Positions 1 through 64,000 of a DNA stretch of 64,000 nucleotides are shown here, one piece after another. Positions within the stretch are counted from its first letter, which is position 1. Every line of letters starts with the position of its first letter. The position numbers and the translations under genes were made by a program. This DNA is from Pseudomonadota bacterium (GTDB lineage Bacteria > Pseudomonadota > Alphaproteobacteria > Caulobacterales > Hyphomonadaceae), in the NCBI GenBank assembly GCA_039191105.1, contig JBCCXW010000001.1, positions 23,353 through 87,352 on the forward strand, read 5' to 3'. The notes below the pieces were generated by a model. The model was given only the letters and a program-made list of their open reading frames with translations, was not told the origin of the DNA and did not search any database.

Positions 1-192
1 GCTACAGTCCTAGCTCCATTCTTGCTTATGCAACCTGCGATGGGGGCCGGGGTGGCCGCCAGCTTGACACCTGATCCTATGGCAGCGCGCATCAGCAGTT
101 TCATCAATCACGCTTGCTTTGGGCTCTCACTTTATTTGGCAGGCCAGCTCTTGGCGCTCTGGGGACCAAAAACGGACCATCTACATGAGTAG
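1..192 (+). CDS. DUF2938-family membrane protein, 3' part (5' end outside window)
   Basis: Manual frame-1 translation ATVLAPFLLMQPAMGAGVAASLTPDPMAARISSFINHACFGLSLYLAG...HE* matches the APFLxMQPAMGAGxAAS..P.P..AR..S...H..FG pattern; not in the ORF track. Confidence 0.7.
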   Translation, partial: ATVLAPFLLMQPAMGAGVAASLTPDPMAARISSFINHACFGLSLYLAGQLLALWGPKTDHLHE

Positions 193-634
193 CTCTCCGC
201 TCTTATCCCCTGCGACCACAGGCATCATTCTCTGTTGCGACGATATTGTACGCCCTGTGCATGACTGGCTTTCAGAATTGAAAGACTCCTCGCTCAATTT
301 CGCGAAAGACTGTGGGATCTCATTTAAGGAGACTTTCGTAAACACCGCGGTCAGTAAACCGACTACTGAAACATCGCCCCTCGCGGCCCTCCATTTTCGG
401 TCTCTCTTGCTTGTTGGCGGAACACTCGAGCTAGCTGTTACGCAAATAGCTATCCAGGCGATTCTCGAAGGGCATGACGTATTCGTTCTAACCGACTTGG
501 TCTCTACACAGTCTGAAATTGACAAACCCGTGCTCTTAGATCGGCTTCGATTTCGCGGTGTCGACATCATAACGTCTGCTCAAGCCAGAATTGAGCTCAA
601 ATCCTATCCGGTTGATTTGCAGATCAATGATTAA
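185..634 (+). CDS. Isochorismatase-like (cysteine hydrolase fold) protein, probably divergent
   Basis: LLLVGGTLELAV...AILEGHDVFVLTDLVST...LDRLRFRGVDII resembles the isochorismatase C-terminal half; ATG 185 overlaps the upstream stop. Confidence 0.5.
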   Translation: MSSSPLLSPATTGIILCCDDIVRPVHDWLSELKDSSLNFAKDCGISFKETFVNTAVSKPTTETSPLAALHFRSLLLVGGTLELAVTQIAIQAILEGHDVFVLTDLVSTQSEIDKPVLLDRLRFRGVDIITSAQARIELKSYPVDLQIND

Positions 635-720
635 CTCTGAGCAGAGCGCGAACCATCGCAGTCTAAACAGCGACCAATGAATCTTCCCATCAGTCAGGTG
701 GGCGGACGGTGCGTCTGCCA

Positions 721-819
721 GAGCGCGGCCGCCGTGCAAGGGGGCGGGGCTTTGTGATCTGTGATCGTCTTTAGGCGTCCTACCTACGGCTTCCCCTTGC
801 GCGCCGCCCTGATGCGCTC
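721..819 (+). promoter_or_regulatory. Stem-loop leader upstream of ardA (ssDNA-promoter-like)
   Basis: Nested inverted repeats GAGCGC 721-726/GCGCTC 814-819 and GCAAGGGG 736-743/CCCCTTGC 793-800. Confidence 0.45.
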
Positions 820-887
820 CGGCTGAGCACCTTCTCGCCGCCCACCCGACTGTCGGGAAAAGAACGCGGGCGGGGAAGGAGACTGAC

Positions 888-1259
888 ATGACGTACCAAC
901 TCGCCACTGCTGCACCTGTTGCAGCCAGCGCTGCACCCGCGCGAACCGATAGACCGCGCATCTACGTGGCCTGCCTTGCAGCCTACAATGATGGCTGCCT
1001 GCACGGACGATGGATCGACGCGACCACACCTGACGAGATTTGGGAAAAGGTGCGCGCCGCCTTCGACGAATACGCGGGCGAGTATCGCAGCGCGGCAGAG
1101 TTTGCGGAGCAGCTGCATGAGGACGCCGGAACTGAGATTCCCGAAAGCCTTCGCTATTACATCGACTGGCAGGCACTGGCCCGCGACATGGCGCTGAATG
1201 GCGAGATCATGGTGTTCCAGACGGGCTTTGATGAAGTCCATGTGTTCTGGACCAAGTGA
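888..1259 (+). CDS. ardA: ArdA antirestriction protein, short (apparent in-frame internal deletion)
   Basis: PRIYVACLAAYNDGCLHGRWIDA N-terminal motif and YYIDWQALARDM C-terminal motif; AAGGAG RBS; only 123 aa. Confidence 0.85.
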   Translation: MTYQLATAAPVAASAAPARTDRPRIYVACLAAYNDGCLHGRWIDATTPDEIWEKVRAAFDEYAGEYRSAAEFAEQLHEDAGTEIPESLRYYIDWQALARDMALNGEIMVFQTGFDEVHVFWTK

Positions 1260-1433
1260 CTGAGATTCGCCAGGAGCGGACCTATAAGTAGTCTCGATCA
1301 GCGTTTTAGATGGGCGATCTTCGGACGCACGTCATGGGAACGTCAGATTCCAGAAACGGTGGCTTGGCGCGATTATTCAATACAATTGTTAGCGGTTGTT
1401 CTAGTTGGATCTGAATCCGACAAAGGAACGAAT

Positions 1434-2231
1434 ATGCTCCGAAACGAAATCGAAGTTCTTAACAACCACAAGCGATTCGCGGCATATGCGATTGTGTTAT
1501 TCGTTTGTGGTTCTCTCGTCGCCTATCTCGGCCTGGTGCAAGCCTTTGACTTTCCTGATATCCTGCGAAGGTCACCGCAAGAGATCCTTGTAAAATTCCA
1601 CGCGAACGAGACATGGGTAAGAGCGTTCTATTACATCTTTGCGGTTAGCCATTTGGTGCTCGCAGCAGCGGTGTTGGTGAGTGCGAGAGCCCTAAAAGTC
1701 GCGGAGGGACCATGGCTGACAATAGCGGTCGCTGGCGGTGTTGCTTATGCGCTTACACAAACGATCGGTTTCCTGCGTTGGCCCTTTCTCGTCCCTCAAT
1801 TTGCTGACATGGCAACCAACGCAGAGAGCACTGCATCCTTAGAGGCGGCACTTCCAATTCTAGAGGCCTTTCACCGCTATGCCGGTATCGCTATTGGGGA
1901 AAATCTAAGTTTCTGGGCGATGTCTGCGTGGCTTGTTGGAATGGGCGTCACCCTGCGGAACCCGATAATTGGACATCGGAAGATTGGTGGCTTGTGGATC
2001 GCCACAGGTTGCGCAGTTATGGTCTACACATTCGAGCAATTCGGAGGAGCATTTAGCGTCCTGTCGCCACTTCTATTAACGACGCATGGCATCGCATATG
2101 GGCTTCTAATCCTTTTTGCTTGGAGCACTTTAGAAAGCACAGACGGCGAAGCCATTGGCCGTATTCATCCGATGCCGTTAGTGCTTGTTAGCCTATTCAG
2201 TATCACGATAATCGCACCCGGGATTATCTGA
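1434..2231 (+). CDS. DUF4386-family multi-pass membrane protein
   Basis: FDFPDILRR.P.EIL..F motif and IGFLRWPFLVP; several TM helices; AAAGGA RBS before ATG 1434. Confidence 0.65.
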   Translation: MLRNEIEVLNNHKRFAAYAIVLFVCGSLVAYLGLVQAFDFPDILRRSPQEILVKFHANETWVRAFYYIFAVSHLVLAAAVLVSARALKVAEGPWLTIAVAGGVAYALTQTIGFLRWPFLVPQFADMATNAESTASLEAALPILEAFHRYAGIAIGENLSFWAMSAWLVGMGVTLRNPIIGHRKIGGLWIATGCAVMVYTFEQFGGAFSVLSPLLLTTHGIAYGLLILFAWSTLESTDGEAIGRIHPMPLVLVSLFSITIIAPGII

Positions 2232-2234
2232 TAG

Positions 2235-3164
2235 ATGTCTTTCACAAGCTCAATACTCGCCAATCTGTCGATGCAGTCGTTTCGAAAGAACCTGCCGGAG
2301 TTTGACGATCAATTGGGTGAACTTCCGGACCACTACGCAAATGCAAAAAGTGACGCAGACCAAAAAAAACAGGTGCTTGCATTTGTATTCGATCGCTTTG
2401 GCCCAGTTCCTATTCTGATGGTGGGGCGCTCAATTGGCTCAGTCGCAGAGATGCCGCCAGTTGAGGCCTTACTGTCTTCAAGCACGCCGACCGTACTTGC
2501 TGAAAAATGGATGCGTATGGAGCAGTATTATCACTCCAACCATCGAACCCAGATCAAGGTCAACTCTACGCAATTCACTTGCCACCGCACCACTAAGAGT
2601 GGTGCTGATTCGCACCCAGCAGAAGACATTTTGATCTTCGGTGTTCTTATCGGACTGCTCCGATTGTACGGATGCGAAGGCGTTCTAGGGCGTATGGAGC
2701 CAATAATCGACGATGGCCAGTCGCCGATAAAAACAATAGCTCGACCTTCTGATACGAAGAACTGGACTGTGACATGGACCTCAGCACCTGAACCCACTCC
2801 CAGGCTTCAACACGCAGCGGGGCGTACCGACGTTCCGATCGATACGCTACTGAAGCAGATGTTCATGAAGGACAGTGCACGGAATTGGTCGATCGCTGAG
2901 GCGGCGAGATCAGTCGGTCGATCTTCTCGCTCGCTTCAGCGTGATATCAAGCAAACGGGACACACTTTTTCGAGCATTGTGAGAGCGGCGCGCTCCCAAC
3001 AGGCCGGCAGGCTGCTTTCCCGAACAAACTGGGAATTGGCTGAGATTGGATTTTGCTGTGGTTACGCCGATCAAGCACATTTCCAAAGAGATTTCTGCCG
3101 TGCCCTCAATATGACACCAGCCGAATTTCGACGTTTGCAGTCTGTTGAACCTAGAACCGACTAG
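2235..3164 (+). CDS. AraC-family transcriptional regulator
   Basis: C-terminal double HTH: WSIAEAARSVGRSSRSLQR...LAEIGFCCGYADQAHFQRDF. Confidence 0.9.
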   Translation: MSFTSSILANLSMQSFRKNLPEFDDQLGELPDHYANAKSDADQKKQVLAFVFDRFGPVPILMVGRSIGSVAEMPPVEALLSSSTPTVLAEKWMRMEQYYHSNHRTQIKVNSTQFTCHRTTKSGADSHPAEDILIFGVLIGLLRLYGCEGVLGRMEPIIDDGQSPIKTIARPSDTKNWTVTWTSAPEPTPRLQHAAGRTDVPIDTLLKQMFMKDSARNWSIAEAARSVGRSSRSLQRDIKQTGHTFSSIVRAARSQQAGRLLSRTNWELAEIGFCCGYADQAHFQRDFCRALNMTPAEFRRLQSVEPRTD

Positions 3165-3233
3165 CCGGTAATCGATGTCTGGGAGAAATCGTCCCAAACG
3201 AAGCGTTGGAATTGCACGGCGTTCAAGGATCAT

Positions 3234-3761
3234 CTAGCGAAGTGGCTCTTCCTCCGTGGCCGCGGCCTCGAAATAGGATTTAAGAGCCGTATTCATGTCG
3301 TCATAGCCTTGTGTCAAGACGTCGACCGGCAGGTCGGCAAAGCCGATGAACAAACCGCTAAAGCGCTCCGTATGCGAAAGCTCTGTGATGTCGTCCGGTC
3401 CTAGCGCTAAGTCAAATCTGTGTTCGCCGCGAAATACGCCCGGCACGCCGCCACCCCAGACCAGCGTCCGACAGGGCTCAACCTCCAGCACGCGAACATG
3501 GGGAACATCAACAACCTTGCCGTCAGGCCGGGATACCCGAACCTCCAGCGGCGCACCGACCTCAAGCGTCCCCTCAACGCGAACATGATAGGGGTTCCAG
3601 TCAGGGTAACGATCAAAGTCTGCGAGAACATCGTATACCGCACAAGGCTGCGCATCGATTTCAATGGCCGTATCAATTGACTTTGTTGTCGTGCATGCGC
3701 TTGCCGCACATAAGACCGGCAACATCCAAAACCGTCGTAACCAGATAGCGACATTGATCAT
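3234..3761 (-). CDS. SRPBCC/polyketide-cyclase-domain lipoprotein
   Basis: Lipobox-like ASAC; IEIDAQP..VYDVLADFDRYPDWNP; LVWGG...FRGEHRF. Confidence 0.8.
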   Translation of the reverse strand: MINVAIWLRRFWMLPVLCAASACTTTKSIDTAIEIDAQPCAVYDVLADFDRYPDWNPYHVRVEGTLEVGAPLEVRVSRPDGKVVDVPHVRVLEVEPCRTLVWGGGVPGVFRGEHRFDLALGPDDITELSHTERFSGLFIGFADLPVDVLTQGYDDMNTALKSYFEAAATEEEPLR

Positions 3762-4651
3762 GAGCTTATTTCCTTTCCTAGCTTAGGATCGGAGATGACC
3801 TTCGCGATCAGGCCGGGAACGCGGTCCATCAATTCGAGATGGCCAGCGGACGGTAGCGTCATCAGGTAAGCTTGAGGCAGTCGATCGCGCTTCCACAAAG
3901 CGTAAGAGTGGGGCGCAAATAGATCATCCGTTCCATGAAAAATATGAACTTGTATTGCGATGTCTGCTAGGTCGAATCCCCAAGGCAGATATCGCAGGCG
4001 CGCGTCTGCAGCCCCTCCGGCAACGCCTTGATTTAACGCCTCAAGAAGGCTCTCTTGAAATCTCTGCAGATTGTCCGACGTACTTAGCCAGGTTCGGTCC
4101 GCCTCGCTGAGAGACGTCGACAGGAGACGCATGAGCCAGGTCGGAGATGTCGCGGCCCATTTTATCAGACGAAAGCTGACGCCGAAGAGCCAGGGCGTAT
4201 GCTGCGCAATCCAACGATAGGCTTTATCCAGTGGTGCCATCGACGATTTGAGCGCCGTATGTTCGCCTACCGGCGCCCAGCCTGCAACGTCAATTGCGAA
4301 CTGGATCCGGTCTGGCGCGATATAAGCGACGCTATAAAGAGTGGCCGCGCCGCCAGATAGACTGCTGATGCTGAACGTGCCAAAGCCAAGCGCATCGGCC
4401 ACCTCCAGTACATCACGAGCGTAGTCAAGCAGCGTGTAGGCGCCACAGAAATTGGATTGACCCATGCCGGGCCGGTCCATAGAAACAATCTGTAGCCCCG
4501 ATACACGCGCCTCCTCGTCGCAGTTTCTCAATTCAAGCCGCGATCCCGGCGATCCGTGGAAATAAAAGACGGGGTGTCCGCTCGGTGCTCCATACCTCGC
4601 ATAGGCGACACGCTGTCCTGAGCGTAGTTTGTGATAGTGGACTTTGCTCAT
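3758..4651 (-). CDS. Alpha/beta-fold hydrolase
   Basis: YFHGSPGSRL, DRPGMGQS, nucleophile elbow SLSGG, HGTDDLFAP, AGH. Confidence 0.9.
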   Translation of the reverse strand: MSKVHYHKLRSGQRVAYARYGAPSGHPVFYFHGSPGSRLELRNCDEEARVSGLQIVSMDRPGMGQSNFCGAYTLLDYARDVLEVADALGFGTFSISSLSGGAATLYSVAYIAPDRIQFAIDVAGWAPVGEHTALKSSMAPLDKAYRWIAQHTPWLFGVSFRLIKWAATSPTWLMRLLSTSLSEADRTWLSTSDNLQRFQESLLEALNQGVAGGAADARLRYLPWGFDLADIAIQVHIFHGTDDLFAPHSYALWKRDRLPQAYLMTLPSAGHLELMDRVPGLIAKVISDPKLGKEISS

Positions 4652-4665
4652 CGCCAGTAGACGCC

Positions 4666-5460
4666 CTATCCGATTCCGATCAGCGTCAAATGGAAACCAA
4701 TATGGGTCGCCATTGACGCTTCCAGAGAGTGCAAAACGAACACCACTGCGAAGAGCGAAGCGATCGCCGCATTCAGTAAGACCGTCTTTGCAAGGAATAT
4801 AGTTGGCGCATCAGGCACGAACGCCATGATCGCTGGCAAATGGCCTAAGCCAAATACAACCGACGATAGGATGATCGCGAGGCCAAGAGCCGATAATCTA
4901 CGTTTAAGCAGGGTATTGGCGGTCATCGCCACACCGCTCAACAAACCATACCGCGTGAGGATTTCTTCAGTAACGCCGCCATAGGCCAGCCGCATCATCG
5001 GCGTCGCTAGCGCCTCCAGTTCTGTTAGCTGAGCTTCATGTGCTGACTGAAACGACCCGAGGAGCGGCAGCTGTTTGGTCAGCGTCATGTCTATGAAACC
5101 AAAAGCTATGCCGCACACCATGCCGATAAAAAGAAAGATAAGCATCGAGGCGCCGAAGGGTGGGATGCCATCGACAATAATTGAACGCAGGCCCAGTTGG
5201 GGCGTCGCCCAGTAGCCGATACCGGCTGCGATCAGCGACAGCAAACTCACCTGAATTATCGACAGGGTCTTCAGCTGATACGGTTTAAGTCCTGTCTCTA
5301 AAACGATGTTAGTGGGTATCTCGAACGAGATTAGTCCGGCGCAGGCGCAAGCGACGCCAAGCGCGACAAGGGCAAAAGCGCCGAGCCGGCGACGCCGGGC
5401 GACCTTCGGTGAGCGCGCCATTCTTTCCGCCTCAAGCAACGGCGTTCTGTTGGGGCTCAT
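4666..5460 (-). CDS. CPBP-family (CAAX/Abi) intramembrane glutamic endopeptidase
   Basis: GGVTEEILTR, VFGLGHLP, HIGFH motifs; ATG 5460 overlaps the upstream TGA. Confidence 0.85.
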   Translation of the reverse strand: MSPNRTPLLEAERMARSPKVARRRRLGAFALVALGVACACAGLISFEIPTNIVLETGLKPYQLKTLSIIQVSLLSLIAAGIGYWATPQLGLRSIIVDGIPPFGASMLIFLFIGMVCGIAFGFIDMTLTKQLPLLGSFQSAHEAQLTELEALATPMMRLAYGGVTEEILTRYGLLSGVAMTANTLLKRRLSALGLAIILSSVVFGLGHLPAIMAFVPDAPTIFLAKTVLLNAAIASLFAVVFVLHSLEASMATHIGFHLTLIGIG

Positions 5461-5966
5461 GACGGCATCAGACCTTTTTCCGCCAGCACGGCGATCGCGG
5501 CCCAACGCTCAACCGGTTGGTCGAAATAGGCAATAATCGCACCGCTTGAGTTCCGGTAGCGCAGCGTTCGGCCGTCAAAGTGATAGAGGGCGGCGCCAGA
5601 ACGCACCGAGGCGCGCAGCGTGCGGTTGTCAAAATGGATGAGGCGCGCCCCCTTAGCGTTGTAGGAGCGGACGGTATCGCCATCAAAATAGTAGACTGAC
5701 GAGCCACGAAGATCGTGGTTGCGCAATCTCGCGCCGTCAAACGCGAAGATCTGCGCACCGCACGCGTCGCGATACCGCAGGATCGATCCGTCCACATAGT
5801 AGAGACGCGCACCCGTCGCATTCTGGTCGCGAACGGCGACTCCGGTGTTCGGCTTTGTACAGCCGATCTCCAACACTGAAGGCTGCTCGGATGTCGTTGC
5901 ACATGCGCCGAGAAGGAGAGCTGCAAACGTCGCGGCTAGTATATCGCTGTTCTTCATTAAGCTCAT
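5457..5966 (-). CDS. Lipoprotein with five tandem 18-aa beta repeats
   Basis: LLLGAC lipobox; repeats GARLYYVDGSILRYRDAC / GAQIFAFDGARLRNHDLR / GSSVYYFDGDTVRSYNAK / GARLIHFDNRTLRASVRS / GAALYHFDGRTLRYRNSS. Confidence 0.75.
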   Translation of the reverse strand: MSLMKNSDILAATFAALLLGACATTSEQPSVLEIGCTKPNTGVAVRDQNATGARLYYVDGSILRYRDACGAQIFAFDGARLRNHDLRGSSVYYFDGDTVRSYNAKGARLIHFDNRTLRASVRSGAALYHFDGRTLRYRNSSGAIIAYFDQPVERWAAIAVLAEKGLMPS

Positions 5967-6017
5967 ACCTGTTTGATTGCTATGTATTCAGTCGCCGCCG
6001 GAACGGCGCGTTCAAAG

Positions 6018-6560
6018 TCAAGATGGCTGATCGCCATCGTCCTCGCCGATCCATTCCGTCAGCAGGTTTTCAAATGTGGCAGGCACATCAGAGAGCGACT
6101 TCACCGCAAATGCGCCGCCCTCTTGTCGGCGCTCAGAGGCCGCAAATCTCAATTCTCCAGAGCCTACATCTGTGACACGAATCGTCGCGTGGACATCGGT
6201 GTTCGTGGACCAGAGAACAGGAACTGAAAGAACAAGTTCGGGGCCGAATTCCCGCAGCGTGATTTCGACGCGCGTATCGACGGCGCCTTTAACGGCGTCG
6301 TCTTCCTCAACATATTGGCCACATGGAATGTCTTGAAACACATTCCGAATGACGTCTCTTGCCATGCGTTCGCGTTCGATGGGCTCTTTCTGGTCGGAAC
6401 GCCATTGGGTCTTCAACATCACGTGCGTCACGCCTAGATCAACGCCGGGCGCACATATCGGCACTGATCTATCTTCAACGTGATGCCGTGTTTCCACGCT
6501 TGCGCAGCTACACAGGCTGGGCAAAGCGATGAACAAAAGACCTTTCATTGAAACGGCCAT
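6018..6560 (-). CDS. Hypothetical lipoprotein
   Basis: LCSC lipobox-like signal; first gene of the 6560-3234 minus-strand run. Confidence 0.6.
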   Translation of the reverse strand: MAVSMKGLLFIALPSLCSCASVETRHHVEDRSVPICAPGVDLGVTHVMLKTQWRSDQKEPIERERMARDVIRNVFQDIPCGQYVEEDDAVKGAVDTRVEITLREFGPELVLSVPVLWSTNTDVHATIRVTDVGSGELRFAASERRQEGGAFAVKSLSDVPATFENLLTEWIGEDDGDQPS

Positions 6561-7068
6561 GAGCGAAAAGCACCTTTCAATATTCAGTGGTGACGTTGCG
6601 TGGTCATATGGCGGAGTCAGAGCCCAGTATTGAAGGATCGCGCCAAAAGGCGTGCGCGTCGAGCAAGTGTCTGTTTTGGCGGGTCGGCCCGATCTCGATC
6701 ATGCGAGAAGTTTGACTGCGTCGAAGTCGATGGAGAACCGCGAATTTCACCCCACCGGGTCGCACCAGGACAACTGGTCATCCGAAGGCCCCTTGCATTC
6801 GGATTTTGAGCCACAAGGCCGTTTTGAGGCGAATGATCGTTAAAGCGCCACTGACTTTTTAAGGGTGCCGATTCAACCGCTCGCCCTGGCCATCACCAAT
6901 CACAGAAGAGGGCCAAACTCCGCCTGATAACGTTTTTTTCGTATCAATCCGAACTACCGGCCAGCGTGAGTTCATCCGTTTCGCGCTGATCGGCTCTCAT
7001 CCCCTTGTTCCCGTCTCATGCCGCGTGACCTGGCCGACGCCTGACGGTCTTTGAAACCAGCCATTCAA

Positions 7069-7230
7069 GAAAACTTCCCCGCCGCTTTGCGGCTCCTTGC
7101 GAAACAAGTTTTCTGGCATGACCGGTGCTCCACGTCGTTTCGCCCGCAAGCGGTTCAAGGCAGTCCGGCTCCGTCCTAACGGTCCGGCGTCGACGGGGAC
7201 AAGGGGTCCCCCAAGACACATGGAAACGAA
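7069..7230 (+). promoter_or_regulatory. Structured leader upstream of DUF736 gene
   Basis: GAAAACTT 7069-7076/AAGTTTTC 7106-7113 enclosing GCCGC-TTT-GCGGC hairpin; CCGC-AA-GCGG hairpin; AAAGGA RBS. Confidence 0.4.
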
Positions 7231-7242
7231 AGGAACCACACC

Positions 7243-7566
7243 ATGGCCAATGCACTCGGATATGTCAGCGAAACCAAAACCGGCTTCGAAGGTGCCCTCG
7301 CAATGTTGAACCTTGCAGCAGCAATCCGCATCGAGAAGAACGCGGAAGAAGCCGCAGACGGACAACCTGACTACCGCATCTTCGCCGGAGAGACTTCAAC
7401 CGAAATCGGTGGCGGATGGCTTCGCAAAGCCAAAGCGAGCGGCAGAGAATATGTCTCCATCACCCTCGCAGACCCACAGATCGGCCCGCGCAAGATTTAC
7501 GCGAACCTTACTCCCGTGAAAGGCACAAAAGGTCGTCACGTGATCCTCTGGAACCCGCGCGACTAG
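7243..7566 (+). CDS. DUF736-family protein
   Basis: QPDYRIFAG...EIGGGW...GREYVSITLADPQIG motif typical of ICE DUF736. Confidence 0.85.
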   Translation: MANALGYVSETKTGFEGALAMLNLAAAIRIEKNAEEAADGQPDYRIFAGETSTEIGGGWLRKAKASGREYVSITLADPQIGPRKIYANLTPVKGTKGRHVILWNPRD

Positions 7567-7743
7567 AGATCAAATTCATCCTCAATAAGCCGCTCCTGAG
7601 TGTATCTCTGGAGCGGCATGTCTTTGTTTATTGTGCGTCTTTGGCACAGAACTTGCCGTGCTCACCTAAGGTAAATGGCGACCTCCGGCAGGCCGCTCAA
7701 GTTAAAACCTGTCGGTGTCATCATCCGTGAGATGGGGAACGCG

Positions 7744-8550
7744 ATGACGGGCGGGTACGGCTGGAATTATACAAAACGCTACTTTGACAGACTGCTGTGG
7801 TTGTCCAATTCAGGCTGGGCTTGGGAGTTTCGGCGACGCTTGCCGGGCCTGATTGGCGAAAGCCGGACCACCCGCCTCAAACTTATTCGACTGCTCCGAG
7901 ATGACGGATGCGAGCTTGTTCGCTTGCGCGCGCGCAGTCGCCGCGCTGAGCGGCACGGCCTTCATTATCTTCCCGATCCGAACCTCTCGGCCTACGAAAC
8001 ACCGGTGTTTTGGCTGCCAGAAGTGATGAGTACCAACCTCGAAGCCGCAGCCACTCTCGATGATCGCCTAAGAGCTTTGCCAGAGCCATTGTCGTGGCAA
8101 GACATACCGGGAAAGAAGACGCTTCTGATCGTCCCGGGCCGAAGAACGAAGCTTGCAATAGCGTCGAGGGGGTATGCGGCCCAACTCACAATCAACGAAA
8201 CATCATCACCGCTACCGCTCTCGATTTATCTGACACTGCACATGCAGGCGGGGACACGAATGCTGAAAAACCTCCAATGTCTGGACTGGTTCGCGCGGCA
8301 TTGTGCAGGGCTAAACTTCGACATCACACCCAAGCGTGGGTGCTCGCCAATGAAGCTGCGCGCCGCTCTAGTTGCCCTTGATGGCTGGCGCGCTAACGCC
8401 TCCCAGAGACAAATCGCGGAGGTTTTGTTCGGTCACGACGTGATTGCGAAGGATTGGCAAACCGGCGTCCATTCTTACAAATCCCGGACAAGGCGGTTGA
8501 TAAAAAAAGGCCGTGATCTCATGGAAAGGGACTACCTGACACTTCTCTAA
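7744..8550 (+). CDS. fseA: FseA-like transcriptional activator (DUF6499-DUF2285 in one ORF)
   Basis: WAWEFRRR (cf. AWEFLRRN) N-terminal motif; C-terminal LVALDGWRANASQRQIAEVLFG...W HTH; lies directly upstream of the rdfS-like gene; alternative start 7675. Confidence 0.75.
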   Translation: MTGGYGWNYTKRYFDRLLWLSNSGWAWEFRRRLPGLIGESRTTRLKLIRLLRDDGCELVRLRARSRRAERHGLHYLPDPNLSAYETPVFWLPEVMSTNLEAAATLDDRLRALPEPLSWQDIPGKKTLLIVPGRRTKLAIASRGYAAQLTINETSSPLPLSIYLTLHMQAGTRMLKNLQCLDWFARHCAGLNFDITPKRGCSPMKLRAALVALDGWRANASQRQIAEVLFGHDVIAKDWQTGVHSYKSRTRRLIKKGRDLMERDYLTLL

Positions 8551-8566
8551 CCGCCCGAATACGGGT

Positions 8567-8593
8567 GTCGTTTTCAGCGTCGGCGAAAACGAC
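8567..8593. repeat. Perfect 9-bp inverted repeat upstream of rdfS
   Basis: GTCGTTTTC-N9-GAAAACGAC; candidate activator site or terminator. Confidence 0.6.
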
Positions 8594-8661
8594 TCTGCCA
8601 AGGTCCCGCAATCTTTCGCAAGCTCGCACGCATCTCAACCAATGCAAAAAGGAGATGCGAA

Positions 8662-8889
8662 ATGGCGACACATTCGAGCGGCGGAGCCCATGCCAGTCCA
8701 TTTTTAAGAGCCGAGGCTGCAGCGGAATATCTAGGCCTAACCCGATCCACACTGGAGCATTATCGATGGGTTGGCGGCGGCCCCTGCTACCGAAAACATG
8801 GCGGTCTAGTTTTCTATCATATCGATGATCTGATCGAATGGTCCGAACGCCGCCGCTACCGCGACAGTGGCAACAAGGCTCCGAAATGA
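8662..8889 (+). CDS. rdfS: AlpA/MerR-like HTH excisionase (RdfS-like)
   Basis: FLRAEAAAEYLGLTRSTLEHYRWVGGGPCYRKHGGLVFYHIDDL..W; AAGGAG RBS. Confidence 0.85.
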   Translation: MATHSSGGAHASPFLRAEAAAEYLGLTRSTLEHYRWVGGGPCYRKHGGLVFYHIDDLIEWSERRRYRDSGNKAPK

Positions 8890-9386
8890 AGCGCATACGT
8901 ACAATAATTTTTGGCGTCGGTGCAGTGTTTATCTTGTCTGTTGGCAGCGTGATTTCTGTCACTGAACCGTTGATCTGGAACCGCACCGAAAGCGCGCCAT
9001 TAGGGCTTTACTGGCGGAGCGACGGGCCACTCACCCTGAACATGTGGGCCGTCGTCTCTGCCAATTCGGAGGCTGCAAACTGGGCGGCAGAGCGAGGTTA
9101 CATAGGCGCTGATTGGCCCATAATAAAGCGCGTCCGGGCAATGGAAGGCGACGAGGTTTGCCGGAAAGACTATGCGATTTCGATCAACGGTGAGCCCGTC
9201 GCTATTGCTCGTGAGCACGATCGCTCCAGCCGGGAATTACCGGTTTGGCAGGGTTGTTTCAGGCTTAAATCCCATGAGGTTTTTCTCCTGAATGACCACC
9301 CAAACTCTTTGGATGGTCGTTACTTCGGGGCGACCGATATGGACGATGTTAGAGGAACGGCGGCATTATTATGGAGCCGGAGATGA
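8886..9386 (+). CDS. traF: S26-family pilin-processing peptidase TraF
   Basis: WNRTESAPLGLY, IIKRVRA..GD.VCR, SLDGRYFG; ATGA overlap with rdfS. Confidence 0.85.
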   Translation: MKRIRTIIFGVGAVFILSVGSVISVTEPLIWNRTESAPLGLYWRSDGPLTLNMWAVVSANSEAANWAAERGYIGADWPIIKRVRAMEGDEVCRKDYAISINGEPVAIAREHDRSSRELPVWQGCFRLKSHEVFLLNDHPNSLDGRYFGATDMDDVRGTAALLWSRR

Positions 9387-9389
9387 CTG

Positions 9390-9555
9390 GCCGTCTCGCA
9401 AGCGCTTGCAAGGATTGGCAGGCTTTTGGAAAGCGGACCCGGAGGGCAAGATTAAAGGGTTGGCGCCCTCGGGCTCCTAACACATTGTCTGCACATCTTT
9501 TTTCTGGCGCCTCTTGCAAAACCTTGTGGCGGCTTGCCTCTGAAGAATTCAAGGG
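9390..9555. other. Candidate ICE oriT
   Basis: Between traF and relaxase; minus strand TAATCTTG^CCC (plus 9444-9454) resembles the MOB_P nick motif TATCCTG^CCC; GAGGGC/GCCCTC inverted repeat. Confidence 0.5.
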
Positions 9556-11529
9556 ATGCCCGAGCCTTATGAGGGCGCCAGCGATTCAGCCCAGTCGATG
9601 AGCGATGATGTTCCGTTCACGCCGCGTCTCGGCAAACCCCGCGACATTGGTCGGTCCGGCGGGCGGCGGTTTAAGAAGCAGCTGAAACGCGCTGCAGCGC
9701 GTCTGTCAGCGAGCGGAGCTCGCAAGGCATTTTCGGGTGCGCATATAGGACGCGGTAGCGCGGCGGGTCGGGCTGCTTCATTTCGACGTCACCCCTTCGC
9801 CAAATTCCGAATGCGCCGGGTGATCATCAAAACCCATATCGCCCGCGCCGGAAAAGGTATCGGCCAAGCAGCATTCAAGGCCCACCTGAAATACATCCAA
9901 AGGGATGGTGTTGATCGTGATGGCCACGGTGGTGCTCTATACAGCGCAGACCGTGACCATGGTGATGATCGCGACTTCATCGCGCGAAGTGAAGATGATC
10001 GTCATCAGTTTCGGGCGATCGTGTCGCCTGAAGACGCTGACCAACTCGGCGACTTGAAAGAGAATACGCGCGCGCTGATGGCGCAGATGGAGAAAGACCT
10101 CGGCACCAAGCTCGATTGGGTCGCCGTCGATCATCATAATACTGGCCATCCGCATACCCATATTGTCATTCGCGGAAAGGATGCGCGCGGAAAGGACCTG
10201 GTGATCGCGAGGGAATACCTGACCAACGGGATGCGCCAGCGCGCGAGCGATATCGTTACAGAACGCCTGGGACCAAGGCGTGATCTGGAGATTGCGCAAA
10301 CCCAGGCAAAGGAGGTGGACGCCGATCGGTTCACTCGCATCGACCGACGCCTCGCTCGGGACGCAACAGATAATATCGTCCAACTCCAGCGCGAAGACAC
10401 CGCACACGGACGCTTCGAGCAAACACTAACTCGCCGACGCTTGCAGCACCTTGAGAGGCTTCATCTTGCCGAGTCAAACGATGCATCCGGGTGGCGTCTG
10501 AAAGACGGCTGGCAAGACACGCTTCGTATGATGGGCAACAAAGGCGATAAGACTAGAGAACTCGCCGCTGCCAGCCGGGATGGTTTTCAAGGCCCCCGGG
10601 CCATATTCGAACCGTCAGTCTCAAAGCAAAAAACCATACTCGGGCGCGTCGTAGGTGACGGCCCTGAAAACGAGCTTCAGGATCGTCGCTATCTGATTGT
10701 CGATGGCGTTGATGGAACACGCTGGCATGTTTCAATCGGGAACCGCCTGCCAGGAACACTTCCGCCGTCTGACGCCATCGTAGAAGTGACAGCCCTGCCA
10801 CCGAGAGCGCGCCGGGCGGATCACATTATAGCGCGCATCGCGACGCTGAATGGGGGCACATATTCGGATGATCTGCATACGGAGGCTGATCCTACAGCCA
10901 GGACTGAGTATCGCCGCGCCCATGTTCGACGATTAGAAGCCCTGCGCCGAGCCGGAATTGTCAGTCGCGATAGAGACGGAAAGTTCCATATTCCGAGTGA
11001 TTATCTCGACCGCGCGGCAGCCTTCGAAGCAACGCGTAGTGGGAGCGTCAATCTGGAAGTCAAATCCTGGATCGGTCTTAGCGATCAGATTGAGCGCCAC
11101 GCACCAACCTGGCTGGACGATGTCAGCAGCGTCGACAATTGGCACTCTGGCTTCGGGTGTGACGCTGCAAACGCCAAGGCAGCCCGCAACCATTTTCTGC
11201 ATGATAAGGGATGGGCTACGCCGGACGGGGGGCTTGATGCGGATCAGAGGCGACGGCTCGCGACAAGTGAACTGACCCGCGCAGCGCAGGCGCATTCGGG
11301 CAGCGGTGCTTATGTTCCTTTGCCCGAGGGGACGAGATTTGAGGGCCTCTACGAGCGATCCATTAATCTGGCTCAGGGCCGCTTTGCTGTCATCGCAAAG
11401 TCGAAGGAGTTCACGCTGGTACCTTGGCGACCGGAACTGGAACGCCATCGCGGGGCCTCATTCAATTTTCGAAAGACCGCAGGCGGTATCGACTGGACGG
11501 TCGGCAAGACCCGCGGGATTGGGCGGTAA
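9556..11529 (+). CDS. VirD2-like relaxase with DUF3363 (RlxS-like)
   Basis: HLKYIQRDG (catalytic Tyr), HQFRAIVSPED, WVAVDHHNTGHPHTHIVIRG (3H); possible start 9598. Confidence 0.92.
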   Translation: MPEPYEGASDSAQSMSDDVPFTPRLGKPRDIGRSGGRRFKKQLKRAAARLSASGARKAFSGAHIGRGSAAGRAASFRRHPFAKFRMRRVIIKTHIARAGKGIGQAAFKAHLKYIQRDGVDRDGHGGALYSADRDHGDDRDFIARSEDDRHQFRAIVSPEDADQLGDLKENTRALMAQMEKDLGTKLDWVAVDHHNTGHPHTHIVIRGKDARGKDLVIAREYLTNGMRQRASDIVTERLGPRRDLEIAQTQAKEVDADRFTRIDRRLARDATDNIVQLQREDTAHGRFEQTLTRRRLQHLERLHLAESNDASGWRLKDGWQDTLRMMGNKGDKTRELAAASRDGFQGPRAIFEPSVSKQKTILGRVVGDGPENELQDRRYLIVDGVDGTRWHVSIGNRLPGTLPPSDAIVEVTALPPRARRADHIIARIATLNGGTYSDDLHTEADPTARTEYRRAHVRRLEALRRAGIVSRDRDGKFHIPSDYLDRAAAFEATRSGSVNLEVKSWIGLSDQIERHAPTWLDDVSSVDNWHSGFGCDAANAKAARNHFLHDKGWATPDGGLDADQRRRLATSELTRAAQAHSGSGAYVPLPEGTRFEGLYERSINLAQGRFAVIAKSKEFTLVPWRPELERHRGASFNFRKTAGGIDWTVGKTRGIGR

Positions 11530-11663
11530 ATTGGCTTGTAGCTCTCAGTGGCAACAACCAGCTATTCGCCAAGTTTGCGGAAGCTTGCGAGTTTCCGAAC
11601 TAGCCCAAAGTGAAATCTCTTCCGATGCTTTAATCTGAGTCTTACTTGGATTGGAGTTCTTGG

Positions 11664-13634
11664 ATGACGGGCACGAAGTTTCTGATTGGTACTATCGCGC
11701 TCGTTTTTACTGTCATCGTCCTGACTGTATGGGGTGCGACCCAATGGACTGCACATGAGCTGGCTTATCAGCCAGCGCTTGGAATGCCTTGGTTCCATTG
11801 GAATGAAACGCCCATTTACCGACCTTGGCGACTGTTCCAGTGGTGGTATGCCTATGAAGCATACGCGCCTGGCGTATTCACTAAAGCAGGTCTCATGGCG
11901 ACAGGCGGTGGCGTGGTTGGCGCTGCCGTGGCTGTTATTGGATCATTGCTCCGAGCACGAACCCAGAAGCATGTGACGACCTATGGGTCAGCACGCTGGG
12001 CAACACGTCAGGATGTGCGCCAAGCCGGACTATATTGCGACGACGGAGTTTTTTTAGGGCAGAAATCAGGCAACTACCTCCGCCATGACGGCCCTGAACA
12101 TGTCATGGCGTTTGCGCCAACGCGCTCGGGTAAAGGTGTTGGTCTTGTCATTCCGTCTCTTCTGAGCTGGACCGGCAGCGCGGTTGTTCATGACATCAAG
12201 GGCGAGAACTGGGATCTGACAAGCGGCTGGCGGTCACGCTTTTCGCATTGTCTGCTGTTCGACCCAACCAATGCTGAGTCTGTGCGGTACAATCCTCTCC
12301 TGGAAGTGCGGCGCGGCGAGAACGAAATTCGCGATGTTCAGAATATCGCAGACATTCTCGTCGATCCCGAAGGTTCGCTTGAGCGCCGCAATCACTGGGA
12401 AAAAACAGGGCACGCACTGCTTGTCGGCGTGATCCTACATGTTCTTTATGCAGAAGAGGAAAAAACGCTTTGCGCCTGCGCGCGCTTTCTCTCTGATCCT
12501 CGCCGATCCTTTGAGACCACACTCAGCGTTATGATGAAGACGCAACATCTCAGCAGCGAACCCCATCCCGTCGTCGCACAAGCTGCCCGTGAGCTTATCA
12601 ATAAATCGGAGAATGAGCGCTCAGGCGTTCTCTCAACCGCAATGAGTTTTCTCGGCCTTTATCGCGACCCGGTTATTGCACGGGCGACGGCAGCCAGCGA
12701 TTGGCGTATTGCTGATCTGGTCGATGCGGCCAGGCCTTGTTCGCTCTATCTGGTCGTACCGCCGTCTGATATTTCTAGAACGAAGCCACTAGTACGTTTG
12801 ATCCTCAATCAGATCGGTCGAAGGCTGACGGAAACCTTGCCCGATGAAAACTCGAAACGCAACAAAGTGCTGATGATGCTGGATGAGTTCCCAGCTCTCG
12901 GACGGCTCGATTTTTTCGAGTCCGCACTCGCCTTTATGGCGGGCTATGGCATTCGCGCTTACTTGATTGCTCAGTCACTCAATCAAATCGAGAAGGCATA
13001 CGGTCCGAATAATTCAATTCTCGACAATTGCCATGTCCGGATCGCTTTCGCAGCCAACGACGAACGTACCGCCAAGCGGATATCCGACGCCTTGGGGCAG
13101 ACAACAGAACAGCGGGCCCAACGCAACTATGCAGGCCATCGTCTGGCGCCGTGGCTCAGCCATGTCATGGTTTCCAGCCAGGAAACGCAACGCGCTTTGT
13201 TGACGCCCGGCGAGGTCATGCAACTTCCACTCGACGATGAAATCGTCATGGTGTCGGGGGTTCGCCCGATCAGAGCGAAGAAGCTCCGGTATTTCACCGA
13301 TCGCAACTTCACACGCCGTATTGAACCTGCTGTAGACGCCTCAAATCCCCCTCCAAGTTCGCGAGATGATTGGCAGGATATGGCGACGCCCTCTGTTGCT
13401 GATCTTCCAATTTCCGGACGACATGCAAACGAGTCTTCCGACGAGGGCGGGCATGAACAAAAATTATCTCTCGACCCTCCCAAACAATCAGCGCCCAAAG
13501 TTGAGATCGAGCCTTCACCAGAATTGGCACCTAACACGGACGATTTCGACGAAGCTGCTCGCAATGGGCTTAAACCGGCGCAACGCGCGCTCGGCCTCGA
13601 ACAGGGCGGCAACGACGCTCTGCCAGATTTTTAA
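11664..13634 (+). CDS. traG: Conjugative coupling protein TraG/VirD4
   Basis: N-terminal TMs; APTRSGKG Walker A; MMLDEFPALG Walker B. Confidence 0.95.
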   Translation: MTGTKFLIGTIALVFTVIVLTVWGATQWTAHELAYQPALGMPWFHWNETPIYRPWRLFQWWYAYEAYAPGVFTKAGLMATGGGVVGAAVAVIGSLLRARTQKHVTTYGSARWATRQDVRQAGLYCDDGVFLGQKSGNYLRHDGPEHVMAFAPTRSGKGVGLVIPSLLSWTGSAVVHDIKGENWDLTSGWRSRFSHCLLFDPTNAESVRYNPLLEVRRGENEIRDVQNIADILVDPEGSLERRNHWEKTGHALLVGVILHVLYAEEEKTLCACARFLSDPRRSFETTLSVMMKTQHLSSEPHPVVAQAARELINKSENERSGVLSTAMSFLGLYRDPVIARATAASDWRIADLVDAARPCSLYLVVPPSDISRTKPLVRLILNQIGRRLTETLPDENSKRNKVLMMLDEFPALGRLDFFESALAFMAGYGIRAYLIAQSLNQIEKAYGPNNSILDNCHVRIAFAANDERTAKRISDALGQTTEQRAQRNYAGHRLAPWLSHVMVSSQETQRALLTPGEVMQLPLDDEIVMVSGVRPIRAKKLRYFTDRNFTRRIEPAVDASNPPPSSRDDWQDMATPSVADLPISGRHANESSDEGGHEQKLSLDPPKQSAPKVEIEPSPELAPNTDDFDEAARNGLKPAQRALGLEQGGNDALPDF

Positions 13635-13635
13635 G

Positions 13636-14061
13636 ATGCCGAAGCCGCGTGTGAATATCCGTCTCAGTCATGAAATGCACCGCACCCTTGAGCAGATGGT
13701 GCTGGCGCCTGGCGTCACGAAATCAGCAATCATTGAAGACGCGCTGCGCGCCTATCTCGATCCGACGAAAACGGGTGGGCGGGAACAAGCCCTCATGCAA
13801 CGTCTCGACCAATTCGATCTTCGTCAAAACGCGATCGAACGAGACGTCGCCCTGTCACTGGAAACGCTCGGGCAATTTGTTCTCTACTGGCTGACGCGGT
13901 CCGATCCGCTACCTGAGGGCGAGCGTGATGCAGCGCATGCGCTGGGGCAGAGACGCTTTGAGTACTTCATCGAGCAGGTGGCGCGGAAGATCGGTGCGGA
14001 TGAGAGCTTGTCTGCCCGCGCCTTTCCAAATCCCGAACAGGAGCCGATTTCGGACTTATAG
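13636..14061 (+). CDS. CopG-like ribbon-helix-helix protein of the trb region
   Basis: MPKPRVNIRL...TKSAIIEDALRAYLDP; follows traG as in this ICE family. Confidence 0.8.
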   Translation: MPKPRVNIRLSHEMHRTLEQMVLAPGVTKSAIIEDALRAYLDPTKTGGREQALMQRLDQFDLRQNAIERDVALSLETLGQFVLYWLTRSDPLPEGERDAAHALGQRRFEYFIEQVARKIGADESLSARAFPNPEQEPISDL

Positions 14062-14162
14062 CGAGTTTATGCTGGTATGCGTCCGTGCATACTACTGCAT
14101 ACCATCTTCGGCCACGAGCAAAGCGTCATATTTGATGCTTTAGGGTCTATTTTGATATTCAA

Positions 14163-14267
14163 TGCATCATAAATGACGCAATGCAGGGTATTGACAATCC
14201 CACCGTAATGCGTCATTTTTCCTGCATAATAAGCCCGGAATGGACTTGGTGCATCAAAAATGACGCA
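14163..14267 (+). promoter_or_regulatory. hipBA promoter with three 18-bp operators
   Basis: TGCATCATAAATGACGCA 14163-14180, TGCGTCATTTTTCCTGCA 14209-14226, TGCATCAAAAATGACGCA 14250-14267; TTGACA at 14191-14196. Confidence 0.7.
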
Positions 14268-14613
14268 TAAAATTGATTTTTCAACCGCTTCAAGCGAGTC
14301 GATCATTGATACCCTCTGCACGCGACTCGATGAGATAAGGCTGAGCCGGAACATCAGTCAGGCCGATCTCGCTGAGGAAGCAGGTGTCTCGCGAAGCACG
14401 ATGACACGATTGGCGGACGGCAAGCCAATATCACTCGATTCCTTCGTGCGTGTGATGACCGCCTTGCGTTTGACTGACCATCTTGCAGCGCTATTGCCCG
14501 ACCCAACCATCCGACCAATCGAGCGCGTACAGCTGGAGGGAACGGAGCGGCAACGCGCTAGCGCTAAAAAAGATGAGACATCGGAATGGACGTGGGGAGA
14601 CAGTCAAACATGA
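14260..14613 (+). CDS. hipB: XRE-family HTH antitoxin (HipB-like)
   Basis: IRLSRNISQADLAEEAGVSRSTMTRL; ATGA overlap with hipA. Confidence 0.8.
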   Translation: MTHKIDFSTASSESIIDTLCTRLDEIRLSRNISQADLAEEAGVSRSTMTRLADGKPISLDSFVRVMTALRLTDHLAALLPDPTIRPIERVQLEGTERQRASAKKDETSEWTWGDSQT

Positions 14614-15917
14614 CTGAAACAGCGCGCGTTCTACTCTGGGGAAGCGATATAGGCGCCGTCACATGGGTGCCTGACCGAGGTGTCGGCGTATTCCAATACG
14701 CACCCGATTTTGCGCGCTCAGGGATCGAAGTCTCTCCGCTCATGATGCCGCTCACAGATACGCCCTACGAGTTCCCGTCATTATCAAGAGAAACGTTCAA
14801 AGGCTTGCCAGGCATGCTGGCCGATAGCCTACCGGACAAATTCGGTAACACACTGATTAACGCCTGGCTCTCTCGGCAGAGCCGCGATCCAAGCAGCTTC
14901 ACGCCAGTCGAGCGCCTTTGCTATACTGGCACGCGCGGCATTGGGGCGCTTGAATTCAAACCGCGCCTCGCGGAAGCGACAACTTCCGCACGTAAAATCG
15001 AAATCGAATCCCTGGTGAGACTAGCCAACCGCGTTCTAGACGACAGGATTGCGCTCGAAGGTAAATTTACGGGCGACAACGATCAGCGCGTCATTGAGGA
15101 CATTCTCCGTGTCGGGACGTCTGCGGGCGGCGCCCGCGCCAAAGCCGTGTTGGCCTGGAACGAAGCCACACAAGAATTTCGGTCTGGGCAAGCGCCGGCC
15201 ACAAAGGGTTTCGGCCAGTGGCTGATGAAGTTCGATGGCGTTACCGGAAACAAAGACAAAGAAATCGCCGACCCTCAAGGATTCGGGCGCATCGAATATG
15301 CGTACTATCTCATGGCAAAGGCTGCTGGCGTTGAAATGAATGAGTGCCGCCTTCACGAAGAAGGCGGACGCGCGCATTTCATGACGAAGCGTTTTGATCG
15401 GACGCAAGATGGCGACAAACTTCATATGCAGTCATTCGGCGCAATGATGCATTATGACTTCAATGTTGCTGGTGCTTACGCCTACGAACAAGCGCTCCAA
15501 ACTATCCGTCGATTGCGGTTGCCGAGAAGTGATACCGAGCAGCAGGTTCGGCGAGCCTATTTGAACATACTCGCGCGTAATCAGGATGATCACGTCAAGA
15601 ACATTGCATTCTTGATGAACCGCAAAGGCGAATGGCGTCTTTCACCAGCATTCGACGTTGCCTACTCATACAATCCGACCGGAGCTTGGACCAGCCAACA
15701 CCAGATGAGTTTGGCTGGAAAACGGGACGAATTCTCAATCGATGATCTCATCGAGTTTGCGGGTGTCGGAGACGTCAAAAAAGCCAGAGCGAAGAGTATT
15801 CTGTCTGAGGTCTCCAATGCTGTTGCAGACTGGGAGACATTCGCGCGTGAAGCCGACATCCCTGACAGCGATATAGACCGGATTATGAAAACGCACCGCC
15901 GCGAATTGTTCGTCTAG
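14610..15917 (+). CDS. hipA: HipA-family Ser/Thr kinase toxin
   Basis: LADSLPDKFG N-terminal domain; SAGGARAK; NQDDHVKN; LSPAFD. Confidence 0.93.
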   Translation: MTETARVLLWGSDIGAVTWVPDRGVGVFQYAPDFARSGIEVSPLMMPLTDTPYEFPSLSRETFKGLPGMLADSLPDKFGNTLINAWLSRQSRDPSSFTPVERLCYTGTRGIGALEFKPRLAEATTSARKIEIESLVRLANRVLDDRIALEGKFTGDNDQRVIEDILRVGTSAGGARAKAVLAWNEATQEFRSGQAPATKGFGQWLMKFDGVTGNKDKEIADPQGFGRIEYAYYLMAKAAGVEMNECRLHEEGGRAHFMTKRFDRTQDGDKLHMQSFGAMMHYDFNVAGAYAYEQALQTIRRLRLPRSDTEQQVRRAYLNILARNQDDHVKNIAFLMNRKGEWRLSPAFDVAYSYNPTGAWTSQHQMSLAGKRDEFSIDDLIEFAGVGDVKKARAKSILSEVSNAVADWETFAREADIPDSDIDRIMKTHRRELFV

Positions 15918-16178
15918 CGACTTCCTACGCTCAAATTGGTTATCACATTTGTGCCAGTTCTCGTATCTCAACAGAATGGCAGCTGCTCGCCAATTTCAGA
16001 AGTTGATCTGAAATTGGTCAGTGTCTGGCTTGAGGCGAGAGTAAGCCGCTCGTTGAACACAGTGACTGAACGGTTTGTCTCTAAGTCGATGTCCGCTTGT
16101 GCAATCCGGTGCCGTTCTCTTGTTCGGCATGTAAGACCAACGAAAGCCGACCTCTGCGTTTTGCCGGAAAACTAGGTC

Positions 16179-16796
16179 CTACCTTAAGAAACGCAGATCC
16201 ATCTCTTCATATACAACGAGACCTTTCTGCGCTGGTCTGATCTTCTTTTGATCCCAGCATCGTTTTGCTTCTTCGTGCGTCAAATCTGGATGGGCATCGC
16301 GGATGTCTCTGAGGTAGTTCAAGTAATTGTTGCACTCGGCGATCTCTCGACGAAACTCCGGGTCGTCCTTGCGCGCTTCTAAAGCTTCCCAAGCCATCAC
16401 AGCATCATTCAGTGTCAGACCCGGATGAGCACGCACCCAATCCATGAAATCGGAATGGCAAACGAAGCGCTTACCGACTCTGTGCTTGAAATAGCCACGG
16501 ACATTGCGCCCGAAGGTGATCGTCTCTGTAATGACTGTTCCATCAGTCAGCGCCCCCTTGGCCCAATCGAACGACGGTGCAGATGGTTTCAGCCTTTGTT
16601 TCCGAACAGGTAGTTTTTCACCACTAAGCGCCGCAGCTACTCGCTCTCTAAGTTCTGCCTTGCGGCCAGAGACGGAGACGCCGAGGCGCTGGCAAAACTC
16701 TTGGAGTTCTGCTACCGGCCAGTACCAGCGTTCAAACTCATTTACATCCAAGTCTAGGCTAACACCTGGACGGATCGGATCGAGGTCGTCGTTCAT
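16179..16796 (-). CDS. SAP-like/DUF6434-domain protein
   Basis: WYWPVAELQEFCQRLGVSVSGRKAEL (SAP-like); FDWAK..LT..TVIT; conserved N.Y..D and AKRCW. Confidence 0.6.
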   Translation of the reverse strand: MNDDLDPIRPGVSLDLDVNEFERWYWPVAELQEFCQRLGVSVSGRKAELRERVAAALSGEKLPVRKQRLKPSAPSFDWAKGALTDGTVITETITFGRNVRGYFKHRVGKRFVCHSDFMDWVRAHPGLTLNDAVMAWEALEARKDDPEFRREIAECNNYLNYLRDIRDAHPDLTHEEAKRCWDQKKIRPAQKGLVVYEEMDLRFLR

Positions 16797-16813
16797 AGGC
16801 CTTGCCGTAGGGA

Positions 16814-18322
16814 TCAGTCGAAAGGACCGCTGTTCGAACGCTCGGTGATACGGTATCCGTCACCAAGCAGCTTTCGAGCGACCTCCAGACCTCTATCAGT
16901 TTCAGCTATGGGCGGTCTACGTCCGGCATCGACAACAACATTCGGGAGAACACCGCGGCCGTCAGGCGACGGTTGATCGCGCTCAAAGCGAACGAGTGGA
17001 ATATCAACCTTGATGCCGGAGGATGGTAAGATCAGTGTACAGTATCCGAAGGCTGTCGCACCTGCTGCAGCACCGCCAGTCTCTTCGCCTACAAACTGGG
17101 CGCGCTCCTCACGGTCTAAGACGGAGGCAACCTTCACGGCAGCAGACCCAGTCGCGCCAGAGATGAGAACCACGATCCGGCCTTCAAATGCATCAGGGCG
17201 AGGTGCGCGCTGGCTTGCTCCCGTGATTAGGTGCCCGAAGGTATCTTTGAGCCGATACAGCGATTCCGCGAACGGCTCAGACCAGGAAGGATCGAACGCG
17301 ACTTCGTTGGCATTCTCACAGTGCTGGGTAGCAGCGGGACGACCAACAAAACGTGTCAGAACGCGATCATATTCCTGAAACGGACGGTTCAGTAGGTTGT
17401 CGAGCAAGAGGGAGGAGATGTCACCTCCACCTTCATTCCGGCGCAGATCGAGGATCAAACTTGCACCTGGCCTCTCAGTAATATCATCGAAGATCGCGTT
17501 GAACTCTGTTTCCGCATCGAGCTTGTGCTCGTCGAAGTACCAATCATGAAAAGAGTTGATCGACAGGTACGCGACGCTTTCGTCCAGCCAGCGGAATTGG
17601 ATGGGAGCTGCACGCGGAAGACGGCTACGATAGAAGTTCGAAAAATCGACCCAATCGAGCGCATCAGAATAGACGGTTTGGACTGTGCCTTCTTCATTCT
17701 CGATGCTGATCGAATATCGACCTCTCTCTCCAAACCAGATCGGATAATTGAGATCGAAGTAGTTCTCGTTTTGCGTGGGTGTGAAGTCCTGCAATCTGCG
17801 GAGGGCAAAGGTCTCACTGAGCCCATCACTCGGGATGGTCATACGCAGTATCTCTTGCACCTCTCGAGCAGAGCGTCCGTCAAAAGCTGTGATCTCGTTA
17901 CCAACTAGGTGCTGAAGATCAGGATCAGCGACAGCCGCGACGTAGGGTGACGCATCAATCCATTGCACCGTGTAAGGAACCATCATGCGTCCCTCACGCC
18001 GTGAGGCGCGATAGGCATCTGGTGGGAATGGAATGACGTGCTCGTCTCTTGTGGCAACAGCTACACCCACAACAGCTTGGTAGAACTCCATCGGCTCCGG
18101 CGAGCGGGACGCTAATGCGTCTATTCCATCCAGCGCAGCCAAAACGTCCTCACGCTGCCCATACCGATCGAGGCTAGGATAGAGCTCGATCAGAGCTTCT
18201 CGTAAGATCGCCGCATCGTCCTCTAGAGCTTGTTTGGCTGGCGCTAGCGCTACGTCTGGCGCAGCGCACGCCGTAAGCAGCGCCGCACCAAAAGGAAGAA
18301 GTTTTGAGTAAAGACTATCCAT
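16814..18322 (-). CDS. S41-family peptidase lipoprotein
   Basis: ALLTAC lipobox; LILDLRRNEGG; TGSAA catalytic Ser; VGEETGG. Confidence 0.85.
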   Translation of the reverse strand: MDSLYSKLLPFGAALLTACAAPDVALAPAKQALEDDAAILREALIELYPSLDRYGQREDVLAALDGIDALASRSPEPMEFYQAVVGVAVATRDEHVIPFPPDAYRASRREGRMMVPYTVQWIDASPYVAAVADPDLQHLVGNEITAFDGRSAREVQEILRMTIPSDGLSETFALRRLQDFTPTQNENYFDLNYPIWFGERGRYSISIENEEGTVQTVYSDALDWVDFSNFYRSRLPRAAPIQFRWLDESVAYLSINSFHDWYFDEHKLDAETEFNAIFDDITERPGASLILDLRRNEGGGDISSLLLDNLLNRPFQEYDRVLTRFVGRPAATQHCENANEVAFDPSWSEPFAESLYRLKDTFGHLITGASQRAPRPDAFEGRIVVLISGATGSAAVKVASVLDREERAQFVGEETGGAAAGATAFGYCTLILPSSGIKVDIPLVRFERDQPSPDGRGVLPNVVVDAGRRPPIAETDRGLEVARKLLGDGYRITERSNSGPFD

Positions 18323-19268
18323 TTTCCTGAAACCTATTCTGATAAAAACTCGGACTGATACTGATGACGCGCTCAAAGGCCCGCCTGAAGCTATCTGGAC
18401 TATTGAAACCGACAGCTGCGCTTACGGATGATATTGACGTACTTGGGTTTTTGAGAAGCTGTTGGGCGTGTTCAATGCGAAGTTGCTCAACGAGCGTGGT
18501 AGCCGGGACACCGAGTTCTTTCTTAAACTGTCTTTGAAAGTGTCGCTCACTCATCCCAAGTCGAGCAGCCAAAACAGAGATCGAAAGGTCCGCCGGTAGG
18601 TTCGCTCTGATCCAGTCTAATAGCTCTGAAAACATACCCGACGTGCCAAGCTGGACGCGTAATCCCTCAGCATATTGATTTTGCCCCCCCTCACGGTGAA
18701 GATAGACGACCAATTGACGTGCCACACCCGCAGCAACAGCATCGCCTAGGTCTTCGCGCACAAGTGCCAAAGCGAGATCAATCCCAGCCGTGACACCCGC
18801 TGACGACCAAAACTTCCCGTCAGAGGTGTAGAGCCTGTCAGGCTGTACAAAAGTTCTTGGATATCGCTCCTGAAACTCTTCTTGGTGTCGCCAGTGTGTT
18901 GTTGCAGCTTTGCCGTCAAAGAGGCCCAACTCCGCAGCCAAGAACGCCCCAGTACATATCGAAACAACGCGTTGCGAGGAATTGGCCAAATTGAGCAAAC
19001 GCTGGCGCTCAGTAGCGGAAGGATTGAGCTTTCGGGCGCCTGGGCCACCAACAAAGACGAGTGTATGTGGTGGTTCCACAGACTGGATTGATAGATCTGG
19101 AATAATCCGTAGGCCTGCGTTTGATTTAATTGGTCTCTCGCTCAATCCGACAGTCTCGAGTTCATAGGCATCTCGGGATAGATCGCTAGCGCTCGAAAAA
19201 ACGGCCATCGGCCCCGCCAGGTCGAGTGCCTGATAACCATCGGGAAGAAAAAAACTAATACGCTTCAT
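18315..19268 (-). CDS. GlxA-family regulator (DJ-1/PfpI + AraC)
   Basis: LDLAGP..VF; SICTGAF; TTHW; SSAGVTAGIDLAL; AraC HTH; ATG 19268. Confidence 0.92.
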   Translation of the reverse strand: MKRISFFLPDGYQALDLAGPMAVFSSASDLSRDAYELETVGLSERPIKSNAGLRIIPDLSIQSVEPPHTLVFVGGPGARKLNPSATERQRLLNLANSSQRVVSICTGAFLAAELGLFDGKAATTHWRHQEEFQERYPRTFVQPDRLYTSDGKFWSSAGVTAGIDLALALVREDLGDAVAAGVARQLVVYLHREGGQNQYAEGLRVQLGTSGMFSELLDWIRANLPADLSISVLAARLGMSERHFQRQFKKELGVPATTLVEQLRIEHAQQLLKNPSTSISSVSAAVGFNSPDSFRRAFERVISISPSFYQNRFQENG

Positions 19269-19490
19269 TCCTCGAAAATAGTTTATTACTTGACTTTGGC
19301 GCAATGACAAATATCCGACATTAAGCGCCACGCCATCGGGAATTGCGACTAGCCGGGTTGAGTAAGGTGCGGACCGTATGAGACGGAGAACGTTCGCAGC
19401 ACTCGTGAGATCGGAAAGGAAACGAGGTGGGTTTGGCACAAGCGGCACCGGGTACCTCGAAGACAAAGTTGAGTATCGACGAAGAAGCGC

Positions 19491-19565
19491 GAACGTCCGC
19501 TTTAGGGCGCTTCAAGTCATTAGTTCGGGTTGGCTGAACGTCAGTTTGGGGCCAACCAAGTCATT
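19491..19565. repeat. Two degenerate ~30-bp direct repeats
   Basis: GAACGTCCGCTTTAGGGCGCTTCAAGTCATT (19491-19521) and GAACGTCAGTTTGGGGCCAACCAAGTCATT (19536-19565). Confidence 0.55.
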
Positions 19566-19742
19566 CTGATTGATATAGGCCCCAGGAAGGTTGTCTTGAG
19601 CACATCTTCTCAAACAACCGATCACTCACATTTGTGAAGACTACCGAACCCTGCTGAGGGTTTGCGACATTCCGAACTATCGGAATCCCTATGAAATTCA
19701 GAGGATTGGTCCTGTTGAGCCAGCACAGGAGCCTCTCCCCCG

Positions 19743-20738
19743 ATGTCCGCACCCGCCCGAAACGCAGAGACCGATCACCGTCGATTATCTATGCTGCGGT
19801 CTGCCTGCCAAGGCGCGGTGCGGGCAGCGCTCGACGCTGACGATGTTATCGAAATCCTCGCCAATCCCGACGGATCGATCTGGATCGAACGGGCCGGGCG
19901 CGGGATCGAGATCGAACCATCAGAGATTTCAGCCGCCGCGCGGGAACGGATAATCCGTCTCGTTGCTAGCAGTATCGGCGAGACCTGCGATCGGTCCGCC
20001 CCCATCATATCAGCCGAGCTGACCGGCACCGGCGAACGCTTTGAAGGCTTGTTGCCGCCCGTATCCGAAGCGCCGTGTTTCGCCATTCGCAAACCCGCTA
20101 CCGTGCCCTTCACGCTCAGTGACTATGTCGATCAGGGCGCGCTTTCGCCCGCCATGGCTGAAGCCATACGGCAGTCACTCGAAGACCAAGCAAACATTCT
20201 GATCGCTGGCGGCACATCATCCGGCAAGACAACCTTCACCAACGCGCTCCTGTCCGAACCCGTGCTCAAAGCTGATCGCGTAGTGATCCTCGAAGACACC
20301 CGCGAACTAAAATGCGCCGCGCAAAATGCAGTGTCGCTGCGAACGCATCGTGGGCGGATCGACCTTACCGATCTTGTGCGCTCAACCATGCGGCTCCGAC
20401 CGGACCGGATCGTCGTCGGCGAAGTGCGAGGCCCCGAAGCCCTCGATCTTTTGAAGGCCTGGAACACTGGCCACCCGGGTGGGATCACAACGCTGCATGC
20501 AAATTCAGCACGCGCTGCACTTGAACGGCTCGAACAGCTGACCTTGGAAGCGACGAACACAGCGCCATGCGCGCTGATCGCCGAGGCCATCGACGTTGTT
20601 GTCTTCATGAGCCGTTCTGGCGGGCAGCGCCGGGTCGAAGACGCTCTGCGCGTCACTGGTTTTGACGGCGGCGGTTACGTCACCGAGCCGCTGCTTTCGC
20701 GCTCGCTTTCCCTCGTCACCAAAGGAGACACTATATGA
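19743..20738 (+). CDS. trbB: P-type conjugative ATPase TrbB (VirB11-like)
   Basis: GGTSSGKTT; ILEDTREL; RLRPDRIVVGEVRG; TGHPGGITTLHA. Confidence 0.95.
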   Translation: MSAPARNAETDHRRLSMLRSACQGAVRAALDADDVIEILANPDGSIWIERAGRGIEIEPSEISAAARERIIRLVASSIGETCDRSAPIISAELTGTGERFEGLLPPVSEAPCFAIRKPATVPFTLSDYVDQGALSPAMAEAIRQSLEDQANILIAGGTSSGKTTFTNALLSEPVLKADRVVILEDTRELKCAAQNAVSLRTHRGRIDLTDLVRSTMRLRPDRIVVGEVRGPEALDLLKAWNTGHPGGITTLHANSARAALERLEQLTLEATNTAPCALIAEAIDVVVFMSRSGGQRRVEDALRVTGFDGGGYVTEPLLSRSLSLVTKGDTI

Positions 20739-21070
20739 TCCTCTACAATTTCACACGGGCGATAAACCGAACGGTTCAAGTCGCTGTTGCGATCGGCATC
20801 GGCATGTTGGTTGTGGGGCCTGCCCACGCTGCTGGCTCCGGCATGCCTTGGGAAGGGCCGCTTGATCAGATCCTGCAATCTATCGAAGGGCCGGTTGCCC
20901 GGATCGTTGCCGTCATCATCATTACCCTGACGGGGTTGACGCTCGCCTTTGGTGAGACGTCAGGCGGCATGCGCAAGCTGATCCAGATCGTGTTTGGCCT
21001 CTCGATCGCTTTTGCGGCCACCAGCTTCTTTCTTACCTTCTTCTCGTTCGGCGGCGGAGCGCTCGTCTAA
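20735..21070 (+). CDS. trbC: Pilin TrbC/VirB2
   Basis: AHAAGSGMPWEGPL..I..SI.GPVA. Confidence 0.92.
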   Translation: MILYNFTRAINRTVQVAVAIGIGMLVVGPAHAAGSGMPWEGPLDQILQSIEGPVARIVAVIIITLTGLTLAFGETSGGMRKLIQIVFGLSIAFAATSFFLTFFSFGGGALV

Positions 21071-21324
21071 TGGCCGAGGGCTATGAAATCCCCCTCCATC
21101 GCTCGCTTACCGAGCCGATCCTGATGGCGGGCGCCCCGCGCAGCGCCGCCATCGCCATCGGGACGCTCGCTGCAGCGCTCGCCCTTGGCCTTCGGCTCTG
21201 GATACCCGGCCTTCTCTTATGGGTGATCGGCCATTCAGCCGCCGTGTTCATGGCGCGAAGCGATCCGGATTTCATGGCGGTCGCCGCTCGATCAACCCGG
21301 CACAAGGAACATCTCTCATGCTGA
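21070..21324 (+). CDS. trbD: TrbD/VirB3
   Basis: PLHRSLTEPILMAGAPR; ARSDPDF. Confidence 0.9.
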   Translation: MAEGYEIPLHRSLTEPILMAGAPRSAAIAIGTLAAALALGLRLWIPGLLLWVIGHSAAVFMARSDPDFMAVAARSTRHKEHLSC

Positions 21325-23783
21325 ACCTTCGCGAATATGCCGACACGCCGAGGCTTCTGGCCGACTATCTGCCCTGGGCGTGTCTCGTCGCGCCAGGAGT
21401 CATCTTGAACAAGGACGGATCGTTCCAGACCACTTTCAAATATCGTGGACCTGATCTTGAAAGCTCAACTGAGGAAGAACTCGTTTCCGCCATGGCGCGG
21501 GTCAACAATGTGCTGCGCCGCTTCGGCTCTGGCTGGGCTTTGTTCTTTGAAGCGCAACGAGGTGAAGTCCACGATTATCCGGACAGTGATTTTCCTAATC
21601 CGATGTCATGGCTAGTGGATCAGGAACGGGCGCTGCAGGCCGAAGAAGCTGGCAGCCGGTTTGAGAGTTCTTATTGTCTCACGCTTTTGTGGCTGCCCCC
21701 AGCCGATGCGACAGGCCGCGCCGAGAAAGCGCTGATCCAACGCGCCGAAACTGAAGACGCTGCAACATGGCGACATCGGTTGGAGACGTTCGAGCAACAT
21801 GCCGCTCGCGTCTTCGATCTTCTGGCTATATGTCTGGCTGACATCGCCCGCCTTGATGATGATGAAACGCTGACCTTTCTGCACTCGACGGTTTCGACCA
21901 AACGGCACCCCGTCGTGACGCCGGAACTGCCAGTATTCCTCGACGCGATCCTTGCCGATGAGCCCTTTGCTGGCGGTCTCGAGCCCATGATCGGAGAGGC
22001 ACACCTACGCACGCTGACCATTCTCGGGTTTCCAGCCTCGACACTGCCCGGCATTCTCGATGAGTTAAACCGGCAAGGCTTTGCCTATCGCTGGTCAACT
22101 CGCTTCATCCCCATGGACAAAGCTGAAGCAGAAAAGGTTCTTGGCAAGAAACGCCGCCACTGGTTTGCTAAGCGCAAATCCATCGGCGCGGTTCTGCGCG
22201 AGACCATGTTCAATGAACAAGCCGCGCTGGTCGACAATGACGCCGACAATAAAGCATTAGACGCCGATGCAGCGTTGCAGGAACTTGGCAGCGATCTCGT
22301 TTCCTATGGTTATGTGACGACGACGATCACGGTCGCGGACACAGATCGACGCGCTGTCGATGAACACATCCGCATTGCCGAGCGCATCATCAATGGACGC
22401 GGCTTCACCGCGATCAAGGAGACTCTCAACGCGGTTGAAGCCTGGCTGGGCTCATTGCCGGGTCATCCGTACGCCAATGTCCGCCAACCCATACTGCACA
22501 CACTAAACCTTGCCCATATGGTGCCGCTTTCGGCGGTCTGGGCGGGGGAGGATACAAACCGGCATTTGTCTGCTCCCGCTCTGGTCCAGGCACAAACGGA
22601 CGGCACCACGCCCTTCCGCCTGAACCTGCATATCGAGGATGTTGGCCACACGCTCGTTGTTGGTCCCACCGGCGCGGGCAAGTCGGCGCTGCTCTCGCTG
22701 CTCGCCATGCAATGGCAGCGCTATGACCGCGCGCAGGTATTCATCTTCGACAAAGGTCGCTCCGCGCGCGCAACAACGCTCTGCATGGGCGGCGCGCATA
22801 TTGATCTAGGCAGCGCCAATGCACCGAGCCTTCAGCCCCTTCGTGAAATAGACACCGAGGCAGGGGCAAGTTTCGCAGCCGATTGGCTCGTTGGACTTTC
22901 GACAAGCGAAGGCGTTGCGATGACGCCGGACCTGAAAGCATCGCTATGGGAAGCGATCCAGGCGCTCGCCTCAGCGCCTGAAGCAGAACGCACCCTGACC
23001 GGCCTAACCCTGATGCTACAGGCTGAGACCCTGAAATCAGCACTCCATCCCTACACATTGGAAGGGCCCCGTGGGCGCTTGCTGGACGCCGATCATGAGA
23101 GCCTAACACTCGCGAGGACGGTCTGCTTCGAGATGGAAGAGTTGATGCATGCAGGCGCAGCCGCCGCGCCGGTCATCACCTATCTGTTCCATCGGCTGGA
23201 GGATCGCTTCGATGGAAGACCGACATTGCTCATTCTCGATGAAGCCTGGCTCTTTCTGGACAATCCGCTGTTTGCCTCCCGTATTCGCGAATGGCTCAAA
23301 ACACTCCGTAAGAAGAATGTGTCGGTCGTGTTCGCGACACAGAGCCTTGCAGATATTGCGAACTCATCGATTGCCCCGGCACTCGTCGAGAGCTGCCCCA
23401 CACGGATCTTTCTGCCGAACGAGCGCGCTCAGGAACCACAATCAAAAGAGACCTATGAGCGGTTCGGCCTCAACGCCCGCCAGATTGAGCTGATCAGCCG
23501 GGCGACGCCCAAGCGGGACTACTATTACCAGTCTCCGCTCGGTGCTCGTGTCTTCGATCTCGGCCTTGGCCCCATCGCCCTTTCAATCTGCGGAGCCGCA
23601 TCGCCGGAAGATCAGAAATTGATCAACCGGGTGTGGGCGGAAACCGAAGGGGACGGCTTCGCCGAATGCTGGCTCCACGAGAAAGGCCTGCCGTGGGCGG
23701 CTGAGCTTTTGGAGCGTTGGCCGGGGCATGCACGGCGATCCAAAGACGCCTTTCCGCCTCACCATGCCGTCGCCGCTGAATAG
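21318..23783 (+). CDS. trbE: TrbE/VirB4 ATPase
   Basis: MLNLREY start; GPTGAGKS; ILDEAW; LRKKNVSVVFATQS. Confidence 0.95.
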   Translation: MLNLREYADTPRLLADYLPWACLVAPGVILNKDGSFQTTFKYRGPDLESSTEEELVSAMARVNNVLRRFGSGWALFFEAQRGEVHDYPDSDFPNPMSWLVDQERALQAEEAGSRFESSYCLTLLWLPPADATGRAEKALIQRAETEDAATWRHRLETFEQHAARVFDLLAICLADIARLDDDETLTFLHSTVSTKRHPVVTPELPVFLDAILADEPFAGGLEPMIGEAHLRTLTILGFPASTLPGILDELNRQGFAYRWSTRFIPMDKAEAEKVLGKKRRHWFAKRKSIGAVLRETMFNEQAALVDNDADNKALDADAALQELGSDLVSYGYVTTTITVADTDRRAVDEHIRIAERIINGRGFTAIKETLNAVEAWLGSLPGHPYANVRQPILHTLNLAHMVPLSAVWAGEDTNRHLSAPALVQAQTDGTTPFRLNLHIEDVGHTLVVGPTGAGKSALLSLLAMQWQRYDRAQVFIFDKGRSARATTLCMGGAHIDLGSANAPSLQPLREIDTEAGASFAADWLVGLSTSEGVAMTPDLKASLWEAIQALASAPEAERTLTGLTLMLQAETLKSALHPYTLEGPRGRLLDADHESLTLARTVCFEMEELMHAGAAAAPVITYLFHRLEDRFDGRPTLLILDEAWLFLDNPLFASRIREWLKTLRKKNVSVVFATQSLADIANSSIAPALVESCPTRIFLPNERAQEPQSKETYERFGLNARQIELISRATPKRDYYYQSPLGARVFDLGLGPIALSICGAASPEDQKLINRVWAETEGDGFAECWLHEKGLPWAAELLERWPGHARRSKDAFPPHHAVAAE

Positions 23784-23793
23784 GAGCCAATCG

Positions 23794-24504
23794 GTGAAAC
23801 GCATGATCATGTCCGTAGTCCTATCGTGTTTGCCGCTGACGCTGATCTCCACACAGCCAGCGGCCGCGCAGTTCGGCTTTGGCGGGGTCGTCTATGACCC
23901 CGCCAATCACGCCCAGAATATTCTGACAGCGGTCCGGACGCTCCAACAGATCAATCAACAGATCCAGCAACTCACCCATGAAATCGAAATGCTCGAAAAC
24001 ATGGCGCGGGATCTGGAGAACCTGCCGGACAGTATTGCCGATGATATTTTACGCCGTATGCATCGCATCGATGAATTGATGCGGGAAGCCGAAGGCATCG
24101 GCTACGGCATCGAAGAAATCGAACGCGAATATGAGGTGATCTATCCAGAGGATTATGGCGCCGAGCCGCCAAGCCAGGCCGTCCTCGTCGAAGAAGCCCG
24201 CGCGCGGTGGCGTCAGTCCCGCTCAGCCTATCGCGAAAGTCTCCTGGTCACCGCAGAAGTGGTTTCAACGGCGCGCGCCGACAGTGAAAATCTCGACCGC
24301 TTGATCGGTGACAGCCAATCGGCTGCAGGAAATCTACAAGTCCTTCAAGCCGGAAATCAGATCGAGGCGCTGCAGACGCAGCAGCTCATGCAGATCGAGT
24401 CCATGATGGCCTCGCACTATCGCGCAGAAGCCTTGGAACGCGCCAGAGAGCTTGCTGAAGCCGAGCGTGGCCGCGCGCGCACCCGAAGCTTTCTCGGGAA
24501 CTAA
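23794..24504 (+). CDS. trbJ: TrbJ
   Basis: GVVYDPANHAQNILTAVRTLQQINQQI; AAGNLQVLQAGNQ; AGGAG RBS before GTG 23794. Confidence 0.9.
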   Translation: MKRMIMSVVLSCLPLTLISTQPAAAQFGFGGVVYDPANHAQNILTAVRTLQQINQQIQQLTHEIEMLENMARDLENLPDSIADDILRRMHRIDELMREAEGIGYGIEEIEREYEVIYPEDYGAEPPSQAVLVEEARARWRQSRSAYRESLLVTAEVVSTARADSENLDRLIGDSQSAAGNLQVLQAGNQIEALQTQQLMQIESMMASHYRAEALERARELAEAERGRARTRSFLGN

Positions 24505-24510
24505 TGCGCC

Positions 24511-25818
24511 ATGGATGTGATCGACACCTTTCTTGCGACCTTTATCGCTTACATTGACTCAGGTTTCGGCCTGCTGGCGGGCGATGTCGCTTATCTGTCG
24601 ACCACGCTGATCGCTATCGACATCACCCTGGCGGGCCTCTTCTGGGCGCTGTCTCAGAACACGGATGTAATTGCAGGCCTCCTAAAGAAAGTCCTTTATG
24701 TTGGCTTCTTCGCCTTCATCATTGGTAATTTCTCGCTCCTCGCAAACATCGTCTTCGACAGCTTTGCCGAACTTGGCGTAACCGCGGGCGGCGGGACCAT
24801 GACTGCCGCTGACCTTCTGCGGCCCGGATTCATCGCCAGCGTTGGTTTCGATGCTGCGCAGCCTTTGCTTGCCGAGATCAGCGACATGCTCGGCCCAATC
24901 TCATTTTTTCACAACTTCATCATGATCGCGGTGATGTTCATCGCTTGGGCCATCATCATGATCGCCTTCTTCATCCTGGCGGTGCAGCTCTTCATCACCA
25001 TCCTTGAGTTTAAGCTGACGACACTGGCTGGGTTCATTCTGGTGCCCTTCGCGCTCTGGAACAAAACGACTTTTCTGGCAGAGCGTGTCCTCGGCAATGT
25101 CATCACCTCGGGCATCAAACTGATGGTGCTCGCGGTGATCATCGGCATTGGCTCGACGCTGTTTGCATCGGTCACGGATGCGTTCCGTACCGGAACTGAT
25201 GTGACACTGGCGCAGGTCATGGGCACGGTCCTCGCAGCGATCGTCTTTTTCTGGATGGGGATCTTCGCGCCGGGTGTCGCCTCAGGTCTGATCACTGGCG
25301 CGCCGCAACTTGGCGCCGGGTCCGCCGCCGGCGCTGCCGCCGGTGTCGCGGCGGGAACTTATGTCGCTGGGATGGGCGGGCGGGCTGCTGTCGGTGCAGC
25401 GGCAGGCGGCGCATCAAGCGCTGTCAAAGCTGGCGCAAGCATGGCGGGCGCAGCCCGCACCTCGTACAAACTTGGCTCTGTTGCGTCGGGCGCGACAGGG
25501 GCTGGTGCTGTAGCCGCCGGTATTGCGGGCATGGCACGCGCAGGCGGTGACGCCATTCGCAGAACCGCAAGCCGTCCCGCCCAATCCCTCCAAGATGCTT
25601 ACCGACGTGGCAGCCAGGGCGCCTGGCGCGCCACCGGTGGTTCGGGCGGAAGCGACCTCTCCACACCATCCTCTGCAAGCGGGGGCCCCGGATGGGCGCG
25701 CCGCTTTCGAACCGAACAACGCATGGGTCAAGCCAGCCAGATGGCGGCCCATTCCTTACGCGATGGCGATGCAGGCTCTTCCGGCGCTGCGCCCCAACTC
25801 AATGACAAGGACGAGTAG
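24511..25818 (+). CDS. trbL: TrbL/VirB6
   Basis: IDSGFGLL; LEFKLTTLAGFILVPFALW; Gly/Ala-rich C-terminus. Confidence 0.93.
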   Translation: MDVIDTFLATFIAYIDSGFGLLAGDVAYLSTTLIAIDITLAGLFWALSQNTDVIAGLLKKVLYVGFFAFIIGNFSLLANIVFDSFAELGVTAGGGTMTAADLLRPGFIASVGFDAAQPLLAEISDMLGPISFFHNFIMIAVMFIAWAIIMIAFFILAVQLFITILEFKLTTLAGFILVPFALWNKTTFLAERVLGNVITSGIKLMVLAVIIGIGSTLFASVTDAFRTGTDVTLAQVMGTVLAAIVFFWMGIFAPGVASGLITGAPQLGAGSAAGAAAGVAAGTYVAGMGGRAAVGAAAGGASSAVKAGASMAGAARTSYKLGSVASGATGAGAVAAGIAGMARAGGDAIRRTASRPAQSLQDAYRRGSQGAWRATGGSGGSDLSTPSSASGGPGWARRFRTEQRMGQASQMAAHSLRDGDAGSSGAAPQLNDKDE

Positions 25819-26508
25819 ATGTTCAAACGATCTTCCACTTCCTATGGGCCAAGCCCGTTTCCTGAAACGCCCTACCAGAAGGCAGGTCAGATCTGGGATG
25901 AGCGTATCGGGTCGGCCCGCGTGCAGGCAAAGAACTGGCGGTTAATGGCGCTTGGCTGCCTCGGGCTTTGCTTTGTCACCTCCGGCGCGCTGGTGTGGCG
26001 GTCAATGCAATCGACCGTCACGCCCTATTTGGTCGAAGTCGATGAAACTGGCGCCGCTCGCGCCGTCGGACCTGCAACGGAACGCTACACGCCAAGCGAC
26101 GCGCAGATCGCCCATCACCTCGCAGGCTTCATAGAGAATGTGCGTGGATTATCCGTAGACCCGGTTGTGGTGCGCGAGAGTTGGCTGCGCGCCTACGACT
26201 TTGTCACCGACCGCGCATCAACAACCCTTAACGAATACGCCCAGGAGAGCGACCCTTTCGCCGATGTGGGTCGCAAGTCCCGCACCGTCGATGTGGTCAG
26301 CGTCGTGCGCGTTTCCGATGACAGTTTTCAGGCGCGCTGGATCGAGAAGGCCTATGAGAACGGCGCGTTGATCGGCGCGCAGCGCTTCACCGGCAATTTC
26401 ACCCTCATCACCCAGCCACCAACGGATGCGGAGACCCTCCGCGCCAACCCCCTTGGCCTTTATGTCCATTCCCTCAACTGGGGACAGGACCTCGTTACAG
26501 GAGAATGA
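25819..26508 (+). CDS. trbF: TrbF/VirB8
   Basis: TPYQKAGQIWDERIGSARVQAKNWR; NPLGLYV. Confidence 0.93.
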   Translation: MFKRSSTSYGPSPFPETPYQKAGQIWDERIGSARVQAKNWRLMALGCLGLCFVTSGALVWRSMQSTVTPYLVEVDETGAARAVGPATERYTPSDAQIAHHLAGFIENVRGLSVDPVVVRESWLRAYDFVTDRASTTLNEYAQESDPFADVGRKSRTVDVVSVVRVSDDSFQARWIEKAYENGALIGAQRFTGNFTLITQPPTDAETLRANPLGLYVHSLNWGQDLVTGE

Positions 26509-27506
26509 TCCCCATGCCGCGTTTTTTGATTTCCGCTTCCGCTTTGATGCTCATATCAGCCTGCGCAACGACGACTGAATTCGAACCGATTGATCCGGGT
26601 GCATTTGTAGCGGCCACCGCCGTCAACGACGATTATGACCTGCCGATTGAGATCGTTGAGACGGCCGTTGCGCTGCCCCTGCCGGGACAGATGAAAGCGA
26701 TTGAGTCGGCGCCGCCAGCGCCGCGCCTGTCACCAACACAGGCGATCAGGGAAGGCAGAGAGGGTGCGCTCATTGAGCCTTCGGTCGATGGCTATGTGAA
26801 CGCGATCCAGATTTATCCCTATACCGAAGGGGCGCTTTATCGACTGTATGCGAGCCCTGGCCAGGTTTCCGACATTGCGCTCCAACCAGGCGAAGAACTC
26901 GTTTCTGTTTCCGCGGGCGACACGGTGCGCTGGGTTGTCGGCGACACGAGTTCCGGATCCGGCGCAACGTCGCGCGCCCATGTTCTGGTCAAACCGATCA
27001 GTTCAGGCATCCGCACCAATCTGATGATCGCGACCAATCGGCGAACCTATCACCTGGAACTGGAAAGCGTATCCGGCGGCTATATGGCGGCCCTCTCATG
27101 GCGTTATCCAGCTGATGAACTCGCTGGGCTCACGGCGAGGAATGATCGCGCCATCGCTCGCGAAACCGGGTCTATCGAGCGTGGACTGACCCTTGAAGGT
27201 CTCAATTTCGACTATCGGATGAGCGGTGACAATCCTGCATGGAAGCCAGTCCGCGTCTTTGATGACGGGCGTCAGGTGTTCATCCAGATGCCAGACTCGA
27301 TCATCGCGACTGATCTACCGCCGCTCTTCGTCGTCGGCGACGATGGCGATGCCGAGCTCGTCAACTATCGCATCCGCGGCAATTATTATGTCGTCGACAG
27401 ACTGTTCCGAGCCGCCGAGCTTCGCCTTGGTGAACGGAATCAAACAGTCGTGCGGATCACACGCGTCCAACGCCGCACGGGCCTTGCAGCGATATTCGGG
27501 AGTTGA
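26505..27506 (+). CDS. trbG: TrbG/VirB9
   Basis: YPYTEGALYRLYASPGQVSDIALQPGE; VRVFDDGRQVFI. Confidence 0.93.
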   Translation: MIPMPRFLISASALMLISACATTTEFEPIDPGAFVAATAVNDDYDLPIEIVETAVALPLPGQMKAIESAPPAPRLSPTQAIREGREGALIEPSVDGYVNAIQIYPYTEGALYRLYASPGQVSDIALQPGEELVSVSAGDTVRWVVGDTSSGSGATSRAHVLVKPISSGIRTNLMIATNRRTYHLELESVSGGYMAALSWRYPADELAGLTARNDRAIARETGSIERGLTLEGLNFDYRMSGDNPAWKPVRVFDDGRQVFIQMPDSIIATDLPPLFVVGDDGDAELVNYRIRGNYYVVDRLFRAAELRLGERNQTVVRITRVQRRTGLAAIFGS

Positions 27507-27513
27507 TCGGCAG

Positions 27514-28767
27514 ATGACTGAACCGATTCCCTTCGACGAACATGCAGAGCGTTTGAAAATCCGCTCCAATCCGAAACCCGTCACACGGATCAATCGAAAG
27601 GTGTTGATGGTGGGCGCAGGTCTTGGTGTCTTAGGTCTCTTTGCGGCCATGAGCATCGCTTTGAAACCGCCCACAGCCGTCGCTCCGAATGAGCGCCGTG
27701 AACTCTACAACGTAACGAACAAGCGGACCCCCGATGGCCTTTCCACATTGCCAGCAAGCTACAGCGATGTTCGGCCTGATCCCATACCTGTACTCGGACC
27801 ACCGCTCGCGGGCGATCTGGGGGCCACAGTTCTACGGGCAGAGCGCGATCTCGGTATTGAGCCGGAATATGTACGCACCTTCGAAGATGACTTCAGGCCC
27901 AACCCGGTCGATGAAGCCGAACGCGCCCGGCGCATGCGTGAAGCTGCCCTCCAGGAAGAAGCCGCCCGTGCGCCTGTCTTTTTTCAGCTTCAATCGCAAA
28001 CAGGCAGCGAACGTGCAGCAGGCGCGACACCGACCTATCGCGACCCTGCACTCGATCTCGGGTCAGAACTTCTCGCACTCGCCTCGCTGCCGCCGGGCAC
28101 GCCGTCGGCTTTCGGGCAGGCAACTGACCCCAATCTTCAGTCGCGAAAGCTGGCTTTTGCAGGCGAAGGCGGGGGGGCGGATATCTACAATCCACACCAG
28201 ATCGAAGATCCTGCCTCGCCCTATCAGGTCATGGCGGGAACACTGATCCCGGCAAGCCTCGTCACTGGCATCAATAGTGATTTACCCGGAACGATTATCG
28301 CGCAAGTGACGCAGACCGTGTACGATACGGTCTCCGGGCGGTACGTTCTGATCCCGCAAGGCTCGCGTCTGATCGGGCGCTATCAGTCGGAAGTTTCCTT
28401 CGGTCAGGACCGAACGCTCGTGACTTGGGACCGGGTCATTTTTCCCGATGGGTCTTCTATTCAGATTTCGGCTCCCGGCGCTGATGCGCACGGCTATTCG
28501 GGTCTCTCTGATCGCACCGATCATCATTGGGATCGCGTCTTCGTGGCAGCAGGTCTTGCGACCATCTTAGGGATCGGCGCCGAACTTGGCAGTGATGGCG
28601 ACGGCGATATCGAACGCGCGATCAGGCGCGGCACGTCCGACACCGTGAATCAGGCCGGCCAACGCGTCGTCGATCGATACTTAGGCATTCAGCCGACCAT
28701 CCGTGTGCGTCCCGGCTGGCCGGTCCGCGTCATTGTCACCCGCGACCTTATTCTTCGTCCCCATTGA
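27514..28767 (+). CDS. trbI: TrbI/VirB10
   Basis: AGTLIPASLVTGINSDLPG; LIPQGSRLIG; PTIRVRPG. Confidence 0.93.
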   Translation: MTEPIPFDEHAERLKIRSNPKPVTRINRKVLMVGAGLGVLGLFAAMSIALKPPTAVAPNERRELYNVTNKRTPDGLSTLPASYSDVRPDPIPVLGPPLAGDLGATVLRAERDLGIEPEYVRTFEDDFRPNPVDEAERARRMREAALQEEAARAPVFFQLQSQTGSERAAGATPTYRDPALDLGSELLALASLPPGTPSAFGQATDPNLQSRKLAFAGEGGGADIYNPHQIEDPASPYQVMAGTLIPASLVTGINSDLPGTIIAQVTQTVYDTVSGRYVLIPQGSRLIGRYQSEVSFGQDRTLVTWDRVIFPDGSSIQISAPGADAHGYSGLSDRTDHHWDRVFVAAGLATILGIGAELGSDGDGDIERAIRRGTSDTVNQAGQRVVDRYLGIQPTIRVRPGWPVRVIVTRDLILRPH

Positions 28768-28780
28768 ACAGGAAACCGCC

Positions 28781-29017
28781 ATGTCCCTTCGTCTCCAAAA
28801 ACTCCCCGATCGAACCCCGGTGCGCATGAACCTAGCCGTCGATCCTGACCTTGCAGCAGCGCTTGCCGATTATGCTGAAATCTATCGTCAAACCTACGGA
28901 GCAGACGAAAAGCCGGAAGCACTGATCCCGGCCATGCTGGAGAGTTTTCTCAGGCAAGACGCCGGGTTCAAACGGGCGCGCAAAGCCCTTCACGCCAACG
29001 CCAGACAAGGAGAATGA
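28781..29017 (+). CDS. DUF2274-family protein
   Basis: LRLQKLPDRTPVR...LADYAEIY...LIPAMLESFL..D.GF; typical after trbI. Confidence 0.85.
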   Translation: MSLRLQKLPDRTPVRMNLAVDPDLAAALADYAEIYRQTYGADEKPEALIPAMLESFLRQDAGFKRARKALHANARQGE

Positions 29018-29322
29018 CCATGGCGACCATCGGTACATTTACAGAGAAGGACGGCGCCTACACCGGAACGATCCGTACCATGACGATAAACATCAAGGCT
29101 CAGCTCGTTCCAAACGACCACAAAGCGAGTGACGGTGCACCTGACTTTCGCCTCTATGCTGGAGGCGCCGAACTTGGTGCCGCCTGGCGGCAGGAAAGCA
29201 AAGATGGTGAGAAGCCATATCTTGCGGTGAAGCTGGACGATCCTAGCTTTGCCGGGCCTGTCCGAGCGGCGTTCTTTGAGAACGAGGCTGAAGGGACCGG
29301 CGTGATAGTCTGGAAGCGATGA
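29014..29322 (+). CDS. DUF736-family protein (second copy)
   Basis: MATIGTFT...YTGTIRT; APDFRLY; ELGAAW; YLAVKLDDPSF. Confidence 0.88.
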   Translation: MTMATIGTFTEKDGAYTGTIRTMTINIKAQLVPNDHKASDGAPDFRLYAGGAELGAAWRQESKDGEKPYLAVKLDDPSFAGPVRAAFFENEAEGTGVIVWKR

Positions 29323-29341
29323 GTCTGGCGCCTCGTTTCCA

Positions 29342-31933
29342 CTACGCCAAATGTACTTGATTGCCGCCAAGATCGCGGAATGCTCGCTGGCGGCACGATA
29401 GTACCAGTATCTGTAAATCTCCAGCCTGCCTGTGTAGAGCGTCGAACATTAACTCGATCCGATCATCATCTGTGAACACGAGCGCGTCATCGAGAATAAT
29501 TGGCGCAATTTGTCCGCGCTTCGCCAGCATTCTCGCGAAAGCGAGGCGAACCAGCAGAGAAATCTGTTCTTTGGTCCCGCCTGAGAGGATATCTATTGGT
29601 TCTTCTTGGCCATTCCGAATTAGGGACGATGGCAATAGTGTTTGGTCACCCCAGGACAGCTCTGCATCCGGCCAAAGCAGCTGAAGGAGCGGCTTTAGTT
29701 CATTGGCGACGGGTTCGAAATATCGGTCGCGGGCCTCACTGCGGGCGTCTTCCAAGACTGATTGCAGCTTTTGTAGAACGGCGACTTCCTTCTCGATCCC
29801 TGCAAGCTTAGCCTCCGCTAGCTCAAGTTGCTGTTTCGTTTCCGCCAGACGTTCCTCAACAGCCTCTTCCGCGGTTCGAGAGATATTCGCTTCTAACGCC
29901 GCGAGCGCTGGCTTTAGGCGGGCAATCTCTGACCTAGCGGCATCCTCGACAGATTGAACGCGTTTTAGCGTTGCTTCGGCAGCGCGAACATCCGGCGCGA
30001 GTTTCGCTTTTTCTGAATAAAGCGCTTCGGCGGCCTCAAGCGCAGTTACGGCGCGACTTAGCTCATCCTCAAGCCGCGCTTCGTCTGTATCGCCATGCCG
30101 CGCCAAAGCGGTTATCGCTCTTGCTTCACGCGCTTGTGCGGCCTCAAGCGCTGCATCAAGCTTTGACGATTCTGAGCGCGCGTCAGAGAAACGTTCTGTC
30201 TCGACCGTGCGGGCCGTGTCTGCCGTTAATCGATCTTCTTCCGCTTTAGCAAAGCGTGTTTCCGCATCTTCAAGGGCCGGGAAGTCTGTTTCAGCGGCAT
30301 CGAGTTGGGGAATAGCGGTGAGTATTTTGCGTAGATCTTCTATACCGTTTGGAGCAAGGGACTCAAAGATCGCATTAGTCTCAAGTCGGCTTTGTTCTGC
30401 AGTGTCGCGCTGAATAGCAGCATCGCGCGCATCGTCTATGGTCGTGCAGTCAAAACGTTTGAGTTTTTCAATCAGCGCGTTTTTCGCGGTCTCAACAGAA
30501 TCGTCTTTATGATCACCGACTCCAGGGTGGATACTTAATGTTCCGATTTGTTCGATGACCAGATCAGTATCCCCCCTTATCGACACTGGCATGTCGCCCG
30601 GGAGTTCCTCATCGTTCTGTTTGATCTTGCCTTGCCCACCCTCGGCATACCTAATGAGGAGATTTGCCGATTTGCTATCGTGGATCGCCTGCACAGTCTT
30701 TAGAGCCCCCGCGAGTTCTTCCAGCTCGCGCATGGATCGGGGATCAGGACCTTGTGCAGCCTCAGCGGCAGCTGTTTCCATGCTGACGCGAGCAGTCTCC
30801 GCCTTTTCGATGCGTTCCTTTAGCTCTTTGCGCCTTTCGGCACCATCAAGCGCTGCCTGGCGACGCAGAGAAACACGTAGCGAATCTTGCGCGGATTGGT
30901 ACTCTTCTAGCGCCTCATTAAACTCCCGCTGCGCTTTTGTGTGAGAGTCCTCGGCAGCTTTCAGGGACAGCTGGGCGGCCTCGGCGTTTTCTGCGACGGC
31001 CTGACGCGCTTCAACGGATGCGTCACGTTCCTTTAAGTCTCTACGCAAACCCTCGAGACGAGATTTAACATTTGTGACCGCAAGCCGCGCCGCATCAACT
31101 TTGCGTGCTTCTGATTCGACGGCGTCGGCATGACGCTGTGCGGCTTGCAGTTCTGCTGTGGCGTCCGCCACACGTTTCTTCCGCACAGCGCTCGCCTCGG
31201 GGCTCTCGAGTTCTTCAAGCTCACGACGCTTTCGCTTGCGTTCATCCAATTGGTCGCGAAGCTGAGCAACCTGACCGGCCAATTCGGTGTGTTGCAAACG
31301 GAGTGATTCAACATGTTGTTCCGCGTCTTTCCAGGGTCCGCCAGTTTTTGGTCGACCGCCAGCGGTCGCAAAATTGCTTAGCTCTTCTTTGCAGCGTGAC
31401 AGCGCCAGATCCATTCGTCTTCCACCTGTCATCGCTTCAACTTCTCCGGTGACAGATGAAAGCAGATCACGCCTGGCCTCAAGTGCGGCTTCTTTTTCTT
31501 TCTTTGATCCTTCCGATAAGGTGGTCAGGCCTTGCCGGACCCACAGCAGCCCCGATGGTCCGCCGTCTCCTCCACCCAAAAGTCGGCCAATCCATGACTC
31601 GGCTTCATCAGCTTGAGCAATCAATCGTCCGTCCTGCTCTATCTTGGCGGCAGGCTTTGACATCCATCTTTTTGTTATGACGAAAAGACCGGCGTCCGTC
31701 TCGACTTCGACGACGACTTCTGGCGCACCGCCAGCATGCGGGCGAAGCGCTTTAACGTCTTTATCGCTCGAGGTGTGAGCTTTGAAGAAGACCGCTTGTA
31801 GTGCATCGAACAGAGTCGATTTTCCGAACTCATTCGGCTCGCACAAAACGTTCAATCCGTCGCTCAATCCTTCTATACGAGCCGTATCCGTGAAACGCCG
31901 AACATTGGTGAGCGTGATAGATCGTATCCGCAT
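29342..31933 (-). CDS. SbcC/Rad50/YhaN-like ABC ATPase with long coiled coil
   Basis: EPNEFGKST Walker A; LSGGTKEQ signature; ILDDALV Walker B; no CxxC hook seen. Confidence 0.88.
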   Translation of the reverse strand: MRIRSITLTNVRRFTDTARIEGLSDGLNVLCEPNEFGKSTLFDALQAVFFKAHTSSDKDVKALRPHAGGAPEVVVEVETDAGLFVITKRWMSKPAAKIEQDGRLIAQADEAESWIGRLLGGGDGGPSGLLWVRQGLTTLSEGSKKEKEAALEARRDLLSSVTGEVEAMTGGRRMDLALSRCKEELSNFATAGGRPKTGGPWKDAEQHVESLRLQHTELAGQVAQLRDQLDERKRKRRELEELESPEASAVRKKRVADATAELQAAQRHADAVESEARKVDAARLAVTNVKSRLEGLRRDLKERDASVEARQAVAENAEAAQLSLKAAEDSHTKAQREFNEALEEYQSAQDSLRVSLRRQAALDGAERRKELKERIEKAETARVSMETAAAEAAQGPDPRSMRELEELAGALKTVQAIHDSKSANLLIRYAEGGQGKIKQNDEELPGDMPVSIRGDTDLVIEQIGTLSIHPGVGDHKDDSVETAKNALIEKLKRFDCTTIDDARDAAIQRDTAEQSRLETNAIFESLAPNGIEDLRKILTAIPQLDAAETDFPALEDAETRFAKAEEDRLTADTARTVETERFSDARSESSKLDAALEAAQAREARAITALARHGDTDEARLEDELSRAVTALEAAEALYSEKAKLAPDVRAAEATLKRVQSVEDAARSEIARLKPALAALEANISRTAEEAVEERLAETKQQLELAEAKLAGIEKEVAVLQKLQSVLEDARSEARDRYFEPVANELKPLLQLLWPDAELSWGDQTLLPSSLIRNGQEEPIDILSGGTKEQISLLVRLAFARMLAKRGQIAPIILDDALVFTDDDRIELMFDALHRQAGDLQILVLSCRQRAFRDLGGNQVHLA

Positions 31934-33060
31934 TATTCCGCCTCCTTAATATATGCGTAGAGGCGCGACAGTGCTCCGGCCGAAACAGACCGCTCATCGG
32001 TCGAGAGTGTTTCAGATTCTGCGTCATCTTTTAGTCGGTTTGCAGCCAGCCGAAGGGCACCTGCTTTGTCGATCTCGTCGATGTCAGCTTCATCATACGT
32101 CGTGCCAAGATCATCCAAGTTGAGATCCATGAACCCGAAATCCGCCCCCAGACGCTCCGACGCCTGGCGCAGCTCCGCCTGTTGCGCGAGACTGGACCAT
32201 CCTGTTGCTCTGACACGCATCAAGGCATTTCGCTGGTTATCTTCAGGAAGAATACCTTCGAATGCTTCGACTGCGTCGGCCTCCGGCAAAAGCGGGAGTT
32301 CGGTCTTGGCCCATAGGAACTCTCCGGTTTCGATTTCATCGATCTCGGGTTCCGCCCCAGGGGCTACGATTGATACGGCGAGGCAAACACCTCGCTTGCC
32401 ATGTTTGAAGCGATCTTGCTCTGGGCTACCGCTATAATGTGTTCGGGGGCTGACAGCGACGCGGCCGTGCCAATCGCCGAGCGCTAGATAATCGAGCCCT
32501 GCGCTTCGATCTCTGTCAGGCGGAATGTGACCACCACTGTCGGTGAAATCGACGACGCCCGCATGAGCGAGGCCAATTCGTATATCGCCATCGCCGGTCT
32601 GCATTGATGCGAGCTCAGCGGTTGGATCTCGTCCCGATGAACGAAAGGCGACAGGGCACGGCAATAGCTGAACACCCGCGCTTAACTCGATCGGTGCGTT
32701 ATCCGCAATAAGCTGGACGTTTTGTGGGGCGTCTCGCAAAACCTTATCCCAAAGAGGTTCTGCATCTCTGAGGTTGTCATGGTTGCCCGGTATGATCCAC
32801 CAGTAGACATCGGTGCAATCTGCCATAGCCGTCAGGGCTTGTTGAACGATCGACGCCGAAGGCGTCGCCGTGTCGAATGTATCTCCAGCGAGCAGAATGT
32901 GGTTCGCGCCTCGCTCACGCGCGACTTTCGCCAAACGCGATAACGAGGCGTGTCGTGCCTCCATTAGCCGTCCACGAATGTTTCCGTCTGGCGGTTGGGG
33001 AATATTAGAGAACCGACGTCCTAAATGTAGATCAGATGTATGGATAAATCGAAAGCTCAT
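31933..33060 (-). CDS. SbcD/Mre11/YhaO-like metallophosphoesterase nuclease
   Basis: HTSDLHLG, AGDTFD, PGNHD, LAHAG, LALGDWHG; stop shares a base with the ATPase start. Confidence 0.9.
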   Translation of the reverse strand: MSFRFIHTSDLHLGRRFSNIPQPPDGNIRGRLMEARHASLSRLAKVARERGANHILLAGDTFDTATPSASIVQQALTAMADCTDVYWWIIPGNHDNLRDAEPLWDKVLRDAPQNVQLIADNAPIELSAGVQLLPCPVAFRSSGRDPTAELASMQTGDGDIRIGLAHAGVVDFTDSGGHIPPDRDRSAGLDYLALGDWHGRVAVSPRTHYSGSPEQDRFKHGKRGVCLAVSIVAPGAEPEIDEIETGEFLWAKTELPLLPEADAVEAFEGILPEDNQRNALMRVRATGWSSLAQQAELRQASERLGADFGFMDLNLDDLGTTYDEADIDEIDKAGALRLAANRLKDDAESETLSTDERSVSAGALSRLYAYIKEAE

Positions 33061-33194
33061 CCTCGCCCCCAATAAAGTTGAATTTGAATAAAAGAAACTT
33101 CAAAACACTATAGACGGTTTTGTGCTTTTGCGGTGAACGGCGTTTGGCACAAGTCGTAAAAGGGTGCGGATGACTTGGATTGGGAAGTATGGAT

Positions 33195-33563
33195 TCAACT
33201 TTCATCTTCGACCTCTTGTGGCCGACCGCCTTTACACCAATCAACACGACCTTCTTTCACCCAGAAATGACATCCGCACGAATTTTGCTGATGCACAGAC
33301 GGCGTTATGGTCGGACGCCGCCACCAATCGAGAGATACACGCCAGTACGGGCGCCTATTTGGGTTGAGCGATAGCTCAATTCGTTGACCGCACCCTCCGG
33401 GACATGGAAAAGCGGCCCATTTGGATACGCCGTCGGGACGAACCAGAATGAACTCATTGAGCCCACCTGTTTCTCGAGCCGGCAACTGCGGATGTATTGA
33501 AGCAACAAGATCACCTTTAAGAAGACCGAGCCTTTTGAGGAATCGAAAGAACGCTGTCTTCAT
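33195..33563 (-). CDS. DUF6527-like Cys/His metal-binding protein
   Basis: WAAFPCPGGCG...PTITPSVH...CGCHFWVKEGRVDWC; ATG 33563 is 1 nt after the E1 stop. Confidence 0.75.
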   Translation of the reverse strand: MKTAFFRFLKRLGLLKGDLVASIHPQLPARETGGLNEFILVRPDGVSKWAAFPCPGGCGQRIELSLNPNRRPYWRVSLDWWRRPTITPSVHQQNSCGCHFWVKEGRVDWCKGGRPQEVEDES

Positions 33564-33564
33564 T

Positions 33565-34965
33565 TCAGAGCACCATGTTAAGTAGGGGTTCAATATCGCC
33601 GCGCCCCAGCGTCTCAGGTGTCTCACAGGCTGGACAACCATGCATTCGTTCGATGAGGGGGAAGCGATCGTCGCACGCATGGAATCGGCGGATGCGGGTT
33701 GGCCGCATACCGTCGTGACCGTGGAACCCTGTGATCGCGGCAAGAAGTTCGTTTACCGCCATGCACGCCGCTTCCGTCGTGAAAGTCACAACCGCTGGCG
33801 ATGGATCACCTTCTCCGAGAACATATGCCTCCTCTTTCAATAAGGCATAGCTATCCGGGTCTCGACGTTTCAGCGCCTCTTCACTGGCCCGCCTCGGGTC
33901 AATATGGCCTCCGCAAATAAGGCAAGGATGTCCGTCGACAAGTGTCGATGTACGAGCAAAAAGATCGAAGCTGCCGGTTTCACGCTTCTGCATTGCCAAG
34001 CCAACGTCTATCACGGGGATTGAGTAGAACCGGCTGAAACGATTGAGCACCAAGCGTCCGGCGTGATCATCCGTGCACGAAAATACAATATCGCACGCCT
34101 TTAGCGCCTCGACACTGCCTGGGTCGCCGACGAATGCGTCAATTGTGACGAGGCGCATACCAAGATTGGTTTCTGCCACAGTCCGACTGTGAACGTCAGA
34201 CTTACGGGCGCGGTTTTCCGCATCAATACGTCGAGCGCCATGAAGACGATTGAGGTTTGAGTGCTCGACTATGTCTTTTTCAAGAAGAAGCGCATCGCAA
34301 ACGCCAAGCCGCATTAGTAAAGCGAGTACCGCGCTTCCCGTGGCTCCGCCGCCGGCGATGCCGATACGCAGCGAGGCGATAAGTTCGTTCGCAGCATCAC
34401 CGAACAAGCGAGCCTGCCGGTCTAAATAGTCTATGTTGGACTGCGATTTATCCGTATTTGACAGGCTGACTCGGGCGCCTACGTGGAAAATGCGATCAAT
34501 GGACTCGTACGTGTTTGCACTAGTCCAAACCCGCGCCAATATCTGCTCATCGCCGGTAATCACAATACTGATGAATCCTCGGCATCCTTTTAGGAATGCC
34601 GTGCGCGCGAGCTCGGCTTCGTTCTTGTCATCTTGCGCAGAAAAAGCCGCAGGACCGTTTGGGTGAGTATGGACAATTCCGGGGACGAAGCCTTCGTCAC
34701 TCGCCCGACCAAAGAGGCGCATAAGACTATCTGTCCCCCAGGTGATGTGGGCGGGAGAAGCGTCGACCAGTTCATGCTCTTTGATCGGAACTACAACATG
34801 ACTCATCAAGCGTCGGCGCGGCATGTTTGACCAAGGATCACAGCTGATTTCAGCGGACCCGAAAAGCATCGTCGCCGCCGCCTCATTCCCGCCGTCCGCG
34901 GCGAGGAGCGACTTGATCGCTTCGCCGTGCACGGCTTGTAGTATGATATCAACGGTTGCCATCAT
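33565..34965 (-). CDS. JAB/MPN+ peptidase fused to ThiF/E1-like adenylase
   Basis: JAB: E27 and HTHPNGPAAFSAQD (HxH-x7-S-x2-D). E1: GGGATGS, DIVEHSNLNRL, SCTDDHAGR, CLIC...CPAC zinc site. Confidence 0.9.
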   Translation of the reverse strand: MMATVDIILQAVHGEAIKSLLAADGGNEAAATMLFGSAEISCDPWSNMPRRRLMSHVVVPIKEHELVDASPAHITWGTDSLMRLFGRASDEGFVPGIVHTHPNGPAAFSAQDDKNEAELARTAFLKGCRGFISIVITGDEQILARVWTSANTYESIDRIFHVGARVSLSNTDKSQSNIDYLDRQARLFGDAANELIASLRIGIAGGGATGSAVLALLMRLGVCDALLLEKDIVEHSNLNRLHGARRIDAENRARKSDVHSRTVAETNLGMRLVTIDAFVGDPGSVEALKACDIVFSCTDDHAGRLVLNRFSRFYSIPVIDVGLAMQKRETGSFDLFARTSTLVDGHPCLICGGHIDPRRASEEALKRRDPDSYALLKEEAYVLGEGDPSPAVVTFTTEAACMAVNELLAAITGFHGHDGMRPTRIRRFHACDDRFPLIERMHGCPACETPETLGRGDIEPLLNMVL

Positions 34966-35891
34966 GCGCCTGCCGAAGCCAGTGCGACCTGAACACGCGC
35001 GATCATCGTTTGGAGCCCATCAATCCCTGGGCGCCAAGCCTGACAATGCCGCGACCAGCGTTGCCATGACCGCCCTGCGAAATTGTGGGCGACATTAGCC
35101 GCACGCGGTTCGCGTCCGCTGACCGACAGGCGCAGCCAGGGTGAGGCATAGAACATATCTGGAGCGATATCTGGGTAGCCTGCGGGCAGAATGATCAGGA
35201 TGTCTGCCGTTTCATGATCATATTTTCCCGCGGGCAGCGGGAATGCCTTCAGAATGACCCCTGGAGTGGTTCCGTGTTCGACAATATCGAATGTCAGGTT
35301 ACGGCTCTCCAGATACTGAAGATCGGAGGACGGGATAAGCTCCCGTCCCTCCGTTGTTTGATCAATGATTGAGATGAAACGCTCTACGCCGGGCTTATCC
35401 AAGTCGATAAGATCGCAATCATCGATTTTCTGGTCGTGCCCGCCCGGCACGTCGAGCCACAACGCATAGTTGGCTGCAAGCGAGGCCAGTTTTTTCAAAA
35501 CGAAGCCTGTGATGAAGCGCCGCGGCCATTCGAGGTCACGGTCGTCAATCTTGAACAAGTATTTCCGATCAGTTCGGGCGACAAGAATGCGCTCTGCTCC
35601 GCGACCCCGAAGATCATAAGGCTCATCGAGACGAATATCTTCGAAGTCCCCGTTGGGCAGGATCGCGATCGCGACGTACTCATGAACAGGCGCTCCGCCC
35701 GTCACTTCAATCAGTTGACGACCGAGTGGAAGCGGATCGTCGAGAACGAATGGTGAGAAGCTGAGGGTCTCATTTGCGATTTGCACACGAAAGCGCCGTC
35801 TTGGCTTCAACGGCCGACCAGCGTGAACCGCTTCAGCGAGATCGTCGATATCTGGCTCATCGCCGTTTTGGGGGGAATTAAGGGAGTCCAT
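34962..35891 (-). CDS. Two multi-ubiquitin-like domains fused to a prokaryotic E2 (family E-like)
   Basis: Repeated D.LDL...G.ERF/I Ubl motifs; internal TTEG (aa 179-182); E2: LPAGYPDIAPDMFY, WQRWSRH, WRPGIDGL. Confidence 0.85.
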   Translation of the reverse strand: MDSLNSPQNGDEPDIDDLAEAVHAGRPLKPRRRFRVQIANETLSFSPFVLDDPLPLGRQLIEVTGGAPVHEYVAIAILPNGDFEDIRLDEPYDLRGRGAERILVARTDRKYLFKIDDRDLEWPRRFITGFVLKKLASLAANYALWLDVPGGHDQKIDDCDLIDLDKPGVERFISIIDQTTEGRELIPSSDLQYLESRNLTFDIVEHGTTPGVILKAFPLPAGKYDHETADILIILPAGYPDIAPDMFYASPWLRLSVSGREPRAANVAHNFAGRSWQRWSRHCQAWRPGIDGLQTMIARVQVALASAGA

Positions 35892-35907
35892 TTGATTTTC
35901 CTTCTTG

Positions 35908-35937
35908 CTGAGGGAAGCCTCATGCTTCCGCTCTCAG
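35908..35937. repeat. Bulged hairpin between helicase and Ubl-E2 genes
   Basis: CTGAG/GGAAGC-CTCAT-GCTTCC/(GCT)/CTCAG. Confidence 0.5.
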
Positions 35938-35972
35938 AAGGGCAATCGCGTCGGTTTCGAAGAACCGGTAAG

Positions 35973-38900
35973 CTAGTTGAGATTTTTTTTCGTCAGGACC
36001 CCGGTTGGTGCCTCACCGCAGATAAAAAAATGAGGACAGCGTGGACATGTGCGGTCTGGTTTGGGCGGAAAGCGACCGTCGGCAATGGCTTTTCCGGCTT
36101 CGCCGATACGCTCGCGCCGGGTCTGCAGCTTCTTGTCGGTCAGATTAACATCTGACACGTCTGCATCAGCCAAGAAGACAAACTGAACATCGGCATGGTG
36201 CCCAACAGCCAGTTGATAAGCCGCTGCATCAAGACTGTCCGTCGCTTTTGAAGTCTTTCTGCCGGTCCATATGCGCCGCACGACGGTTCTGCCATCTGAC
36301 GTCCGAACTTTTTCATGCGGCGTAACAACGATTCTTGCAACGCCGAGATCAATTTCGAGGTCCGCCGCCTCTATGGTCTCGTCACCATCTTTTAAAGCCA
36401 GCAGCACATCGAACAGGCGTGTCGCCGCAGACTTGTAAAACGACGCATTTGGGTCATCCACAGGCCCCCGACTTTGCCAAAATTTGTCGAAGTCGAGAGC
36501 GGTATCAGGCTCGGCCAGAAGTGCGTCGACCGCACCCTGCACGGCCCCGTGCATCTTCATGAAAGGTGTTTCAGTTCGTCGGCCCCCGAGTCGAAGGACA
36601 TGTGTGTACAGAAAGCGGCGGGGACACTTCTCGTAAAGAGCCAGTTGAGACGGCGTAACAGCAAGTTTTTCGTCGAACCGAAGGTCGATGTTTAGCCCGC
36701 TCAGGTCGACGTCATCAGGCGCAGCGATGGGTGGTTGCCTAGTAACGCTTGATCCGAGACGCTCGATAAAAGGGGAGGGTTTTTGATTTCGCCCTCCTTT
36801 CTGTTTGGTTGGCGCATATAGCAGAAGATCATCTTCGGCGCGTGATAACGCCACGAAGAAAAGACATTCTTGTTCTTCTTCGTGTCCTGACTTCAGCGCA
36901 TCGAGGCCGGAGCCCTGGACCCCTTCGATCATTCCATCTGGCGGAGGTAGAGCATTCATTTGATTAGCAGACTGAGGGATGGATGCGGCAGTTAACGAAG
37001 GAACGTGGACGGCTTTGAACTCGAGTCCCTTGCTTTTGTGGATCGTAAGTAGGTTTACCGCATCGAGCGCTTGCGCCGCGTCGGGTAGATCACGCAAATC
37101 GCGTTCATCTGATAGGATGACAAGACGACGGATATGATCAAGCAGGTTACTGGTTGGATACCCTCGACTATCCAAGCGGACAGTACGGAGGAAATTCTGC
37201 AACTGCCATAACGCTATAGCTGGCAATGGCGCTCCATTTAGCAATTCACCGGCATATTCAGCGGCCAACCGCGTATGGTCCAGATAAAGTGATGCAAAGG
37301 CTCGCCATGGTGTCGTACCGGGTTCGAACCCGTTATATGCGCCGCTGAGGTTCCGAAAGGTGTCACGACCCGCTTCGGAAATCTGCCCCTCGCTTGGGAG
37401 AAGGGATCTCCACTGCAAAGGCTCCAGGGATGAAGCTTCGGAGAGTACTTTGGCTGCGGCTGCGACATCGTCGATAGAAATTGGGAAAGCCGAACTCGTT
37501 GCTATTTTGGCTATTCCCATTGCTCTCGGATCAACAAGCAGCGATAGAAACGAAAGCGCTTCTTTTACTTCTGCACGGTCGAATAAAGGGCCAAGGAATA
37601 GGACGGGAATTCCGCGCGCATCGAGATTAGCGGCAATCTCAGCTAATCGATCATTGGCCTTGCATAGAACCGCTTGATCACGAAACGCGCAGCCACTTTC
37701 CCGTTTTTCGCGGATTCTTGCGGCGAGTTCGTTTAGCTCATCATTCTTTGTACCGACCTCTACATAGGAAGGCGTGACACCGGAAGCACCACGCTCGGCG
37801 ATCGCTTCGAAACCGACTTCCGCAGCTCGCATGTCGCACTTTGCGAAACCAGCGAAGGCGTCGCAAATTTCCTGGGTTGAACGATAATTCGTGGACAGGT
37901 TCTTTATGACGCCGCCGGAAAAATCCGTGTCTCCAAAACGTTCCATATTGATCGAAGAAGCTCCGCGGAAGCGATAGATGGATTGTTTCGCATCGCCTAC
38001 GACCCAGAGCCCGTCTCCGCTCGGTTTGAGCGCGGTCAACAGCCTAACGCTGGCGCGATTGACGTCCTGATACTCGTCGACAAGCACATGTTCGAAACGC
38101 GCTTGAAGCTGCTCGCGTACGATTTTGTCACTCTCTAACAGCGCAACAGCTCGCGCCACCAAGTCACCAAAGTCGAGTATGCCATGTTCAGCTTTTAGCG
38201 CTTCGTATGCGGAGTAGACTTTTGAGATCTCCGTGCATTTTTCGCCAAGCAAACGGGCATCGTCATTCCCGGCGGTGTCGAGCATCGTTTTCGCGAGCGC
38301 AGCGTATTGCTCATGATCAACCACCTCGTCTTTGGCGCGAGAAATCGCCGCCAATAGGTCCCGCAGTTTGTCAGTTGGATCGCGAAGCTCGCGGAAATGC
38401 TCTAGTTCAAGGCGAACATATTCGTTTTCGAGGAGCGCTACTGCTTCCGCAGTGTCTACAAGCCTGGGATCTTCTGGCAGTCCGGCGCGGTCGCTAAATC
38501 GCCTCAAGAGATCGAGACCAAACGAATGAAACGTGCCGAGGGTGATCTCGCCAGCGGCTTCGGGCCATATAGAGAGGGCACGCTCGCTAAGTTCGCCAGC
38601 CGCTTTGTTCGAGAAAGTCAAAACAAGAATTGAACTGGGGTCGACGCCTTGGCTTTTTAGAACGCTCAGCCTGCCGATGAGCGTTTGTGTTTTTCCAGTG
38701 CCGGGCCCCGCGCGCAGAAGAAGAGGGCTTCCATTATGGTTCGCCGCATCTGCCTGTTCAGAGTTGAGCGGCTTTGGAGGGCGCTTTTCAGTGGGCGTAA
38801 TTTTTAAAGCTGGAAGCCAAAGAGCATCGAATAGTTGAACGGCAACCATGTCGTAAGGGGCACCCAAACACTCAGCAATCTCCTTTGCGGTTCGTCCGTC

Positions 38901-39356
38901 TTCAAGGTGCCAGCTCCGCGCAAGAGTGCGTGGAAACAAGAACTCACGCGCGAAGAGGTCCATTTGAACCTCCTGTCGGGCTTTCTGGCTGTAGTCTACG
39001 ACACGCTCCGCGCCAGACGCGTCGGTCCCATCGCTCGATCGTGCAGGGTCGATGTCTGTGGACGGCGCGAACATCACATGCCCGCCAAATTCAGCATGTC
39101 CTATTTCATGCGCAACGAAGAACGCGTTGATAAAGCTATCGCTGGTGTCTTCGTGGCGGATCGTGCCGGCAGGATCGTAGAGCGCCCGCCCGCCATCCAG
39201 CATTTCATGGCCCGCTGGATAGATGCGAACTTCTATGTCTCGACGCCGCGCTTCTTTAAGGACGAACGCATACGGATCGGTTGGATCGCCGCCCGCCGCA
39301 ACAATCTCCGCGTGCAGCTCGGCGGCGCGTTGGCGGATAAGCTCAATTTGAGCCAT
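35973..39356 (-). CDS. ImmA/IrrE metallopeptidase + UvrD/PcrA helicase + degenerate PD-(D/E)XK (Fe-S) domain fusion
   Basis: AHEIGH...[14 protein letters not shown]; [55 protein letters not shown]; CPRRF...[10 protein letters not shown]. Confidence 0.92.
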
Positions 39357-39906
39357 CAGATTGCGCGAGGCGACTTAAGGCGGCCTCTTCTTCCGATGTT
39401 AAGGCGAGTCCTTCGATGAACGCAGCGTAATCCATTTGCTCCGCCCGAGCGGGCTTCCCATCAGCTTTGAACGCTAAAGCGGGACCAGTGGCATCACCGC
39501 TGGATAAATAACGAACAAAGTCATGAAGACGCACACCGATCATTCGCGAAAGGCCCGAAAGCACTGGCTCCGGCGTCGATCCAAAACGAATACGTCGGTC
39601 GCGAAAGCCTGCCAGAAAGTCTCGCGGCAAACCAATCTGTTTGGCTAATTCGCGAATGCCTTCGTTTGAAAATGCCGCTTGCAATTTTCCTACAGCAACC
39701 ATCTGGGGCTGCGCTGATTTCGTCTCGAAGCGAACCTCCTCCGCACCCGCGCGCGCTTCCGCTAAAGTGATTTCATGGAATAAATCGGTGAGCTCAATGG
39801 CGAGATCGGGATATCGGTCAATGTATGTTTTGAGGAGGGCGTGAGAGATTTCTTCCTCCATCGTGAACTCCTCAAAAACGTCTTCTGGATCAAGGTTCGG
39901 GCTCAT
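39343..39906 (-). CDS. Hypothetical protein with central XRE-like HTH (candidate anti-sigma/repressor)
   Basis: [16 protein letters not shown]-terminus; [23 protein letters not shown]-like segment; overlaps both neighbours. Confidence 0.55.
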
Positions 39907-40715
39907 TTCTTCACCTCGATTCCAAGCTCTTCGCGAATTGTTTTGAAAGCGCTTTTGCGGCGGTTTCTGACCGTCTTGTCGGTGCAGCCGAGGATTTTAG
40001 AGATCGACGGATCGCCAGGAGCTTTAGCTTGGTCTTGAATTCCGGCTTCCTGCATATCGAGTATTCTCCTTTCGTTCTCCGGGAGTTTGTCAATCGCAGC
40101 ACGGAGCTGAAACCGGTAAGTCACTGTTTCTTCCGGCGTCATATTAGATGGGCTGTAGCGATCAAGACTCTCTTCAACCTCCGACGGGACGTCGCCCGTT
40201 TCATCGTACTCTAGCGGCGTGAGCGGTTTGTTCTTGCCATAGACTTTGCGCCCCGCGCTTGCCCTGAGCTTGGCAACAGCGCGATCGAACACAACCTCAA
40301 AGATATCAAGCCGCTCTTCATAGCTTTGTCGGTCTTGAAGAATAAGCATGGTGAAGCGCTCTAGGACGTTTTCTTGAAGGTCGGCTAAGGTGCCAATTTC
40401 CCCGATGCCGCCTGCAATCGTAACGTCTTTTTGCGGACACACGCGCCTTATTCGATCTTCGAGAATTTCGAATAGCAGGCCAAATCCCACTTCTGAATTG
40501 TGCTGCCGCGTCAGTCTTAAACGATGGACCAAGAGTTCCGACGGCACGTAGTCAGGTGACTTTCGATTGTGGTTTTTCGCTCTGTCGGCCAATTCATTGA
40601 TTGGTAACGCGGCGAATTCTTGGAGCAGCTTTTCGGTCCTAGGCAGCCGTTTGTACGGCTCTCCAGTTTTTCTGACTTTTCGGAGTGGCGGTGGTTCGTA
40701 GGTCGTGTCAGCCAT
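39903..40715 (-). CDS. Divergent sigma-70/ECF-like factor
   Basis: Region-4-like IDKLPENERRIL...ISKILGCTDKTVRNRRKSAFKTIR; alternative start 40760. Confidence 0.7.
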   Translation of the reverse strand: MADTTYEPPPLRKVRKTGEPYKRLPRTEKLLQEFAALPINELADRAKNHNRKSPDYVPSELLVHRLRLTRQHNSEVGFGLLFEILEDRIRRVCPQKDVTIAGGIGEIGTLADLQENVLERFTMLILQDRQSYEERLDIFEVVFDRAVAKLRASAGRKVYGKNKPLTPLEYDETGDVPSEVEESLDRYSPSNMTPEETVTYRFQLRAAIDKLPENERRILDMQEAGIQDQAKAPGDPSISKILGCTDKTVRNRRKSAFKTIREELGIEVKK

Positions 40716-40958
40716 GTTCTGCCCATCAGTATGAACATCAAGAATTGAAGGGCGTAACACTCCGATGTTTGTATTTGGACGGCATTACACGCGGAGTGAG
40801 TTTAGTTCGATTCTCGATCGACACGCGCGATTTATTTCAGAGTACTTCGTCTTTCGATCGTTGTCTAAATAGCAGGCGCTGAAGTTGATTGCCCTCCGTC
40901 CAACCCGAAAAATACGACTACGCGGCAATCTAAAAACGGCTCCGTGAGGTCTCAATGA

Positions 40959-41058
40959 TCGTGCGCCAAATCACGCCCCAGAACGTGTCCCAAATTTCGA
41001 GAAACCGAATCTACAAAATTGTTTTTATTATATATTTGTTGAATTATCGAGCGCATCG
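40959..41058 (+). repeat. att-like direct repeat, copy A
   Basis: Ungapped 100-bp match to 49547-49646, including exact AATTGTTTTTATTAT and TTATCGAGCGCATCG. Confidence 0.85.
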
Positions 41059-41187
41059 TCCGACTAGATTCTATAGTGATCACCACGATCAATAGACTGC
41101 TCTAAACGTATACAAAACAACGTCCTTGCTCGATTGCGAATAAGCCGAACAGCAGTGATTTCGTAGAACGCAAGCACGACTTCGAAC

Positions 41188-44100
41188 TTATATCACGCGC
41201 CTATGCGGAGCTTCGGCCAATGCATGTTGAGTGTCCGGATTTGGCGCGAACCAGCGGTGCAAAGCTGGCAAGACCAGAAGCGTAAGCACAGTCGATGACA
41301 CTAGCCCGCCGATAACAACAGTCGCGAGCGGTCTTTGCACTTCAGCGCCGACGCCGGTTGCAAACAATAAGGGCGCGAGTCCCAGCGCTGTAGTCATTGC
41401 CGTCATAAGCACCGGCCGTGCCCGCAATCCTGCCGCTTCAATAGCAAGTTCGTCGCGGTCGCGGCCTTCGCGCGCAAAACCATCCATAAAACTCACCAGC
41501 ACCATCCCGTTGCCGAGTGCGATGCCGAACAGGGCGATGAAACCGACGGTCGCAGGCACGGACACCGGCTGACCGGTCAGCCAGAGCGCCAGCGCGCCGC
41601 CGGTGAGCGCCAGCGGGATGTTAAGCAGGATCAGGATTGCAGATTTCAAGCGCCCGAACGCCAAAAGCAGCACAAGCAGAACGATGCCGAGTGTGATCGG
41701 AATGACGACGGCGAACCGGGCATTGGCCTGCTGCTGGAGTTCAAACTGTCCGCCCCACTCGACTCTGTATCCAGCTGGAAGATCAAGCGCAGCGTCGGTC
41801 GCTGCCTGAGCGTCGGCGACAAAGGAGCCGATGTCTCGTCCGCGGACATTCAGTTGAACGGTGATAAACCGCTCGCCATTCTCTCGCGTGATCTGCCGGG
41901 GACCAATCACCTCACGGATGTTGGCGACCGAAGATAGCGGCACCTGCGCCCCGCTTTCGCTTTTCAAAATCAGACGACCAATCGTTTCGGCGCTGTCGCG
42001 GCGGTCTTCTTCAAAACGGACAATGACCGGGAACTGGCGTACGCCCTCAAACAACGATCCGGCTTCCGCGCCGCCGACGGCCGCGCGCAGCGTATCCAGC
42101 GCGTCCTCGACCGTGAGGCCGTACCGTCCAAGTGCGGTCCGGTCGACGGAAACGACCAGTTGCGGTGCACCGGTGATTTGATCCGCCTGCACATCACTCG
42201 CGCCCGAGACGCCTTCGAGAATCTGTTGCAGGTCCTGCGAGCCTTCCAGAAGAATATCGGCGTCAGGCCCGAAGATTTTTACGGCGAGCTGGGCCTTAGT
42301 CCCGGTGAGCAGTTCGTCGACAGACATGGCAATCGGCTGACCGATATTTACCCGTATGCCGGGGAAGCTTTCGAGGTCTTGGGATATTGCGGCGCGCAGC
42401 GCATCTGGGGACAGCCCGGATCGCCACTCGGAACGCGGTTTCAGCGCGACAAAGGCTTCGATGCTGTTGACGGGATCAGCATGAGCGCCGACCTCGCCGC
42501 GCCCGATCCGGCTGACAACCGACTCGATTTCCGGAAAGCGGTCGAGCAAGCGGCGTTCCACTCGCGTCGATGTCTCCCGCCCCTCTGTCAGCGAGATCGA
42601 TGGCGCCATAGTGACCCGCAGCAGAATATCGCCTTCCTCAAGGGCGGGCGTGAACTCCGAACCGAGACGGGAACCGGCGAGACCGCCCACCAGAAGCAAG
42701 CCGATGGCGAGCGCCACGGCGGCAAGCCGCACACGGATGAAAAAGGCTGCGAGCGGCTTTACAAGGTCGGCTATCCTACCGCCGTCAGACGTCTGCTGTT
42801 TCGGAGGCTTTATCAGTCCATACGCCATCGCGGGCGCAATCAGGGCAGCGTAAATCAGTGAACCCGTCATGGCGAGCGCGGCGGCAGCCGCCAGCGGTCG
42901 GAACGTCTTGCCTTCCACGCCCTGCAGTGAAAACAGCGGCAGGAAGACGATGATGACAACAGCAACCGCGGCGATCAGCGGTGCGATCACTTCAGCGGTC
43001 GCGCGCGCGATCACATCGCGGTCAGTTTCATCGGGCCGCCGCTCGCGGAATCGCCGGTCGGCATTTTCAGCGATGACGATCGCACCGTCTACCATCATGC
43101 CAATGGCGATCGCGACGCCGCCGAGCGACATCAAATTGGCGCTAATCCCCAGCATGCCCATGGCGATGAAGGCGAAGCCGACCGAAAAAGGGATCGACAT
43201 GACGACGACGAGACTGGGCCGCCAGCCGCCGAGGAACAGGAACACAATCATCGCGACCAGCAAGGCGCCCTGCCAGAGCGCTGTCGTGACGGTGGATGCT
43301 GCACGCTGAACCAGCGTGCCCTGATCATAATAGGGCACGGCGCGGACGCCATCCGGCAATGCCGCGTTGATTTCGTCAAACCGGGCATGGGTGCGCTCAA
43401 TGACATCGGAGGTATTGGTGCCATAGAGTTTGAGCACCAGTCCCGCGACTGTCTCGCCTTCGCCATTGGCTGTGGCAAGCCCCTGACGCGCGCCGCCGCC
43501 AATGGCGACGGTTCCAAGATCACTGACGCGCACGGTCCGCCCGTCTACGGCTTTAACCGGGGTCTCAGCGAGATCGGCGATGGAACGCGCAAGCCCAACC
43601 CCGCGCACGGTATATTGCTCAGCGCCAACTTCGATGAACTGGGCGCCGGTTGTGCGGTTAGCGCTCTCCAACGCGCCGATCACATCCGCAACCTGCAGGT
43701 CATAGGCGATCAGAAGATCAGGATTGAGGCGGACCTGATACTGCTTTTCGAAACCGCCCAAGGCGAGAACCTCAGTGACGCCCTCGACCGATTGCAGCGG
43801 ATACTTGATCATCCAGTCAGCGATCTCGCGCAATTCCGTGAGATCATAATCGCCGGTCTCATCGACCAGGCGGAAATACATGATGATGCCGAGCCCGGTT
43901 GAAATCGGTCCCATTTTCGGGGCGCCGAAGCCATCCGGAATGCCTTCGGCCGCTTCCGGCAGGCGCTCGCCGACAACCTGGCGAGCGAAATAGACGTCCG
44001 TGCCGTCCTTAAAATAGACGTTCACAATGGATAGGCCGAAATTGGAGACCGAACGAACCTCTTCGACATTCGGCAGGCCGGACATGGCGGTCTCGACCGG

Positions 44101-44298
44101 GAAAGTGACATAACGCTCAACCTCTTCGGGCGAGAGACCTTCGGTTTCGGTGAAGACCTGCACCAGCGAGGGCGAGGGATCCGGAAAGGCGTCGACTGGC
44201 AGCGCGCGAAACGCGAACAGTCCGCCAATCGCCAGGGCGAGCGCCGCGATCGCGGCCAGCAGTCGGCCGCCAGCAAGACGGTACATGATATTTTGCAT
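41188..44298 (-). CDS. czcA: CusA/CzcA heavy-metal RND efflux transporter
   Basis: LPVDAFPD; AIGMMVDGAI; GFIALFGIALGNGMV; RARPVLMTAMTT. Confidence 0.95.
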   Translation of the reverse strand: MQNIMYRLAGGRLLAAIAALALAIGGLFAFRALPVDAFPDPSPSLVQVFTETEGLSPEEVERYVTFPVETAMSGLPNVEEVRSVSNFGLSIVNVYFKDGTDVYFARQVVGERLPEAAEGIPDGFGAPKMGPISTGLGIIMYFRLVDETGDYDLTELREIADWMIKYPLQSVEGVTEVLALGGFEKQYQVRLNPDLLIAYDLQVADVIGALESANRTTGAQFIEVGAEQYTVRGVGLARSIADLAETPVKAVDGRTVRVSDLGTVAIGGGARQGLATANGEGETVAGLVLKLYGTNTSDVIERTHARFDEINAALPDGVRAVPYYDQGTLVQRAASTVTTALWQGALLVAMIVFLFLGGWRPSLVVVMSIPFSVGFAFIAMGMLGISANLMSLGGVAIAIGMMVDGAIVIAENADRRFRERRPDETDRDVIARATAEVIAPLIAAVAVVIIVFLPLFSLQGVEGKTFRPLAAAAALAMTGSLIYAALIAPAMAYGLIKPPKQQTSDGGRIADLVKPLAAFFIRVRLAAVALAIGLLLVGGLAGSRLGSEFTPALEEGDILLRVTMAPSISLTEGRETSTRVERRLLDRFPEIESVVSRIGRGEVGAHADPVNSIEAFVALKPRSEWRSGLSPDALRAAISQDLESFPGIRVNIGQPIAMSVDELLTGTKAQLAVKIFGPDADILLEGSQDLQQILEGVSGASDVQADQITGAPQLVVSVDRTALGRYGLTVEDALDTLRAAVGGAEAGSLFEGVRQFPVIVRFEEDRRDSAETIGRLILKSESGAQVPLSSVANIREVIGPRQITRENGERFITVQLNVRGRDIGSFVADAQAATDAALDLPAGYRVEWGGQFELQQQANARFAVVIPITLGIVLLVLLLAFGRLKSAILILLNIPLALTGGALALWLTGQPVSVPATVGFIALFGIALGNGMVLVSFMDGFAREGRDRDELAIEAAGLRARPVLMTAMTTALGLAPLLFATGVGAEVQRPLATVVIGGLVSSTVLTLLVLPALHRWFAPNPDTQHALAEAPHRRVI

Positions 44299-44310
44299 AT
44301 GTATCGCCTC

Positions 44311-45627
44311 CTAGTGAACGTGGCCGTCGCCGAAGGCGTCTTTTTCGAGCTGGGCTTTCAGCGTAAAGGCGCCTTCGGTCACATACCGCTCGCCCTCGGT
44401 GAGCCCGGACCGGATGATTGTCTGGTCGCCGATCTGCCGTCCTGGCGTGACGGGCCTCGGCTCAAAGCCGTCATCGGTCGGGACGAAGACGACGGTGCGG
44501 CCTTCGACCTGAACGATGGCGCTGGAGGGCGCCATGACGGCCGGTTCGCCGTTTCCGGTTTCGATCTGTGCAGTGACGAACTGACCGGGCCTCAGCCGAC
44601 GCTCGGCATTGTCGACAATCATGCGTGCAGTGACGGTTCTTGACGTCTCGTCGAAGGATGGCAGGACCAGCGCGATCTCGCCAGATGCGAGCGCGCTGCC
44701 TGTGTTTGAGACCAGCCGAACCGGAACGCCGGGTTGCACAGCAGCGATATCCTGCTTGTAGACCGCAATATCAGCCCAGAGCACGCTGTCATCGACAATA
44801 GTGAACAAAGCCGGCGCGCCGGGGTCATCAGCTGACACAGTTGCGACGAGCATCGCTGTGCGCTGTGCAATAGTACCGCCAATCGGCGCGCGCAGGCGCG
44901 TTGTCGCGAGCGAGCCGTCCGGAGCGTCTGCGAGCGCGGCGAGTTCCGCATCACTGACGCCGACAGCGTGCAACTTGTTTTCAACGCCGCCACGCTGCGC
45001 GCGCGCCGCCGCCAGCGCGGCCCGCGCCGTTTGCAGATCCGCTTCGGACGTGATCCGGTCGGCGAAGAGTGTTTCTTCGCGCTCCAGCGCCTGACGCGCG
45101 AGTGTCTCCGCCGTTGCAGCCGACAGATATTCAGCTTTCAAATCGGCGAGTTCACGGCTGGCGAGGACGGCCAGCGTGTCGCCGCGTGAGACGGTATCGC
45201 CTTCGCCCTTCGTCAGCCTTTCGATCCGTCCGCTAACCAGCGGCGAAACGGCGGCGACACGATCAGCGTCAAAGCGAAGTTCCGCTGGCAGGCTGAGCGA
45301 GCCGTTGGCTGTGTTCATCTCTGCTGCGGCAACGATAATGCCGGCTTCGCGCGCCGCTTCGGGGCTCATTTCGACATGATCTGAATGTTCATCATCTCCA
45401 TGGTCATGACCTGCGTGCTCTTCCCGATCGCTGTGATCATCGTGGTCATGGCCATCATGTCCATCATGTCCATTATGATCGTCTTCATCGACGTGATCGT
45501 CATGGGCATGCCCGTCATGATCATTGTGATCATGCTCGGACGCAGACGGCGATGGTGCGTTGTTTCCGCAGGCCGGAAGGGACAAGCCTGCAAGAGTTAG
45601 GAACATCAGGGTAAAGATCAGTCTCAT
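44311..45627 (-). CDS. czcB: CzcB-like membrane fusion protein with His/Asp-rich N-terminus
   Basis: HDHNDHDGHAHDDH...; LRAPIGGTI; LRPGQFV; KDAFGDGHVH. Confidence 0.93.
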   Translation of the reverse strand: MRLIFTLMFLTLAGLSLPACGNNAPSPSASEHDHNDHDGHAHDDHVDEDDHNGHDGHDGHDHDDHSDREEHAGHDHGDDEHSDHVEMSPEAAREAGIIVAAAEMNTANGSLSLPAELRFDADRVAAVSPLVSGRIERLTKGEGDTVSRGDTLAVLASRELADLKAEYLSAATAETLARQALEREETLFADRITSEADLQTARAALAAARAQRGGVENKLHAVGVSDAELAALADAPDGSLATTRLRAPIGGTIAQRTAMLVATVSADDPGAPALFTIVDDSVLWADIAVYKQDIAAVQPGVPVRLVSNTGSALASGEIALVLPSFDETSRTVTARMIVDNAERRLRPGQFVTAQIETGNGEPAVMAPSSAIVQVEGRTVVFVPTDDGFEPRPVTPGRQIGDQTIIRSGLTEGERYVTEGAFTLKAQLEKDAFGDGHVH

Positions 45628-46910
45628 TGGAGACCTCCATCAAAAGGGACGGCGCCGATCAGGGCGCGAAGGCGCAAATCTTCGGCAAAGACCGCGCGCT
45701 CGGCTTCGATGACGGCGATTTGAGTCTCCAGCAACGCCGCGCGGGCGTTCAAAGTTGTGGTGAGGTCGAACCGGCCGACCTGATAGCCGCGCTCGGCGGC
45801 CGCAAAGGCGCTTTCCGCTTCCGGCAGGGCGTCTTCGGTAAGAATATCGAGGCGGGCCTGAGCGGCGCGGCGCGAGGCCACGGCGCTGCGCTGCTCCGAA
45901 AGCAGACGCTGCTCGATGACGCGGCGGTCGAGCGATGCCGCATCGGTGCGAAACGCGCTTGCGCGAGCAGCGTCACGACCGCGATCAAAAAGCGGCAGCG
46001 GCACACTGACCCCGGCGATGAACGCTTCGTCGCCGGTTTCTTCAAAACGCCGAAACCCAGCCGAAATCGTCACGTCTGGCAAGACTGCGCTGCGGGCGAG
46101 CTTTGTCTCGGCCTCTCGCGCGCGCAGCGCTGCATCGGCGGCGTCGAGCCGCGGATTGTCGGAGACGCCTTCCCTGGCTTCGACTGAACGGAAGGCGCCG
46201 CCAGGAATGGGCGGCCCGAATCGTGGATCAGCGTCGCCCCACAAAGAAGCGAGCGCATATCGCCGCGCATCAATCTCGGCTTCTGCGCCAGCCGCGCTTG
46301 CGCGCAGGGCTGCCGCATCCGCGCGGGCGCGCGACAGTTCAGGCGGCGCGGCCGCCCCGGCATCAACACGGCGTTCGACGGTCGCCGCGAGCCGGCCCGA
46401 AATTTCTGAACTCTCTGCAGCAAGGTCACGCAACGCCTGCGCCGCGAGAAGATCGGCATAAAGGAGCGCGGCCTGAAGCTCGACTTCCCTTAGGATGACC
46501 GCGCATTCGGCGCTCGCCAGCGCCTGACGCGCGCGCGCCGCTCGTTCGCTGAGACCACGCTTGCCCCCCAAGCGGAAGGTTTGCTCGATTGCTATCGTCG
46601 TCTCGGTCTGATCGAAACCCGACAAGGCGCCGCTGCCAGAGAAGTTCTCCAGTTCTATAAGGATACTGGGATTGAGCGGACGCGCAGCTTGATCGGCCTC
46701 CGCGTCAAGCGCGTTTGCTTCAAGGCCCGCCGCACGCACTTCGGGGCTGGCGCGGCGAATTTCGTTCAGCACAGCGCCAAGTGTCAGCGGCGCTCCGCTT
46801 TTGATATCGCTGGCATCGCCTTCGCGTCCGTCGCATGGCGCGGCTTTTGCGCCTGTCGCGGCGGCGACCAGCGCAAGGGCGACGGCAGCGCCCCGAAAAA
46901 TAGATGACAT
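45624..46910 (-). CDS. czcC: CzcC/TolC outer-membrane factor
   Basis: Signal peptide; LNPSI; VSVPLPLFDRG; AERGYQVG. Confidence 0.92.
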   Translation of the reverse strand: MSSIFRGAAVALALVAAATGAKAAPCDGREGDASDIKSGAPLTLGAVLNEIRRASPEVRAAGLEANALDAEADQAARPLNPSILIELENFSGSGALSGFDQTETTIAIEQTFRLGGKRGLSERAARARQALASAECAVILREVELQAALLYADLLAAQALRDLAAESSEISGRLAATVERRVDAGAAAPPELSRARADAAALRASAAGAEAEIDARRYALASLWGDADPRFGPPIPGGAFRSVEAREGVSDNPRLDAADAALRAREAETKLARSAVLPDVTISAGFRRFEETGDEAFIAGVSVPLPLFDRGRDAARASAFRTDAASLDRRVIEQRLLSEQRSAVASRRAAQARLDILTEDALPEAESAFAAAERGYQVGRFDLTTTLNARAALLETQIAVIEAERAVFAEDLRLRALIGAVPFDGGLQ

Positions 46911-46980
46911 TTGAGTTGAACTCCTCGAAACAAACCAGACCAGACGCCCGGCAATTCGGCCGGACGCGCATCAGGGCTGG

Positions 46981-47322
46981 CTAGGATCGAGGGGGACGAA
47001 AAAGTCCGCCGGGAGGTGCGCGGGTGATAACCGAAATCAGCGCCGGGCGGAGTTTAGCCGGAAGCCCCAGAGGGGCGAGCTCGGCTGCGACGTCCCGGCG
47101 GATGATATGGATATGGCAGGTTCCGCAATTATGAACGTGATGCTCATGTTCGCCTGACGTATCGTCCTCGGGCGCCTCAGCGTCGTGGTCAATCGAGCAG
47201 GAGACAACCGAGCCATCATCGGCGTGCGCCGCAGACGCTATGGGCGCGAGCGTAAAGGTCAACGCGATCAGCGCAGCAATGCAAAGCCTCAGGGCCGGAA
47301 AGATCGACGTTAAACTCATCAC
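46981..47322 (-). CDS. Small His/Cys-rich periplasmic protein (CzcI-like position)
   Basis: Signal peptide; EHEHHVHNCGTCHIH; C-terminal LFRPPR. Confidence 0.65.
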   Translation of the reverse strand: MMSLTSIFPALRLCIAALIALTFTLAPIASAAHADDGSVVSCSIDHDAEAPEDDTSGEHEHHVHNCGTCHIHIIRRDVAAELAPLGLPAKLRPALISVITRAPPGGLFRPPRS

Positions 47323-47363
47323 TCTAAAATACTATACCAATATCTTAAAATCGTTAATCCTGA

Positions 47364-47780
47364 TTAGTGATTTCCATGCGCGTCATGGTCATGGCCGAGC
47401 GTCAGTTCGATATCCGGACAACGAACCCTTGACCGCTCAGCGCCTTCTGCGTTCCGGGTAATGAAGCGCGTCTCGCTGAGTTCCAGGATCGTCAATTCGA
47501 CAGGCGTTTTTGATTGTCCGTCATCGCTGAGCGGAAAATCATTATGAGTCATGGTCAGCGTATCGTCGCTCGTATACCACGATCCTAACGAATGCAGGTC
47601 GCCATCCTTTGACAGGAAGACTGCAACAACGCCGTCCGACATCAACAAAGTGATCGGAGCGGTCTCGCAGGCACCCGCCGTGTCGCCGCTCGCCCAGGCG
47701 CCTGTCGCCATATCCGACGGCGTTTCTGCAGCTGCGCTTTGCGCCCAGATCAGCGCCAAAATGAGAGATAGAGTTCGCAT
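47364..47780 (-). CDS. Secreted hypothetical protein with His-rich tail
   Basis: Signal peptide ending ASA-like; C-terminal HDHDAHGNH; first gene after a MerR promoter. Confidence 0.65.
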   Translation of the reverse strand: MRTLSLILALIWAQSAAAETPSDMATGAWASGDTAGACETAPITLLMSDGVVAVFLSKDGDLHSLGSWYTSDDTLTMTHNDFPLSDDGQSKTPVELTILELSETRFITRNAEGAERSRVRCPDIELTLGHDHDAHGNH

Positions 47781-47801
47781 ATCGTGTTTCCTTCGACCTT
47801 T

Positions 47802-47832
47802 CTTCTACACGCTACAGTGACTGTAGACGCAA
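47802..47832 (-). promoter_or_regulatory. MerR-type promoter/operator for the czc-like operon
   Basis: Minus strand TTGCGT-19 nt (CTACAG-TCA-CTGTAG dyad)-TAGAAG. Confidence 0.75.
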
Positions 47833-47840
47833 GGCGTAAT

Positions 47841-48281
47841 TTACATAGGCTGCAATCGCTCATGCGCGTCGCTCAGACATTCGCCATGATCGTTAAGCGC
47901 GGCCATCACCTGGCAACTGCCGACCTTGCCGCCTTCGCATGAGGTGATCATGCGTTTCAGTTCCGCCTCCAGCGCTTCGAGCTGGTTCAACCTTTTGCGC
48001 ACATCGGCCAGCTGATGCCGGGCGATCGTATCGACGGCGGCGCAGTCATGGTCAGGCTCGGTCTGCAACTCGATCAGATCCCGTATCGCCTCCATCGGAA
48101 AACCGAGATCGCGGGCGTGCCGGATGAAAGACAGGCGCTGAACCGCATCGTCGCCATATTGCCTCTGGCCGCTGTCGCTTCGGTCCGGCGTACCCATAAG
48201 ACCGATGGACTCATAGTAACGGATAGTCGTCACCTTGACGCCTGCAGCCTTCGATAACCGCCCGATGGTCATGGATTTCAT
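47841..48281 (-). CDS. MerR-family divalent-metal sensor (ZntR/CadR/PbrR-like)
   Basis: TIGRLSKAAGVKVTTIRYYESIGL; three Cys: HDCAAV and SCEGGKVGSCQ. Confidence 0.93.
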   Translation of the reverse strand: MKSMTIGRLSKAAGVKVTTIRYYESIGLMGTPDRSDSGQRQYGDDAVQRLSFIRHARDLGFPMEAIRDLIELQTEPDHDCAAVDTIARHQLADVRKRLNQLEALEAELKRMITSCEGGKVGSCQVMAALNDHGECLSDAHERLQPM

Positions 48282-48300
48282 GAAACGCCCCCTTAGGGTC

Positions 48301-48331
48301 TTGCCTCTACAGCCACTGTAGACTGTAGAGT
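48301..48331 (+). promoter_or_regulatory. MerR-type promoter/operator for the CDF gene
   Basis: TTGCCT-19 nt (CTACAG-CCA-CTGTAG dyad)-TAGAGT. Confidence 0.8.
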
Positions 48332-48365
48332 TTAAGAAATCGAGTCGCGTTAGGGAGCCTGAACC

Positions 48366-49010
48366 ATGGCCGGATGTTGTGAAAACAAGAGTTTTGATGG
48401 CGTATCGCCCGCCTATAGACGCGCCTTGCTGACGGTCATCGCAATCAACGCCGTCATGTTCGTCGTCGAAATGAGCGCTGGCATGCTGTCCGGGTCGCAG
48501 GCTCTAAAAGCCGACGCGCTCGATTTCGCCGGAGATACGGCGACTTACGCCCTCAGCCTTTTTGTTATCGGGGCAAGTCTCAGAACACGGGCGATCACCT
48601 CATTGATCAAAGGCGGCTCGCTCGCTGCGATCGCTATTGCGGTTCTTACCATGACACTACTTCGCGTGTTGGATGGCGCGCCGCCGGAGGCGGCGACGAT
48701 GGGCGTCGTCGGCTTTCTCGCGCTGACGGCCAACGTCGCGAGCGTGCTGATCCTACTCAGATGGCGCGACGGCGACAGCAATGTGCGCTCGGTCTGGCTT
48801 TGCTCGCGCAACGACGCAATCGGCAATGTCGGCGTGATCCTCGCTGGCGGGCTCGTCGCCCTAACCGGAACGGCCTGGCCGGACCTGCTTGTCGCTGTTC
48901 TTTTGGCAGGCCTGTTCCTGAAATCAGCGAGTGCGATCACGCTCCAGGCCATGAATGAGTTAAAGTCGGCCGATTATTCCCATTCGGCCGAAACCGGGAG
49001 CGCCTCATGA
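48366..49010 (+). CDS. Short CDF-family cation transporter
   Basis: SQALKADALDFAGD; SVWLCSRNDAIGN; N-terminal CC. Confidence 0.9.
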   Translation: MAGCCENKSFDGVSPAYRRALLTVIAINAVMFVVEMSAGMLSGSQALKADALDFAGDTATYALSLFVIGASLRTRAITSLIKGGSLAAIAIAVLTMTLLRVLDGAPPEAATMGVVGFLALTANVASVLILLRWRDGDSNVRSVWLCSRNDAIGNVGVILAGGLVALTGTAWPDLLVAVLLAGLFLKSASAITLQAMNELKSADYSHSAETGSAS

Positions 49011-49459
49011 CCCTCCGTATTCCCCCAATCATTCAATTCCTGGTTTGCGGCGCGCTCGGTTGGGGCCTGTCCCGGCTTGCCCCGTTTCTGGCGTTCGAAG
49101 GCGCGTGGCGTAATGTGGCGGCGTTGCTTTTCTTCAGTGCAGGCGCGGTTATCCTGGCGCTGGCGCTCAGCGCATTCATTCGCGCCCGCACGACCGTTAA
49201 CCCGCTCGCGCCCGAAGAAGCAGAATCGCTTGTCACCTCCGGGCTCTACCGGATCAGTCGCAACCCGATGTACCTGGCAATGGCGCTGGTCTTGACGGGC
49301 TGTGCATTCCTGTTTGGCAATCTCGCCGCCTTTGCCGGGCCTCTTCTTTTTGTTTCGTTCGTGACGCTGTCCCAGATCAAACCGGAAGAACACGCGCTGC
49401 AGGCAAAATTCGGCGCCGCGTTCGCAGCCTACCGCCAGTGCACGCGGCGATGGATTTAG
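49007..49459 (+). CDS. Isoprenylcysteine carboxyl methyltransferase-family membrane protein
   Basis: LVTSGLYRISRNPMYL; QIKPEEHALQAKFG..F..Y...TRRW. Confidence 0.88.
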   Translation: MTLRIPPIIQFLVCGALGWGLSRLAPFLAFEGAWRNVAALLFFSAGAVILALALSAFIRARTTVNPLAPEEAESLVTSGLYRISRNPMYLAMALVLTGCAFLFGNLAAFAGPLLFVSFVTLSQIKPEEHALQAKFGAAFAAYRQCTRRWI

Positions 49460-49546
49460 TACTTGGATTCCCAGATGAGTTTTATCGGACCGCTTTACAT
49501 TAGGCAGCGAAATGCACCTTGGCCGGAACAAGTTGTATGAAGTTTT

Positions 49547-49646
49547 TCGTGCCCCAAGTCACGCCTCAAAACGTGCCTCAATTTCTAGAAGGACTCATCT
49601 AAGTAATTGTTTTTATTATGTTATTATTGCGTTATCGAGCGCATCG
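49547..49646 (+). repeat. att-like direct repeat, copy B
   Basis: Matches 40959-41058; its last 5 bp (CATCG) run into a tRNA-Gly-like 3' end. Confidence 0.85.
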
Positions 49647-50796
49647 CCCGCTCCAATGAATTCAATGACTTAGCAGAATGCCCAGAAGAAGACTGGCCAC
49701 GAATTGGCCACGACATGAGCGGCCGTTCGCTTGGCGGGATGAGCAATTCTCGAAGAAAATTATCAATGGCGACAACGGCTTGCGCCAGATAAGATGGGTC
49801 GAACGGGGCGTAAATCTCGGTAATCGACATTTCCCGCTTCTTATGACCCAGTTGGGCGGCTACTTCCCAGGCCGGGACGCCGGAAGCCCGTAAATGCCGC
49901 GCCATGGTGTGGCGCATGGAATAGGGCTGAACTTGGTCGTCGAACCCGCAGATTTTGCGTTGGTTTCGCCAAGCGGTTTTGATCTCCATCACCGGCTTAT
50001 CGCGAAAGCTGACTTGGAAGCCTTCTTTCACATGGTCTTTCAAAACCGGCGGGAGCTTCACGGTCGGACGATGCTTTTTCGTCTGAGTGCGCCCAATAGG
50101 GTTCAGCTCGATCAATTCCCGTTCAACATCGATCCGTCCCGAATGGAGATCTAGCACCGCTTGCGGTCGGGCGGCCGTTCCTAACGCCCAGAGGATGAAA
50201 GCCTTCAAATGATCTGACGGGGCGGTGTGATAAAAAAGCCGAAGCTCCTCCATCTCCATCGGCCGCCCCATGGGGCCGGCGGCCTCCACGGGCAGAGATT
50301 TGATGAAGGGCGCGGTAGTGAGGATGCCTTGCTTCCAGGCCCGATTGATCGCGGCCCGTCCGGTCATAAGGATGCGGTTGATATAGGCGTTGCTCCGGTC
50401 GCCTTTGCTGCGCAGATCCGCAATGAATTTATCGATCTGCTGCGGCCGCGCGGCGTCTTCCACTGTCGTTTCGGGCGGAAAGAATTCCAGCCAAAAGGTG
50501 AGGTTCAGCCTTGCGGATTCATGGCTGGCGATGTGCTGTCCGTGCTCTTCGTAATAAATCCGGATGACGTCCGAGAGGAGAACGGAGCCCGGCGCGCCTT
50601 CCTCGGGCGTCTTGTTCAGAACGATCCATTCGCTCAGTCGGACTTTGGCTTCTTCAAAGTCTGATGTGCCAAGCGATGCGCGTCGTGTGGATTTCGATCC
50701 TGTATCGTACCAGAACCGATACCAGACGGGGGAGCCTTTCCTTTGGGCGAGCCAGTATTCGCCGATCTTGAAGGCGGGCTCTGAGGTTCCTCCCAT
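49624..50796 (-). CDS. int: Tyrosine recombinase/integrase
   Basis: TAARP (R), TKK (K), SMRHTMAR (HxxR), LGH, IY (catalytic Tyr); tail reads through the att site. Confidence 0.92.
   Translation of the reverse strand: MGGTSEPAFKIGEYWLAQRKGSPVWYRFWYDTGSKSTRRASLGTSDFEEAKVRLSEWIVLNKTPEEGAPGSVLLSDVIRIYYEEHGQHIASHESARLNLTFWLEFFPPETTVEDAARPQQIDKFIADLRSKGDRSNAYINRILMTGRAAINRAWKQGILTTAPFIKSLPVEAAGPMGRPMEMEELRLFYHTAPSDHLKAFILWALGTAARPQAVLDLHSGRIDVERELIELNPIGRTQTKKHRPTVKLPPVLKDHVKEGFQVSFRDKPVMEIKTAWRNQRKICGFDDQVQPYSMRHTMARHLRASGVPAWEVAAQLGHKKREMSITEIYAPFDPSYLAQAVVAIDNFLRELLIPPSERPLMSWPIRGQSSSGHSAKSLNSLERAMRSITQ
49642..49655 (+). other. tRNA-Gly 3'-end fragment at the IME left junction (not a complete tRNA)
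   Basis: CATCGCCCGCTCCA; no upstream cloverleaf; followed by TGAATTCAATGACTTAG and GGCCAC repeats (arm-site-like). Confidence 0.6.
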
Positions 50797-51041
50797 GTCA
50801 TGCTCCCCAATAGATAATCGACGATGTTAAAGCCGAAATAGGCGATGCTTCGACGACCAATGCGCAGAAATTGAATCCTGCCCGCCAGACGCGTTTGTTT
50901 CAATGTTTGCGGGTGAATTCCGATGATCTCAGCGGCTTGCGCCTCAGAATATCGCTTGAAGAGATCAACGCCATTCGCCTCAGCGATGCGTGCGGACAAG
51001 TCGAGGCGCGCTTCAGGCGTCTGATCTGTCTCTTCACTCAT
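50634..51041 (-). CDS. Excisionase-like HTH protein overlapping int
   Basis: YSEAQAAEIIGIHPQTLKQTRLAGRIQFLRIGRRSIAY; 163-nt overlap with int in another frame. Confidence 0.7.
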   Translation of the reverse strand: MSEETDQTPEARLDLSARIAEANGVDLFKRYSEAQAAEIIGIHPQTLKQTRLAGRIQFLRIGRRSIAYFGFNIVDYLLGSMTWEEPQSPPSRSANTGSPKGKAPPSGIGSGTIQDRNPHDAHRLAHQTLKKPKSD

Positions 51042-51127
51042 TGCTGTCTTTTGCCAGGTCTGCGCATAAATGTTAGCTACGCCATTGAGCAAAGCCCGGC
51101 AAACCTGCCGCAGATTTGGACCGATTT

Positions 51128-51571
51128 ATGAGCGAAGCGCCGCCCATTCTTCTTGATCGCATGACCGGACAGAGCGGCGACAATGAAGAATTGGAGGTCG
51201 GCCTCTCATTCGAACAGCGCTTTAATCAATATGTTGGTGCTGAAAACAGCCTATTGATGGCCGAAGCGGCTGCCGCTCGAGGCTATTCGGAAACCGACGC
51301 AGACGGCGAGCGGACAAACGTCGAAGACGCCATCCGCATTTTAGAGGCGAGCGCGCGCTATCGAGCCGCTGAAATCACGGCTCAAGAGCTGAGCGACGCC
51401 AAGGCGGAAGGCAAGTATGACGACGCCGAATTGGCGATGCTCGAAGCGCGCCATAACGAACAAAAGCAAGCCAAAGACGGTCCCGATTATCTCCAGCTTT
51501 ATCGGGACCAATCGACGGCGTCCGAACGCTCGAAAGAAGCCGACAAAGATATCGATATTGCGGACGATTAA
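51128..51571 (+). CDS. Acidic hypothetical protein with relaxase-like C-terminal tail
   Basis: Ends GPDYLQLYRDQS...DKDIDIADD; shares TTAA with the convergent relaxase stop. Confidence 0.65.
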   Translation: MSEAPPILLDRMTGQSGDNEELEVGLSFEQRFNQYVGAENSLLMAEAAAARGYSETDADGERTNVEDAIRILEASARYRAAEITAQELSDAKAEGKYDDAELAMLEARHNEQKQAKDGPDYLQLYRDQSTASERSKEADKDIDIADD

Positions 51572-52998
51572 TCGTCGTCGGAGATGTCCTGGTCCTTCGT
51601 ATTGTCCTTATCCTGTTCGTCCGAGCGCCCTTTAGCGGCGTCGCTCAACGAGCTTTGGCGGTACAGGTCTAGATAATCGGACGGTCCGGCGTTCGGATTG
51701 TCAGCTCTCTTCGTGAACTCTGATCGCGCCTCTCTCGAGGCTTGGGCGTTTGAAAGCTGAGCATAGGCCGTATCGCGCTCCTGATTACGGGCAGACCAAG
51801 CTCGGCTGTTGGCGCGGCGCTCGACCTCTTGGCGCTTCGTCAAATCGATCCGCGCCGTTTCAAACGCTGTTCTGTTTTCCGCAAGTTTCGCGGCCGCTTG
51901 CTCTTTGAGCTTGGCGCGTGCGTCCGCCATTTTCTGTCGATGGACCCGCCGCAAGGCTTCCCGCTCCTGGGCTTGCGACGCATGAAACGCCTCTTCGCGT
52001 TTTCCGGCATTGCCGAGAATGCCGAAGGTTCTTTTGAGCAGGCCTGAGCGTTCCGACCGAAGCGCTTCGGCCGAGATTCTCAAGGTGCGGGCGATGTTGG
52101 AGGTGCGCCCAAACAGCGATGTTTCGAGCGCGTCGAAGGTGTGCTGTTCGGCGGCTTGGCGGCGAATGAGGGCGATAAACTCAGGCCGCATGTCTTCGAG
52201 GATCGCCGCCTCAGCCTGGGCGACATCCTTTTTGAGCTGCGCGCCGATATTCGCTCGGGCGCGGCGATGACCCGCCTCCAGCTTATCCCAGGCGCCTTGA
52301 TGCTGCTTGACCATGTTCCGCGTGCGCAGCGATAGGGCGTGGTCCTTGGCGCGCTGTGCGGCGATTTCGTCGCCTTGGTCGGAATTGTCATTCGCGACCC
52401 CATCCTGCTGCGCTTCAAAGATATGGCGCGCGACGTTCTTTTCGCCGCGCACATATTGGCCGGCGTCGCGCATGGCGTTGTTGAGTACGCGATTGTCGCA
52501 ATAGATCACAGTCTCCTCTTCATAGGCCTGCGCCCATTTCGAGAGGTTCAGCTTTTCCTTGGAGCTGGACAGCATGCGTCCGTCCTGGGGCGAGACGCGA
52601 TTGATCAAGAGGTGAAGATGCGGATGGTCTTCGTCATTGTGGCAGACCATCAGCGTTTGGCGGTCTTCCGCGCCGAGCGCTTCAAGCGCCCCTTCGCCGG
52701 CGGCGATCATCTCATCCTTGGAAGGATCCTGTTCGGGGTGCCAGGACAGGGTGAGGTGAAGCACGGCTTGGTTGGATTTCCGTCCGCTTGATCGAACGCC
52801 GGCACGGGATTTCAAACGGTCCTGATCCATGGCCGTGGCGATCATGACTTTCCAAGCCAAATGCGGATCGTCGCTCGTCAGATTGCGCGTGTCCGTCCAG
52901 GCGACGCGTTCCGACGATGCAAGCGTGTCCTTGTCATGCAGCAGATATTGCGCGGCCCCTTTGAAGCTGGAGCCTTTGGCGTGCAGCTTAGGGATCAT
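51568..52998 (-). CDS. MOB_P-type relaxase
   Basis: SFKGAAQYLLHDK (Tyr), HLTLSWHP, HNDEDHPHLHLLINRV. Confidence 0.92.
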   Translation of the reverse strand: MIPKLHAKGSSFKGAAQYLLHDKDTLASSERVAWTDTRNLTSDDPHLAWKVMIATAMDQDRLKSRAGVRSSGRKSNQAVLHLTLSWHPEQDPSKDEMIAAGEGALEALGAEDRQTLMVCHNDEDHPHLHLLINRVSPQDGRMLSSSKEKLNLSKWAQAYEEETVIYCDNRVLNNAMRDAGQYVRGEKNVARHIFEAQQDGVANDNSDQGDEIAAQRAKDHALSLRTRNMVKQHQGAWDKLEAGHRRARANIGAQLKKDVAQAEAAILEDMRPEFIALIRRQAAEQHTFDALETSLFGRTSNIARTLRISAEALRSERSGLLKRTFGILGNAGKREEAFHASQAQEREALRRVHRQKMADARAKLKEQAAAKLAENRTAFETARIDLTKRQEVERRANSRAWSARNQERDTAYAQLSNAQASREARSEFTKRADNPNAGPSDYLDLYRQSSLSDAAKGRSDEQDKDNTKDQDISDDD

Positions 52999-53326
52999 GG
53001 TGCGCCGCCACTTTGGCCAGAAGCGTGTTCAGCTCGACGCCGATTTCCCGCCAATATTCTTGGAAGGCGCTGTCGCGATGAACCGATCTTGCCAGCTGGT
53101 TCACATTGACGCCGATGCGGTTGAGCTCCGACACAAGAGCGGCGTTCGCCGACAACTGCGCCTTGGCGACGACTTCATAGCCGAGGGCGCGGCGACGCAG
53201 ATATTCGGATGGTTTAATCCCCGCCATTTCGGCCTGGGTGCGAATATACTCCTGCTCAGCCACAGTCGCCCGAAACTGCATCGGGGTGGATCGCTTTTCG
53301 TGCTGCTCCTTTCGCGGCCGCGCCAT
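52988..53326 (-). CDS. mobC: MobC relaxosome accessory protein
   Basis: PSEYLRRRALG; ELNRIGVNVNQLAR; AAGGAG RBS; overlaps the relaxase start. Confidence 0.88.
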   Translation of the reverse strand: MARPRKEQHEKRSTPMQFRATVAEQEYIRTQAEMAGIKPSEYLRRRALGYEVVAKAQLSANAALVSELNRIGVNVNQLARSVHRDSAFQEYWREIGVELNTLLAKVAAHHDP

Positions 53327-53567
53327 CAGCTGCTCCTTTTCATCGTCCGGGGATGCTCCCGGTCGCCGTGCAGGGGGCGAACCCCTTGCGAGCTGGTTTT
53401 TAGGGGTAGCGATAGACCTTTGAAGCCATGAGTTTGGTCCGGTGAGAGATGGCGATCTTTCAATTCCGGTCCATGGTTCGGCGTCGGTGGAGAGGGATGT
53501 CTCCAAGCCCGACGAGTAGGTCTTGAAAGGGTGGCGAAACACCCTTCACCAGATGCGCGATAGCGTC

Positions 53568-53600
53568 GTTTTTGTAATACAAAAACACATCTGGCTACCC
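53568..53600 (+). other. Candidate IME oriT
   Basis: Perfect GTTTTTGTA-A-TACAAAAAC inverted repeat followed immediately by ACATCTGGCT, like the IR + ACATCCTG layout of MOB_P oriTs. Confidence 0.6.
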
Positions 53601-53710
53601 AACAAGACGATAGAGTGCCACAAGAACCGAAAAATTGCAATTTATGGAAAGACAAGGGTCGAAAAGCTCAAGGACTGAACTTTGTATGCGTGCCGAACTG
53701 CAAGCATAGA

Positions 53711-53742
53711 AACTGGGTAGACGAGATTTCGTCTACCCAGTT
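53711..53742 (-). terminator. Perfect 14-bp hairpin, probable terminator
   Basis: AACTGGGTAGACGA-GATT-TCGTCTACCCAGTT, 25 nt past the stop of 54012-53767. Confidence 0.55.
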
Positions 53743-53766
53743 CAGTGCGTCGGATTGGGCCTCGAC

Positions 53767-54012
53767 TTAGGCGTCTTCCAGCTGGCCTGCTTGTCGGCGA
53801 AGTTCGCCGATGCGGCTGTAGGCGGCTTTCGCCAATACTGAGACCTTCAAGAGCTCGGTCGGCGAAAAGCTGTTCGTCTCCTTCCAATCGCCGTCGATCT
53901 GATAATTGCGGGCCAAAGTGATGGAGTACCGGACTTTGCCTTCATCGTTTGCGTTCATCCAGATGGTGGCGCAAAGCAATCCGTCTTTGAGTTTTTCTAT
54001 TGGTTTCGTCAT
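53767..54012 (-). CDS. Small protein, possible PC4/Sub1-like ssDNA-binding fold
   Basis: ATIWMN...YSITLARNY...DGDWKETNSF...LLKV beta-beta-beta-alpha pattern; AAGGAAG RBS. Confidence 0.55.
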   Translation of the reverse strand: MTKPIEKLKDGLLCATIWMNANDEGKVRYSITLARNYQIDGDWKETNSFSPTELLKVSVLAKAAYSRIGELRRQAGQLEDA

Positions 54013-54052
54013 GTCTTACTTCCTTCGTTTGGGTTGAAGGCCGAGTCAGTCT

Positions 54053-54188
54053 CAGCCGATGCAAACAAAACAAGGATGAGCCCGGCCGGCCGCGCATGGC
54101 CGACACGGATTTTCGGCGCGGGCTGACCATTGCGCGCCCGCTTGCGGGTCCGCCGGCCGGGATAAGCCTAGATTGCATCACTTGGCTG
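54053..54188 (-). promoter_or_regulatory. Long multi-stem hairpin leader (ssDNA-promoter-like)
   Basis: CAGCC/GGCTG, GATGCAA/TTGCATC and CCCGGCCGGC/GCCGGCCGGG nested pairs. Confidence 0.5.
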
Positions 54189-54627
54189 TAGCTGGCCTCG
54201 GCGCGTCCCAAACCAGATCGAACTGAAGGCGCGAATGCTCACCAAAAATGAAATCGCCGGCGACTTTTGGAAGACTTAGATTTCGCATCTCGAAGCTACT
54301 CGTTTATCAGCTTCTAGTGGGGGCTCTCCACCGGATTTGAAATTCCCGATCTTTAAACACAATCTACCGGATAAATTGGCCGTGAGCAGGTGAAGCCGTT
54401 CGAATTCTTGATATCATTTCTATCGCGGACAAGCGCTTGGAGGACTGAATTCAGGGAAACGGTCGTTAACAAAATCACCCACGTTGTTTCAATTGGGAAG
54501 GACGCGAATAAGGTTGGAGCGCCTGGTTAGACATGCAAGGAAAGATTTTGTATGTCAAAATACGATATTGATATGTGATGAGTAAAGGTCAATTGAGCTC
54601 CAATAATAAATCGCGAGACACTTAAAA

Positions 54628-55884
54628 ATGGCCGATGTATTCTTGAGCTACAAAAGAGAAGACGAGCAAAAGGCGCATAAAATACTTCAGGCCCTCGAAG
54701 GGCAGGGTATCAGCGTCTGGTGGGATCAACGACTTACACCAAAAAGTCACTGGGATAAGCTAATCGAGACAGAGATAAGCAAAGCTAAGGCCGTGCTGGT
54801 TCTTTGGTCTTCCCATTCATCCGATTCCGACTGGGTCCGCGCCGAAGCCAATTATGCGATTGAAAACGACAAGCTTGTACAAGCGCGCTTCGACGATCGC
54901 AGACCGCCCCTACTTTTCGCGATGCGCCAGTATGCGGACCTGCAAGACTGGAGTGGCGATTCTTCAGAGCCCGTATTCGTCAAGCTTCTTTATTGGATTT
55001 CGCTGCTATTGGGTCGAGACGCGCCGACGTCCGACCCCCGTATCGACGTGATAAGAAGCCGGTATGAGCAGTCGAAGCCGAGCCTCTCGCCCGACTTCGT
55101 ATCCGGTGACGAAAACGACCGGTTTGCATCGGCCGCCGATATCAAGCCTGATGCAATGGCAGGGACGACTTTCCGTGACGCGCCTTGGTCTCCGCTGCTG
55201 AGTGTTATTCCAGCCGGCGAATTCAACATGGGGAATGTCAGCGGCCCCGGGCGAGAATCCGAGCTTCCAGTCCATAAAGTCGCCTTCGAGAGACCCTTTG
55301 CGATCGGCGTCTATCCCACGACATTTCTCGAGTGGGACATTGGTCTTAACAGCGGCAAGCTGAGTTATTCGCCCAAAGACATGGGTTGGGGCCGAGGAGA
55401 CCGGCCGGTAATTCACGTGTCCTTCGAGGATGTGGTTGGATTTATTGAATGGCTCTCGTTCGAAACAGGGAACCGATATCGTCTGCCAAGCGAAGCGGAG
55501 TGGGAGTATGCATGTCGAGCTGGAACAACAACACCCTTTTTCTCCGGCGACCAGCTAAAGCGGAACGCGTCTTCAACGGATTCGGCAACAAGTCATGCAG
55601 CTCGCTCGACGCAACCGGTCGGACAGATTGGGCCAAACGCTTATGGTCTATACGACATGCATGGAAACGTCTGGGAGTGGGTCGCCGATACTTGGGTCCC
55701 AAATTATGAAGGCGCACCGAGCGACGGGTCGCCGAGGGCTTCCGATAGTTTAAACGCCGACAAGGTTATTCGCGGCGGATCATGGGGTTTTTCCGATAAT
55801 TGGCTTCGTTCGTCCGCACGCGATGCGGCGCCGGTTGGTTCTCGACTTCACAATCTCGGCTTTCGCGTCGTTCGCGAACTTTAA
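54628..55884 (+). CDS. TIR domain + FGE-sulfatase (SUMF1/EgtB/PvdO-like) domain protein
   Basis: DVFLSYKRED...WVRAEA (TIR Glu); RLPSEAEWEYACRAG, NAYGLYDMHGNVWEW, RGGSW, LGFRV; no TM seen. Confidence 0.92.
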   Translation: MADVFLSYKREDEQKAHKILQALEGQGISVWWDQRLTPKSHWDKLIETEISKAKAVLVLWSSHSSDSDWVRAEANYAIENDKLVQARFDDRRPPLLFAMRQYADLQDWSGDSSEPVFVKLLYWISLLLGRDAPTSDPRIDVIRSRYEQSKPSLSPDFVSGDENDRFASAADIKPDAMAGTTFRDAPWSPLLSVIPAGEFNMGNVSGPGRESELPVHKVAFERPFAIGVYPTTFLEWDIGLNSGKLSYSPKDMGWGRGDRPVIHVSFEDVVGFIEWLSFETGNRYRLPSEAEWEYACRAGTTTPFFSGDQLKRNASSTDSATSHAARSTQPVGQIGPNAYGLYDMHGNVWEWVADTWVPNYEGAPSDGSPRASDSLNADKVIRGGSWGFSDNWLRSSARDAAPVGSRLHNLGFRVVREL

Positions 55885-55885
55885 G

Positions 55886-56644
55886 TCACGATGCTGCAAT
55901 AGAGACGACGGTTGTATTATCCTGATCCGGGTCCGCTTTCGCGTCGCATAAGTTTATGAGCGTCTTTGAAATGTCGTCGGCGCTGAACTTCGGACTGGAG
56001 CATGCGGCTTCGATTTCAGCGTCTTCAAGCGTGAATAATCCGTCGCTTGCGGCCAGGACAATATCGCCAGGCTTCAGTATGAGCGGTTTTTTGGAGATAT
56101 CCAGGAGTTTGGGCGGAGCGCCGTTCATCGACGCTGTAAGCGTGTTTCGCCTGGGATCGTTTCGCACGTCTTCAGCAGAGATCAGTCGCTTTTCGACGAG
56201 CTTTTCCAACGCAGCGCGCATCGAATGATCGGCGTTCAAACGCTTAAGCTTGCCTCGCCGAACTAAAGCCAAGGGCGAATCTCCGACGCTCGCCCAGAAC
56301 AACTCGTCATCCCGAACAAAAACGGCGAGCAACGTGGTCGCCGCGGATGATATGTCGGGGTTCCGGGATTTGAGGCCAGAAAGAGCGTTGGTCGCGGCTT
56401 TAAAAGTATTCAGAAGTCCTAGACGTGGGTCCTCGCAATCGAGATCCATCGACGCCTCGACCGCGCTAACGACGCATTCGGCGGCTAGGCGCCCGCCGGC
56501 TTGTCCTCCGACGCCGTCAGCGACTATGGCGAGCCCGCGCGATCGGGATGCGCCGACGACTGAGACCATGTCCTGCTGCTCCGTGCGACGCCCGATCCAT
56601 GATGCGGACGCGAAATCGAATATCAGTTCGCGTTTACCAAACAC
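55886..56644 (-). CDS. PP2C-family Ser/Thr phosphatase
   Basis: RTEQQD, VADGVGG, SVGDS, ASDGL, DNTT. Confidence 0.92.
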   Translation of the reverse strand: MFGKRELIFDFASASWIGRRTEQQDMVSVVGASRSRGLAIVADGVGGQAGGRLAAECVVSAVEASMDLDCEDPRLGLLNTFKAATNALSGLKSRNPDISSAATTLLAVFVRDDELFWASVGDSPLALVRRGKLKRLNADHSMRAALEKLVEKRLISAEDVRNDPRRNTLTASMNGAPPKLLDISKKPLILKPGDIVLAASDGLFTLEDAEIEAACSSPKFSADDISKTLINLCDAKADPDQDNTTVVSIAAS

Positions 56645-56735
56645 GCATTGTGTCCTTTGGGATTACTTGAGGCAAAGGTTAACTGGGGTTAATACTAGCT
56701 TTGGACGTCGTCTTTGAGAAGCCGAGGGGATCGGG

Positions 56736-58667
56736 GTGATGAGTGCTTATCCAGATGCATTGTCGTCCGGCGACGTGGTCGGTGAAATCGTAGTCGGGGA
56801 CGTTATTGGGCAAGGCGGCTTCGGGATCGTCTACGAAGCACGCCACCCCGAGTATGGAGATATCGCGCTAAAGGAGTTTTTTCCGAAAGCCGTTGCAAGC
56901 AGGTCTTCGAGCGGGCGTCTCGTTCCGTCCGGTCCGGATCGAACCGCAGCTTTCGAAAAGGGCGTCGCCCGACTGATCGAAGAGGGCGAAAAGCTTCGCG
57001 GGCTGGACCATCCGGGCATTGTTCGGGTGTTCGACATTGTTCAGGACAACGGCACCGCGTATTTGGCGATGGAGCGCGTGGCGGGGCCGACGCTTCAGAA
57101 GCTGGTGGACGACAAACTCGCGCGCCTTGACGCTCGCTTCGTTCGAGATTTTTCCGAACAGCTGGTGTCAGCGCTCAAGCACATCCACGACAGAGATCTG
57201 ATCCATCGCGATATCGCGCCCGACAATATTCTTTGCGCCCAGGACGAAGACGGGTCGTGGCGCTTTGTGTTAGTTGATTTCGGCGGTGCGAAACGTCTCG
57301 TCGTCGACATGTCGCGGACATCGACGACGACCCTTGTGAAGACGGGCTATTCGCCCGTAGAGCAATATAGTCGTGAAGACGGCGACGGGCTTAAGCCGGG
57401 CGCTTGGTCAGATATTTATGGCGCGTCGGCCGTTCTGTACTGGCTCGCGACGGGCTCTCCGCCCGAGGATTCCGTGGCGCGCGGCGCGAAAGACACGCTC
57501 ATTCCCGCCCGGAAAGCGGCGAAGCCGGGGTTCGCGAAGGGATTCCTAGACGCAGTTGATTGGGGTTTGGAAGTGCGCGCGGATAGGCGCCCGCAGACCG
57601 TGGTGCGCTGGCGGGACGCGCTTCGCGGCGATAGGAAACGCCCTAAACCCGGCAGGTGGTCTAGGCGCATCGCCGCTGTGCTTTTGTTTTCTATGGTGTC
57701 GGCGGGCGGTGCGTTTGCTTATTTCTATCTACAGAATCCGGACGCCGTTTCGGCTCGGCTCAATGATTGGCTTCCACTCGATCGGGCGCGAGCGGAGGAT
57801 CGCGACTATTGGGCGGCATCGGGCTGCACGACGAGCCGTGCTGGCTGCACCGCGTATCTAAGTCGCTATCCTGACGGCGAGTTTGCCGACAACGCGAGAA
57901 ATCGCATCGCCGCATTCGACGTCGCGGAGGTCGACGCCGCTTTCCGATCCGCCGATACCGTCGTTGCTTGGAGAGCTTTTTTGGAGAATTTCCCAAATAG
58001 CAAATACGAGACGAGCGCGCTGGCGGCGTTGGCCGACGCCGAAGCCGATCAAGATCGCAATCGATGGGCCGCAACGAATACGTCGAGGAGAAGTTCGCTA
58101 GAGAGCTATCTGGATGAATACCCGAACGGCTTGTTCTCTAGGCGTGCGCGGGAGTTTTTGTCTGACATGGAATCGCGTGAAGAAGAAGAACGAGAACGCG
58201 CGCAGGCCGAAGCCAGCCGAGCGGCGGCTGAGGCGAGAAGTCGGGCTGTTTCAGTCCCCGCACCGCAGCCCGTTGTTCGTGAGCCAGTCTGTCGAACAGT
58301 TTATGACAATGAGCAGGTTTGCAACGATGTGACCCGATATCGTCGTGAATGTAACGACCAACGCGACGAAGAATACATCGACTACTCTTACTCCGACAGG
58401 TGGTATAGCCCTTTTGTAGTGTCTATATATGAAGCGGAACAAATATGCGAAGATCAGGCTGAGTCTAAACTTCTAAGGGGACTCAGAAATAGATGTGATG
58501 GCTCCGTCCGAGACGTAGATATTTACTGTAGCTGTTCTTCAAGCTCTCAAAGGTGCAGAGCCGAAGCGGACGCCACATGTGTAACGACGCGCGAAGTATG
58601 CCAGAACGTCCCCTATACGGATCGAGAGTGCCAAACGCAGCGCGTACCGCGGCAAGTCTGTGAATAG
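56736..58667 (+). CDS. Membrane Hanks-type Ser/Thr kinase with helical repeats and Cys-rich ectodomain
   Basis: GQGGFGIVY, ALKE, HRDIAPDN, DFG; TM near aa 312-333; three Y/FL..YP.G/S repeats; 12 Cys in the last 125 aa. Confidence 0.92.
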   Translation: MMSAYPDALSSGDVVGEIVVGDVIGQGGFGIVYEARHPEYGDIALKEFFPKAVASRSSSGRLVPSGPDRTAAFEKGVARLIEEGEKLRGLDHPGIVRVFDIVQDNGTAYLAMERVAGPTLQKLVDDKLARLDARFVRDFSEQLVSALKHIHDRDLIHRDIAPDNILCAQDEDGSWRFVLVDFGGAKRLVVDMSRTSTTTLVKTGYSPVEQYSREDGDGLKPGAWSDIYGASAVLYWLATGSPPEDSVARGAKDTLIPARKAAKPGFAKGFLDAVDWGLEVRADRRPQTVVRWRDALRGDRKRPKPGRWSRRIAAVLLFSMVSAGGAFAYFYLQNPDAVSARLNDWLPLDRARAEDRDYWAASGCTTSRAGCTAYLSRYPDGEFADNARNRIAAFDVAEVDAAFRSADTVVAWRAFLENFPNSKYETSALAALADAEADQDRNRWAATNTSRRSSLESYLDEYPNGLFSRRAREFLSDMESREEEERERAQAEASRAAAEARSRAVSVPAPQPVVREPVCRTVYDNEQVCNDVTRYRRECNDQRDEEYIDYSYSDRWYSPFVVSIYEAEQICEDQAESKLLRGLRNRCDGSVRDVDIYCSCSSSSQRCRAEADATCVTTREVCQNVPYTDRECQTQRVPRQVCE

Positions 58668-58793
58668 ATGAGTATCGGCGGAGCAAAGCTTACGAAGTCC
58701 GAAAACGAACCTCTCCAACGCGCTCGCGCTTTACGAAAAAGGGAATAAGCGCAATGAATTCAATCAACGGGTTGAGGAAAAGAGCGCGAGTTT

Positions 58794-61376
58794 ATGGCGC
58801 AGCGTTATGTTGCAAACACCAATGCGGACATTGTCGATGAGCCGCTAATTGGAACCGCCACCTGGCTGACGCCGCATCAGGTGGCGGAGCAATACCCCTA
58901 TGAGAACGGCGCGGTCTGGCTGGGCCGCAACGTAGACGACGAGCAAAGCCGCGTCGGCCGAGCCGACGATTCCCATGTCCTTTTGTGCGCAAAGACGCGC
59001 GCCGCCAAGGGCCGCTCGATCATCATTCCCAATCTCATCACCTGGCCGGGATCGCTCTTTTGCTATGACCCCAAGGGCGAGAACGCCTCGATCACCGCAC
59101 TCATGCGCGGCAATCCAAGCGATGGTCCTTCAGTCCAGGTCAACAAGCATCAAGGCCAGAACGTCGTCGTGCTGGACGCGCACCGAACCGCGTCCGTGCC
59201 TGATGCGCTGCGCGGTTATTTCAATCCGCTTGCCGAACTAGAGCCCAATGATCCGGCCACGCCGTCGCGGGTCGCCATTATCGCTGAATCCTGCGTCGCA
59301 AAGGAAAGCCGCACGGATACGACTTGGGATGAGAAGGCGGAGACCTTCATCAAGATATTGGCCTTACATATTTCCAGCTCGAAATTCGTGCCGGGCGATC
59401 AACGCGATCTGATCACGCTTCGGCGTTTTATCGTCGCCGGCGACGTCATCGCTCTGGAACACGTACGGGCGCATCTCTCCCCGGAGGAGCTTGAGGCTAA
59501 GCCTCCAGATCCCTTCGAAATGCTGATCTTGGCGATGCGTCAGAACACAGCCTATGGGAACATTATCGCCGACCAGGCTGAGAGCTATCTGGGCTCGTTG
59601 AAATCGCAGCCCAAGCTTTGGAACTCCATCCGAACATCGGCCGAGCAGCACACGGCTTGGATCGATGATCCGCAGCTTCGCGCCTGTTTGCGGTTGTCCG
59701 AGGACGGGCCGCAGCGGACGTTCCGCGCGGGTGACCTACAAAGCGCCCCTGAAGGGTTGAGCGTCTTTCTTTGCTTGCCGTCGTCGCAAAAAGAACCCCT
59801 AGCGGCGTGGCCGCGCATGGTCACCAATTTGATCCTCTCCGCAGCCCAGGAGCGCGGACACAAAGAGCCCGCAACTGGCTTTCAGACGCTGATGATGCTG
59901 GACGAGTTCGCGTCCCTCAAACGCATGCCGAAGATTGAAAGTGCGGCCGCCGACATCGCCGGCGCGGGCGTGAAATTGTTCTTCGTCGTCCAATCCTTGG
60001 TGCAGTTGAAGAATGTCTATGGAGAGGGCTGGGAGGCCTTTCTCTCATCGGCAGACACCCATGTGTATTATGGCTTCAACGACAATTTCACCGCCGAGTA
60101 TGTGTCGAAGCGGTTAGGTGAGATCGAGGTCATCCGAAAAATGCGCTCCGGCTCGAGCGCACAATCGCAAACCCGATCCGTGGCCGATCAAACCGGCGGA
60201 TCTAAGGGACAGACCCTGTCTTCGACGGAGGGGGTCTCTTCGAGCCTATCCGCGGCGCGCGGCGGCGGACGCGCCTCGACCTGGGGGTCGGTCTCCGGCC
60301 TAAATTCGACCACCGGCTGGGGGCCGTCTTTGGTGTTCCGTACTTTGGAGCGCAGCCACCAAGAGGGGCGGTCGTTTTCAAGAAGTAGAGGCGGGTCGCG
60401 GCAGAAGAATTGGACCAAGACCAAACAATCCGGGCGTTCCTCAACGAGCGGCAGTAGCACGTCGTACAGTGAAACCTGGTCGAGAACGTTGACCGAATCT
60501 GAAGCCAGCACCAACACCGACGGGTGGAGCGAGCAGCTGCACCGGAAACCTCTGGCCACGGTCAACGAGCTGATGACACTCTTCGCGTCGATCGATGATG
60601 CCGACAATCCGATTCATCCGGGGATTGCGCTTGTGTCTCCCGCGTCTGGGATCCCGTTTGTAGTTCACAAGGCATTTTATGATCGCGACTACGCCTTCAG
60701 GGGTACGTTCGAAGCCCACCCCAAACATGGCTTTCTGGCGCTCCCGCCGCCGCCCAAACGATATGGCCCAGAGCATTTCCAAACGCTCGCTCTCAAGCTC
60801 GAAGAAGGCGCGGTTCAGGTAAAGCTTCGCGACGGCTTAGCACCTGGAGATCTGATCCAAAAAGGACAGGATTTTCTGAGTGTTGTTGTCGGCGATGATG
60901 AACTCGATCAGTTCAAAGCGCCGTGCGATGCGCTGATCAGCTATAATTTTCCCCATTATCTACGAGCGCGTCTCGACGACGAGGTTATTGCGTTCGACGA
61001 CTATGAGGATTGCGCCCAATTTCAGGCCGAACACCCTGAAGCGGTCATGGAAAATGAAACACGGATTGTCGAGTTGAGGCTTGAAGAACCGGTTTCAAAA
61101 GAAGCGTGGAAAAAAATGATCTTGCCGCTGTTGGAATCCGCAATACTTGGTCAAGATATCTGGCGCGCCAATCGTGAATTGGGAAAGGCCGTTGTGGATG
61201 AAGAGTTGTCGGCTGGCTACTTCCATAACAAATGGCCGAACCCGGCTCTGTTCCGAAAAAATGAGCAGACGCGAGACCTTGAAAGACTTGAGGAGGTGAG
61301 ATTCCGACTTGATCAAGCTCGGAATACGCGGCGCGCTTTGGGCTATGACCACGTCAGAGCGGGCCGCAACGACTAG
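58794..61376 (+). CDS. VirD4/TraG-like coupling protein, atypical
   Basis: AKTRAAKGRSIIIPNL, YDPKGEN, MMLDEFASL, VVQSLVQL..YG, DNFTAEYVSKRLG. Confidence 0.85.
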   Translation: MAQRYVANTNADIVDEPLIGTATWLTPHQVAEQYPYENGAVWLGRNVDDEQSRVGRADDSHVLLCAKTRAAKGRSIIIPNLITWPGSLFCYDPKGENASITALMRGNPSDGPSVQVNKHQGQNVVVLDAHRTASVPDALRGYFNPLAELEPNDPATPSRVAIIAESCVAKESRTDTTWDEKAETFIKILALHISSSKFVPGDQRDLITLRRFIVAGDVIALEHVRAHLSPEELEAKPPDPFEMLILAMRQNTAYGNIIADQAESYLGSLKSQPKLWNSIRTSAEQHTAWIDDPQLRACLRLSEDGPQRTFRAGDLQSAPEGLSVFLCLPSSQKEPLAAWPRMVTNLILSAAQERGHKEPATGFQTLMMLDEFASLKRMPKIESAAADIAGAGVKLFFVVQSLVQLKNVYGEGWEAFLSSADTHVYYGFNDNFTAEYVSKRLGEIEVIRKMRSGSSAQSQTRSVADQTGGSKGQTLSSTEGVSSSLSAARGGGRASTWGSVSGLNSTTGWGPSLVFRTLERSHQEGRSFSRSRGGSRQKNWTKTKQSGRSSTSGSSTSYSETWSRTLTESEASTNTDGWSEQLHRKPLATVNELMTLFASIDDADNPIHPGIALVSPASGIPFVVHKAFYDRDYAFRGTFEAHPKHGFLALPPPPKRYGPEHFQTLALKLEEGAVQVKLRDGLAPGDLIQKGQDFLSVVVGDDELDQFKAPCDALISYNFPHYLRARLDDEVIAFDDYEDCAQFQAEHPEAVMENETRIVELRLEEPVSKEAWKKMILPLLESAILGQDIWRANRELGKAVVDEELSAGYFHNKWPNPALFRKNEQTRDLERLEEVRFRLDQARNTRRALGYDHVRAGRND

Positions 61377-62200
61377 AAATCATCATCCAGAATAGAGGCC
61401 GCCTTATCGATCCGCCTTTGAGTCTCGGCAGGGACGTCCGGTGCCACCTCAGGCCGGCCGGACTCGGGAGGCGGTGTTTTCACAATTGGGGGATCTGGGA
61501 GTTCGACTTTGGGTGGGCTGTTTTCTGCTGGTGTGGCGTTTTCGCGTGGCTCCGGAAAAAAGAAATAGTCTAGAGCTCCTTCGTCGCGGACCTTCGTTTT
61601 GATGTAGTCGAGCCAATAATTCGAAAGCTGCTTGGTTTTCGTTCCCTTCGGGCGATAACCTAAGATGATTTGAAGATTGATCCCGTAAAACGCACCATTT
61701 TCATACTCTCTTGCGCCCCACCCCGCCACGAGACCGGCGACCGGCATTGATAGAATCCTTGCTTCATTTTCAAACTCTAGCCGCAACGCCGGTTCATCAG
61801 AATCCAGGAAGTAAACGCCTTTTCCAAGCTGACGCGTATCCTTCAAGATCGCTTTTCCCTGGAGATCCGGGAAGGTCATATCGAAAGTCACATGGACAAC
61901 CATCTTTTCCTTCGCGAAGGTAACGTTCGCCGTATCGCGCTCGAACGCATCCTTCGGCCAGATTTCCAGCAAGAGGTATAGGTCATCAGACCAGTCACGA
62001 AGGGCTGGTTGTTTGGGAGTGCCGAATTCAAGTACAACGCCTTCGATTGGCGAGCGAATCGTCTTCTCGTCTCCGTTCTCAAGTATAGTTGCGATGGGAT
62101 CGCCGGCACTGACATAGCACCCCGCCTCGCTATGGTATTCCTTAGCGAGGATTCCGCCGCTACGGCTGTACTTGAATTGCCGGATTTTAAGCTCGATCAT
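61373..62200 (-). CDS. Hypothetical protein with two biotinyl/lipoyl-like segments and a Pro-rich tail
   Basis: YVSAGDPIATI...IRSPIEGVV and YFLDSDEPALRL...LSMPVAGLV; 4-nt overlap with the VirD4-like stop. Confidence 0.55.
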   Translation of the reverse strand: MIELKIRQFKYSRSGGILAKEYHSEAGCYVSAGDPIATILENGDEKTIRSPIEGVVLEFGTPKQPALRDWSDDLYLLLEIWPKDAFERDTANVTFAKEKMVVHVTFDMTFPDLQGKAILKDTRQLGKGVYFLDSDEPALRLEFENEARILSMPVAGLVAGWGAREYENGAFYGINLQIILGYRPKGTKTKQLSNYWLDYIKTKVRDEGALDYFFFPEPRENATPAENSPPKVELPDPPIVKTPPPESGRPEVAPDVPAETQRRIDKAASILDDDF

Positions 62201-62212
62201 CCGCGCGATGGC

Positions 62213-62650
62213 CTATATCGACTGCTGAAGATCGTCGCCGCGATCTTGCTCGTTTGCGGCTTCTTTGTCCTCGGCATTGTCGCGATAGCTTTGGAGCAGC
62301 GCCTGGTAATCGTCGGCGTTGGCCTGCTCGTCTTTCCACTTTTCGTCAAAGCCTTGGCGCTGCACCTCTTTGGTGCCTTCCAACTCGTAGGAAGGCGTGA
62401 GCTCGGCGCTAGCTGAATCGTCTTTGACCATTTGCGAGCCTCGACCCTTGGTCTCAGCTTCAGGCTCCTCCAGCTCGAGGTGTACGTAGGCGCGATGCGC
62501 TTCAGAGAAGGCTTTTTGAACGCCGGGATGCTCGTCGAGCACGGAGTCCTGGTCCGCCTCCAGCTTCACATTCCGCCCATAAGAGGTCGCCATGTCGCGC
62601 TCCAAACTCCGCTCTCCGCGCAGCCTAAGCGTGAAGTCTGAGAGAGTCAC
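62213..62650 (-). CDS. Acidic hypothetical protein with mobilization-protein-like tail
   Basis: RGSQMV.D...L.PS...R..F..KW..EQ; DDYQALLQSYRD plus acidic end; start uncertain. Confidence 0.55.
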   Translation of the reverse strand: MTLSDFTLRLRGERSLERDMATSYGRNVKLEADQDSVLDEHPGVQKAFSEAHRAYVHLELEEPEAETKGRGSQMVKDDSASAELTPSYELEGTKEVQRQGFDEKWKDEQANADDYQALLQSYRDNAEDKEAANEQDRGDDLQQSI

Positions 62651-62726
62651 GCGTGTATTCGATGCCGTGAAGTTTGCGTTTCAAAGACCGGATCTGGCAA
62701 AATAGACCAAGAAGAAAAGAGTAGAT

Positions 62727-63230
62727 TTGAAAGATACGAAAACCTCTTTTGATGAGGGTCGCTATCCTTTCACTTACATTCTGAACATACCCGCCGGCGG
62801 GCGAATAAAGGCCGCCGAGGTGAAGGAGACTTTGTCAGATATCGTAAGCTCCGAAGGGATCGATGCGCTCATCCTCTCACAATACACGCAAAACTCAGGA
62901 GGCGGCGTAACGGCCATCGGACTGGGCTTCACCCAAGAGGCCCATTATGGGCGCGTCATGGACCGGCTGGACGATGCGATCTATCGGCGAAACAAAGACC
63001 TCATCCATTGGGATGCGGACGCCGGCCAGCACTATCTGGGCCTTTATCGGGGACAAATCATGCGCGACGACGCGACGTCGCGTAGCGATCGCCGCGCATG
63101 GGGACGCGCGATCGAGCGGACGATCGAGCAGTGCGATGCGAAGCGCTTCCAAGCGCTTGCGGAATTGGAACGAGAGCGCTGCAGCGATGCTGCTCCGGAA
63201 GGGCTTCCAAGGCCCGGTGATTTGTCATAA
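62727..63230 (+). CDS. Hypothetical protein
   Basis: 167-aa ORF, TTG start, divergent from 62650; no family recognised. Confidence 0.45.
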   Translation: MKDTKTSFDEGRYPFTYILNIPAGGRIKAAEVKETLSDIVSSEGIDALILSQYTQNSGGGVTAIGLGFTQEAHYGRVMDRLDDAIYRRNKDLIHWDADAGQHYLGLYRGQIMRDDATSRSDRRAWGRAIERTIEQCDAKRFQALAELERERCSDAAPEGLPRPGDLS

Positions 63231-63804
63231 CGCCTGGCGCTCCGAGAATTATCAAAACCAAGACGTTATGGAACATCTCAATGCTATCAATGGCTTGGTC
63301 ATTTTCCGTAATTCTGATTTTCCAATTTGTGGAGACCTATTGGCCTGAAACAGGCTTAAATTGTTGATCTAATTGGAAAAGTGGGATTTTCGTAATGTAA
63401 ATTATCACTCATCGAAATAGTCAGTATACAGATAAATTTGCATTCCATAATTCGACTATGATATTTTGCTTGCTCCATTAGAAAATATGAGACGTGCGAG
63501 CCGAATTTGAAGCGCGACAACGGGAGATAGCCCCGGCCCCTGGAATGGAATTCAATCAACATCGAGAACAAAGCGATGAGGAAGCTTGGCGCTTGCTCGA
63601 GCAAGATCTGCAAGACAATCCGCACCTTTGGCAGTTGATCGACTATGAGGCGCTTGAATGAGACGCCTCGGACCCGAATTTAGAACGCAAAGTTCGAAAC
63701 TGCCGCCACGGCGCTCCGGCCATAAATTTGCGAGCTCGAAGTTTCAGCCGCGTGTGCGCTCGACAGTGAAGCATAAATTCAGAAGGCCGGACTGGCAGGC
63801 CTGA

Positions 63805-63999
63805 TCAATCGCTGAAATCTGAGAGCTGCCGGATGATCGCGGTCACCTCGATGACATCGCCGACGACTTCATAGCAGATCCAATGCTGCGCGACGCGGAA
63901 GGCTTGATGCCCGCTTGGAAGCGCCCGATCCGCCATTCCGATGCCTGGAAATCGGCGCAGCGACACAAAGCCTTGCCTCAGCTGGCCTTCATAATGGAA
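63805..63999 (-). CDS. parE: ParE/RelE-family toxin, 3' part (5' end outside window)
   Basis: Manual translation ...YEGQLRQGFVSLRRFPGIG...GHQAFRVAQHWICYEVVGDVIEVTAIIRQLSDFSD*. Confidence 0.75.
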   Translation of the reverse strand, partial: FHYEGQLRQGFVSLRRFPGIGMADRALPSGHQAFRVAQHWICYEVVGDVIEVTAIIRQLSDFSD

Positions 64000-64000
64000 C

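Follow-up and report, generated by a model that had tools for sequence, protein, structure and literature searches.

The 64,000-nucleotide stretch of DNA analyzed here (the window) carries eight co-oriented genes on its minus strand, all present as open reading frames where the initial annotation had placed them. In transcription order, they encode a sigma-like protein, p285 (open reading frame 39903-40760), the 187-aa protein p187 (39343-39906), a 1,127-aa M78-UvrD-Fe-S fusion (35973-39356), BubAB (34962-35891), BubCD (33565-34965), BubE (33195-33563; 122 aa), an SbcD/Mre11-like metallophosphoesterase (31933-33072; 379 aa), and an SbcC-like ATPase (29342-31933; 863 aa). The junctions are also as first described: three pairs overlap, by 4, 14, and 4 nt, one pair abuts, another has a single base in common, and the other two are separated by gaps of 81 and 134 nt. 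The domain labels stood for the seven proteins with Pfam matches, namely, a weak Sigma70_r4 for p285; Peptidase_M78, UvrD, and PDDEXK_1 for the fusion; two Multi_ubiq (4e-28) and Prok-E2_E (3e-44) for BubAB; ThiF (5e-27) and Prok-JAB (2e-10) for BubCD; DUF6527/PF20137 (1.2e-23) for BubE; Metallophos (3e-9) for the SbcD-like protein; and SMC_N, AAA_23, and SbcC_Walker_B for the ATPase, whereas the "HTH" label of p187, an all-helical protein without a Pfam family, comes down to a weak fold likeness. The longest start of p285 is GTG 40760, but homologs make ATG 40715 the likely one (270 aa; 39903..40715), and the SbcD-like gene probably starts at ATG 33060. A longer BubE open reading frame from TTG 33743 was rejected, as it overlaps BubCD and has no homolog support. 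A terminator-like hairpin with a T-run (28911..28933, minus strand), ~410 nt past the SbcC-like stop and found by consensus scan only, possibly ends the transcription unit; the scan found no minus-strand terminator-like site in the intergenic gaps of the cluster, the others lying within coding sequence.

Judged by its Pfam domains, its catalytic residues, and the literature definition, the BubAB/BubCD/BubE core is a canonical Type I Bub (6E.1) operon. The conjugation core, previously proposed as part of a new system, thus belongs to one whose biochemistry is already published (Ye et al., bioRxiv 10.1101/2024.11.21.623953) and which has also been described as Type I Bub (6E.1/DUF6527) by Gong et al. 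(10.1101/2024.11.21.623966). In BubAB, a pair of ubiquitin-like beta-grasp domains with TTEG (G182) at its end precedes an E2-like domain with S280-x-H282; an alignment of 80 orthologs shows G182 and the WSRH motif to be conserved. BubCD joins a JAB/JAMM peptidase to an E1 adenylation domain of the ThiF type, and its E28, H99-x-H101, S109, D112, and crossover-loop Y381 are invariant. BubE, of the DUF6527 family of Zn-ribbon serine proteases (Ye et al., 10.1101/2024.11.21.623953), keeps its Cys residues and the S88/H99 pair across 80 orthologs. [quoted passage not shown]

The recurrence of the cluster, raised as a check in the initial annotation, was confirmed for six genes: the order sigma-like/p187/M78-UvrD-Fe-S fusion/BubAB/BubCD/BubE is kept in 61 to 65 of the 71 evaluable species-level loci (61 strict and 4 variant), in ~8 phyla and including Halomonas and Phaeobacter. 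This arrangement is far beyond chance. Order and overlaps are kept and the proteins co-diverge, with a correlation of r = 0.95 between helicase and BubCD in their identity to the window across loci. The sigma-like gene comes first at all loci, and the p187 gene always lies between it and the helicase, overlapping both. The same trio (sigma-like, p187, and fusion) also precedes Type II Bub in metagenomes, and sister Bub loci have, in the same upstream position, a standalone HTH plus M78 or a sigma70_r2 plus M78. Moreover, two loci (L053 and L084) have the helicase deleted while retaining the sigma gene, the p187 open reading frame, the promoter motif described below, and the Bub genes. The earlier impression that the whole architecture is uncharacterized fails for the published Bub core and appears to hold for the upstream trio, which is not listed in the Bub literature consulted; Phaeobacter inhibens carries the trio, yet its regulator columns are empty in the published Bub tables.

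The SbcCD-like nuclease, initially taken as part of the system, is not core, as it follows BubE in only ~10 to 14% of loci. SbcD-like genes stand directly after BubE in 7/67 and 4/29 loci, either as close homologs (L087, L089, and L090) or as Pfam-typed variants with AAA_27 or AAA_23/SbcD_C partners (L021/L048 and L036), and the full eight-gene order was found again in L015, L023, and L090. SbcCD-like pairs come in several nonorthologous flavors and also follow CapH/CapP-regulated Bub operons. The pair is a recurrent optional accessory, present at about one Bub locus in eight. In the window, the SbcD-like protein shows the phosphoesterase motifs DxH, GD, GNHD, and GDWH, with a TIGR00619 sbcd score (2.5e-15) below cutoff. 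The ATPase shares 52 to 93% identity with copies after Bub operons on ICEs and 51 to 56% with Rhodobacteraceae SbcCD pairs, one of which (L091) is chromosomal and lies among housekeeping genes. The locus itself is ICE cargo, between trbI and czcCBA, and genes for AbiE, AAA+/subtilase, HipA, and McrBC stand beside related loci.

The three upstream proteins were examined individually. The fusion combines an M78/IrrE-type zinc peptidase (residues ~37 to 175), an SF1A UvrD/PcrA-type helicase (~197 to 860; PDB matches to PcrA at 2e-52, UvrD, and AdnB), and a PD-(D/E)XK-fold domain with a four-Cys Fe-S signature (~900 to 1113). Among 64 orthologs, H83-E84-x-x-H87, Walker A, DEYQD, the other helicase motifs, and C911/C1104/C1107/C1113 are invariant, as is an Arg in place of the motif III acidic residue (R1028-x-[R/K]1030-T-G). 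Since the canonical (D/E)xK acidic residue is missing, the domain described earlier as nuclease-like has the fold (PDDEXK_1) but is unlikely to be an active nuclease.

p285 appears, from sequence and model, to be a diverged sigma-70-family (ECF/FliA-like) protein. A profile of 27 orthologs matched PDB sigma factors (FliA, 1.3e-5; sigma-E region 4, 1.4e-4), and NCBIfam sigma70-ECF was hit below cutoff (7e-5). Its AF2 model (pLDDT 85) has nearly only sigma factors among the Foldseek top 20, at a probability of 0.99 but an E value of 0.01, in alignments covering ~200 residues of full-length sigma factors. By sequence, only region 4 is significant, and support for region 2 is this Foldseek E value of 0.01. 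Along p187, a conserved helical domain at the N terminus is followed by an XRE-HTH-like middle part, then by a flexible linker, and finally by a helical hairpin at the C terminus (AF2 pLDDT 88, falling to 64 at the linker). The linker motif (A/S)FK(S/A)DxKP (residues 145 to 152) is conserved among 28 aligned orthologs. No family match was found in Pfam, NCBIfam, or PADLOC, nor any significant similarity to HTH, CapH, or anti-sigma families; Foldseek gave weak matches only, to XRE-family proteins, ClgR, and DdrO (E values of at least 0.6). p187 is a candidate anti-sigma factor and/or protease substrate.

A bipartite motif, T[AT]CCGG-N15-GCGATT[GA], occurs at two fixed places, within the sigma gene (site A) and past the helicase stop ahead of bubAB (site B), both on the minus strand. 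Site A (40089..40118; pattern match TACCGG-N15-GCGATTGAC) spans codons Y-R-F-Q-L-R-A-A-I-D, ~190 nt upstream of the p187 start, and recurs at this coding position in 55 genome loci and 66 metagenome loci. Its synonymous codons are frozen: TAC in 28/28, CGG in 43/46, GCG in 46/46, and ATT in 45/48, compared to background frequencies of 0.55, 0.24, 0.31, and 0.33, respectively. The motif at site A is kept by selection on synonymous codons. Site B (35941..35971; TTACCGG-N15-GCGATTGCC) begins 5 nt past the helicase stop and lies at +7 to +11 from that stop, with exact spacing, in 38 genome loci; Type II Bub loci have the variant TTACCGGT-N14/15-CCGATTG. The entire 3.78-Mb genome has three matches, two of which are sites A and B, and elsewhere within the loci there is ~1 match per 59 kb. 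CapH/CapP-type Bub loci lack the motif and have clear sigma-70-like promoters (TTGACT...TATAAT) with palindromes in its stead, whereas site B has no evident sigma-70-like -35/-10. No copy of the motif was found ahead of the sigma gene, in contrast to classic autoregulated ECF operons. Site A is a candidate internal sigma-dependent promoter and site B a candidate sigma-dependent promoter of bubAB-bubCD-bubE.

Site B is followed by a leader with a nested hairpin (35892..35943, minus strand), whose 5' arm CCTTCT (35941-35936) pairs with AGAAGG (35905-35900), the bubAB Shine-Dalgarno sequence, around an inner GGAAGC/GCTTCC hairpin. The leader of the window has a minimum free energy of -21.2 kcal/mol (z, -3.1), and across 99 leaders the median z is -3.3, with z < -2 in 79%. 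The arms covary, with a duplex energy of -10.7 kcal/mol for own arms versus -7.1 kcal/mol across loci (permutation z, -13). Since pairing is conserved and sequence is not, an RNA structure is favored over a protein operator for these repeats.

Altogether, these findings partly support the overall interpretation of the initial annotation, and we consider it reasonably probable that this Type I Bub operon, carried as conjugative-element cargo, is under a dedicated three-gene module in which a sigma switch is gated by a DNA-sensing protease-helicase. The switch-on logic suggested earlier fits the trio in regulator position and the conserved promoter-like motif tied to it; the gating of Bub expression by such a switch is what we infer from them. 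In the proposed model, p285 would be the private initiation factor for the motif (-35 TACCGG, -10 CGATTG), and in resting cells p187 would hold the sigma factor or the promoter off. The fusion would sense abnormal DNA (single-stranded DNA [ssDNA], ends, or damage) through its ATP-driven UvrD motor and its catalytically degenerate Fe-S DNA-binding domain, and this detection would switch on its own M78 protease, cutting p187, probably in the (A/S)FK(S/A)DxKP linker. The freed sigma factor would then fire site B, resulting in expression of BubAB/CD/E, plus SbcCD where present, and also site A, so that further p187 and sensor would be made and would reset or amplify the response. Through its hairpin, the leader would silence bubAB translation on read-through transcripts from upstream genes, while transcripts starting a few bases past the -10 would be without the anti-Shine-Dalgarno arm. 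Within this model, p187 cleavage, ssDNA sensing, and any anti-sigma role are purely conjectural steps.

Several points weigh against this model: p187 matches no HTH, CapH, or anti-sigma family significantly, the motif is missing ahead of the sigma gene, Bub has given no phage protection so far, and keeping every part of an ATPase motor conserved is a high price for a sensor. Instead of being mainly a regulator, the fusion could work alongside the Bub pathway or be its target, as a DNA translocase that is brought to the ubiquitin-like protein or carries it as a modification, with M78 processing a pathway component and the sigma-like protein and p187 being the transcription factors of the operon. 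We regard this as unlikely, though the best of the alternatives. The invariance of every ATPase and helicase motif, the tight co-divergence with BubCD, and the recurrence of SbcCD-like nucleases beside Bub, pointing to DNA as the arena, all speak for it, and a helicase within the effector machinery would fit a trio that is nearly Bub exclusive, whereas the known Bub regulators CapW, CapH/P, and CapK/S are promiscuous and serve many systems. Nevertheless, the nuclease active site is degenerate, Bub operons work biochemically without any helicase, sister loci place standalone CapP-like peptidases and an HTH or sigma protein at the M78 position, and L053 and L084 lost the helicase yet keep the rest of the cassette with its motif.

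The motif could also be an operator and not a promoter. Together with the inverted repeats that follow, it would then be bound by p187 as a CapH-like repressor, with the housekeeping sigma factor transcribing and p285 acting as a region 4-type DNA-binding activator or corepressor and not an initiation factor. The -35-like element does include the palindrome ACCGGT at many loci, the XRE-like helical core of p187 weakly matches folds that include DdrO, an IrrE substrate, and in p285 region 4 alone reaches significance at the sequence level; however, the motif is asymmetric with a promoter-like fixed 15-nt gap, the downstream repeats conserve pairing and not sequence, site B has no evident sigma-70-like elements of the kind seen at CapH/P-type loci, and the p285 alignments span ~200 residues of full-length sigma factors, which leaves this reading improbable. 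Least probable are independent defense or repair modules (helicase module, Bub, and SbcCD) merely clustered on mobile elements, as the ICE location, the neighboring AbiE, AAA+/subtilase, HipA, and McrBC genes, and related SbcCD-like pairs standing alone on chromosomes might suggest, but which the fixed order and strand, overlapping junctions, co-divergence, and shared private cis-motif across ~8 phyla already refute for the six-gene cassette and the SbcD-like genes directly after BubE partly exclude for SbcCD.

The trio with its own promoter motif, as read in our favored model of a protease-helicase-gated sigma switch, offers a concrete route to testing what turns Bub pathways on. Compared to Type I Bub, the core of the window shows no difference, having the same three genes and fusions (Ubl-E2, JAB-E1, and DUF6527), the same Cys-less catalytic set (E2 Ser-x-His, E1 crossover Tyr, and BubE Ser/His with Zn-Cys), and the mobile-element location of other reported Bub operons; its additions are the two-beta-grasp Ubl and the different upstream regulator set. 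The accessory pair resembles SbcCD/Mre11-Rad50 in joining a metallophosphoesterase with intact motifs to an SMC-like ATPase with Walker A, signature, Walker B, and a long coiled coil, but this coiled coil has no CxxC zinc hook, and the pair lies on an ICE directly after Bub and scores below curated family cutoffs. Like AddA/AdnB/RecB and AddB/Cas4, the fusion has a UvrD-type SF1A motor followed by a PD-(D/E)XK-fold domain with 1+3 Cys (C...CxxCx5C); it differs by the invariant Arg at the (D/E)xK acidic position, the N-terminal M78 peptidase, and its single subunit.

Among regulators, IrrE/DdrO of Deinococcus and ImmA/ImmR of ICEBs1 are M78 peptidases cleaving an XRE repressor after DNA damage; the M78 family is common to both and to the window, the weak fold matches of p187 include DdrO, and the mobile-element context is shared with ImmA/ImmR. 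To our knowledge, neither system contains a helicase fusion or a sigma factor, and each governs another regulon. ECF sigma/anti-sigma pairs such as sigma-E/RseA and sigma-W/RsiW, freed by regulated proteolysis, share with the window a sigma gene followed by an overlapping small partner gene, a protease as the trigger (proposed in the window), and a like promoter (a candidate in the window; GC-rich -35 and CG-containing -10, ~16 nt apart), whereas in the window the N-terminal half of the ~270-aa sigma protein is long and atypical, the cytoplasmic partner has neither ZAS nor transmembrane features, protease and helicase are fused, and the motif occupies positions inside the sigma gene and ahead of the effector genes instead of preceding the sigma gene. 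CapH and CapP, an HTH repressor and an M78/IrrE-type peptidase reported to be DNA-damage responsive and found beside many Bub and CBASS operons, likewise put an M78 HExxH peptidase, together with a small helical partner, immediately ahead of the effector operon, with the same expected logic from DNA signal to proteolysis to expression. In the window, however, p187 has no detectable similarity to CapH-like HTH proteins, the candidate promoter is a bipartite ECF-like motif in place of the palindrome-bearing sigma-70 type, the genes overlap and share one orientation, there is an additional sigma-like gene, and the peptidase is the N-terminal domain of a 1,127-aa UvrD helicase/Fe-S protein.

All eight minus-strand genes at 29342-40760, together with their junctions, were reproduced by the ORF list of the window. 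Pfam backed the domain calls made in the initial annotation for the SbcC-like (SMC_N, AAA_23, and SbcC_Walker_B), SbcD-like (Metallophos), DUF6527, JAB-E1, Ubl-E2, and helicase fusion genes, and the sigma-like gene gave a weak Sigma70_r4 match. The sigma-like gene most likely starts at ATG 40715, since its orthologues all begin a few residues ahead of a conserved PLRK motif, and the DUF6527 gene starts at ATG 33563 rather than at TTG 33743. The Ubl-E2 (34962-35891), JAB-E1 (33565-34965), and DUF6527 (33195-33563) genes qualify by definition as a Type I Bub operon (6E.1 in the earlier nomenclature), i.e., BubAB, BubCD, and BubE. The cluster had been proposed as a new system: its core belongs to the known Bub family, and what appears to be new is a regulatory and sensor module, joined by a recurrent SbcCD accessory. 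PADLOC, run as then suggested, returned generic domain matches only (GajB-like, LmuB-like, and E1-E2) and called no system, and no specific NCBIfam family matched the cluster proteins.

The cluster is flanked on one side by the trbE-trbI conjugation genes (TrbE/VirB4, TrbL, VirB8, CagX/TrbG, and TrbI; 21219-28767, plus strand) and on the other by a CzcCBA-type RND metal efflux operon (41188-46910, minus strand), and its G+C content is slightly below that of the adjoining DNA, arguing that it is the cargo of a conjugative element. The trbI-proximal position of Bub and SbcCD was seen again in two related loci, L087 and L089. The intergenic gaps of the cluster hold no terminator-like site, and one such site lies ~410 nt past the SbcC-like gene. 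A sigma-70-like promoter at 40955-40927 was discarded because its consensus match was at or below shuffled expectation, as was also the case for the terminator scan.

The catalytic features of the Bub core are conserved. BubAB carries two Multi_ubiq domains (4e-28) and a Prok-E2_E domain (3e-44); across 80 orthologues, the Ubl C-terminal end TTEG (G182) is kept and the E2 site W-S280-R-H282, in which a Ser and a nearby His replace the Cys, is conserved at ≥85%. In BubCD (JAB and ThiF in Pfam), the JAMM residues E28, H99xH101, S109, and D112 and the crossover-loop Y381 are invariant in 15 sequences, and BubE (PF20137, 1.2e-23) has conserved Cys residues, S88, and H99 across 80 orthologues. Bub pathways are ubiquitination-like systems with a solved biochemistry: the Ubl is reported to be conjugated to target lysines via oxyester intermediates, as known only for the Citrobacter and Escherichia coli homologues (Ye et al., 10.1101/2024.11.21.623953).

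Upstream of the Bub genes lie the sigma-like gene (39903-40715; protein p285), a 187-aa gene (39343-39906; p187), and the 1,127-aa M78-UvrD-Fe-S fusion gene (35973-39356), and this trio recurs widely. The fusion has many full-length homologues, and in Halomonas and Phaeobacter inhibens unannotated genes of ~265 and 182 aa are followed by the fusion and then by BubAB, BubCD, and BubE. A scan with a BubCD alignment, one genome being kept per species, yielded 80 loci (45 to 63% identity), 71 of which had enough upstream DNA for evaluation. The recurrence of the six-gene order in other genomes was borne out, the sigma-like gene and the M78 and UvrD domains being found upstream on the same strand in 61 of the 71 evaluable species loci. 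The trio was inverted in one locus (L061), reduced to deletion remnants in three (L047, L053, and L084), and absent from three others (L075, L085, and L086). In L054, L066, and L079, the sigma-like gene was too diverged for detection; L066 and L079 have diverged ORFs where the sigma and p187 genes would be expected, and no sigma gene was found in L054. The hosts belong to the Alpha-, Beta-, and Gammaproteobacteria, Acidobacteriota, Verrucomicrobiota, Planctomycetota, and Nitrospirota; in addition, Hydrogenedentes contributed a remnant and the actinobacteria one metagenome-assembled genome (MAG). The identities of the helicase and of BubCD to their window counterparts co-vary (r = 0.95), indicating that the cassette travels as one unit. 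Moreover, a metagenome scan seeded with an M78-domain alignment recovered the three trio genes together on every contig of sufficient length, most of these contigs carrying downstream a Type II Bub operon (three-domain Ubl, DUF6791-ThiF E2-E1 fusion, and BubE); hence, the trio serves both Bub types.

Sister loci place the trio in a regulator slot: at the same upstream position, trio-less Bub loci carry a standalone HTH_19 plus M78 pair (CapH/CapP-like), and L076 (Paracoccus yibinensis) carries a Sigma70_r2 protein plus an M78 peptidase. The latter region (L076:2107-4634, minus strand) is a divergent set of genes upstream of the Bub operon, for a 249-aa unknown protein, the Sigma70_r2 protein (204 aa), a small ORF, and the standalone M78 peptidase (256 aa); it perhaps represents the sigma-plus-protease logic in unfused form. 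Bub operons are often associated with the DNA damage-responsive regulators CapW, CapH plus CapP, and, in later work, CapK plus CapS, and no phage protection by Bub has been reported so far (Ye et al., 10.1101/2024.11.21.623953; Gong et al., 10.1101/2024.11.21.623966). For P. inhibens, all regulator columns are blank in the Bub tables published in 2024 and 2026. Our literature search found no mention of a helicase, nuclease, UvrD, or SbcC with Bub/6E, with the reservation that PMC12885553 and Burroughs et al. 2011 might mention a helicase. The upstream trio is thus a conserved Bub partner that apparently is not listed as such in the Bub literature.

The first trio product, p285, belongs to the sigma-70 family but is diverged. 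Searched against the PDB, a 27-orthologue profile matched region 4 of FliA (1.3e-5), sigma-E (1.4e-4), and sigma-H (1.5e-4), and the AF2 model (pLDDT 85) retrieved almost only sigma factors in Foldseek. The presence of sigma region 2 is plausible from the model, with ~200-column Foldseek alignments to full-length ECF sigmas (probability 0.99, E value of 0.01, and low TM score) and a weak sequence match to RpoE sigma-2 (E value of 0.018). The gene for p187, a candidate anti-sigma protein, lies downstream of the sigma gene and overlaps it. Its product is confidently predicted to be all helical (pLDDT 88), with a conserved N-terminal helical domain, a middle part, a low-confidence linker holding the conserved motif (A/S)FK(S/A)DxKP at residues 145 to 152, and a C-terminal hairpin. 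Pfam found no HTH match in p187; the middle part showed a weak Foldseek likeness (E values of ≥0.6) to XRE-type HTH proteins, DdrO being among the matches, and hhalign gave a probability of 0.2% against the CapH-like protein of L075. More generally, p187, p285, and the M78 domain had no meaningful similarity by hhalign or BLASTP to the CapH-like, sigma, and CapP-like counterparts that sister loci encode.

In the fusion protein, the peptidase and motor motifs are fully conserved. The N-terminal domain matches Peptidase_M78 (8.6e-9), with H83, E84, and H87 invariant in 64 orthologues, and the motor matches UvrD (5e-60) and PcrA (2e-52, PDB), with Walker A, DEYQD, and the remaining SF1A motifs invariant in the same set. 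Pfam also called PDDEXK_1, and four cysteines of the C-terminal domain are invariant and arranged as in AddB/Cas4. R1028 is invariant in the 64 orthologues, with K or R at 1030, and in a provisional alignment by eye to the canonical motif it stands at the acidic position of (D/E)xK; a sequence search of the PDB with this domain by itself retrieved no nuclease. This domain is probably a DNA-binding Fe-S module rather than an active nuclease, an assignment as provisional as the by-eye alignment behind it.

The cassette also carries a private cis-element. The 81 nt that separate the helicase gene from bubAB are conserved across phyla and hold TTACCGG, a 15-nt gap, and GCGATTG (site B); the second copy in the window, site A, lies at 40092-40116 within the sigma gene. 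By the exact pattern CCGG-N15-GCGAT in 2.75 Mb of scanned sequence, site A was matched in 55 loci from genomes and 66 from metagenomes and site B in 38 and 13, respectively (Type II loci mostly reading CCGATTG), with 47 matches in all the rest. Site A encodes Y-R-x5-A-I-D. Selection acts here on the DNA itself: the intervening codons are free to vary, but among synonyms the choice is frozen at TAC (28/28, with a background of 0.55 in the same genes), CGG (43/46; 0.24), GCG (46/46; 0.31), and ATT (45/48; 0.33). The extended pattern TWCCGG-N15-GCGATTR had three matches in the entire 3.78-Mb source genome, sites A and B among them; the third (contig C77:6100-6127, minus strand) is antisense within a plus-strand 340-aa ORF and, as ~0.5 matches are expected by chance, was taken as such. 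CapH/CapP-type Bub loci have no copy of the motif, which stands at two fixed sites and is private to the cassette. Given its asymmetry, its fixed spacing, and its exclusive link to the sigma-like gene, the motif is best read, from sequence, as a candidate ECF-type promoter with 13 specified bases.

Right after the CGATTG element, the leader is predicted to form a nested hairpin whose 5' arm pairs with the Shine-Dalgarno sequence of bubAB (or bubA), CCTTCT pairing with AGAAGG in the window (-21.2 kcal/mol; z of -3.1). Per-sequence folds of 99 leaders gave a median z of -3.3, with 79% below -2. Misaligned stems in the MAFFT alignment of 30 leaders kept RNAalifold from predicting any pairs, and we therefore relied on per-sequence folds and on a comparison of own and cross-locus arm duplexes. 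The arms are clade specific (CCTTCTG, CCTTGTG, CCCTTAG, CTCCAGA, GACTTAG, and others), each fitting its own partner: the duplex energy was -10.7 kcal/mol for own pairs versus -7.1 kcal/mol across loci, and none of 10,000 permutations came near (z of -13). Plausibly, the hairpin would mask the ribosome-binding site in read-through RNA from the upstream genes, and RNA begun a few bases past the -10 element would lack the masking arm. Among the deletion remnants, L053 (Caballeronia) and L084 (Hydrogenophaga) retain only remnants of the helicase but still have the sigma gene, an ORF of p187 size, and the Bub genes; L053 keeps site B, and the L084 leader starts past the motif. In the Hydrogenedentes MAG (L047), what is left is an in-frame fusion of an M78 remnant-UvrD fragment with part of an E2.

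The SbcD-like (31933-33072) and SbcC-like (29342-31933) genes had been counted as part of the cluster; the pair does recur after BubE, as an optional accessory. Within 2 kb past BubE, 7 of 67 genome loci and 4 of 29 metagenome loci encode an SbcD-like protein. The window pair is 51 to 56% identical to Rhodobacteraceae SbcCD-like pairs, its ATPase sharing 51% identity with the one in a chromosomal Sulfitobacter pair, and one of these Rhodobacteraceae pairs sits among housekeeping genes (L091). Closer relatives (52 to 93% identity) are found directly 3' of Bub operons on conjugative elements; of these operons, L090, L015, and L023 have the full trio and L087 and L089 have CapH/CapP-type regulators. 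In L021, L025, L048, L033, L036, and L040, this slot holds other SbcCD flavors, as does the position after the Type II Bub operons of L118 and L141; in the representatives, Pfam identified Metallophos and AAA_27 (L021 and L048) or SbcD_C and AAA_23 (L036). Altogether, SbcCD is a recurrent but optional companion, and it goes with Bub rather than with the trio. The same SbcCD family also occurs in what looks like a separate defense-type operon in Tranquillimonas rosea (L088:6685-19532), which encodes, co-oriented, a WYL regulator, SbcD-like and SbcC-like proteins (the latter 56% identical to that of the window), an RNase_H_2-SF1 helicase (1,104 aa), a 222-aa protein, a McrB-like AAA_5 ATPase, and McrC.

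Related cassettes reside on plasmids (L009 and L026) and on integrative and conjugative elements (ICEs; the window, L087, L089, and L090). An AbiEi/AbiEii toxin-antitoxin pair lies directly upstream in 15 alphaproteobacterial genome loci (e.g., L007:2619-4249, minus strand). Immediately upstream of the sigma-like gene and on the same strand, 13 loci (L051:724-4106, plus strand, and 12 other beta- or gammaproteobacterial loci alike) encode an AAA ATPase (388 aa, C-terminal HTH) and a 739-aa S8 subtilase; these two genes could be either a further linked module or a neighboring defense pair. HipA also adjoins related cassettes. This combination of AbiE, AAA+/subtilase, and HipA neighbors with plasmid and ICE location is typical of defense islands. 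In the Type II metagenome locus L131, an AbiEi/AbiEii pair is likewise found (7491-8570), and ~0.5 kb downstream of the trio-linked Bub operon lies another protease-helicase fusion, a 1,034-aa Peptidase_C14 (caspase-like)-DEAD/Helicase_C protein (16340-19444, plus strand).

Taken jointly, these features lead us to propose, tentatively and as a reading somewhat short of probable, that a private sigma factor would recognize its own motif both within its own coding sequence, where the codons are frozen, and ahead of the Ubl operon, that the helicase-fused protease would gate it as a motor-driven DNA sensor, and that the anti-Shine-Dalgarno leader would tell sigma-initiated from read-through transcripts. 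The regulatory switch first imagined from the gene order is strengthened by the cis-element evidence and is still something that we infer. If true, Bub and its recurrent SbcCD partner would be linked to the monitoring of abnormal or incoming DNA, e.g., on conjugative elements; given the SbcCD-like partner and the location on an ICE, DNA ends or ssDNA are candidate stimuli besides phage. The cassette represents a defined and widespread control module, present in ~8 phyla and with both Bub types. It combines a private sigma-like factor and a candidate promoter with a helicase-coupled protease and a candidate substrate of a protease, in which a linker motif is conserved. Forced switch-on, by sigma expression or p187 deletion, could provide a means to induce a native Bub operon and seek its targets. 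Moreover, a candidate promoter within coding sequence with frozen codons would offer a clean example of dual coding.

Compared with known systems, the window holds the same Cys-less catalytic set as published Type I Bub operons, present and conserved. Its SbcCD pair shares with SbcCD/Mre11-Rad50 the tandem metallophosphoesterase and SMC-like ATPase but not the CxxC zinc hook, no CxxC occurring in the entire 863-aa SbcC-like sequence. Likewise, the fusion has in common with AddA/AdnB/RecB an SF1A UvrD-type motor with intact motifs, whereas the acidic residue of their active PD-(D/E)XK nuclease is, provisionally, not found in it. A regulatory parallel is CapH plus CapP, with which the trio shares an M78/IrrE-family HExxH peptidase beside the regulated operon. 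In sister loci, however, this peptidase is a stand-alone protein of ~250 to 320 aa (L075, L076, L087, and L089), whereas in the trio it is the N-terminal domain of a 1,127-aa fusion, the likeness to the L076 peptidase being confined to the HExxH region. The sequences ahead of the Bub genes differ in kind: CapH/CapP-type Bub operons display a sigma-70-type TTGACT..TAGCTA palindrome..TATAAT arrangement, and trio-type loci carry TTACCGG-N15-GCGATTG instead.

Follow-up and report, generated by a model that had tools for sequence, protein, structure and literature searches.

The Type I Bub operon of Citrobacter sp. RHBSTW-00271 (PDB 9ea4, 9eae, 9eav, 9d59; Ye, Gong, Chambers, Corbett) encodes a Ubl-E2 precursor (BubAB), a JAB-E1 fusion (BubCD) and the protease BubE. 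Edman sequencing places the cut made by the BubCD JAB directly after the BubAB junction residue G229; wild-type BubCD makes this cut, which is lost in the E28A and D104A mutants. The BubA of this system becomes attached to proteins, and conjugation is abolished by Y370F in BubCD and by S333A/H335A in the E2 (Ye et al., bioRxiv 10.1101/2024.11.21.623953). In both the Citrobacter and the E. coli system, BubA conjugation has been shown to be ATP-dependent and to pass through oxyester intermediates. Ye et al. (bioRxiv 10.1101/2024.11.21.623953) set this oxyester chemistry of Bub against canonical ubiquitination, which uses thioesters. Phage protection could not be shown for any Bub operon and the conjugation targets were left to future work (Ye et al., bioRxiv 10.1101/2024.11.21.623953), and a 2026 paper still reports no demonstrated protection by Bub.

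Several other systems share parts of this machinery. Type II Bub operons (BubA, BubBD, BubE) encode a homologous Multi_ubiq Ubl, an E1 and BubE, but the Ubl is a separate gene, a DUF6791-type E2 is fused to the E1, and there is no JAB. [quoted passage not shown] Type II CBASS, with Cap2 (E2-E1) and Cap3 (JAB), has an E1-type adenylation domain and a JAB peptidase that acts on the conjugated C-terminus, but the protein conjugated is a CD-NTase and not a Ubl. Eukaryotic ubiquitin precursors (polyubiquitin and ubiquitin-ribosomal protein fusions) are likewise cut after the C-terminal Gly, by a deubiquitinase, before activation.

The Bub operon and its class

Three consecutive, co-oriented genes in the window (the whole 64,000-nt stretch of DNA analysed) have Pfam matches to two Multi_ubiq domains plus Prok-E2_E, to Prok-JAB plus ThiF, and to DUF6527, and we assign the locus with high confidence to the Type I Bub operons (formerly 6E.1/DUF6527) with BubAB, BubCD and BubE. 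The features are as follows.

34962..35891, minus strand: bubAB, Ubl2-E2 pre-protein, 309 aa, with an AAGGA ribosome-binding site 7 nt before the ATG at 35891
35574..35795, minus strand: beta-grasp domain 1 (about residues 33-106), from Pfam Multi_ubiq (residues 43-106), AF2 secondary structure and alignment to the first beta-grasp of 8u38/9d59
35364..35561, minus strand: beta-grasp domain 2 (about residues 111-176), the C-terminal Ubl domain, from Pfam, structure alignment and AF2
35346..35357, minus strand: T179-T180-E181-G182, predicted JAB cleavage site, from conservation, the AF2 linker and the starts of stand-alone E2s
34965..35345, minus strand: BubB E2 domain (residues 183-309), from Prok-E2_E and Citrobacter BubB 9eae
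35046..35054, minus strand: S280-R281-H282 in WQRWSRH, predicted E2 catalytic Ser/His, from conservation and the match to 9eae
33565..34965, minus strand: bubCD, JAB peptidase-E1 fusion, 466 aa (Prok-JAB and ThiF), its ATG overlapping the bubAB stop codon (ATGA)
34630..34671, minus strand: JAMM motif H99-x-H101-x7-S109-x2-D112, with predicted catalytic E28 upstream, from sequence and conservation
33823..33825, minus strand: Y381, predicted E1 crossover-loop Tyr equivalent to Citrobacter Y370 (oxyester carrier), from alignment and conservation
33195..33563, minus strand: bubE, DUF6527 serine protease, 122 aa from the ATG at 33563 (Pfam DUF6527, E 1e-23)

Citrobacter has the same three genes in the same order with the same fusions, and shares the junction Gly, the QRWSRH segment, the JAMM residues, the crossover Tyr, and the Ser-His dyad and Cys ligands of BubE. 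Among the differences, Citrobacter BubA has three beta-grasp domains and the window Ubl two, and the window linker after the junction Gly is about 8 residues shorter. The locus adds to the known Type I Bub operons one whose Ubl has two beta-grasp domains, a less common form; Ubl2 proteins make up 7% of Bub Ubls (Gong et al.). The BubAB of Phaeobacter inhibens (P0096) is 61% identical to that in the window, and this species is listed as carrying a Type I Bub with a Ub+E2 fusion in Table S1 of Ye et al. (bioRxiv 10.1101/2024.11.21.623953). The Ubl-E2 and JAB-E1 fusions set the locus apart from Type II Bub, which has a stand-alone Ubl, a BubBD E2-E1 fusion and no JAB, and these fusions together with the DUF6527 gene set it apart from Bil with its separate Ubl, E2, JAB and E1 genes. 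The Type II Ubls are at most 62% identical to residues 1-182, and the stand-alone BubA relatives found in this analysis have ...TDKS or ...TVQS at the C-terminus, with no final Gly. The operon also has no CD-NTase or effector of the CBASS kind, although BubCD matches the Cap2 structure 7tsq (E 9e-7) and gives weak Cap2-like E1-E2 matches in PADLOC (E 1e-7). PADLOC gave no match for BubAB or BubE, and NCBIfam has no family for either of these or for the 187-aa protein described below. A Trb-type conjugation gene cluster adjoins the operon, and no tRNA genes were found within the window.

The Ubl-E2 junction and its predicted cleavage

The first-pass annotation had read bubAB as two beta-grasp repeats ending in TTEG, followed in frame by an E2-like domain, and had proposed that the adjacent JAB cuts after G182. 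The domain reading holds throughout. Multi_ubiq matches two stretches of BubAB (E 4e-28), the N-terminal half matches the multi-ubiquitin structures 8u38/9d5b/9d59 (phmmer, E 1e-31), and the AF2 model (mean pLDDT 87) has a Foldseek match to 8u38 at E 5e-17. TTEG occupies residues 179-182 (nt 35346-35357) with G182 as its last residue, and the frame continues without a stop or restart into Prok-E2_E at residues 187-306 (E 3e-44). BubB also matches the Citrobacter BubB structures 9eae/9eav (E 4e-10), and the E2 part of the AF2 model superimposes on 9eae_C with a TM-score of 0.85 and an rmsd of 1.6 A. Between the two halves, residues 180-183 fall below pLDDT 50 and form the sole disordered linker in the model.

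The junction motif is strongly conserved, as the earlier reading would lead one to expect. Among 120 BubAB homologues of 48-100% identity, T179, E181 and G182 are identical in all and T180 in 119, and the signal is therefore far beyond chance; the alignment column directly after G182 is an indel or variable. Fused E2 relatives have TTEG, TTAG, STEG, INPG or IEG at the junction, and the more distant ones mostly, but not without exception, keep a Gly motif there. The comparison of homologues suggested in the first-pass annotation also favours a split at this point: of 128 E2-family representatives that could be scored, 87 are encoded by stand-alone genes, with the Met 0-16 residues from the R183 position, at or near the residue after G182. 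The split is seen only in these more distant E2 relatives and in the published Table S1 (Ye et al., bioRxiv 10.1101/2024.11.21.623953), where some of the Type I Bub operons have their Ubl and E2 as two genes; among 175 matches there was no close relative with a two-domain Ubl ending at TTEG as its own gene, and the short matches were either cut off at a contig end or were Type II BubA proteins with three domains and a C-terminal Ser.

The JAB of bubCD has the intact HxH-x7-S-x2-D motif previously ascribed to it, reading H99-T-H101-PNGPAAF-S109-AQ-D112, and E28 and D112 are the equivalents of the E28 and D104 mutated in Citrobacter. Each of E28, H99, H101, S109, D112 and Y381 is kept in at least 95% of 79 BubCD orthologues. 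Y381 aligns with its Citrobacter counterpart (ergYitg against eeaYvlg of 9ea4), and nearby Cys is conserved only in the CxxC pairs 348/351 and 444/447, with none between C351 and C444 in the same orthologues. In the E2, S280 and H282 correspond to Citrobacter S333 and H335, and D245 to D299; S280 and D245 are present in 120 of 120 homologues and H282 in 119, the QRWSRH segment is identical to that of 9eae, and there is no conserved Cys (C283 occurs in only 12 of 120). From these residues the E2 and E1 are predicted to work through oxyesters on Ser280 and Tyr381, as neither has a conserved catalytic Cys, and not as a classical thioester cascade.

The predicted JAB cut after G182, releasing Ubl and E2, is supported by this conservation and by analogy with Citrobacter. 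As far as sequence can show, none of the three outcomes that the first-pass annotation named as fatal to its reading applies: TTEG is conserved, the N-terminal half is beta-grasp, and the equivalent glycine is the cut site in Citrobacter. BubAB and BubCD would be made from overlapping genes (ATGA), and the BubCD JAMM site (E28, H99, H101, S109, D112) would cut BubAB after G182 to give BubA (residues 1-182, two beta-grasp domains with a free C-terminal Gly) and BubB (residues 183-309, the E2). The E1 half of BubCD would then adenylate G182 and carry BubA as an oxyester on Y381, from which it would pass to S280 of BubB, aided by H282 and D245, and be transferred to a lysine of a target; BubE (S89/H99) would remove the modification. 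That the window proteins act like their Citrobacter counterparts is inferred by homology, at about 28% identity for the E2 and about 40% for the Ubl, with BubCD matching 9ea4 only at E 6e-23 (residues 9-425). Beta-grasp domain 2 is the C-terminal Ubl domain and therefore the one expected to dock on the E1. In Citrobacter it is the third beta-grasp of BubA that was crystallised on the E1, and the two window domains align to domains 1-2; that the last window domain docks at the E1 and JAB sites is therefore an assumption. Cutting of the Ubl-E2 precursor by the JAB-E1 was already published for Citrobacter (2024), and the mechanism predicted for bubAB is not new: the finding independently re-derives it and adds one two-beta-grasp Type I Bub operon beside a Trb-type cluster. 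Unlike eukaryotic ubiquitin precursors, bubAB joins the modifier to its cognate E2, and the predicted processing peptidase forms one polypeptide with the cognate E1.

An alternative is that BubE rather than the JAB matures BubAB at G182, alone or redundantly, with the JAB mainly a deconjugase. In vitro, Citrobacter BubE cuts a linear BubA-GFP fusion after the BubA C-terminus, and loses protease activity in the S92A/H102A mutants (Ye et al., bioRxiv 10.1101/2024.11.21.623953). The window BubE is present with its catalytic residues intact: the S89/H99 dyad (10 residues apart) and Cys 54, 58, 96 and 98 of the predicted Cys4 zinc finger are invariant in 75 orthologues. A point against the functional reading given above is that the window protein has Ala where 72 of the 75 have Cys and Tyr where 71 have Arg. 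BubE is slow, however, its activity needing 48 h, whereas 30 min was enough for BubCD to cut BubAB (Ye et al., bioRxiv 10.1101/2024.11.21.623953). Moreover, Type II Bub operons in the literature typically lack a JAB and have an unfused BubA, and the Type I operons with the fusion carry a JAB; the two Type II loci that we examined fit this, and co-occurrence of JAB and fusion is the pattern expected if the JAB exists to process it. We consider maturation by BubE quite unlikely. BubE itself had no meaningful match among solved structures, and a longer TTG open reading frame from 33743 is an unlikely form of the gene because it overlaps bubCD.

It is still more doubtful that BubAB acts uncleaved, its beta-grasp domains serving as adaptor or regulatory modules of the E2 and not as a transferable modifier. 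Tandem Ubls are non-transferable modules in some eukaryotic enzymes, such as USP7, which is among the Foldseek matches of BubAB, but the TTEG Gly is invariant and lies inside a disordered linker, Ubl and E2 are separate and split at the junction point in related operons, and Citrobacter BubAB is cleaved and its BubA conjugated to proteins. Nothing was found in favour of two genes having been joined by faulty assembly or annotation, or by a recent mutation that fused their frames. This idea is already refuted, as the same fused frame recurs across several phyla, in no fewer than 120 protein clusters and 80 genomes.

The upstream module and its promoter-like motifs

The genes upstream of bubAB, on the same strand, form a conserved arrangement, and this side observation is more interesting than bubAB itself. 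The features are as follows.

35973..39356, minus strand: fusion of M78 (IrrE/ImmA-type) peptidase, UvrD-like SF1 helicase and C-terminal PD-(D/E)XK-like domain with four conserved Cys, 1127 aa, from Pfam and conserved residues
39343..39906, minus strand: 187-aa protein with no family match, with a conserved LGLPRDF segment and an AFKAD-KP motif
39903..40760, minus strand: sigma-70/ECF-like protein, 285 aa, with sub-threshold region 4 matches (Pfam, NCBIfam)
35943..35968, minus strand: CCGGTT-N14-GCGATTG, a conserved bipartite motif of promoter-like form, some 50 nt ahead of the bubAB start codon
about 35913-35929: leader hairpin after the bipartite motif
40091-40116: second copy of the bipartite motif, inside the sigma-like gene

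The order of sigma-like gene, 187-aa gene and M78-UvrD-nuclease-like fusion followed by the Bub operon is found in 77 of 80 related loci, and both copies of CCGGTT-N14-GCGATTG are conserved. The sigma-like/M78-UvrD module and the promoter-like motifs also occur beside some Type II Bub operons. In the comparison with the Citrobacter-type operon, the module here takes the upstream place of CapH plus CapP, CapW, or CapK plus CapS. A literature search (with Ye et al. as the preprint) found no paper linking a UvrD/M78 module to Bub. A generic scan for sigma-70 promoters and terminators across 29000-41300 gave nothing above the shuffled expectation. A helix-turn-helix nature of the 187-aa protein was not established, its profile giving only insignificant SinR-type matches against the PDB (E 0.5).

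The synteny and the motifs are observed, and from them we infer regulatory roles for the upstream module. We tentatively propose that in this clade Bub does not stand alone as three genes but supplies the output of a six-gene cassette that has a control module of its own, composed of the sigma-like protein, its 187-aa partner and an M78-UvrD-nuclease-like sensor, and with two dedicated promoters. The control module would drive the downstream genes from the two CCGGTT-N14-GCGATTG promoters, one before the 187-aa gene and one before bubAB. Such a cassette would be armed at two levels, with a proteolytic or DNA-sensing switch acting on transcription and the JAB cutting BubAB. The Bub target itself could be the helicase-protease or a molecule that it binds. 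The linkage thus offers a testable lead to the Bub trigger, probably a DNA-end or DNA-damage signal, and possibly also to what Bub modifies.

Downstream of the operon, an SbcCD-like pair (29342-33072) was considered as a part of the system and rejected, being present in only 6-8 of the 80 loci and one Type II locus; it is treated as a facultative neighbour.

Composition of the Bub operon and the BubAB junction

The genes for BubAB, BubCD and BubE match by sequence a Type I Bub operon (formerly 6E.1 or DUF6527), defined in Corbett-lab preprints as encoding BubAB (Ubl–E2), BubCD (JAB–E1) and BubE (a DUF6527 serine protease).

34962-35891, minus strand: bubAB, a 309-aa open reading frame
33565-34965, minus strand: bubCD, 466 aa, Prok-JAB and ThiF (Pfam)
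33195-33563, minus strand: bubE, DUF6527 (Pfam)

The bubAB stop codon overlaps the ATG of bubCD (ATGA), and bubE is likely to start at the ATG at 33563, one base past the bubCD stop; a longer TTG-initiated reading frame is an unlikely alternative. In Pfam, two stretches of BubAB match Multi_ubiq (E = 4e-28), while residues 187-306 match Prok-E2_E (E = 3e-44). The best PDB matches are to the multi-ubiquitin proteins 8u38, 9d5b and 9d59 for residues 31-175 (E ~1e-31) and to Citrobacter BubB (9eae and 9eav; E = 4e-10) for the E2 part. An AF2 model built with 43 homologues as input (mean pLDDT 87) folds residues ~33-106 and ~111-176 as beta-grasp units and residues 188-306 as an E2; Foldseek matches its N-terminal half to 8u38 (E = 5e-17) and its C-terminal half to Citrobacter BubB (TM 0.85, rmsd 1.6 Å). 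N-terminus aside, pLDDT falls below 50 only at residues 180-183, the proposed cut site.

The first-pass annotation had proposed that the JAB peptidase cuts after G182 of a TTEG motif joining the Ubl part to the C-terminal domain in a single frame. Translation confirms both the position of the motif (residues 179-182, nt 35346-35357) and the absence of a stop between the two parts. The motif is conserved among 120 homologues (48-100% identity), in all of which T179, E181 and G182 are present, with T180 in 119; the alignment column after G182 is an indel or variable. Ubl and E2 are also split at or near this point elsewhere. An exhaustive search with the E2 alone (residues 183-309) gave 150 cluster representatives, in 128 of which the junction could be placed because the match begins near the start of the query; 87 of these 128 are stand-alone E2 proteins whose first Met aligns 0-16 residues away from R183, and many of them begin M-S-F-L-P-E-x-D in alignment with R-E-L-I-P-S-S-D of the window. 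In fused relatives the E2 is preceded by one to three domains, and the junction motif is in most cases TTEG, TTAG, STEG, FTEG, INPG or IEG. Ye et al. (bioRxiv 10.1101/2024.11.21.623953, Table S1) likewise list some Type I Bub operons in which Ubl and E2 are encoded separately.

BubCD, whose best PDB match is Citrobacter BubCD (9ea4; residues 9-425, E = 6e-23), does contain the intact JAB motif reported for the gene adjacent to bubAB (H99-T-H101-PNGPAAF-S109-AQ-D112). E28, H99, H101, S109, D112 and Y381, which aligns with Citrobacter Y370, are each kept in at least 95% of 79 orthologues from related genomes. The Ser/His pair of BubE (10-residue spacing) and its Cys ligands are invariant in 75 orthologues. 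The window's BubE keeps this dyad and the remaining Cys residues, and has Ala51 where 72 of the 75 have Cys and Tyr73 where 71 have Arg.

Predicted maturation and a cascade lacking catalytic cysteines

JAB cleavage of BubAB after G182 is supported by homology to the biochemistry of Citrobacter BubCD and BubAB. It is not a new activity, having already been demonstrated in Citrobacter: BubAB is cut by wild-type BubCD or the isolated JAB domain and not by E28A or D104A mutants, directly after the conserved G229 as determined by Edman sequencing (Ye et al.). By homology, the window's BubCD would release BubA(1-182) and BubB(183-309) in equal amounts, after which G182 would undergo adenylation, be held on Y381 and be handed on to S280 and finally to a lysine. 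The first-pass annotation missed that the Bub cascade is one without catalytic cysteines. Ye et al. found conjugation to depend on the crossover Tyr of the E1 and on Ser/His of the E2, implying oxyester intermediates, and conjugates to be removed by BubE acting as a Ser-His protease. In Citrobacter BubB, catalysis relies on the pair S333/H335, with D299 as third residue (Ye et al.); the QRWSRH motif is identical in the window's E2, and D245 is the counterpart of D299. Among the 120 BubAB homologues, W279-S280-R281-H282 and D241/D245 vary little or not at all, and their E2 domains have no conserved Cys, C283 of the window being present in only 12. The window's Ubl has two beta-grasp domains whereas that of Citrobacter has three, and since the two align with the first two in Citrobacter, docking of the C-terminal domain on the E1 is assumed.

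BubE could be the enzyme that matures BubAB, since it cleaves a linear BubA-GFP fusion (Ye et al.), although very slowly; moreover, published descriptions have operons with an unfused Ubl typically lacking the JAB, as do the two Type II loci examined here. A role of the Ubl domains as an uncleaved adaptor is hard to reconcile with an invariant Gly in a disordered linker and with the split Ubl/E2 relatives, and an assembly artefact is excluded by the presence of the same fused frame in at least 80 genomes.

A conserved upstream module and candidate promoters

The BubAB finding itself adds little, but the conserved six-gene cassette merits evaluation of its own. A conserved block at 35973-40760 (minus strand) precedes the operon and contains a sigma-like gene, a gene for a 187-aa protein and an M78 peptidase–UvrD–PD-(D/E)XK-like fusion gene (35973-39356, minus strand; hereafter helicase-protease). 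In the best 80 of 428 matching genomes, which span Alpha-, Beta- and Gammaproteobacteria, Verrucomicrobia, Acidobacteria, Planctomycetes and Nitrospirae, bubAB-bubCD is present in all 80 loci, bubE in 77, a homologue of the 1127-aa helicase-protease in 77, the 285-aa sigma-like protein in 69 and the 187-aa protein in at least 50. The helicase-protease gene is upstream of and co-oriented with the Bub genes except in two loci (L048 and L079), where it is downstream on the other strand. The block, observed across loci L001-L080, L082 and L084-L087, also adjoins Type II Bub operons; Type II locus L082 has the same module plus an SbcCD-like pair.

A search of 400 genomes of the window's phylum seeded with the helicase-protease found six orthologues, none in the window's genus. 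One neighbours a Type I Bub operon, three Type II operons, one a BubA-like gene with ThiF, and the sixth a DUF7665 gene together with a protein whose ThiF match is weak and below threshold; all six thus adjoin a Bub-type operon or ThiF-like gene, one match being weak. At loci L090 (genome G220) and L091 (G368) the operons after the helicase-protease are non-standard: one encodes a DUF7665 protein and a 546-aa protein with a weak ThiF match, the other a weakly BubA-like 272-aa protein and a 482-aa ThiF protein. Both may represent additional types of Bub-like conjugation system. The HExxH residues (H83, E84, H87), the helicase motifs and C911, C1104, C1107 and C1113 are conserved in 67 orthologues. 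Their conserved residues show no evident canonical D...D/ExK nuclease motif, and the role of the C-terminal domain may be DNA binding instead of cleavage. No description of the linkage between Bub and the helicase-protease was found in the Bub preprints, the CapK/CapS paper or text searches. The Type I Bub operon of Phaeobacter inhibens, a species with a close BubAB relative (P0096), is listed without a regulator (Ye et al., Table S1).

Related loci share a bipartite coding-strand motif, TT(A/T)CCGG(T/A)-N14/15-(G)CGATTG, about 50 nt 5' of bubAB in 63 of 78 loci and, in 52 of 67, at a fixed codon position towards the 3' end of the sigma-like gene; matches number 137 on the coding strand and 18 on the opposite strand.

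35943-35968, minus strand: CCGGTT-N14-GCGATTG, ~50 nt upstream of bubAB
40091-40116, minus strand: CCGGTT-N14-GCGATTG, inside the sigma-like gene, ~185 nt 5' of the 187-aa gene
~35913-35929, minus strand: leader hairpin GGAAGC-ATGAG-GCTTCC, between the motif and the bubAB ribosome-binding site

These two motif copies are the only ones in the window (0.15 expected by chance), both at conserved positions, and Type II locus L082 also holds both. They may be a pair of promoters read by the sigma-like factor that the cassette itself encodes. The hairpin, kept in other clades with different, compensating sequences, could be an RNA element or operator.

Genomic setting and Type II BubA tails

The cassette adjoins a conjugation cluster, with genes at 9556-28767 and 49624-52998 encoding DUF3363, a TraG coupling protein, TrbE, TrbL, TrbG/CagX and TrbI, together with HipA, a tyrosine integrase and a MobA/VirD2 relaxase. 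The cassette, possibly carried as cargo by an integrative conjugative element, is absent from two same-genus genomes. Directly downstream of bubE lie genes (29342-33072, minus strand) for an SbcD-like protein of 379 aa and an SbcC/Rad50-like protein of 863 aa, with homologues in few of the 80 related loci (8 and 6 respectively, not all adjacent).

The closest unfused relatives of residues 1-182 are three-domain Type II BubA proteins (P0123-P0145; loci L081 and L082). Stand-alone Type II BubA ends in ...TDKS or ...TVQS rather than Gly, and E. coli ZDHYS365 BubA (9cd2) aligns with a tail of this type; these Ser termini suggest that a C-terminal Gly may not be universal across Bub pathways.

Follow-up and report, generated by a model that had tools for sequence, protein, structure and literature searches.

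A probable intact Type I Bub operon carried by a conjugative element, with a predicted tyrosine/serine oxyester pathway and a lineage-specific cysteine next to the E2 active site

The closest described relative of the locus reported here is the Type I Bub (bacterial ubiquitination-like; older label 6E.1/DUF6527) operon of Citrobacter sp. RHBSTW-00271 (Ye, Gong, Chambers and Corbett, bioRxiv 10.1101/2024.11.21.623953; PDB 9EA4, 9EA5, 9EA8, 9EAE, 9EAV). In that preprint, the substitutions Y370F in the E1 and S333A/H335A in the E2 abolished BubA conjugation, whether assayed in vitro or in E. coli. In the crystal structure, Y370 lies next to S333 and H335 of the E2, with S333 structurally equivalent to the E2 catalytic cysteine. 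Neither a Ubl~Tyr nor a Ubl~Ser ester was trapped or chemically characterised, and hydroxylamine goes unmentioned. An ATP-dependent BubA-BubCD band survived the Y370F substitution and was judged off-pathway, and the Bub operon gave no phage protection in E. coli (bioRxiv 10.1101/2024.11.21.623953).

Across the window, i.e., the whole 64,000-nucleotide stretch of alphaproteobacterial DNA analysed here, a complete three-gene Bub set (BubAB, BubCD, and BubE) was found at positions 33195-35891 of the minus strand. On the basis of homology, residue equivalence, and conservation, which constitute the support from our own analysis, this is very probably an intact Type I Bub operon using a Tyr/Ser oxyester pathway, in which residue C283 would be a lineage-specific neighbour of the E2 active site and not a nucleophile. 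Its features are listed below; conservation is given for close homologues (119 for the E1, 120 for the E2) and, where indicated, for diverged E2s (150 representatives of 50%-identity clusters) and for alignment A3 (87 diverged E2 domains).

34962..35891, minus strand: bubAB, Ubl-Ubl-E2 pre-protein of 309 aa (Pfam Multi_ubiq PF14452 over two stretches, E 4e-28; Prok-E2_E PF14462, E 3e-44)
35346..35891, minus strand: BubA part, residues 1-182, C-terminus QTTEG, with G182 predicted to be the point of JAB cutting and of adenylation
34962..35345, minus strand: BubB E2 domain, residues 183-309 plus stop (AlphaFold2 model, mean pLDDT 96.7)
35157..35159, minus strand: E2 D245 in PDMFY, equivalent to BubB D299 (DMFY aligned to Citrobacter DMFY; Asp in 120/120 close homologues and 146/149 diverged representatives)
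35052..35054, minus strand: E2 S280, predicted catalytic Ser, equivalent to Citrobacter BubB S333 (QRWSRH identical in both proteins; Ser in 120/120 close homologues, 142/143 non-gap diverged representatives, and 87/87 in A3)
35046..35048, minus strand: E2 H282, equivalent to BubB H335 and partner of S280 (His in 119/120, 143/143, and 87/87)
35043..35045, minus strand: E2 C283, lineage-specific Cys and the sole Cys within the E2 domain (183-309)
33565..34965, minus strand: bubCD, JAB peptidase-E1 fusion of 466 aa (Pfam Prok-JAB at residues 20-139, ThiF at 182-418)
34630..34884, minus strand: JAMM active-site residues E28, H99, H101, S109, and D112 (E28/H99/H101/D112 equivalent to Citrobacter E28/H91/H93/D104)
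34246..34248, minus strand: E1 R240, adenylation-site Arg, equivalent to Citrobacter R227 (NLNR aligned to NLNR; 119/119)
33625..33924, minus strand: Cys4 zinc-type site, C348 and C351 (CLIC) with C444 and C447 (CPAC) (C348/C351/C444 invariant, C447 in 118/119)
33805..33888, minus strand: E1 crossover loop, about residues 360-387, no Cys (aligned to Citrobacter BubCD 347-377)
33823..33825, minus strand: E1 Y381, predicted catalytic Tyr, equivalent to Citrobacter BubCD Y370 (Tyr-to-Tyr alignment with high posterior; 119/119)
33195..33563, minus strand: bubE, DUF6527 serine protease of 122 aa (Pfam PF20137, E 5.5e-24)

The three genes are tightly packed: bubAB and bubCD meet at an ATGATG junction and bubE starts 1 nt past the bubCD stop, which indicates translational coupling. 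In public gene calls, the second Met serves as the E1 start (465 aa), so that E1 residue numbers there are lower by one. A promoter and terminator scan of positions 32900-36200 returned nothing exceeding the shuffled background. The operon sits in a mobile element of the Trb-type conjugative kind, flanked upstream by genes for a sigma-like protein, a 187-aa protein, and an M78-UvrD-nuclease fusion, and downstream by an SbcCD-like pair; cofactor-synthesis genes are not among its neighbours. PADLOC (2023) fails to recognise Bub, lacking any E2 model and yielding only weak Cap2-type (E1-E2) matches for the E1.

The BubAB pre-protein matched multi-ubiquitin proteins in the PDB (8u38 and 9d5b, E 1e-31, as well as the ZDHYS365 protein 9cd2) and Citrobacter BubB (9eae_C, E 3e-10). 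At the Ubl-E2 junction, T179, E181, and G182 were invariant across 120 homologues, and G182 corresponds to Citrobacter BubAB G229, after which BubCD cuts (bioRxiv 10.1101/2024.11.21.623953). Citrobacter BubB was also the best PDB fold match of the E2 model (TM 0.88, rmsd 1.2 Å), followed by the eukaryotic E2s UBE2N, Cdc34, and UBE2K at TM about 0.45-0.5. The aligned folds share 28% identity, and the E1 alignment is comparably diverged. The window E2 shares 61% identity with a Phaeobacter inhibens protein of its own clade, and a P. inhibens Type I Bub operon is included in Table S1 of the preprint (bioRxiv 10.1101/2024.11.21.623953). The active-site stretch WQRWSRHC, to which a preliminary description of this DNA had drawn attention, was located at residues 276-283 with S280 and C283 as described. 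The alignment of the 87 diverged E2 domains has no invariant columns other than S280, H282, and W286. Cysteines occur at E2 positions 242 and 265 in about two thirds of close relatives; in the window protein these residues are Ile and Ala, so neither Cys is a family feature.

For BubCD, the best PDB sequence match was its Citrobacter counterpart (9ea4, E 6e-23, residues 9-425). Within the peptidase domain, H99, H101, and D112 were invariant and E28 was found in 116/119 homologues, the other three having gaps. Within the E1 domain, the CLIC pair (348-351) is followed by GGHIDPRR (352-359) and then by the Y381 region (EEAYVLGEGDPSP, 378-390), in agreement with the preliminary description, which had also noted that the E1 and E2 appear to lack canonical catalytic cysteines. 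This holds for both proteins, the crossover loop having no Cys and the E2 position being Ser. Stray cysteines within E1 residues 352-395 were seen in just 4/119 homologues, at non-equivalent positions. Chance alone could readily leave a 28-residue loop free of Cys, so the significance of this absence rests on homology and conservation. Y381, aligned to Y370 (residue 372 of the chain, once a tag offset of 2 residues is subtracted), is retained in relatives at 52, 39, and 28% identity as well. That Y381 and S280 would act as nucleophiles, as had been proposed, is thus supported by homology to the tested Citrobacter residues, and the alignment check suggested at the time found both fully conserved (119/119 and 120/120).

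Other E1 residues were considered and set aside. The Cys4 zinc-type site is invariant in the clade, but its first pair (C348, C351) is missing from Citrobacter BubCD and from one relative (L008), which marks the site as structural and dispensable for catalysis in the family. C297 belongs to the C-T-D-D adenylation-strand motif, and Citrobacter BubCD has the matching Cys, yet Y370F still abolishes its activity. This motif is common to ThiF, MoeB, and UBA5. C291 is Ala in Citrobacter, and C401 and C431 vary among homologues. Among hydroxyl-bearing residues, Y373 is Phe and S389 is Ala in 23 homologues each, S361 and S372 represent minority states at positions dominated by Arg and Ala, and T396 aligns with Asn in Citrobacter. 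In the third gene product, BubE, we observed S89, H99, and cysteines at 54, 58, 96, and 98; the S89-x6-C96-x2-H99 spacing is the same as that of Citrobacter S92/C99/H102.

In the pathway proposed for this operon, the JAB domain of BubCD would cleave BubAB after G182 (QTTEG), yielding the two-beta-grasp Ubl BubA and the free E2 BubB. The C-terminal Gly of the Ubl would be adenylated by the ThiF-type domain of BubCD, loaded onto Y381 of the Cys-free crossover loop as a tyrosyl oxyester, and transferred to BubB S280, with H282 and D245 activating this Ser, and finally to a target Lys, with conjugates removed by BubE (Ser89/His99). The catalytic need for the Tyr and the Ser/His pair would follow the published Citrobacter homologue. 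The preliminary description had correctly stated that Bub-type pathways were reported to use oxyesters; the preprint infers these steps from mutants and structures, because the esters were untrapped and the BubA-BubCD band was Y370-independent, and the covalent intermediates of the window operon are likewise inferred.

These same observations would also fit an E1 that only adenylates, in the manner of ThiF or MoeB, with the E2 Ser or the target attacking the acyl-adenylate and Y381 serving in positioning, loop gating, or E2 docking without ever being loaded with Ubl. No Ubl~Tyr was trapped in the published work, the crystallographic Y370 faces away from the adenylation site and lies beside the AMP phosphate solely in an AlphaFold model, and a Y-to-F phenotype could reflect a hydrogen-bonding or structural role. 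However, this Tyr is the sole crossover-loop residue invariant family-wide, it occupies the place of the catalytic Cys of other E1s, it packs against E2 S333/H335 in the solved complex, and removal of its hydroxyl alone abolishes the product. We therefore regard a purely adenylating E1 as unlikely, and favour a tyrosyl oxyester route.

The lack of cysteines could alternatively denote catalytically dead E1/E2 look-alikes, as earlier bioinformatic work had predicted for cysteine-less 6E E2-like proteins, or a sulfur-carrier (ThiS/MoaD-type) adenylation system without protein conjugation, for which the ThiF/MoeB-like E1 domain and its retained Cys4 zinc site might speak. Both are extremely improbable: ATP-dependent attachment of Ubl to proteins has been shown for the homologues from Citrobacter and E. 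coli, and all catalytic residues of the peptidase, the adenylation site, the E2, and BubE are intact and invariant here. A sulfur-carrier system would moreover have no use for the E2 and two peptidases of this operon, which is carried by a mobile element away from cofactor-synthesis genes. The missing E1 and E2 cysteines are real, yet they are already explained by the published Bub family.

The one Cys near the E2 active site, C283, had been put forward as an alternative nucleophile that could make for a mixed or reverted chemistry. It lies three residues past S280 and adjoins H282, in the loop that follows the final beta strand, and all 11 nearest relatives (69-76% identity) have it despite free variation at position 284, as might be expected if it were a real or extra nucleophile in this subclade, with Cys-thioester chemistry added to or replacing the Tyr-ester. 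Conservation argues against such a role. Cys was found in 12 of the 120 close homologues (Asn in 86, Ser in 21), being fixed solely in the eleven nearest relatives with Asn or Ser elsewhere in the clade, and in 2 of the 150 diverged representatives; in alignment A3, L/F/I/Y/W predominate at this position, suggestive of a packing site. Of the 141 positions fixed in its small clade, 10 carry clade-diagnostic substitutions, C283 being one of them, so that shared ancestry accounts for its retention. Meanwhile, S280, H282, and D245 are fully kept in the C283 subclade, without relaxation, and the E1 crossover loops partnering these E2s have no matching Cys. Citrobacter BubB has no Cys aligned to C283, and 62 of the 150 diverged E2 domains are cysteine-free throughout. 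As a subclade-specific substitution at a variable position, C283 was thus rejected as the nucleophile on conservation, and a catalytic or mixed role is very improbable. It is also decidedly unlikely that C283 has gained another function in this alphaproteobacterial subclade, either as a redox-sensitive switch or as an auxiliary thiol receiving Ubl from S280 or the tyrosyl ester of the E1; if it had, this E2 would be a natural intermediate linking oxyester and thioester E2 chemistry.

Because the Tyr, Ser, His, and Asp residues match those tested in Citrobacter and are invariant, and C283 is unsupported, the operon is a regular representative of a cysteine-free family already described, and forms part of the cargo of a conjugative element. 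At the sequence level, it combines a Ubl-E2 fusion with a junction Gly, a JAB-E1 fusion with peptidase and adenylation residues, a Cys-free E1 loop with an invariant Tyr, an E2 with Ser, His, and Asp, and a DUF6527 gene encoding a Ser/His dyad plus a zinc-type cluster of cysteines. The marks of a thioester cascade (eukaryotic-type, Bil, or Cap2) are absent, with no Cys in the E1 loop, Ser at the E2 position, and C283 unconserved. Cys-free E1/E2 chemistry being a published Bub hallmark and every defining residue being present, the locus has little importance beyond annotation. Still, this well-populated, ICE-borne alphaproteobacterial clade adds another system, diverged from the first (28% identity across the E2 fold as aligned), where trapping of the proposed Tyr/Ser oxyesters could be attempted, and the Cys that naturally adjoins its catalytic His provides a built-in control for assays that distinguish thioesters from oxyesters.

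Compared with known systems, the window operon most closely resembles Citrobacter Type I Bub, sharing its three genes, their order, and the Ubl-E2 and JAB-E1 fusions, along with the junction Gly, the JAMM, adenylation, Tyr, Ser/His/Asp, and BubE Ser/His residues, an identical QRWSRH, and the E2 fold (TM 0.88). It differs in having two beta-grasp domains instead of three, a CxxC...CxxC zinc-type site in the E1 of which Citrobacter lacks the first pair, a Cys after the S-x-H motif, and other neighbour genes, in a Trb-type conjugative element rather than a tRNA-inserted island. Type II Bub (BubA, the E2-E1 fusion BubBD, and BubE; E. coli ZDHYS365) likewise has a crossover Tyr (Y342), an E2 Ser (S106), a DUF6527 protease, and a multi-ubiquitin Ubl; however, its E2 is fused to the E1, it has no JAB, and its Ser is paired with Lys and His, whereas the window operon has Type I fusions and a Ser with His and Asp. 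Bil (bacterial ISG15-like) and the Cap2/Cap3 of Type II CBASS are also bacterial Ubl/E1/E2/JAB conjugation machineries, found in defence contexts, and the window E1 domain gives weak Cap2 matches in PADLOC (E1-E2) and the PDB. These systems rely on catalytic cysteines and thioesters, in contrast to the window proteins, which have Cys at neither position, and the Bil E1 consists of tandem adenylation domains plus a Cys domain. Finally, the homodimeric E1-like adenylyltransferases ThiF, MoeB, and UBA5 share with BubCD a Rossmann-type adenylation domain, Gly-rich loop, NLNR Arg, C-T-D-D motif, and Cys4 zinc site, but the crossover-loop Cys of UBA5 (C250) is replaced by Tyr in the window BubCD, which differs from all three in carrying an N-terminal JAB domain and working with an E2.

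Three minus-strand genes of the window encode BubAB, BubCD and BubE, the combination by which a Type I Bub operon is defined (Ye, Gong, Chambers and Corbett, bioRxiv 10.1101/2024.11.21.623953), and we therefore assign the locus to this type:

34962-35891 (-), BubAB, 309 aa, upstream of the E1 ORF; Pfam Multi_ubiq (two copies) and Prok-E2_E (E 3e-44)
35052-35054 (-), codon of S280, BubAB
35043-35045 (-), codon of C283, BubAB
E2 residues 276-283 (-), WQRWSRHC, BubAB ORF
33565-34965 (-), BubCD, the E1, 466 aa; Pfam Prok-JAB and ThiF
33823-33825 (-), codon of Y381, E1
33625-33924 (-), Cys4 zinc-type site C348/C351/C444/C447, E1; MoeB/ThiF-type CxxC...CxxC
E1 residues 348-351, 352-359 and 378-390 (-), CLIC, GGHIDPRR and EEAYVLGEGDPSP, ORF translation
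33195-33563 (-), BubE, 122 aa, directly downstream of BubCD (1 nt from the E1 stop); DUF6527/PF20137, E 5.5e-24

The solved structures closest in sequence are Citrobacter BubCD for the E1 (9ea4, E 6e-23, covering residues 9-425) and Citrobacter BubB for the E2 (9eae_C, E 3e-10). An AlphaFold2 model of residues 183-309 (mean pLDDT 96.7) superposes on the latter with a TM of 0.88 and an rmsd of 1.2 A, and eukaryotic E2s rank after BubB in the fold comparison (TM about 0.45-0.5). The JAMM residues E28, H99, H101 and D112 correspond to Citrobacter E28, H91, H93 and D104, and adenylation-site R240 to R227. At the junction QTTEG, G182 is the counterpart of the G229 cleavage site. BubE S89-x6-C96-x2-H99 matches Citrobacter S92/C99/H102 exactly in spacing.

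The cysteine-free E1 crossover segment carrying Y381 and the E2 stretch WQRWSRHC, both pointed out in the preliminary description, are confirmed in the ORF translations. A loop of about 28 residues without cysteine is not rare by chance, and the absence here gains its meaning from homology and conservation. HMMER alignment pairs Y381 with the tyrosine of Citrobacter ERGYITG, chain residue 372, which is Y370 given a two-residue tag offset (chain of 458 aa, protein numbered to 456). The residue is invariant in 119 E1 homologues (49-74% identity), in which E379 and G384 are the only other invariant loop positions; four of the sequences have a stray cysteine in residues 352-395, at non-equivalent positions. 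In three additional relatives, taken from related genomes and 52, 39 and 28% identical, Y381 is retained together with every peptidase and adenylation residue.

Support was likewise found for S280 as the candidate E2 nucleophile. QRWSRH is identical in the window E2 and Citrobacter BubB (S280 = S333, H282 = H335), and PDMFY aligns with LDMFY (D245 = D299). Across 120 BubAB homologues S280, D245 and G182 show no variation, and H282 is present in 119. Searching 1.8 billion cluster representatives produced 623 matches, and among the best 150 the positions of S280, H282 and D245 have Ser in 142/143, His in 143/143 and Asp in 146/149; when 87 diverged E2 domains were aligned (mean column identity 32%), only S280, H282 and W286 were invariant. 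Stand-alone Prok-E2_E proteins of about 120-140 aa, lacking a fused Ubl, are numerous among the diverged representatives (P0248-P0395) and keep the S-x-H motif, a sign of large unfused branches of the family.

C283, the sole cysteine of the E2 domain, had been offered as an alternative nucleophile implying mixed or reverted chemistry, and we reject it. Among 120 close homologues, position 283 carries Asn 86 times, Ser 21 times and Cys 12 times, the cysteine being limited to the 11 relatives nearest in sequence (69-76% identity) and one distant sequence. Of the 141 positions fixed in that small clade, ten are clade-diagnostic substitutions, C283 being one of them. Diverged E2 domains mostly have Leu, Phe, Ile, Tyr or Trp there, which points to a packing position. 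Any cysteine within residues 274-290 occurs in only 2 of the best 150 of 623 representatives, 62 of these 150 have an E2 domain entirely without cysteine, and in sequence alignment no cysteine of Citrobacter BubB matches C283. Close BubAB homologues have Cys at 242 (81/120; YPDC-x-PDMFY loop, adjoining catalytic D245) and at 265 (69/120; PKAC), about two thirds having both, which might represent a pairing or a disulfide particular to the sister clade. The window protein has I242 and A265, its subclade carrying C283 instead, and therefore no E2 cysteine is a family feature.

By homology to Citrobacter, the BubCD JAB domain would cut BubAB after G182 and the ThiF domain would yield an adenylated Ubl, which Y381 may take as a tyrosyl ester; the Ubl would then pass to S280, aided by H282 and D245, and on to lysine, with BubE probably reversing conjugation. 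The Citrobacter substitutions Y370F and S333A/H335A eliminate conjugation both in vitro and in cells, and the crystal structure places Y370 against S333/H335 (bioRxiv 10.1101/2024.11.21.623953). In the same preprint, covalent oxyester intermediates were untrapped, a hydroxylamine test was unreported, and the visible BubA-BubCD band was independent of Y370, so that a tyrosine essential for conjugation yet not itself the nucleophile keeps some probability. The oxyester interpretation involving Y381 and S280, the main reading of the preliminary description, is supported by this homology, and the chemical tests proposed with it remain worthwhile.

The Bub genes are located at the end of a conjugation module of the Trb type (TraG-like coupling protein, TrbB-like ATPase, TrbE, TrbL and TrbI), among these neighbours:

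35973-40760 (-), upstream trio in the Bub operon's orientation: sigma-region-4-like protein, 187-aa protein, 1127-aa Peptidase_M78-UvrD-PD-(D/E)XK fusion
29342-33072 (-), SbcD-like metallophosphoesterase and SbcC/Rad50-like ATPase, downstream of bubE
14586-15917 (+), HipA-like kinase toxin (Couple_hipA and HipA_C domains)
41188-46910 (-), RND efflux set: AcrB/CzcA-like pump, HlyD/CusB-like adaptor, outer-membrane factor

The trio precedes the Bub genes here and in 3/3 relatives examined, namely metagenome contig L001 (5184-9917), Algimonas L002 (5198-9933) and Phaeobacter inhibens L003 (5187-9931); throughout, the fusion is about 1130 aa, and the middle protein, of about 185 aa, matches no Pfam family. 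In the available portion of Table S1 (bioRxiv 10.1101/2024.11.21.623953), the P. inhibens row has no identifiers where adjacent rows show two, possibly regulator columns. The SbcCD-like pair also lies 3' of bubE in L001, the closest contig (12824-16572), where an integrase follows, and is not found after bubE in L002 or L003; it therefore seems to have been added to only some of these loci. Clear BubCD relatives occur in only 3 of 24 other host-genus genomes searched (G018, G019 and G020), consistent with mobile cargo. An 81-bp gap (35892-35972, -) separates the helicase fusion gene from bubAB and contains nested imperfect inverted repeats, GGAAGC...GCTTCC within CCTTCTGAG...CTCAG-AAGG, that may serve as an operator or form an RNA hairpin; neither a sigma-70-like promoter nor a terminator was detected in this gap. 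The toxin gene is part of the conjugative element, flanked by the coupling-protein gene on one side and the Trb genes on the other, and the efflux set lies immediately beyond the sigma-like gene, at a G+C of 0.60-0.62 versus about 0.54.

The conserved E1 cysteines comprise the Cys4 site, invariant in the window's BubCD clade, and C297 (C-T-D-D strand motif). Whereas the window E1 has both zinc-type pairs, the crystallised Citrobacter BubCD lacks the first, as does the most distant E1 relative (L008, 28% identical), and the site is therefore an optional feature of Bub E1s. A cysteine matching C297 is present in Citrobacter BubCD, yet Y370F alone abolishes activity there. [quoted passage not shown] This operon is an ordinary member of the known, published Bub family.
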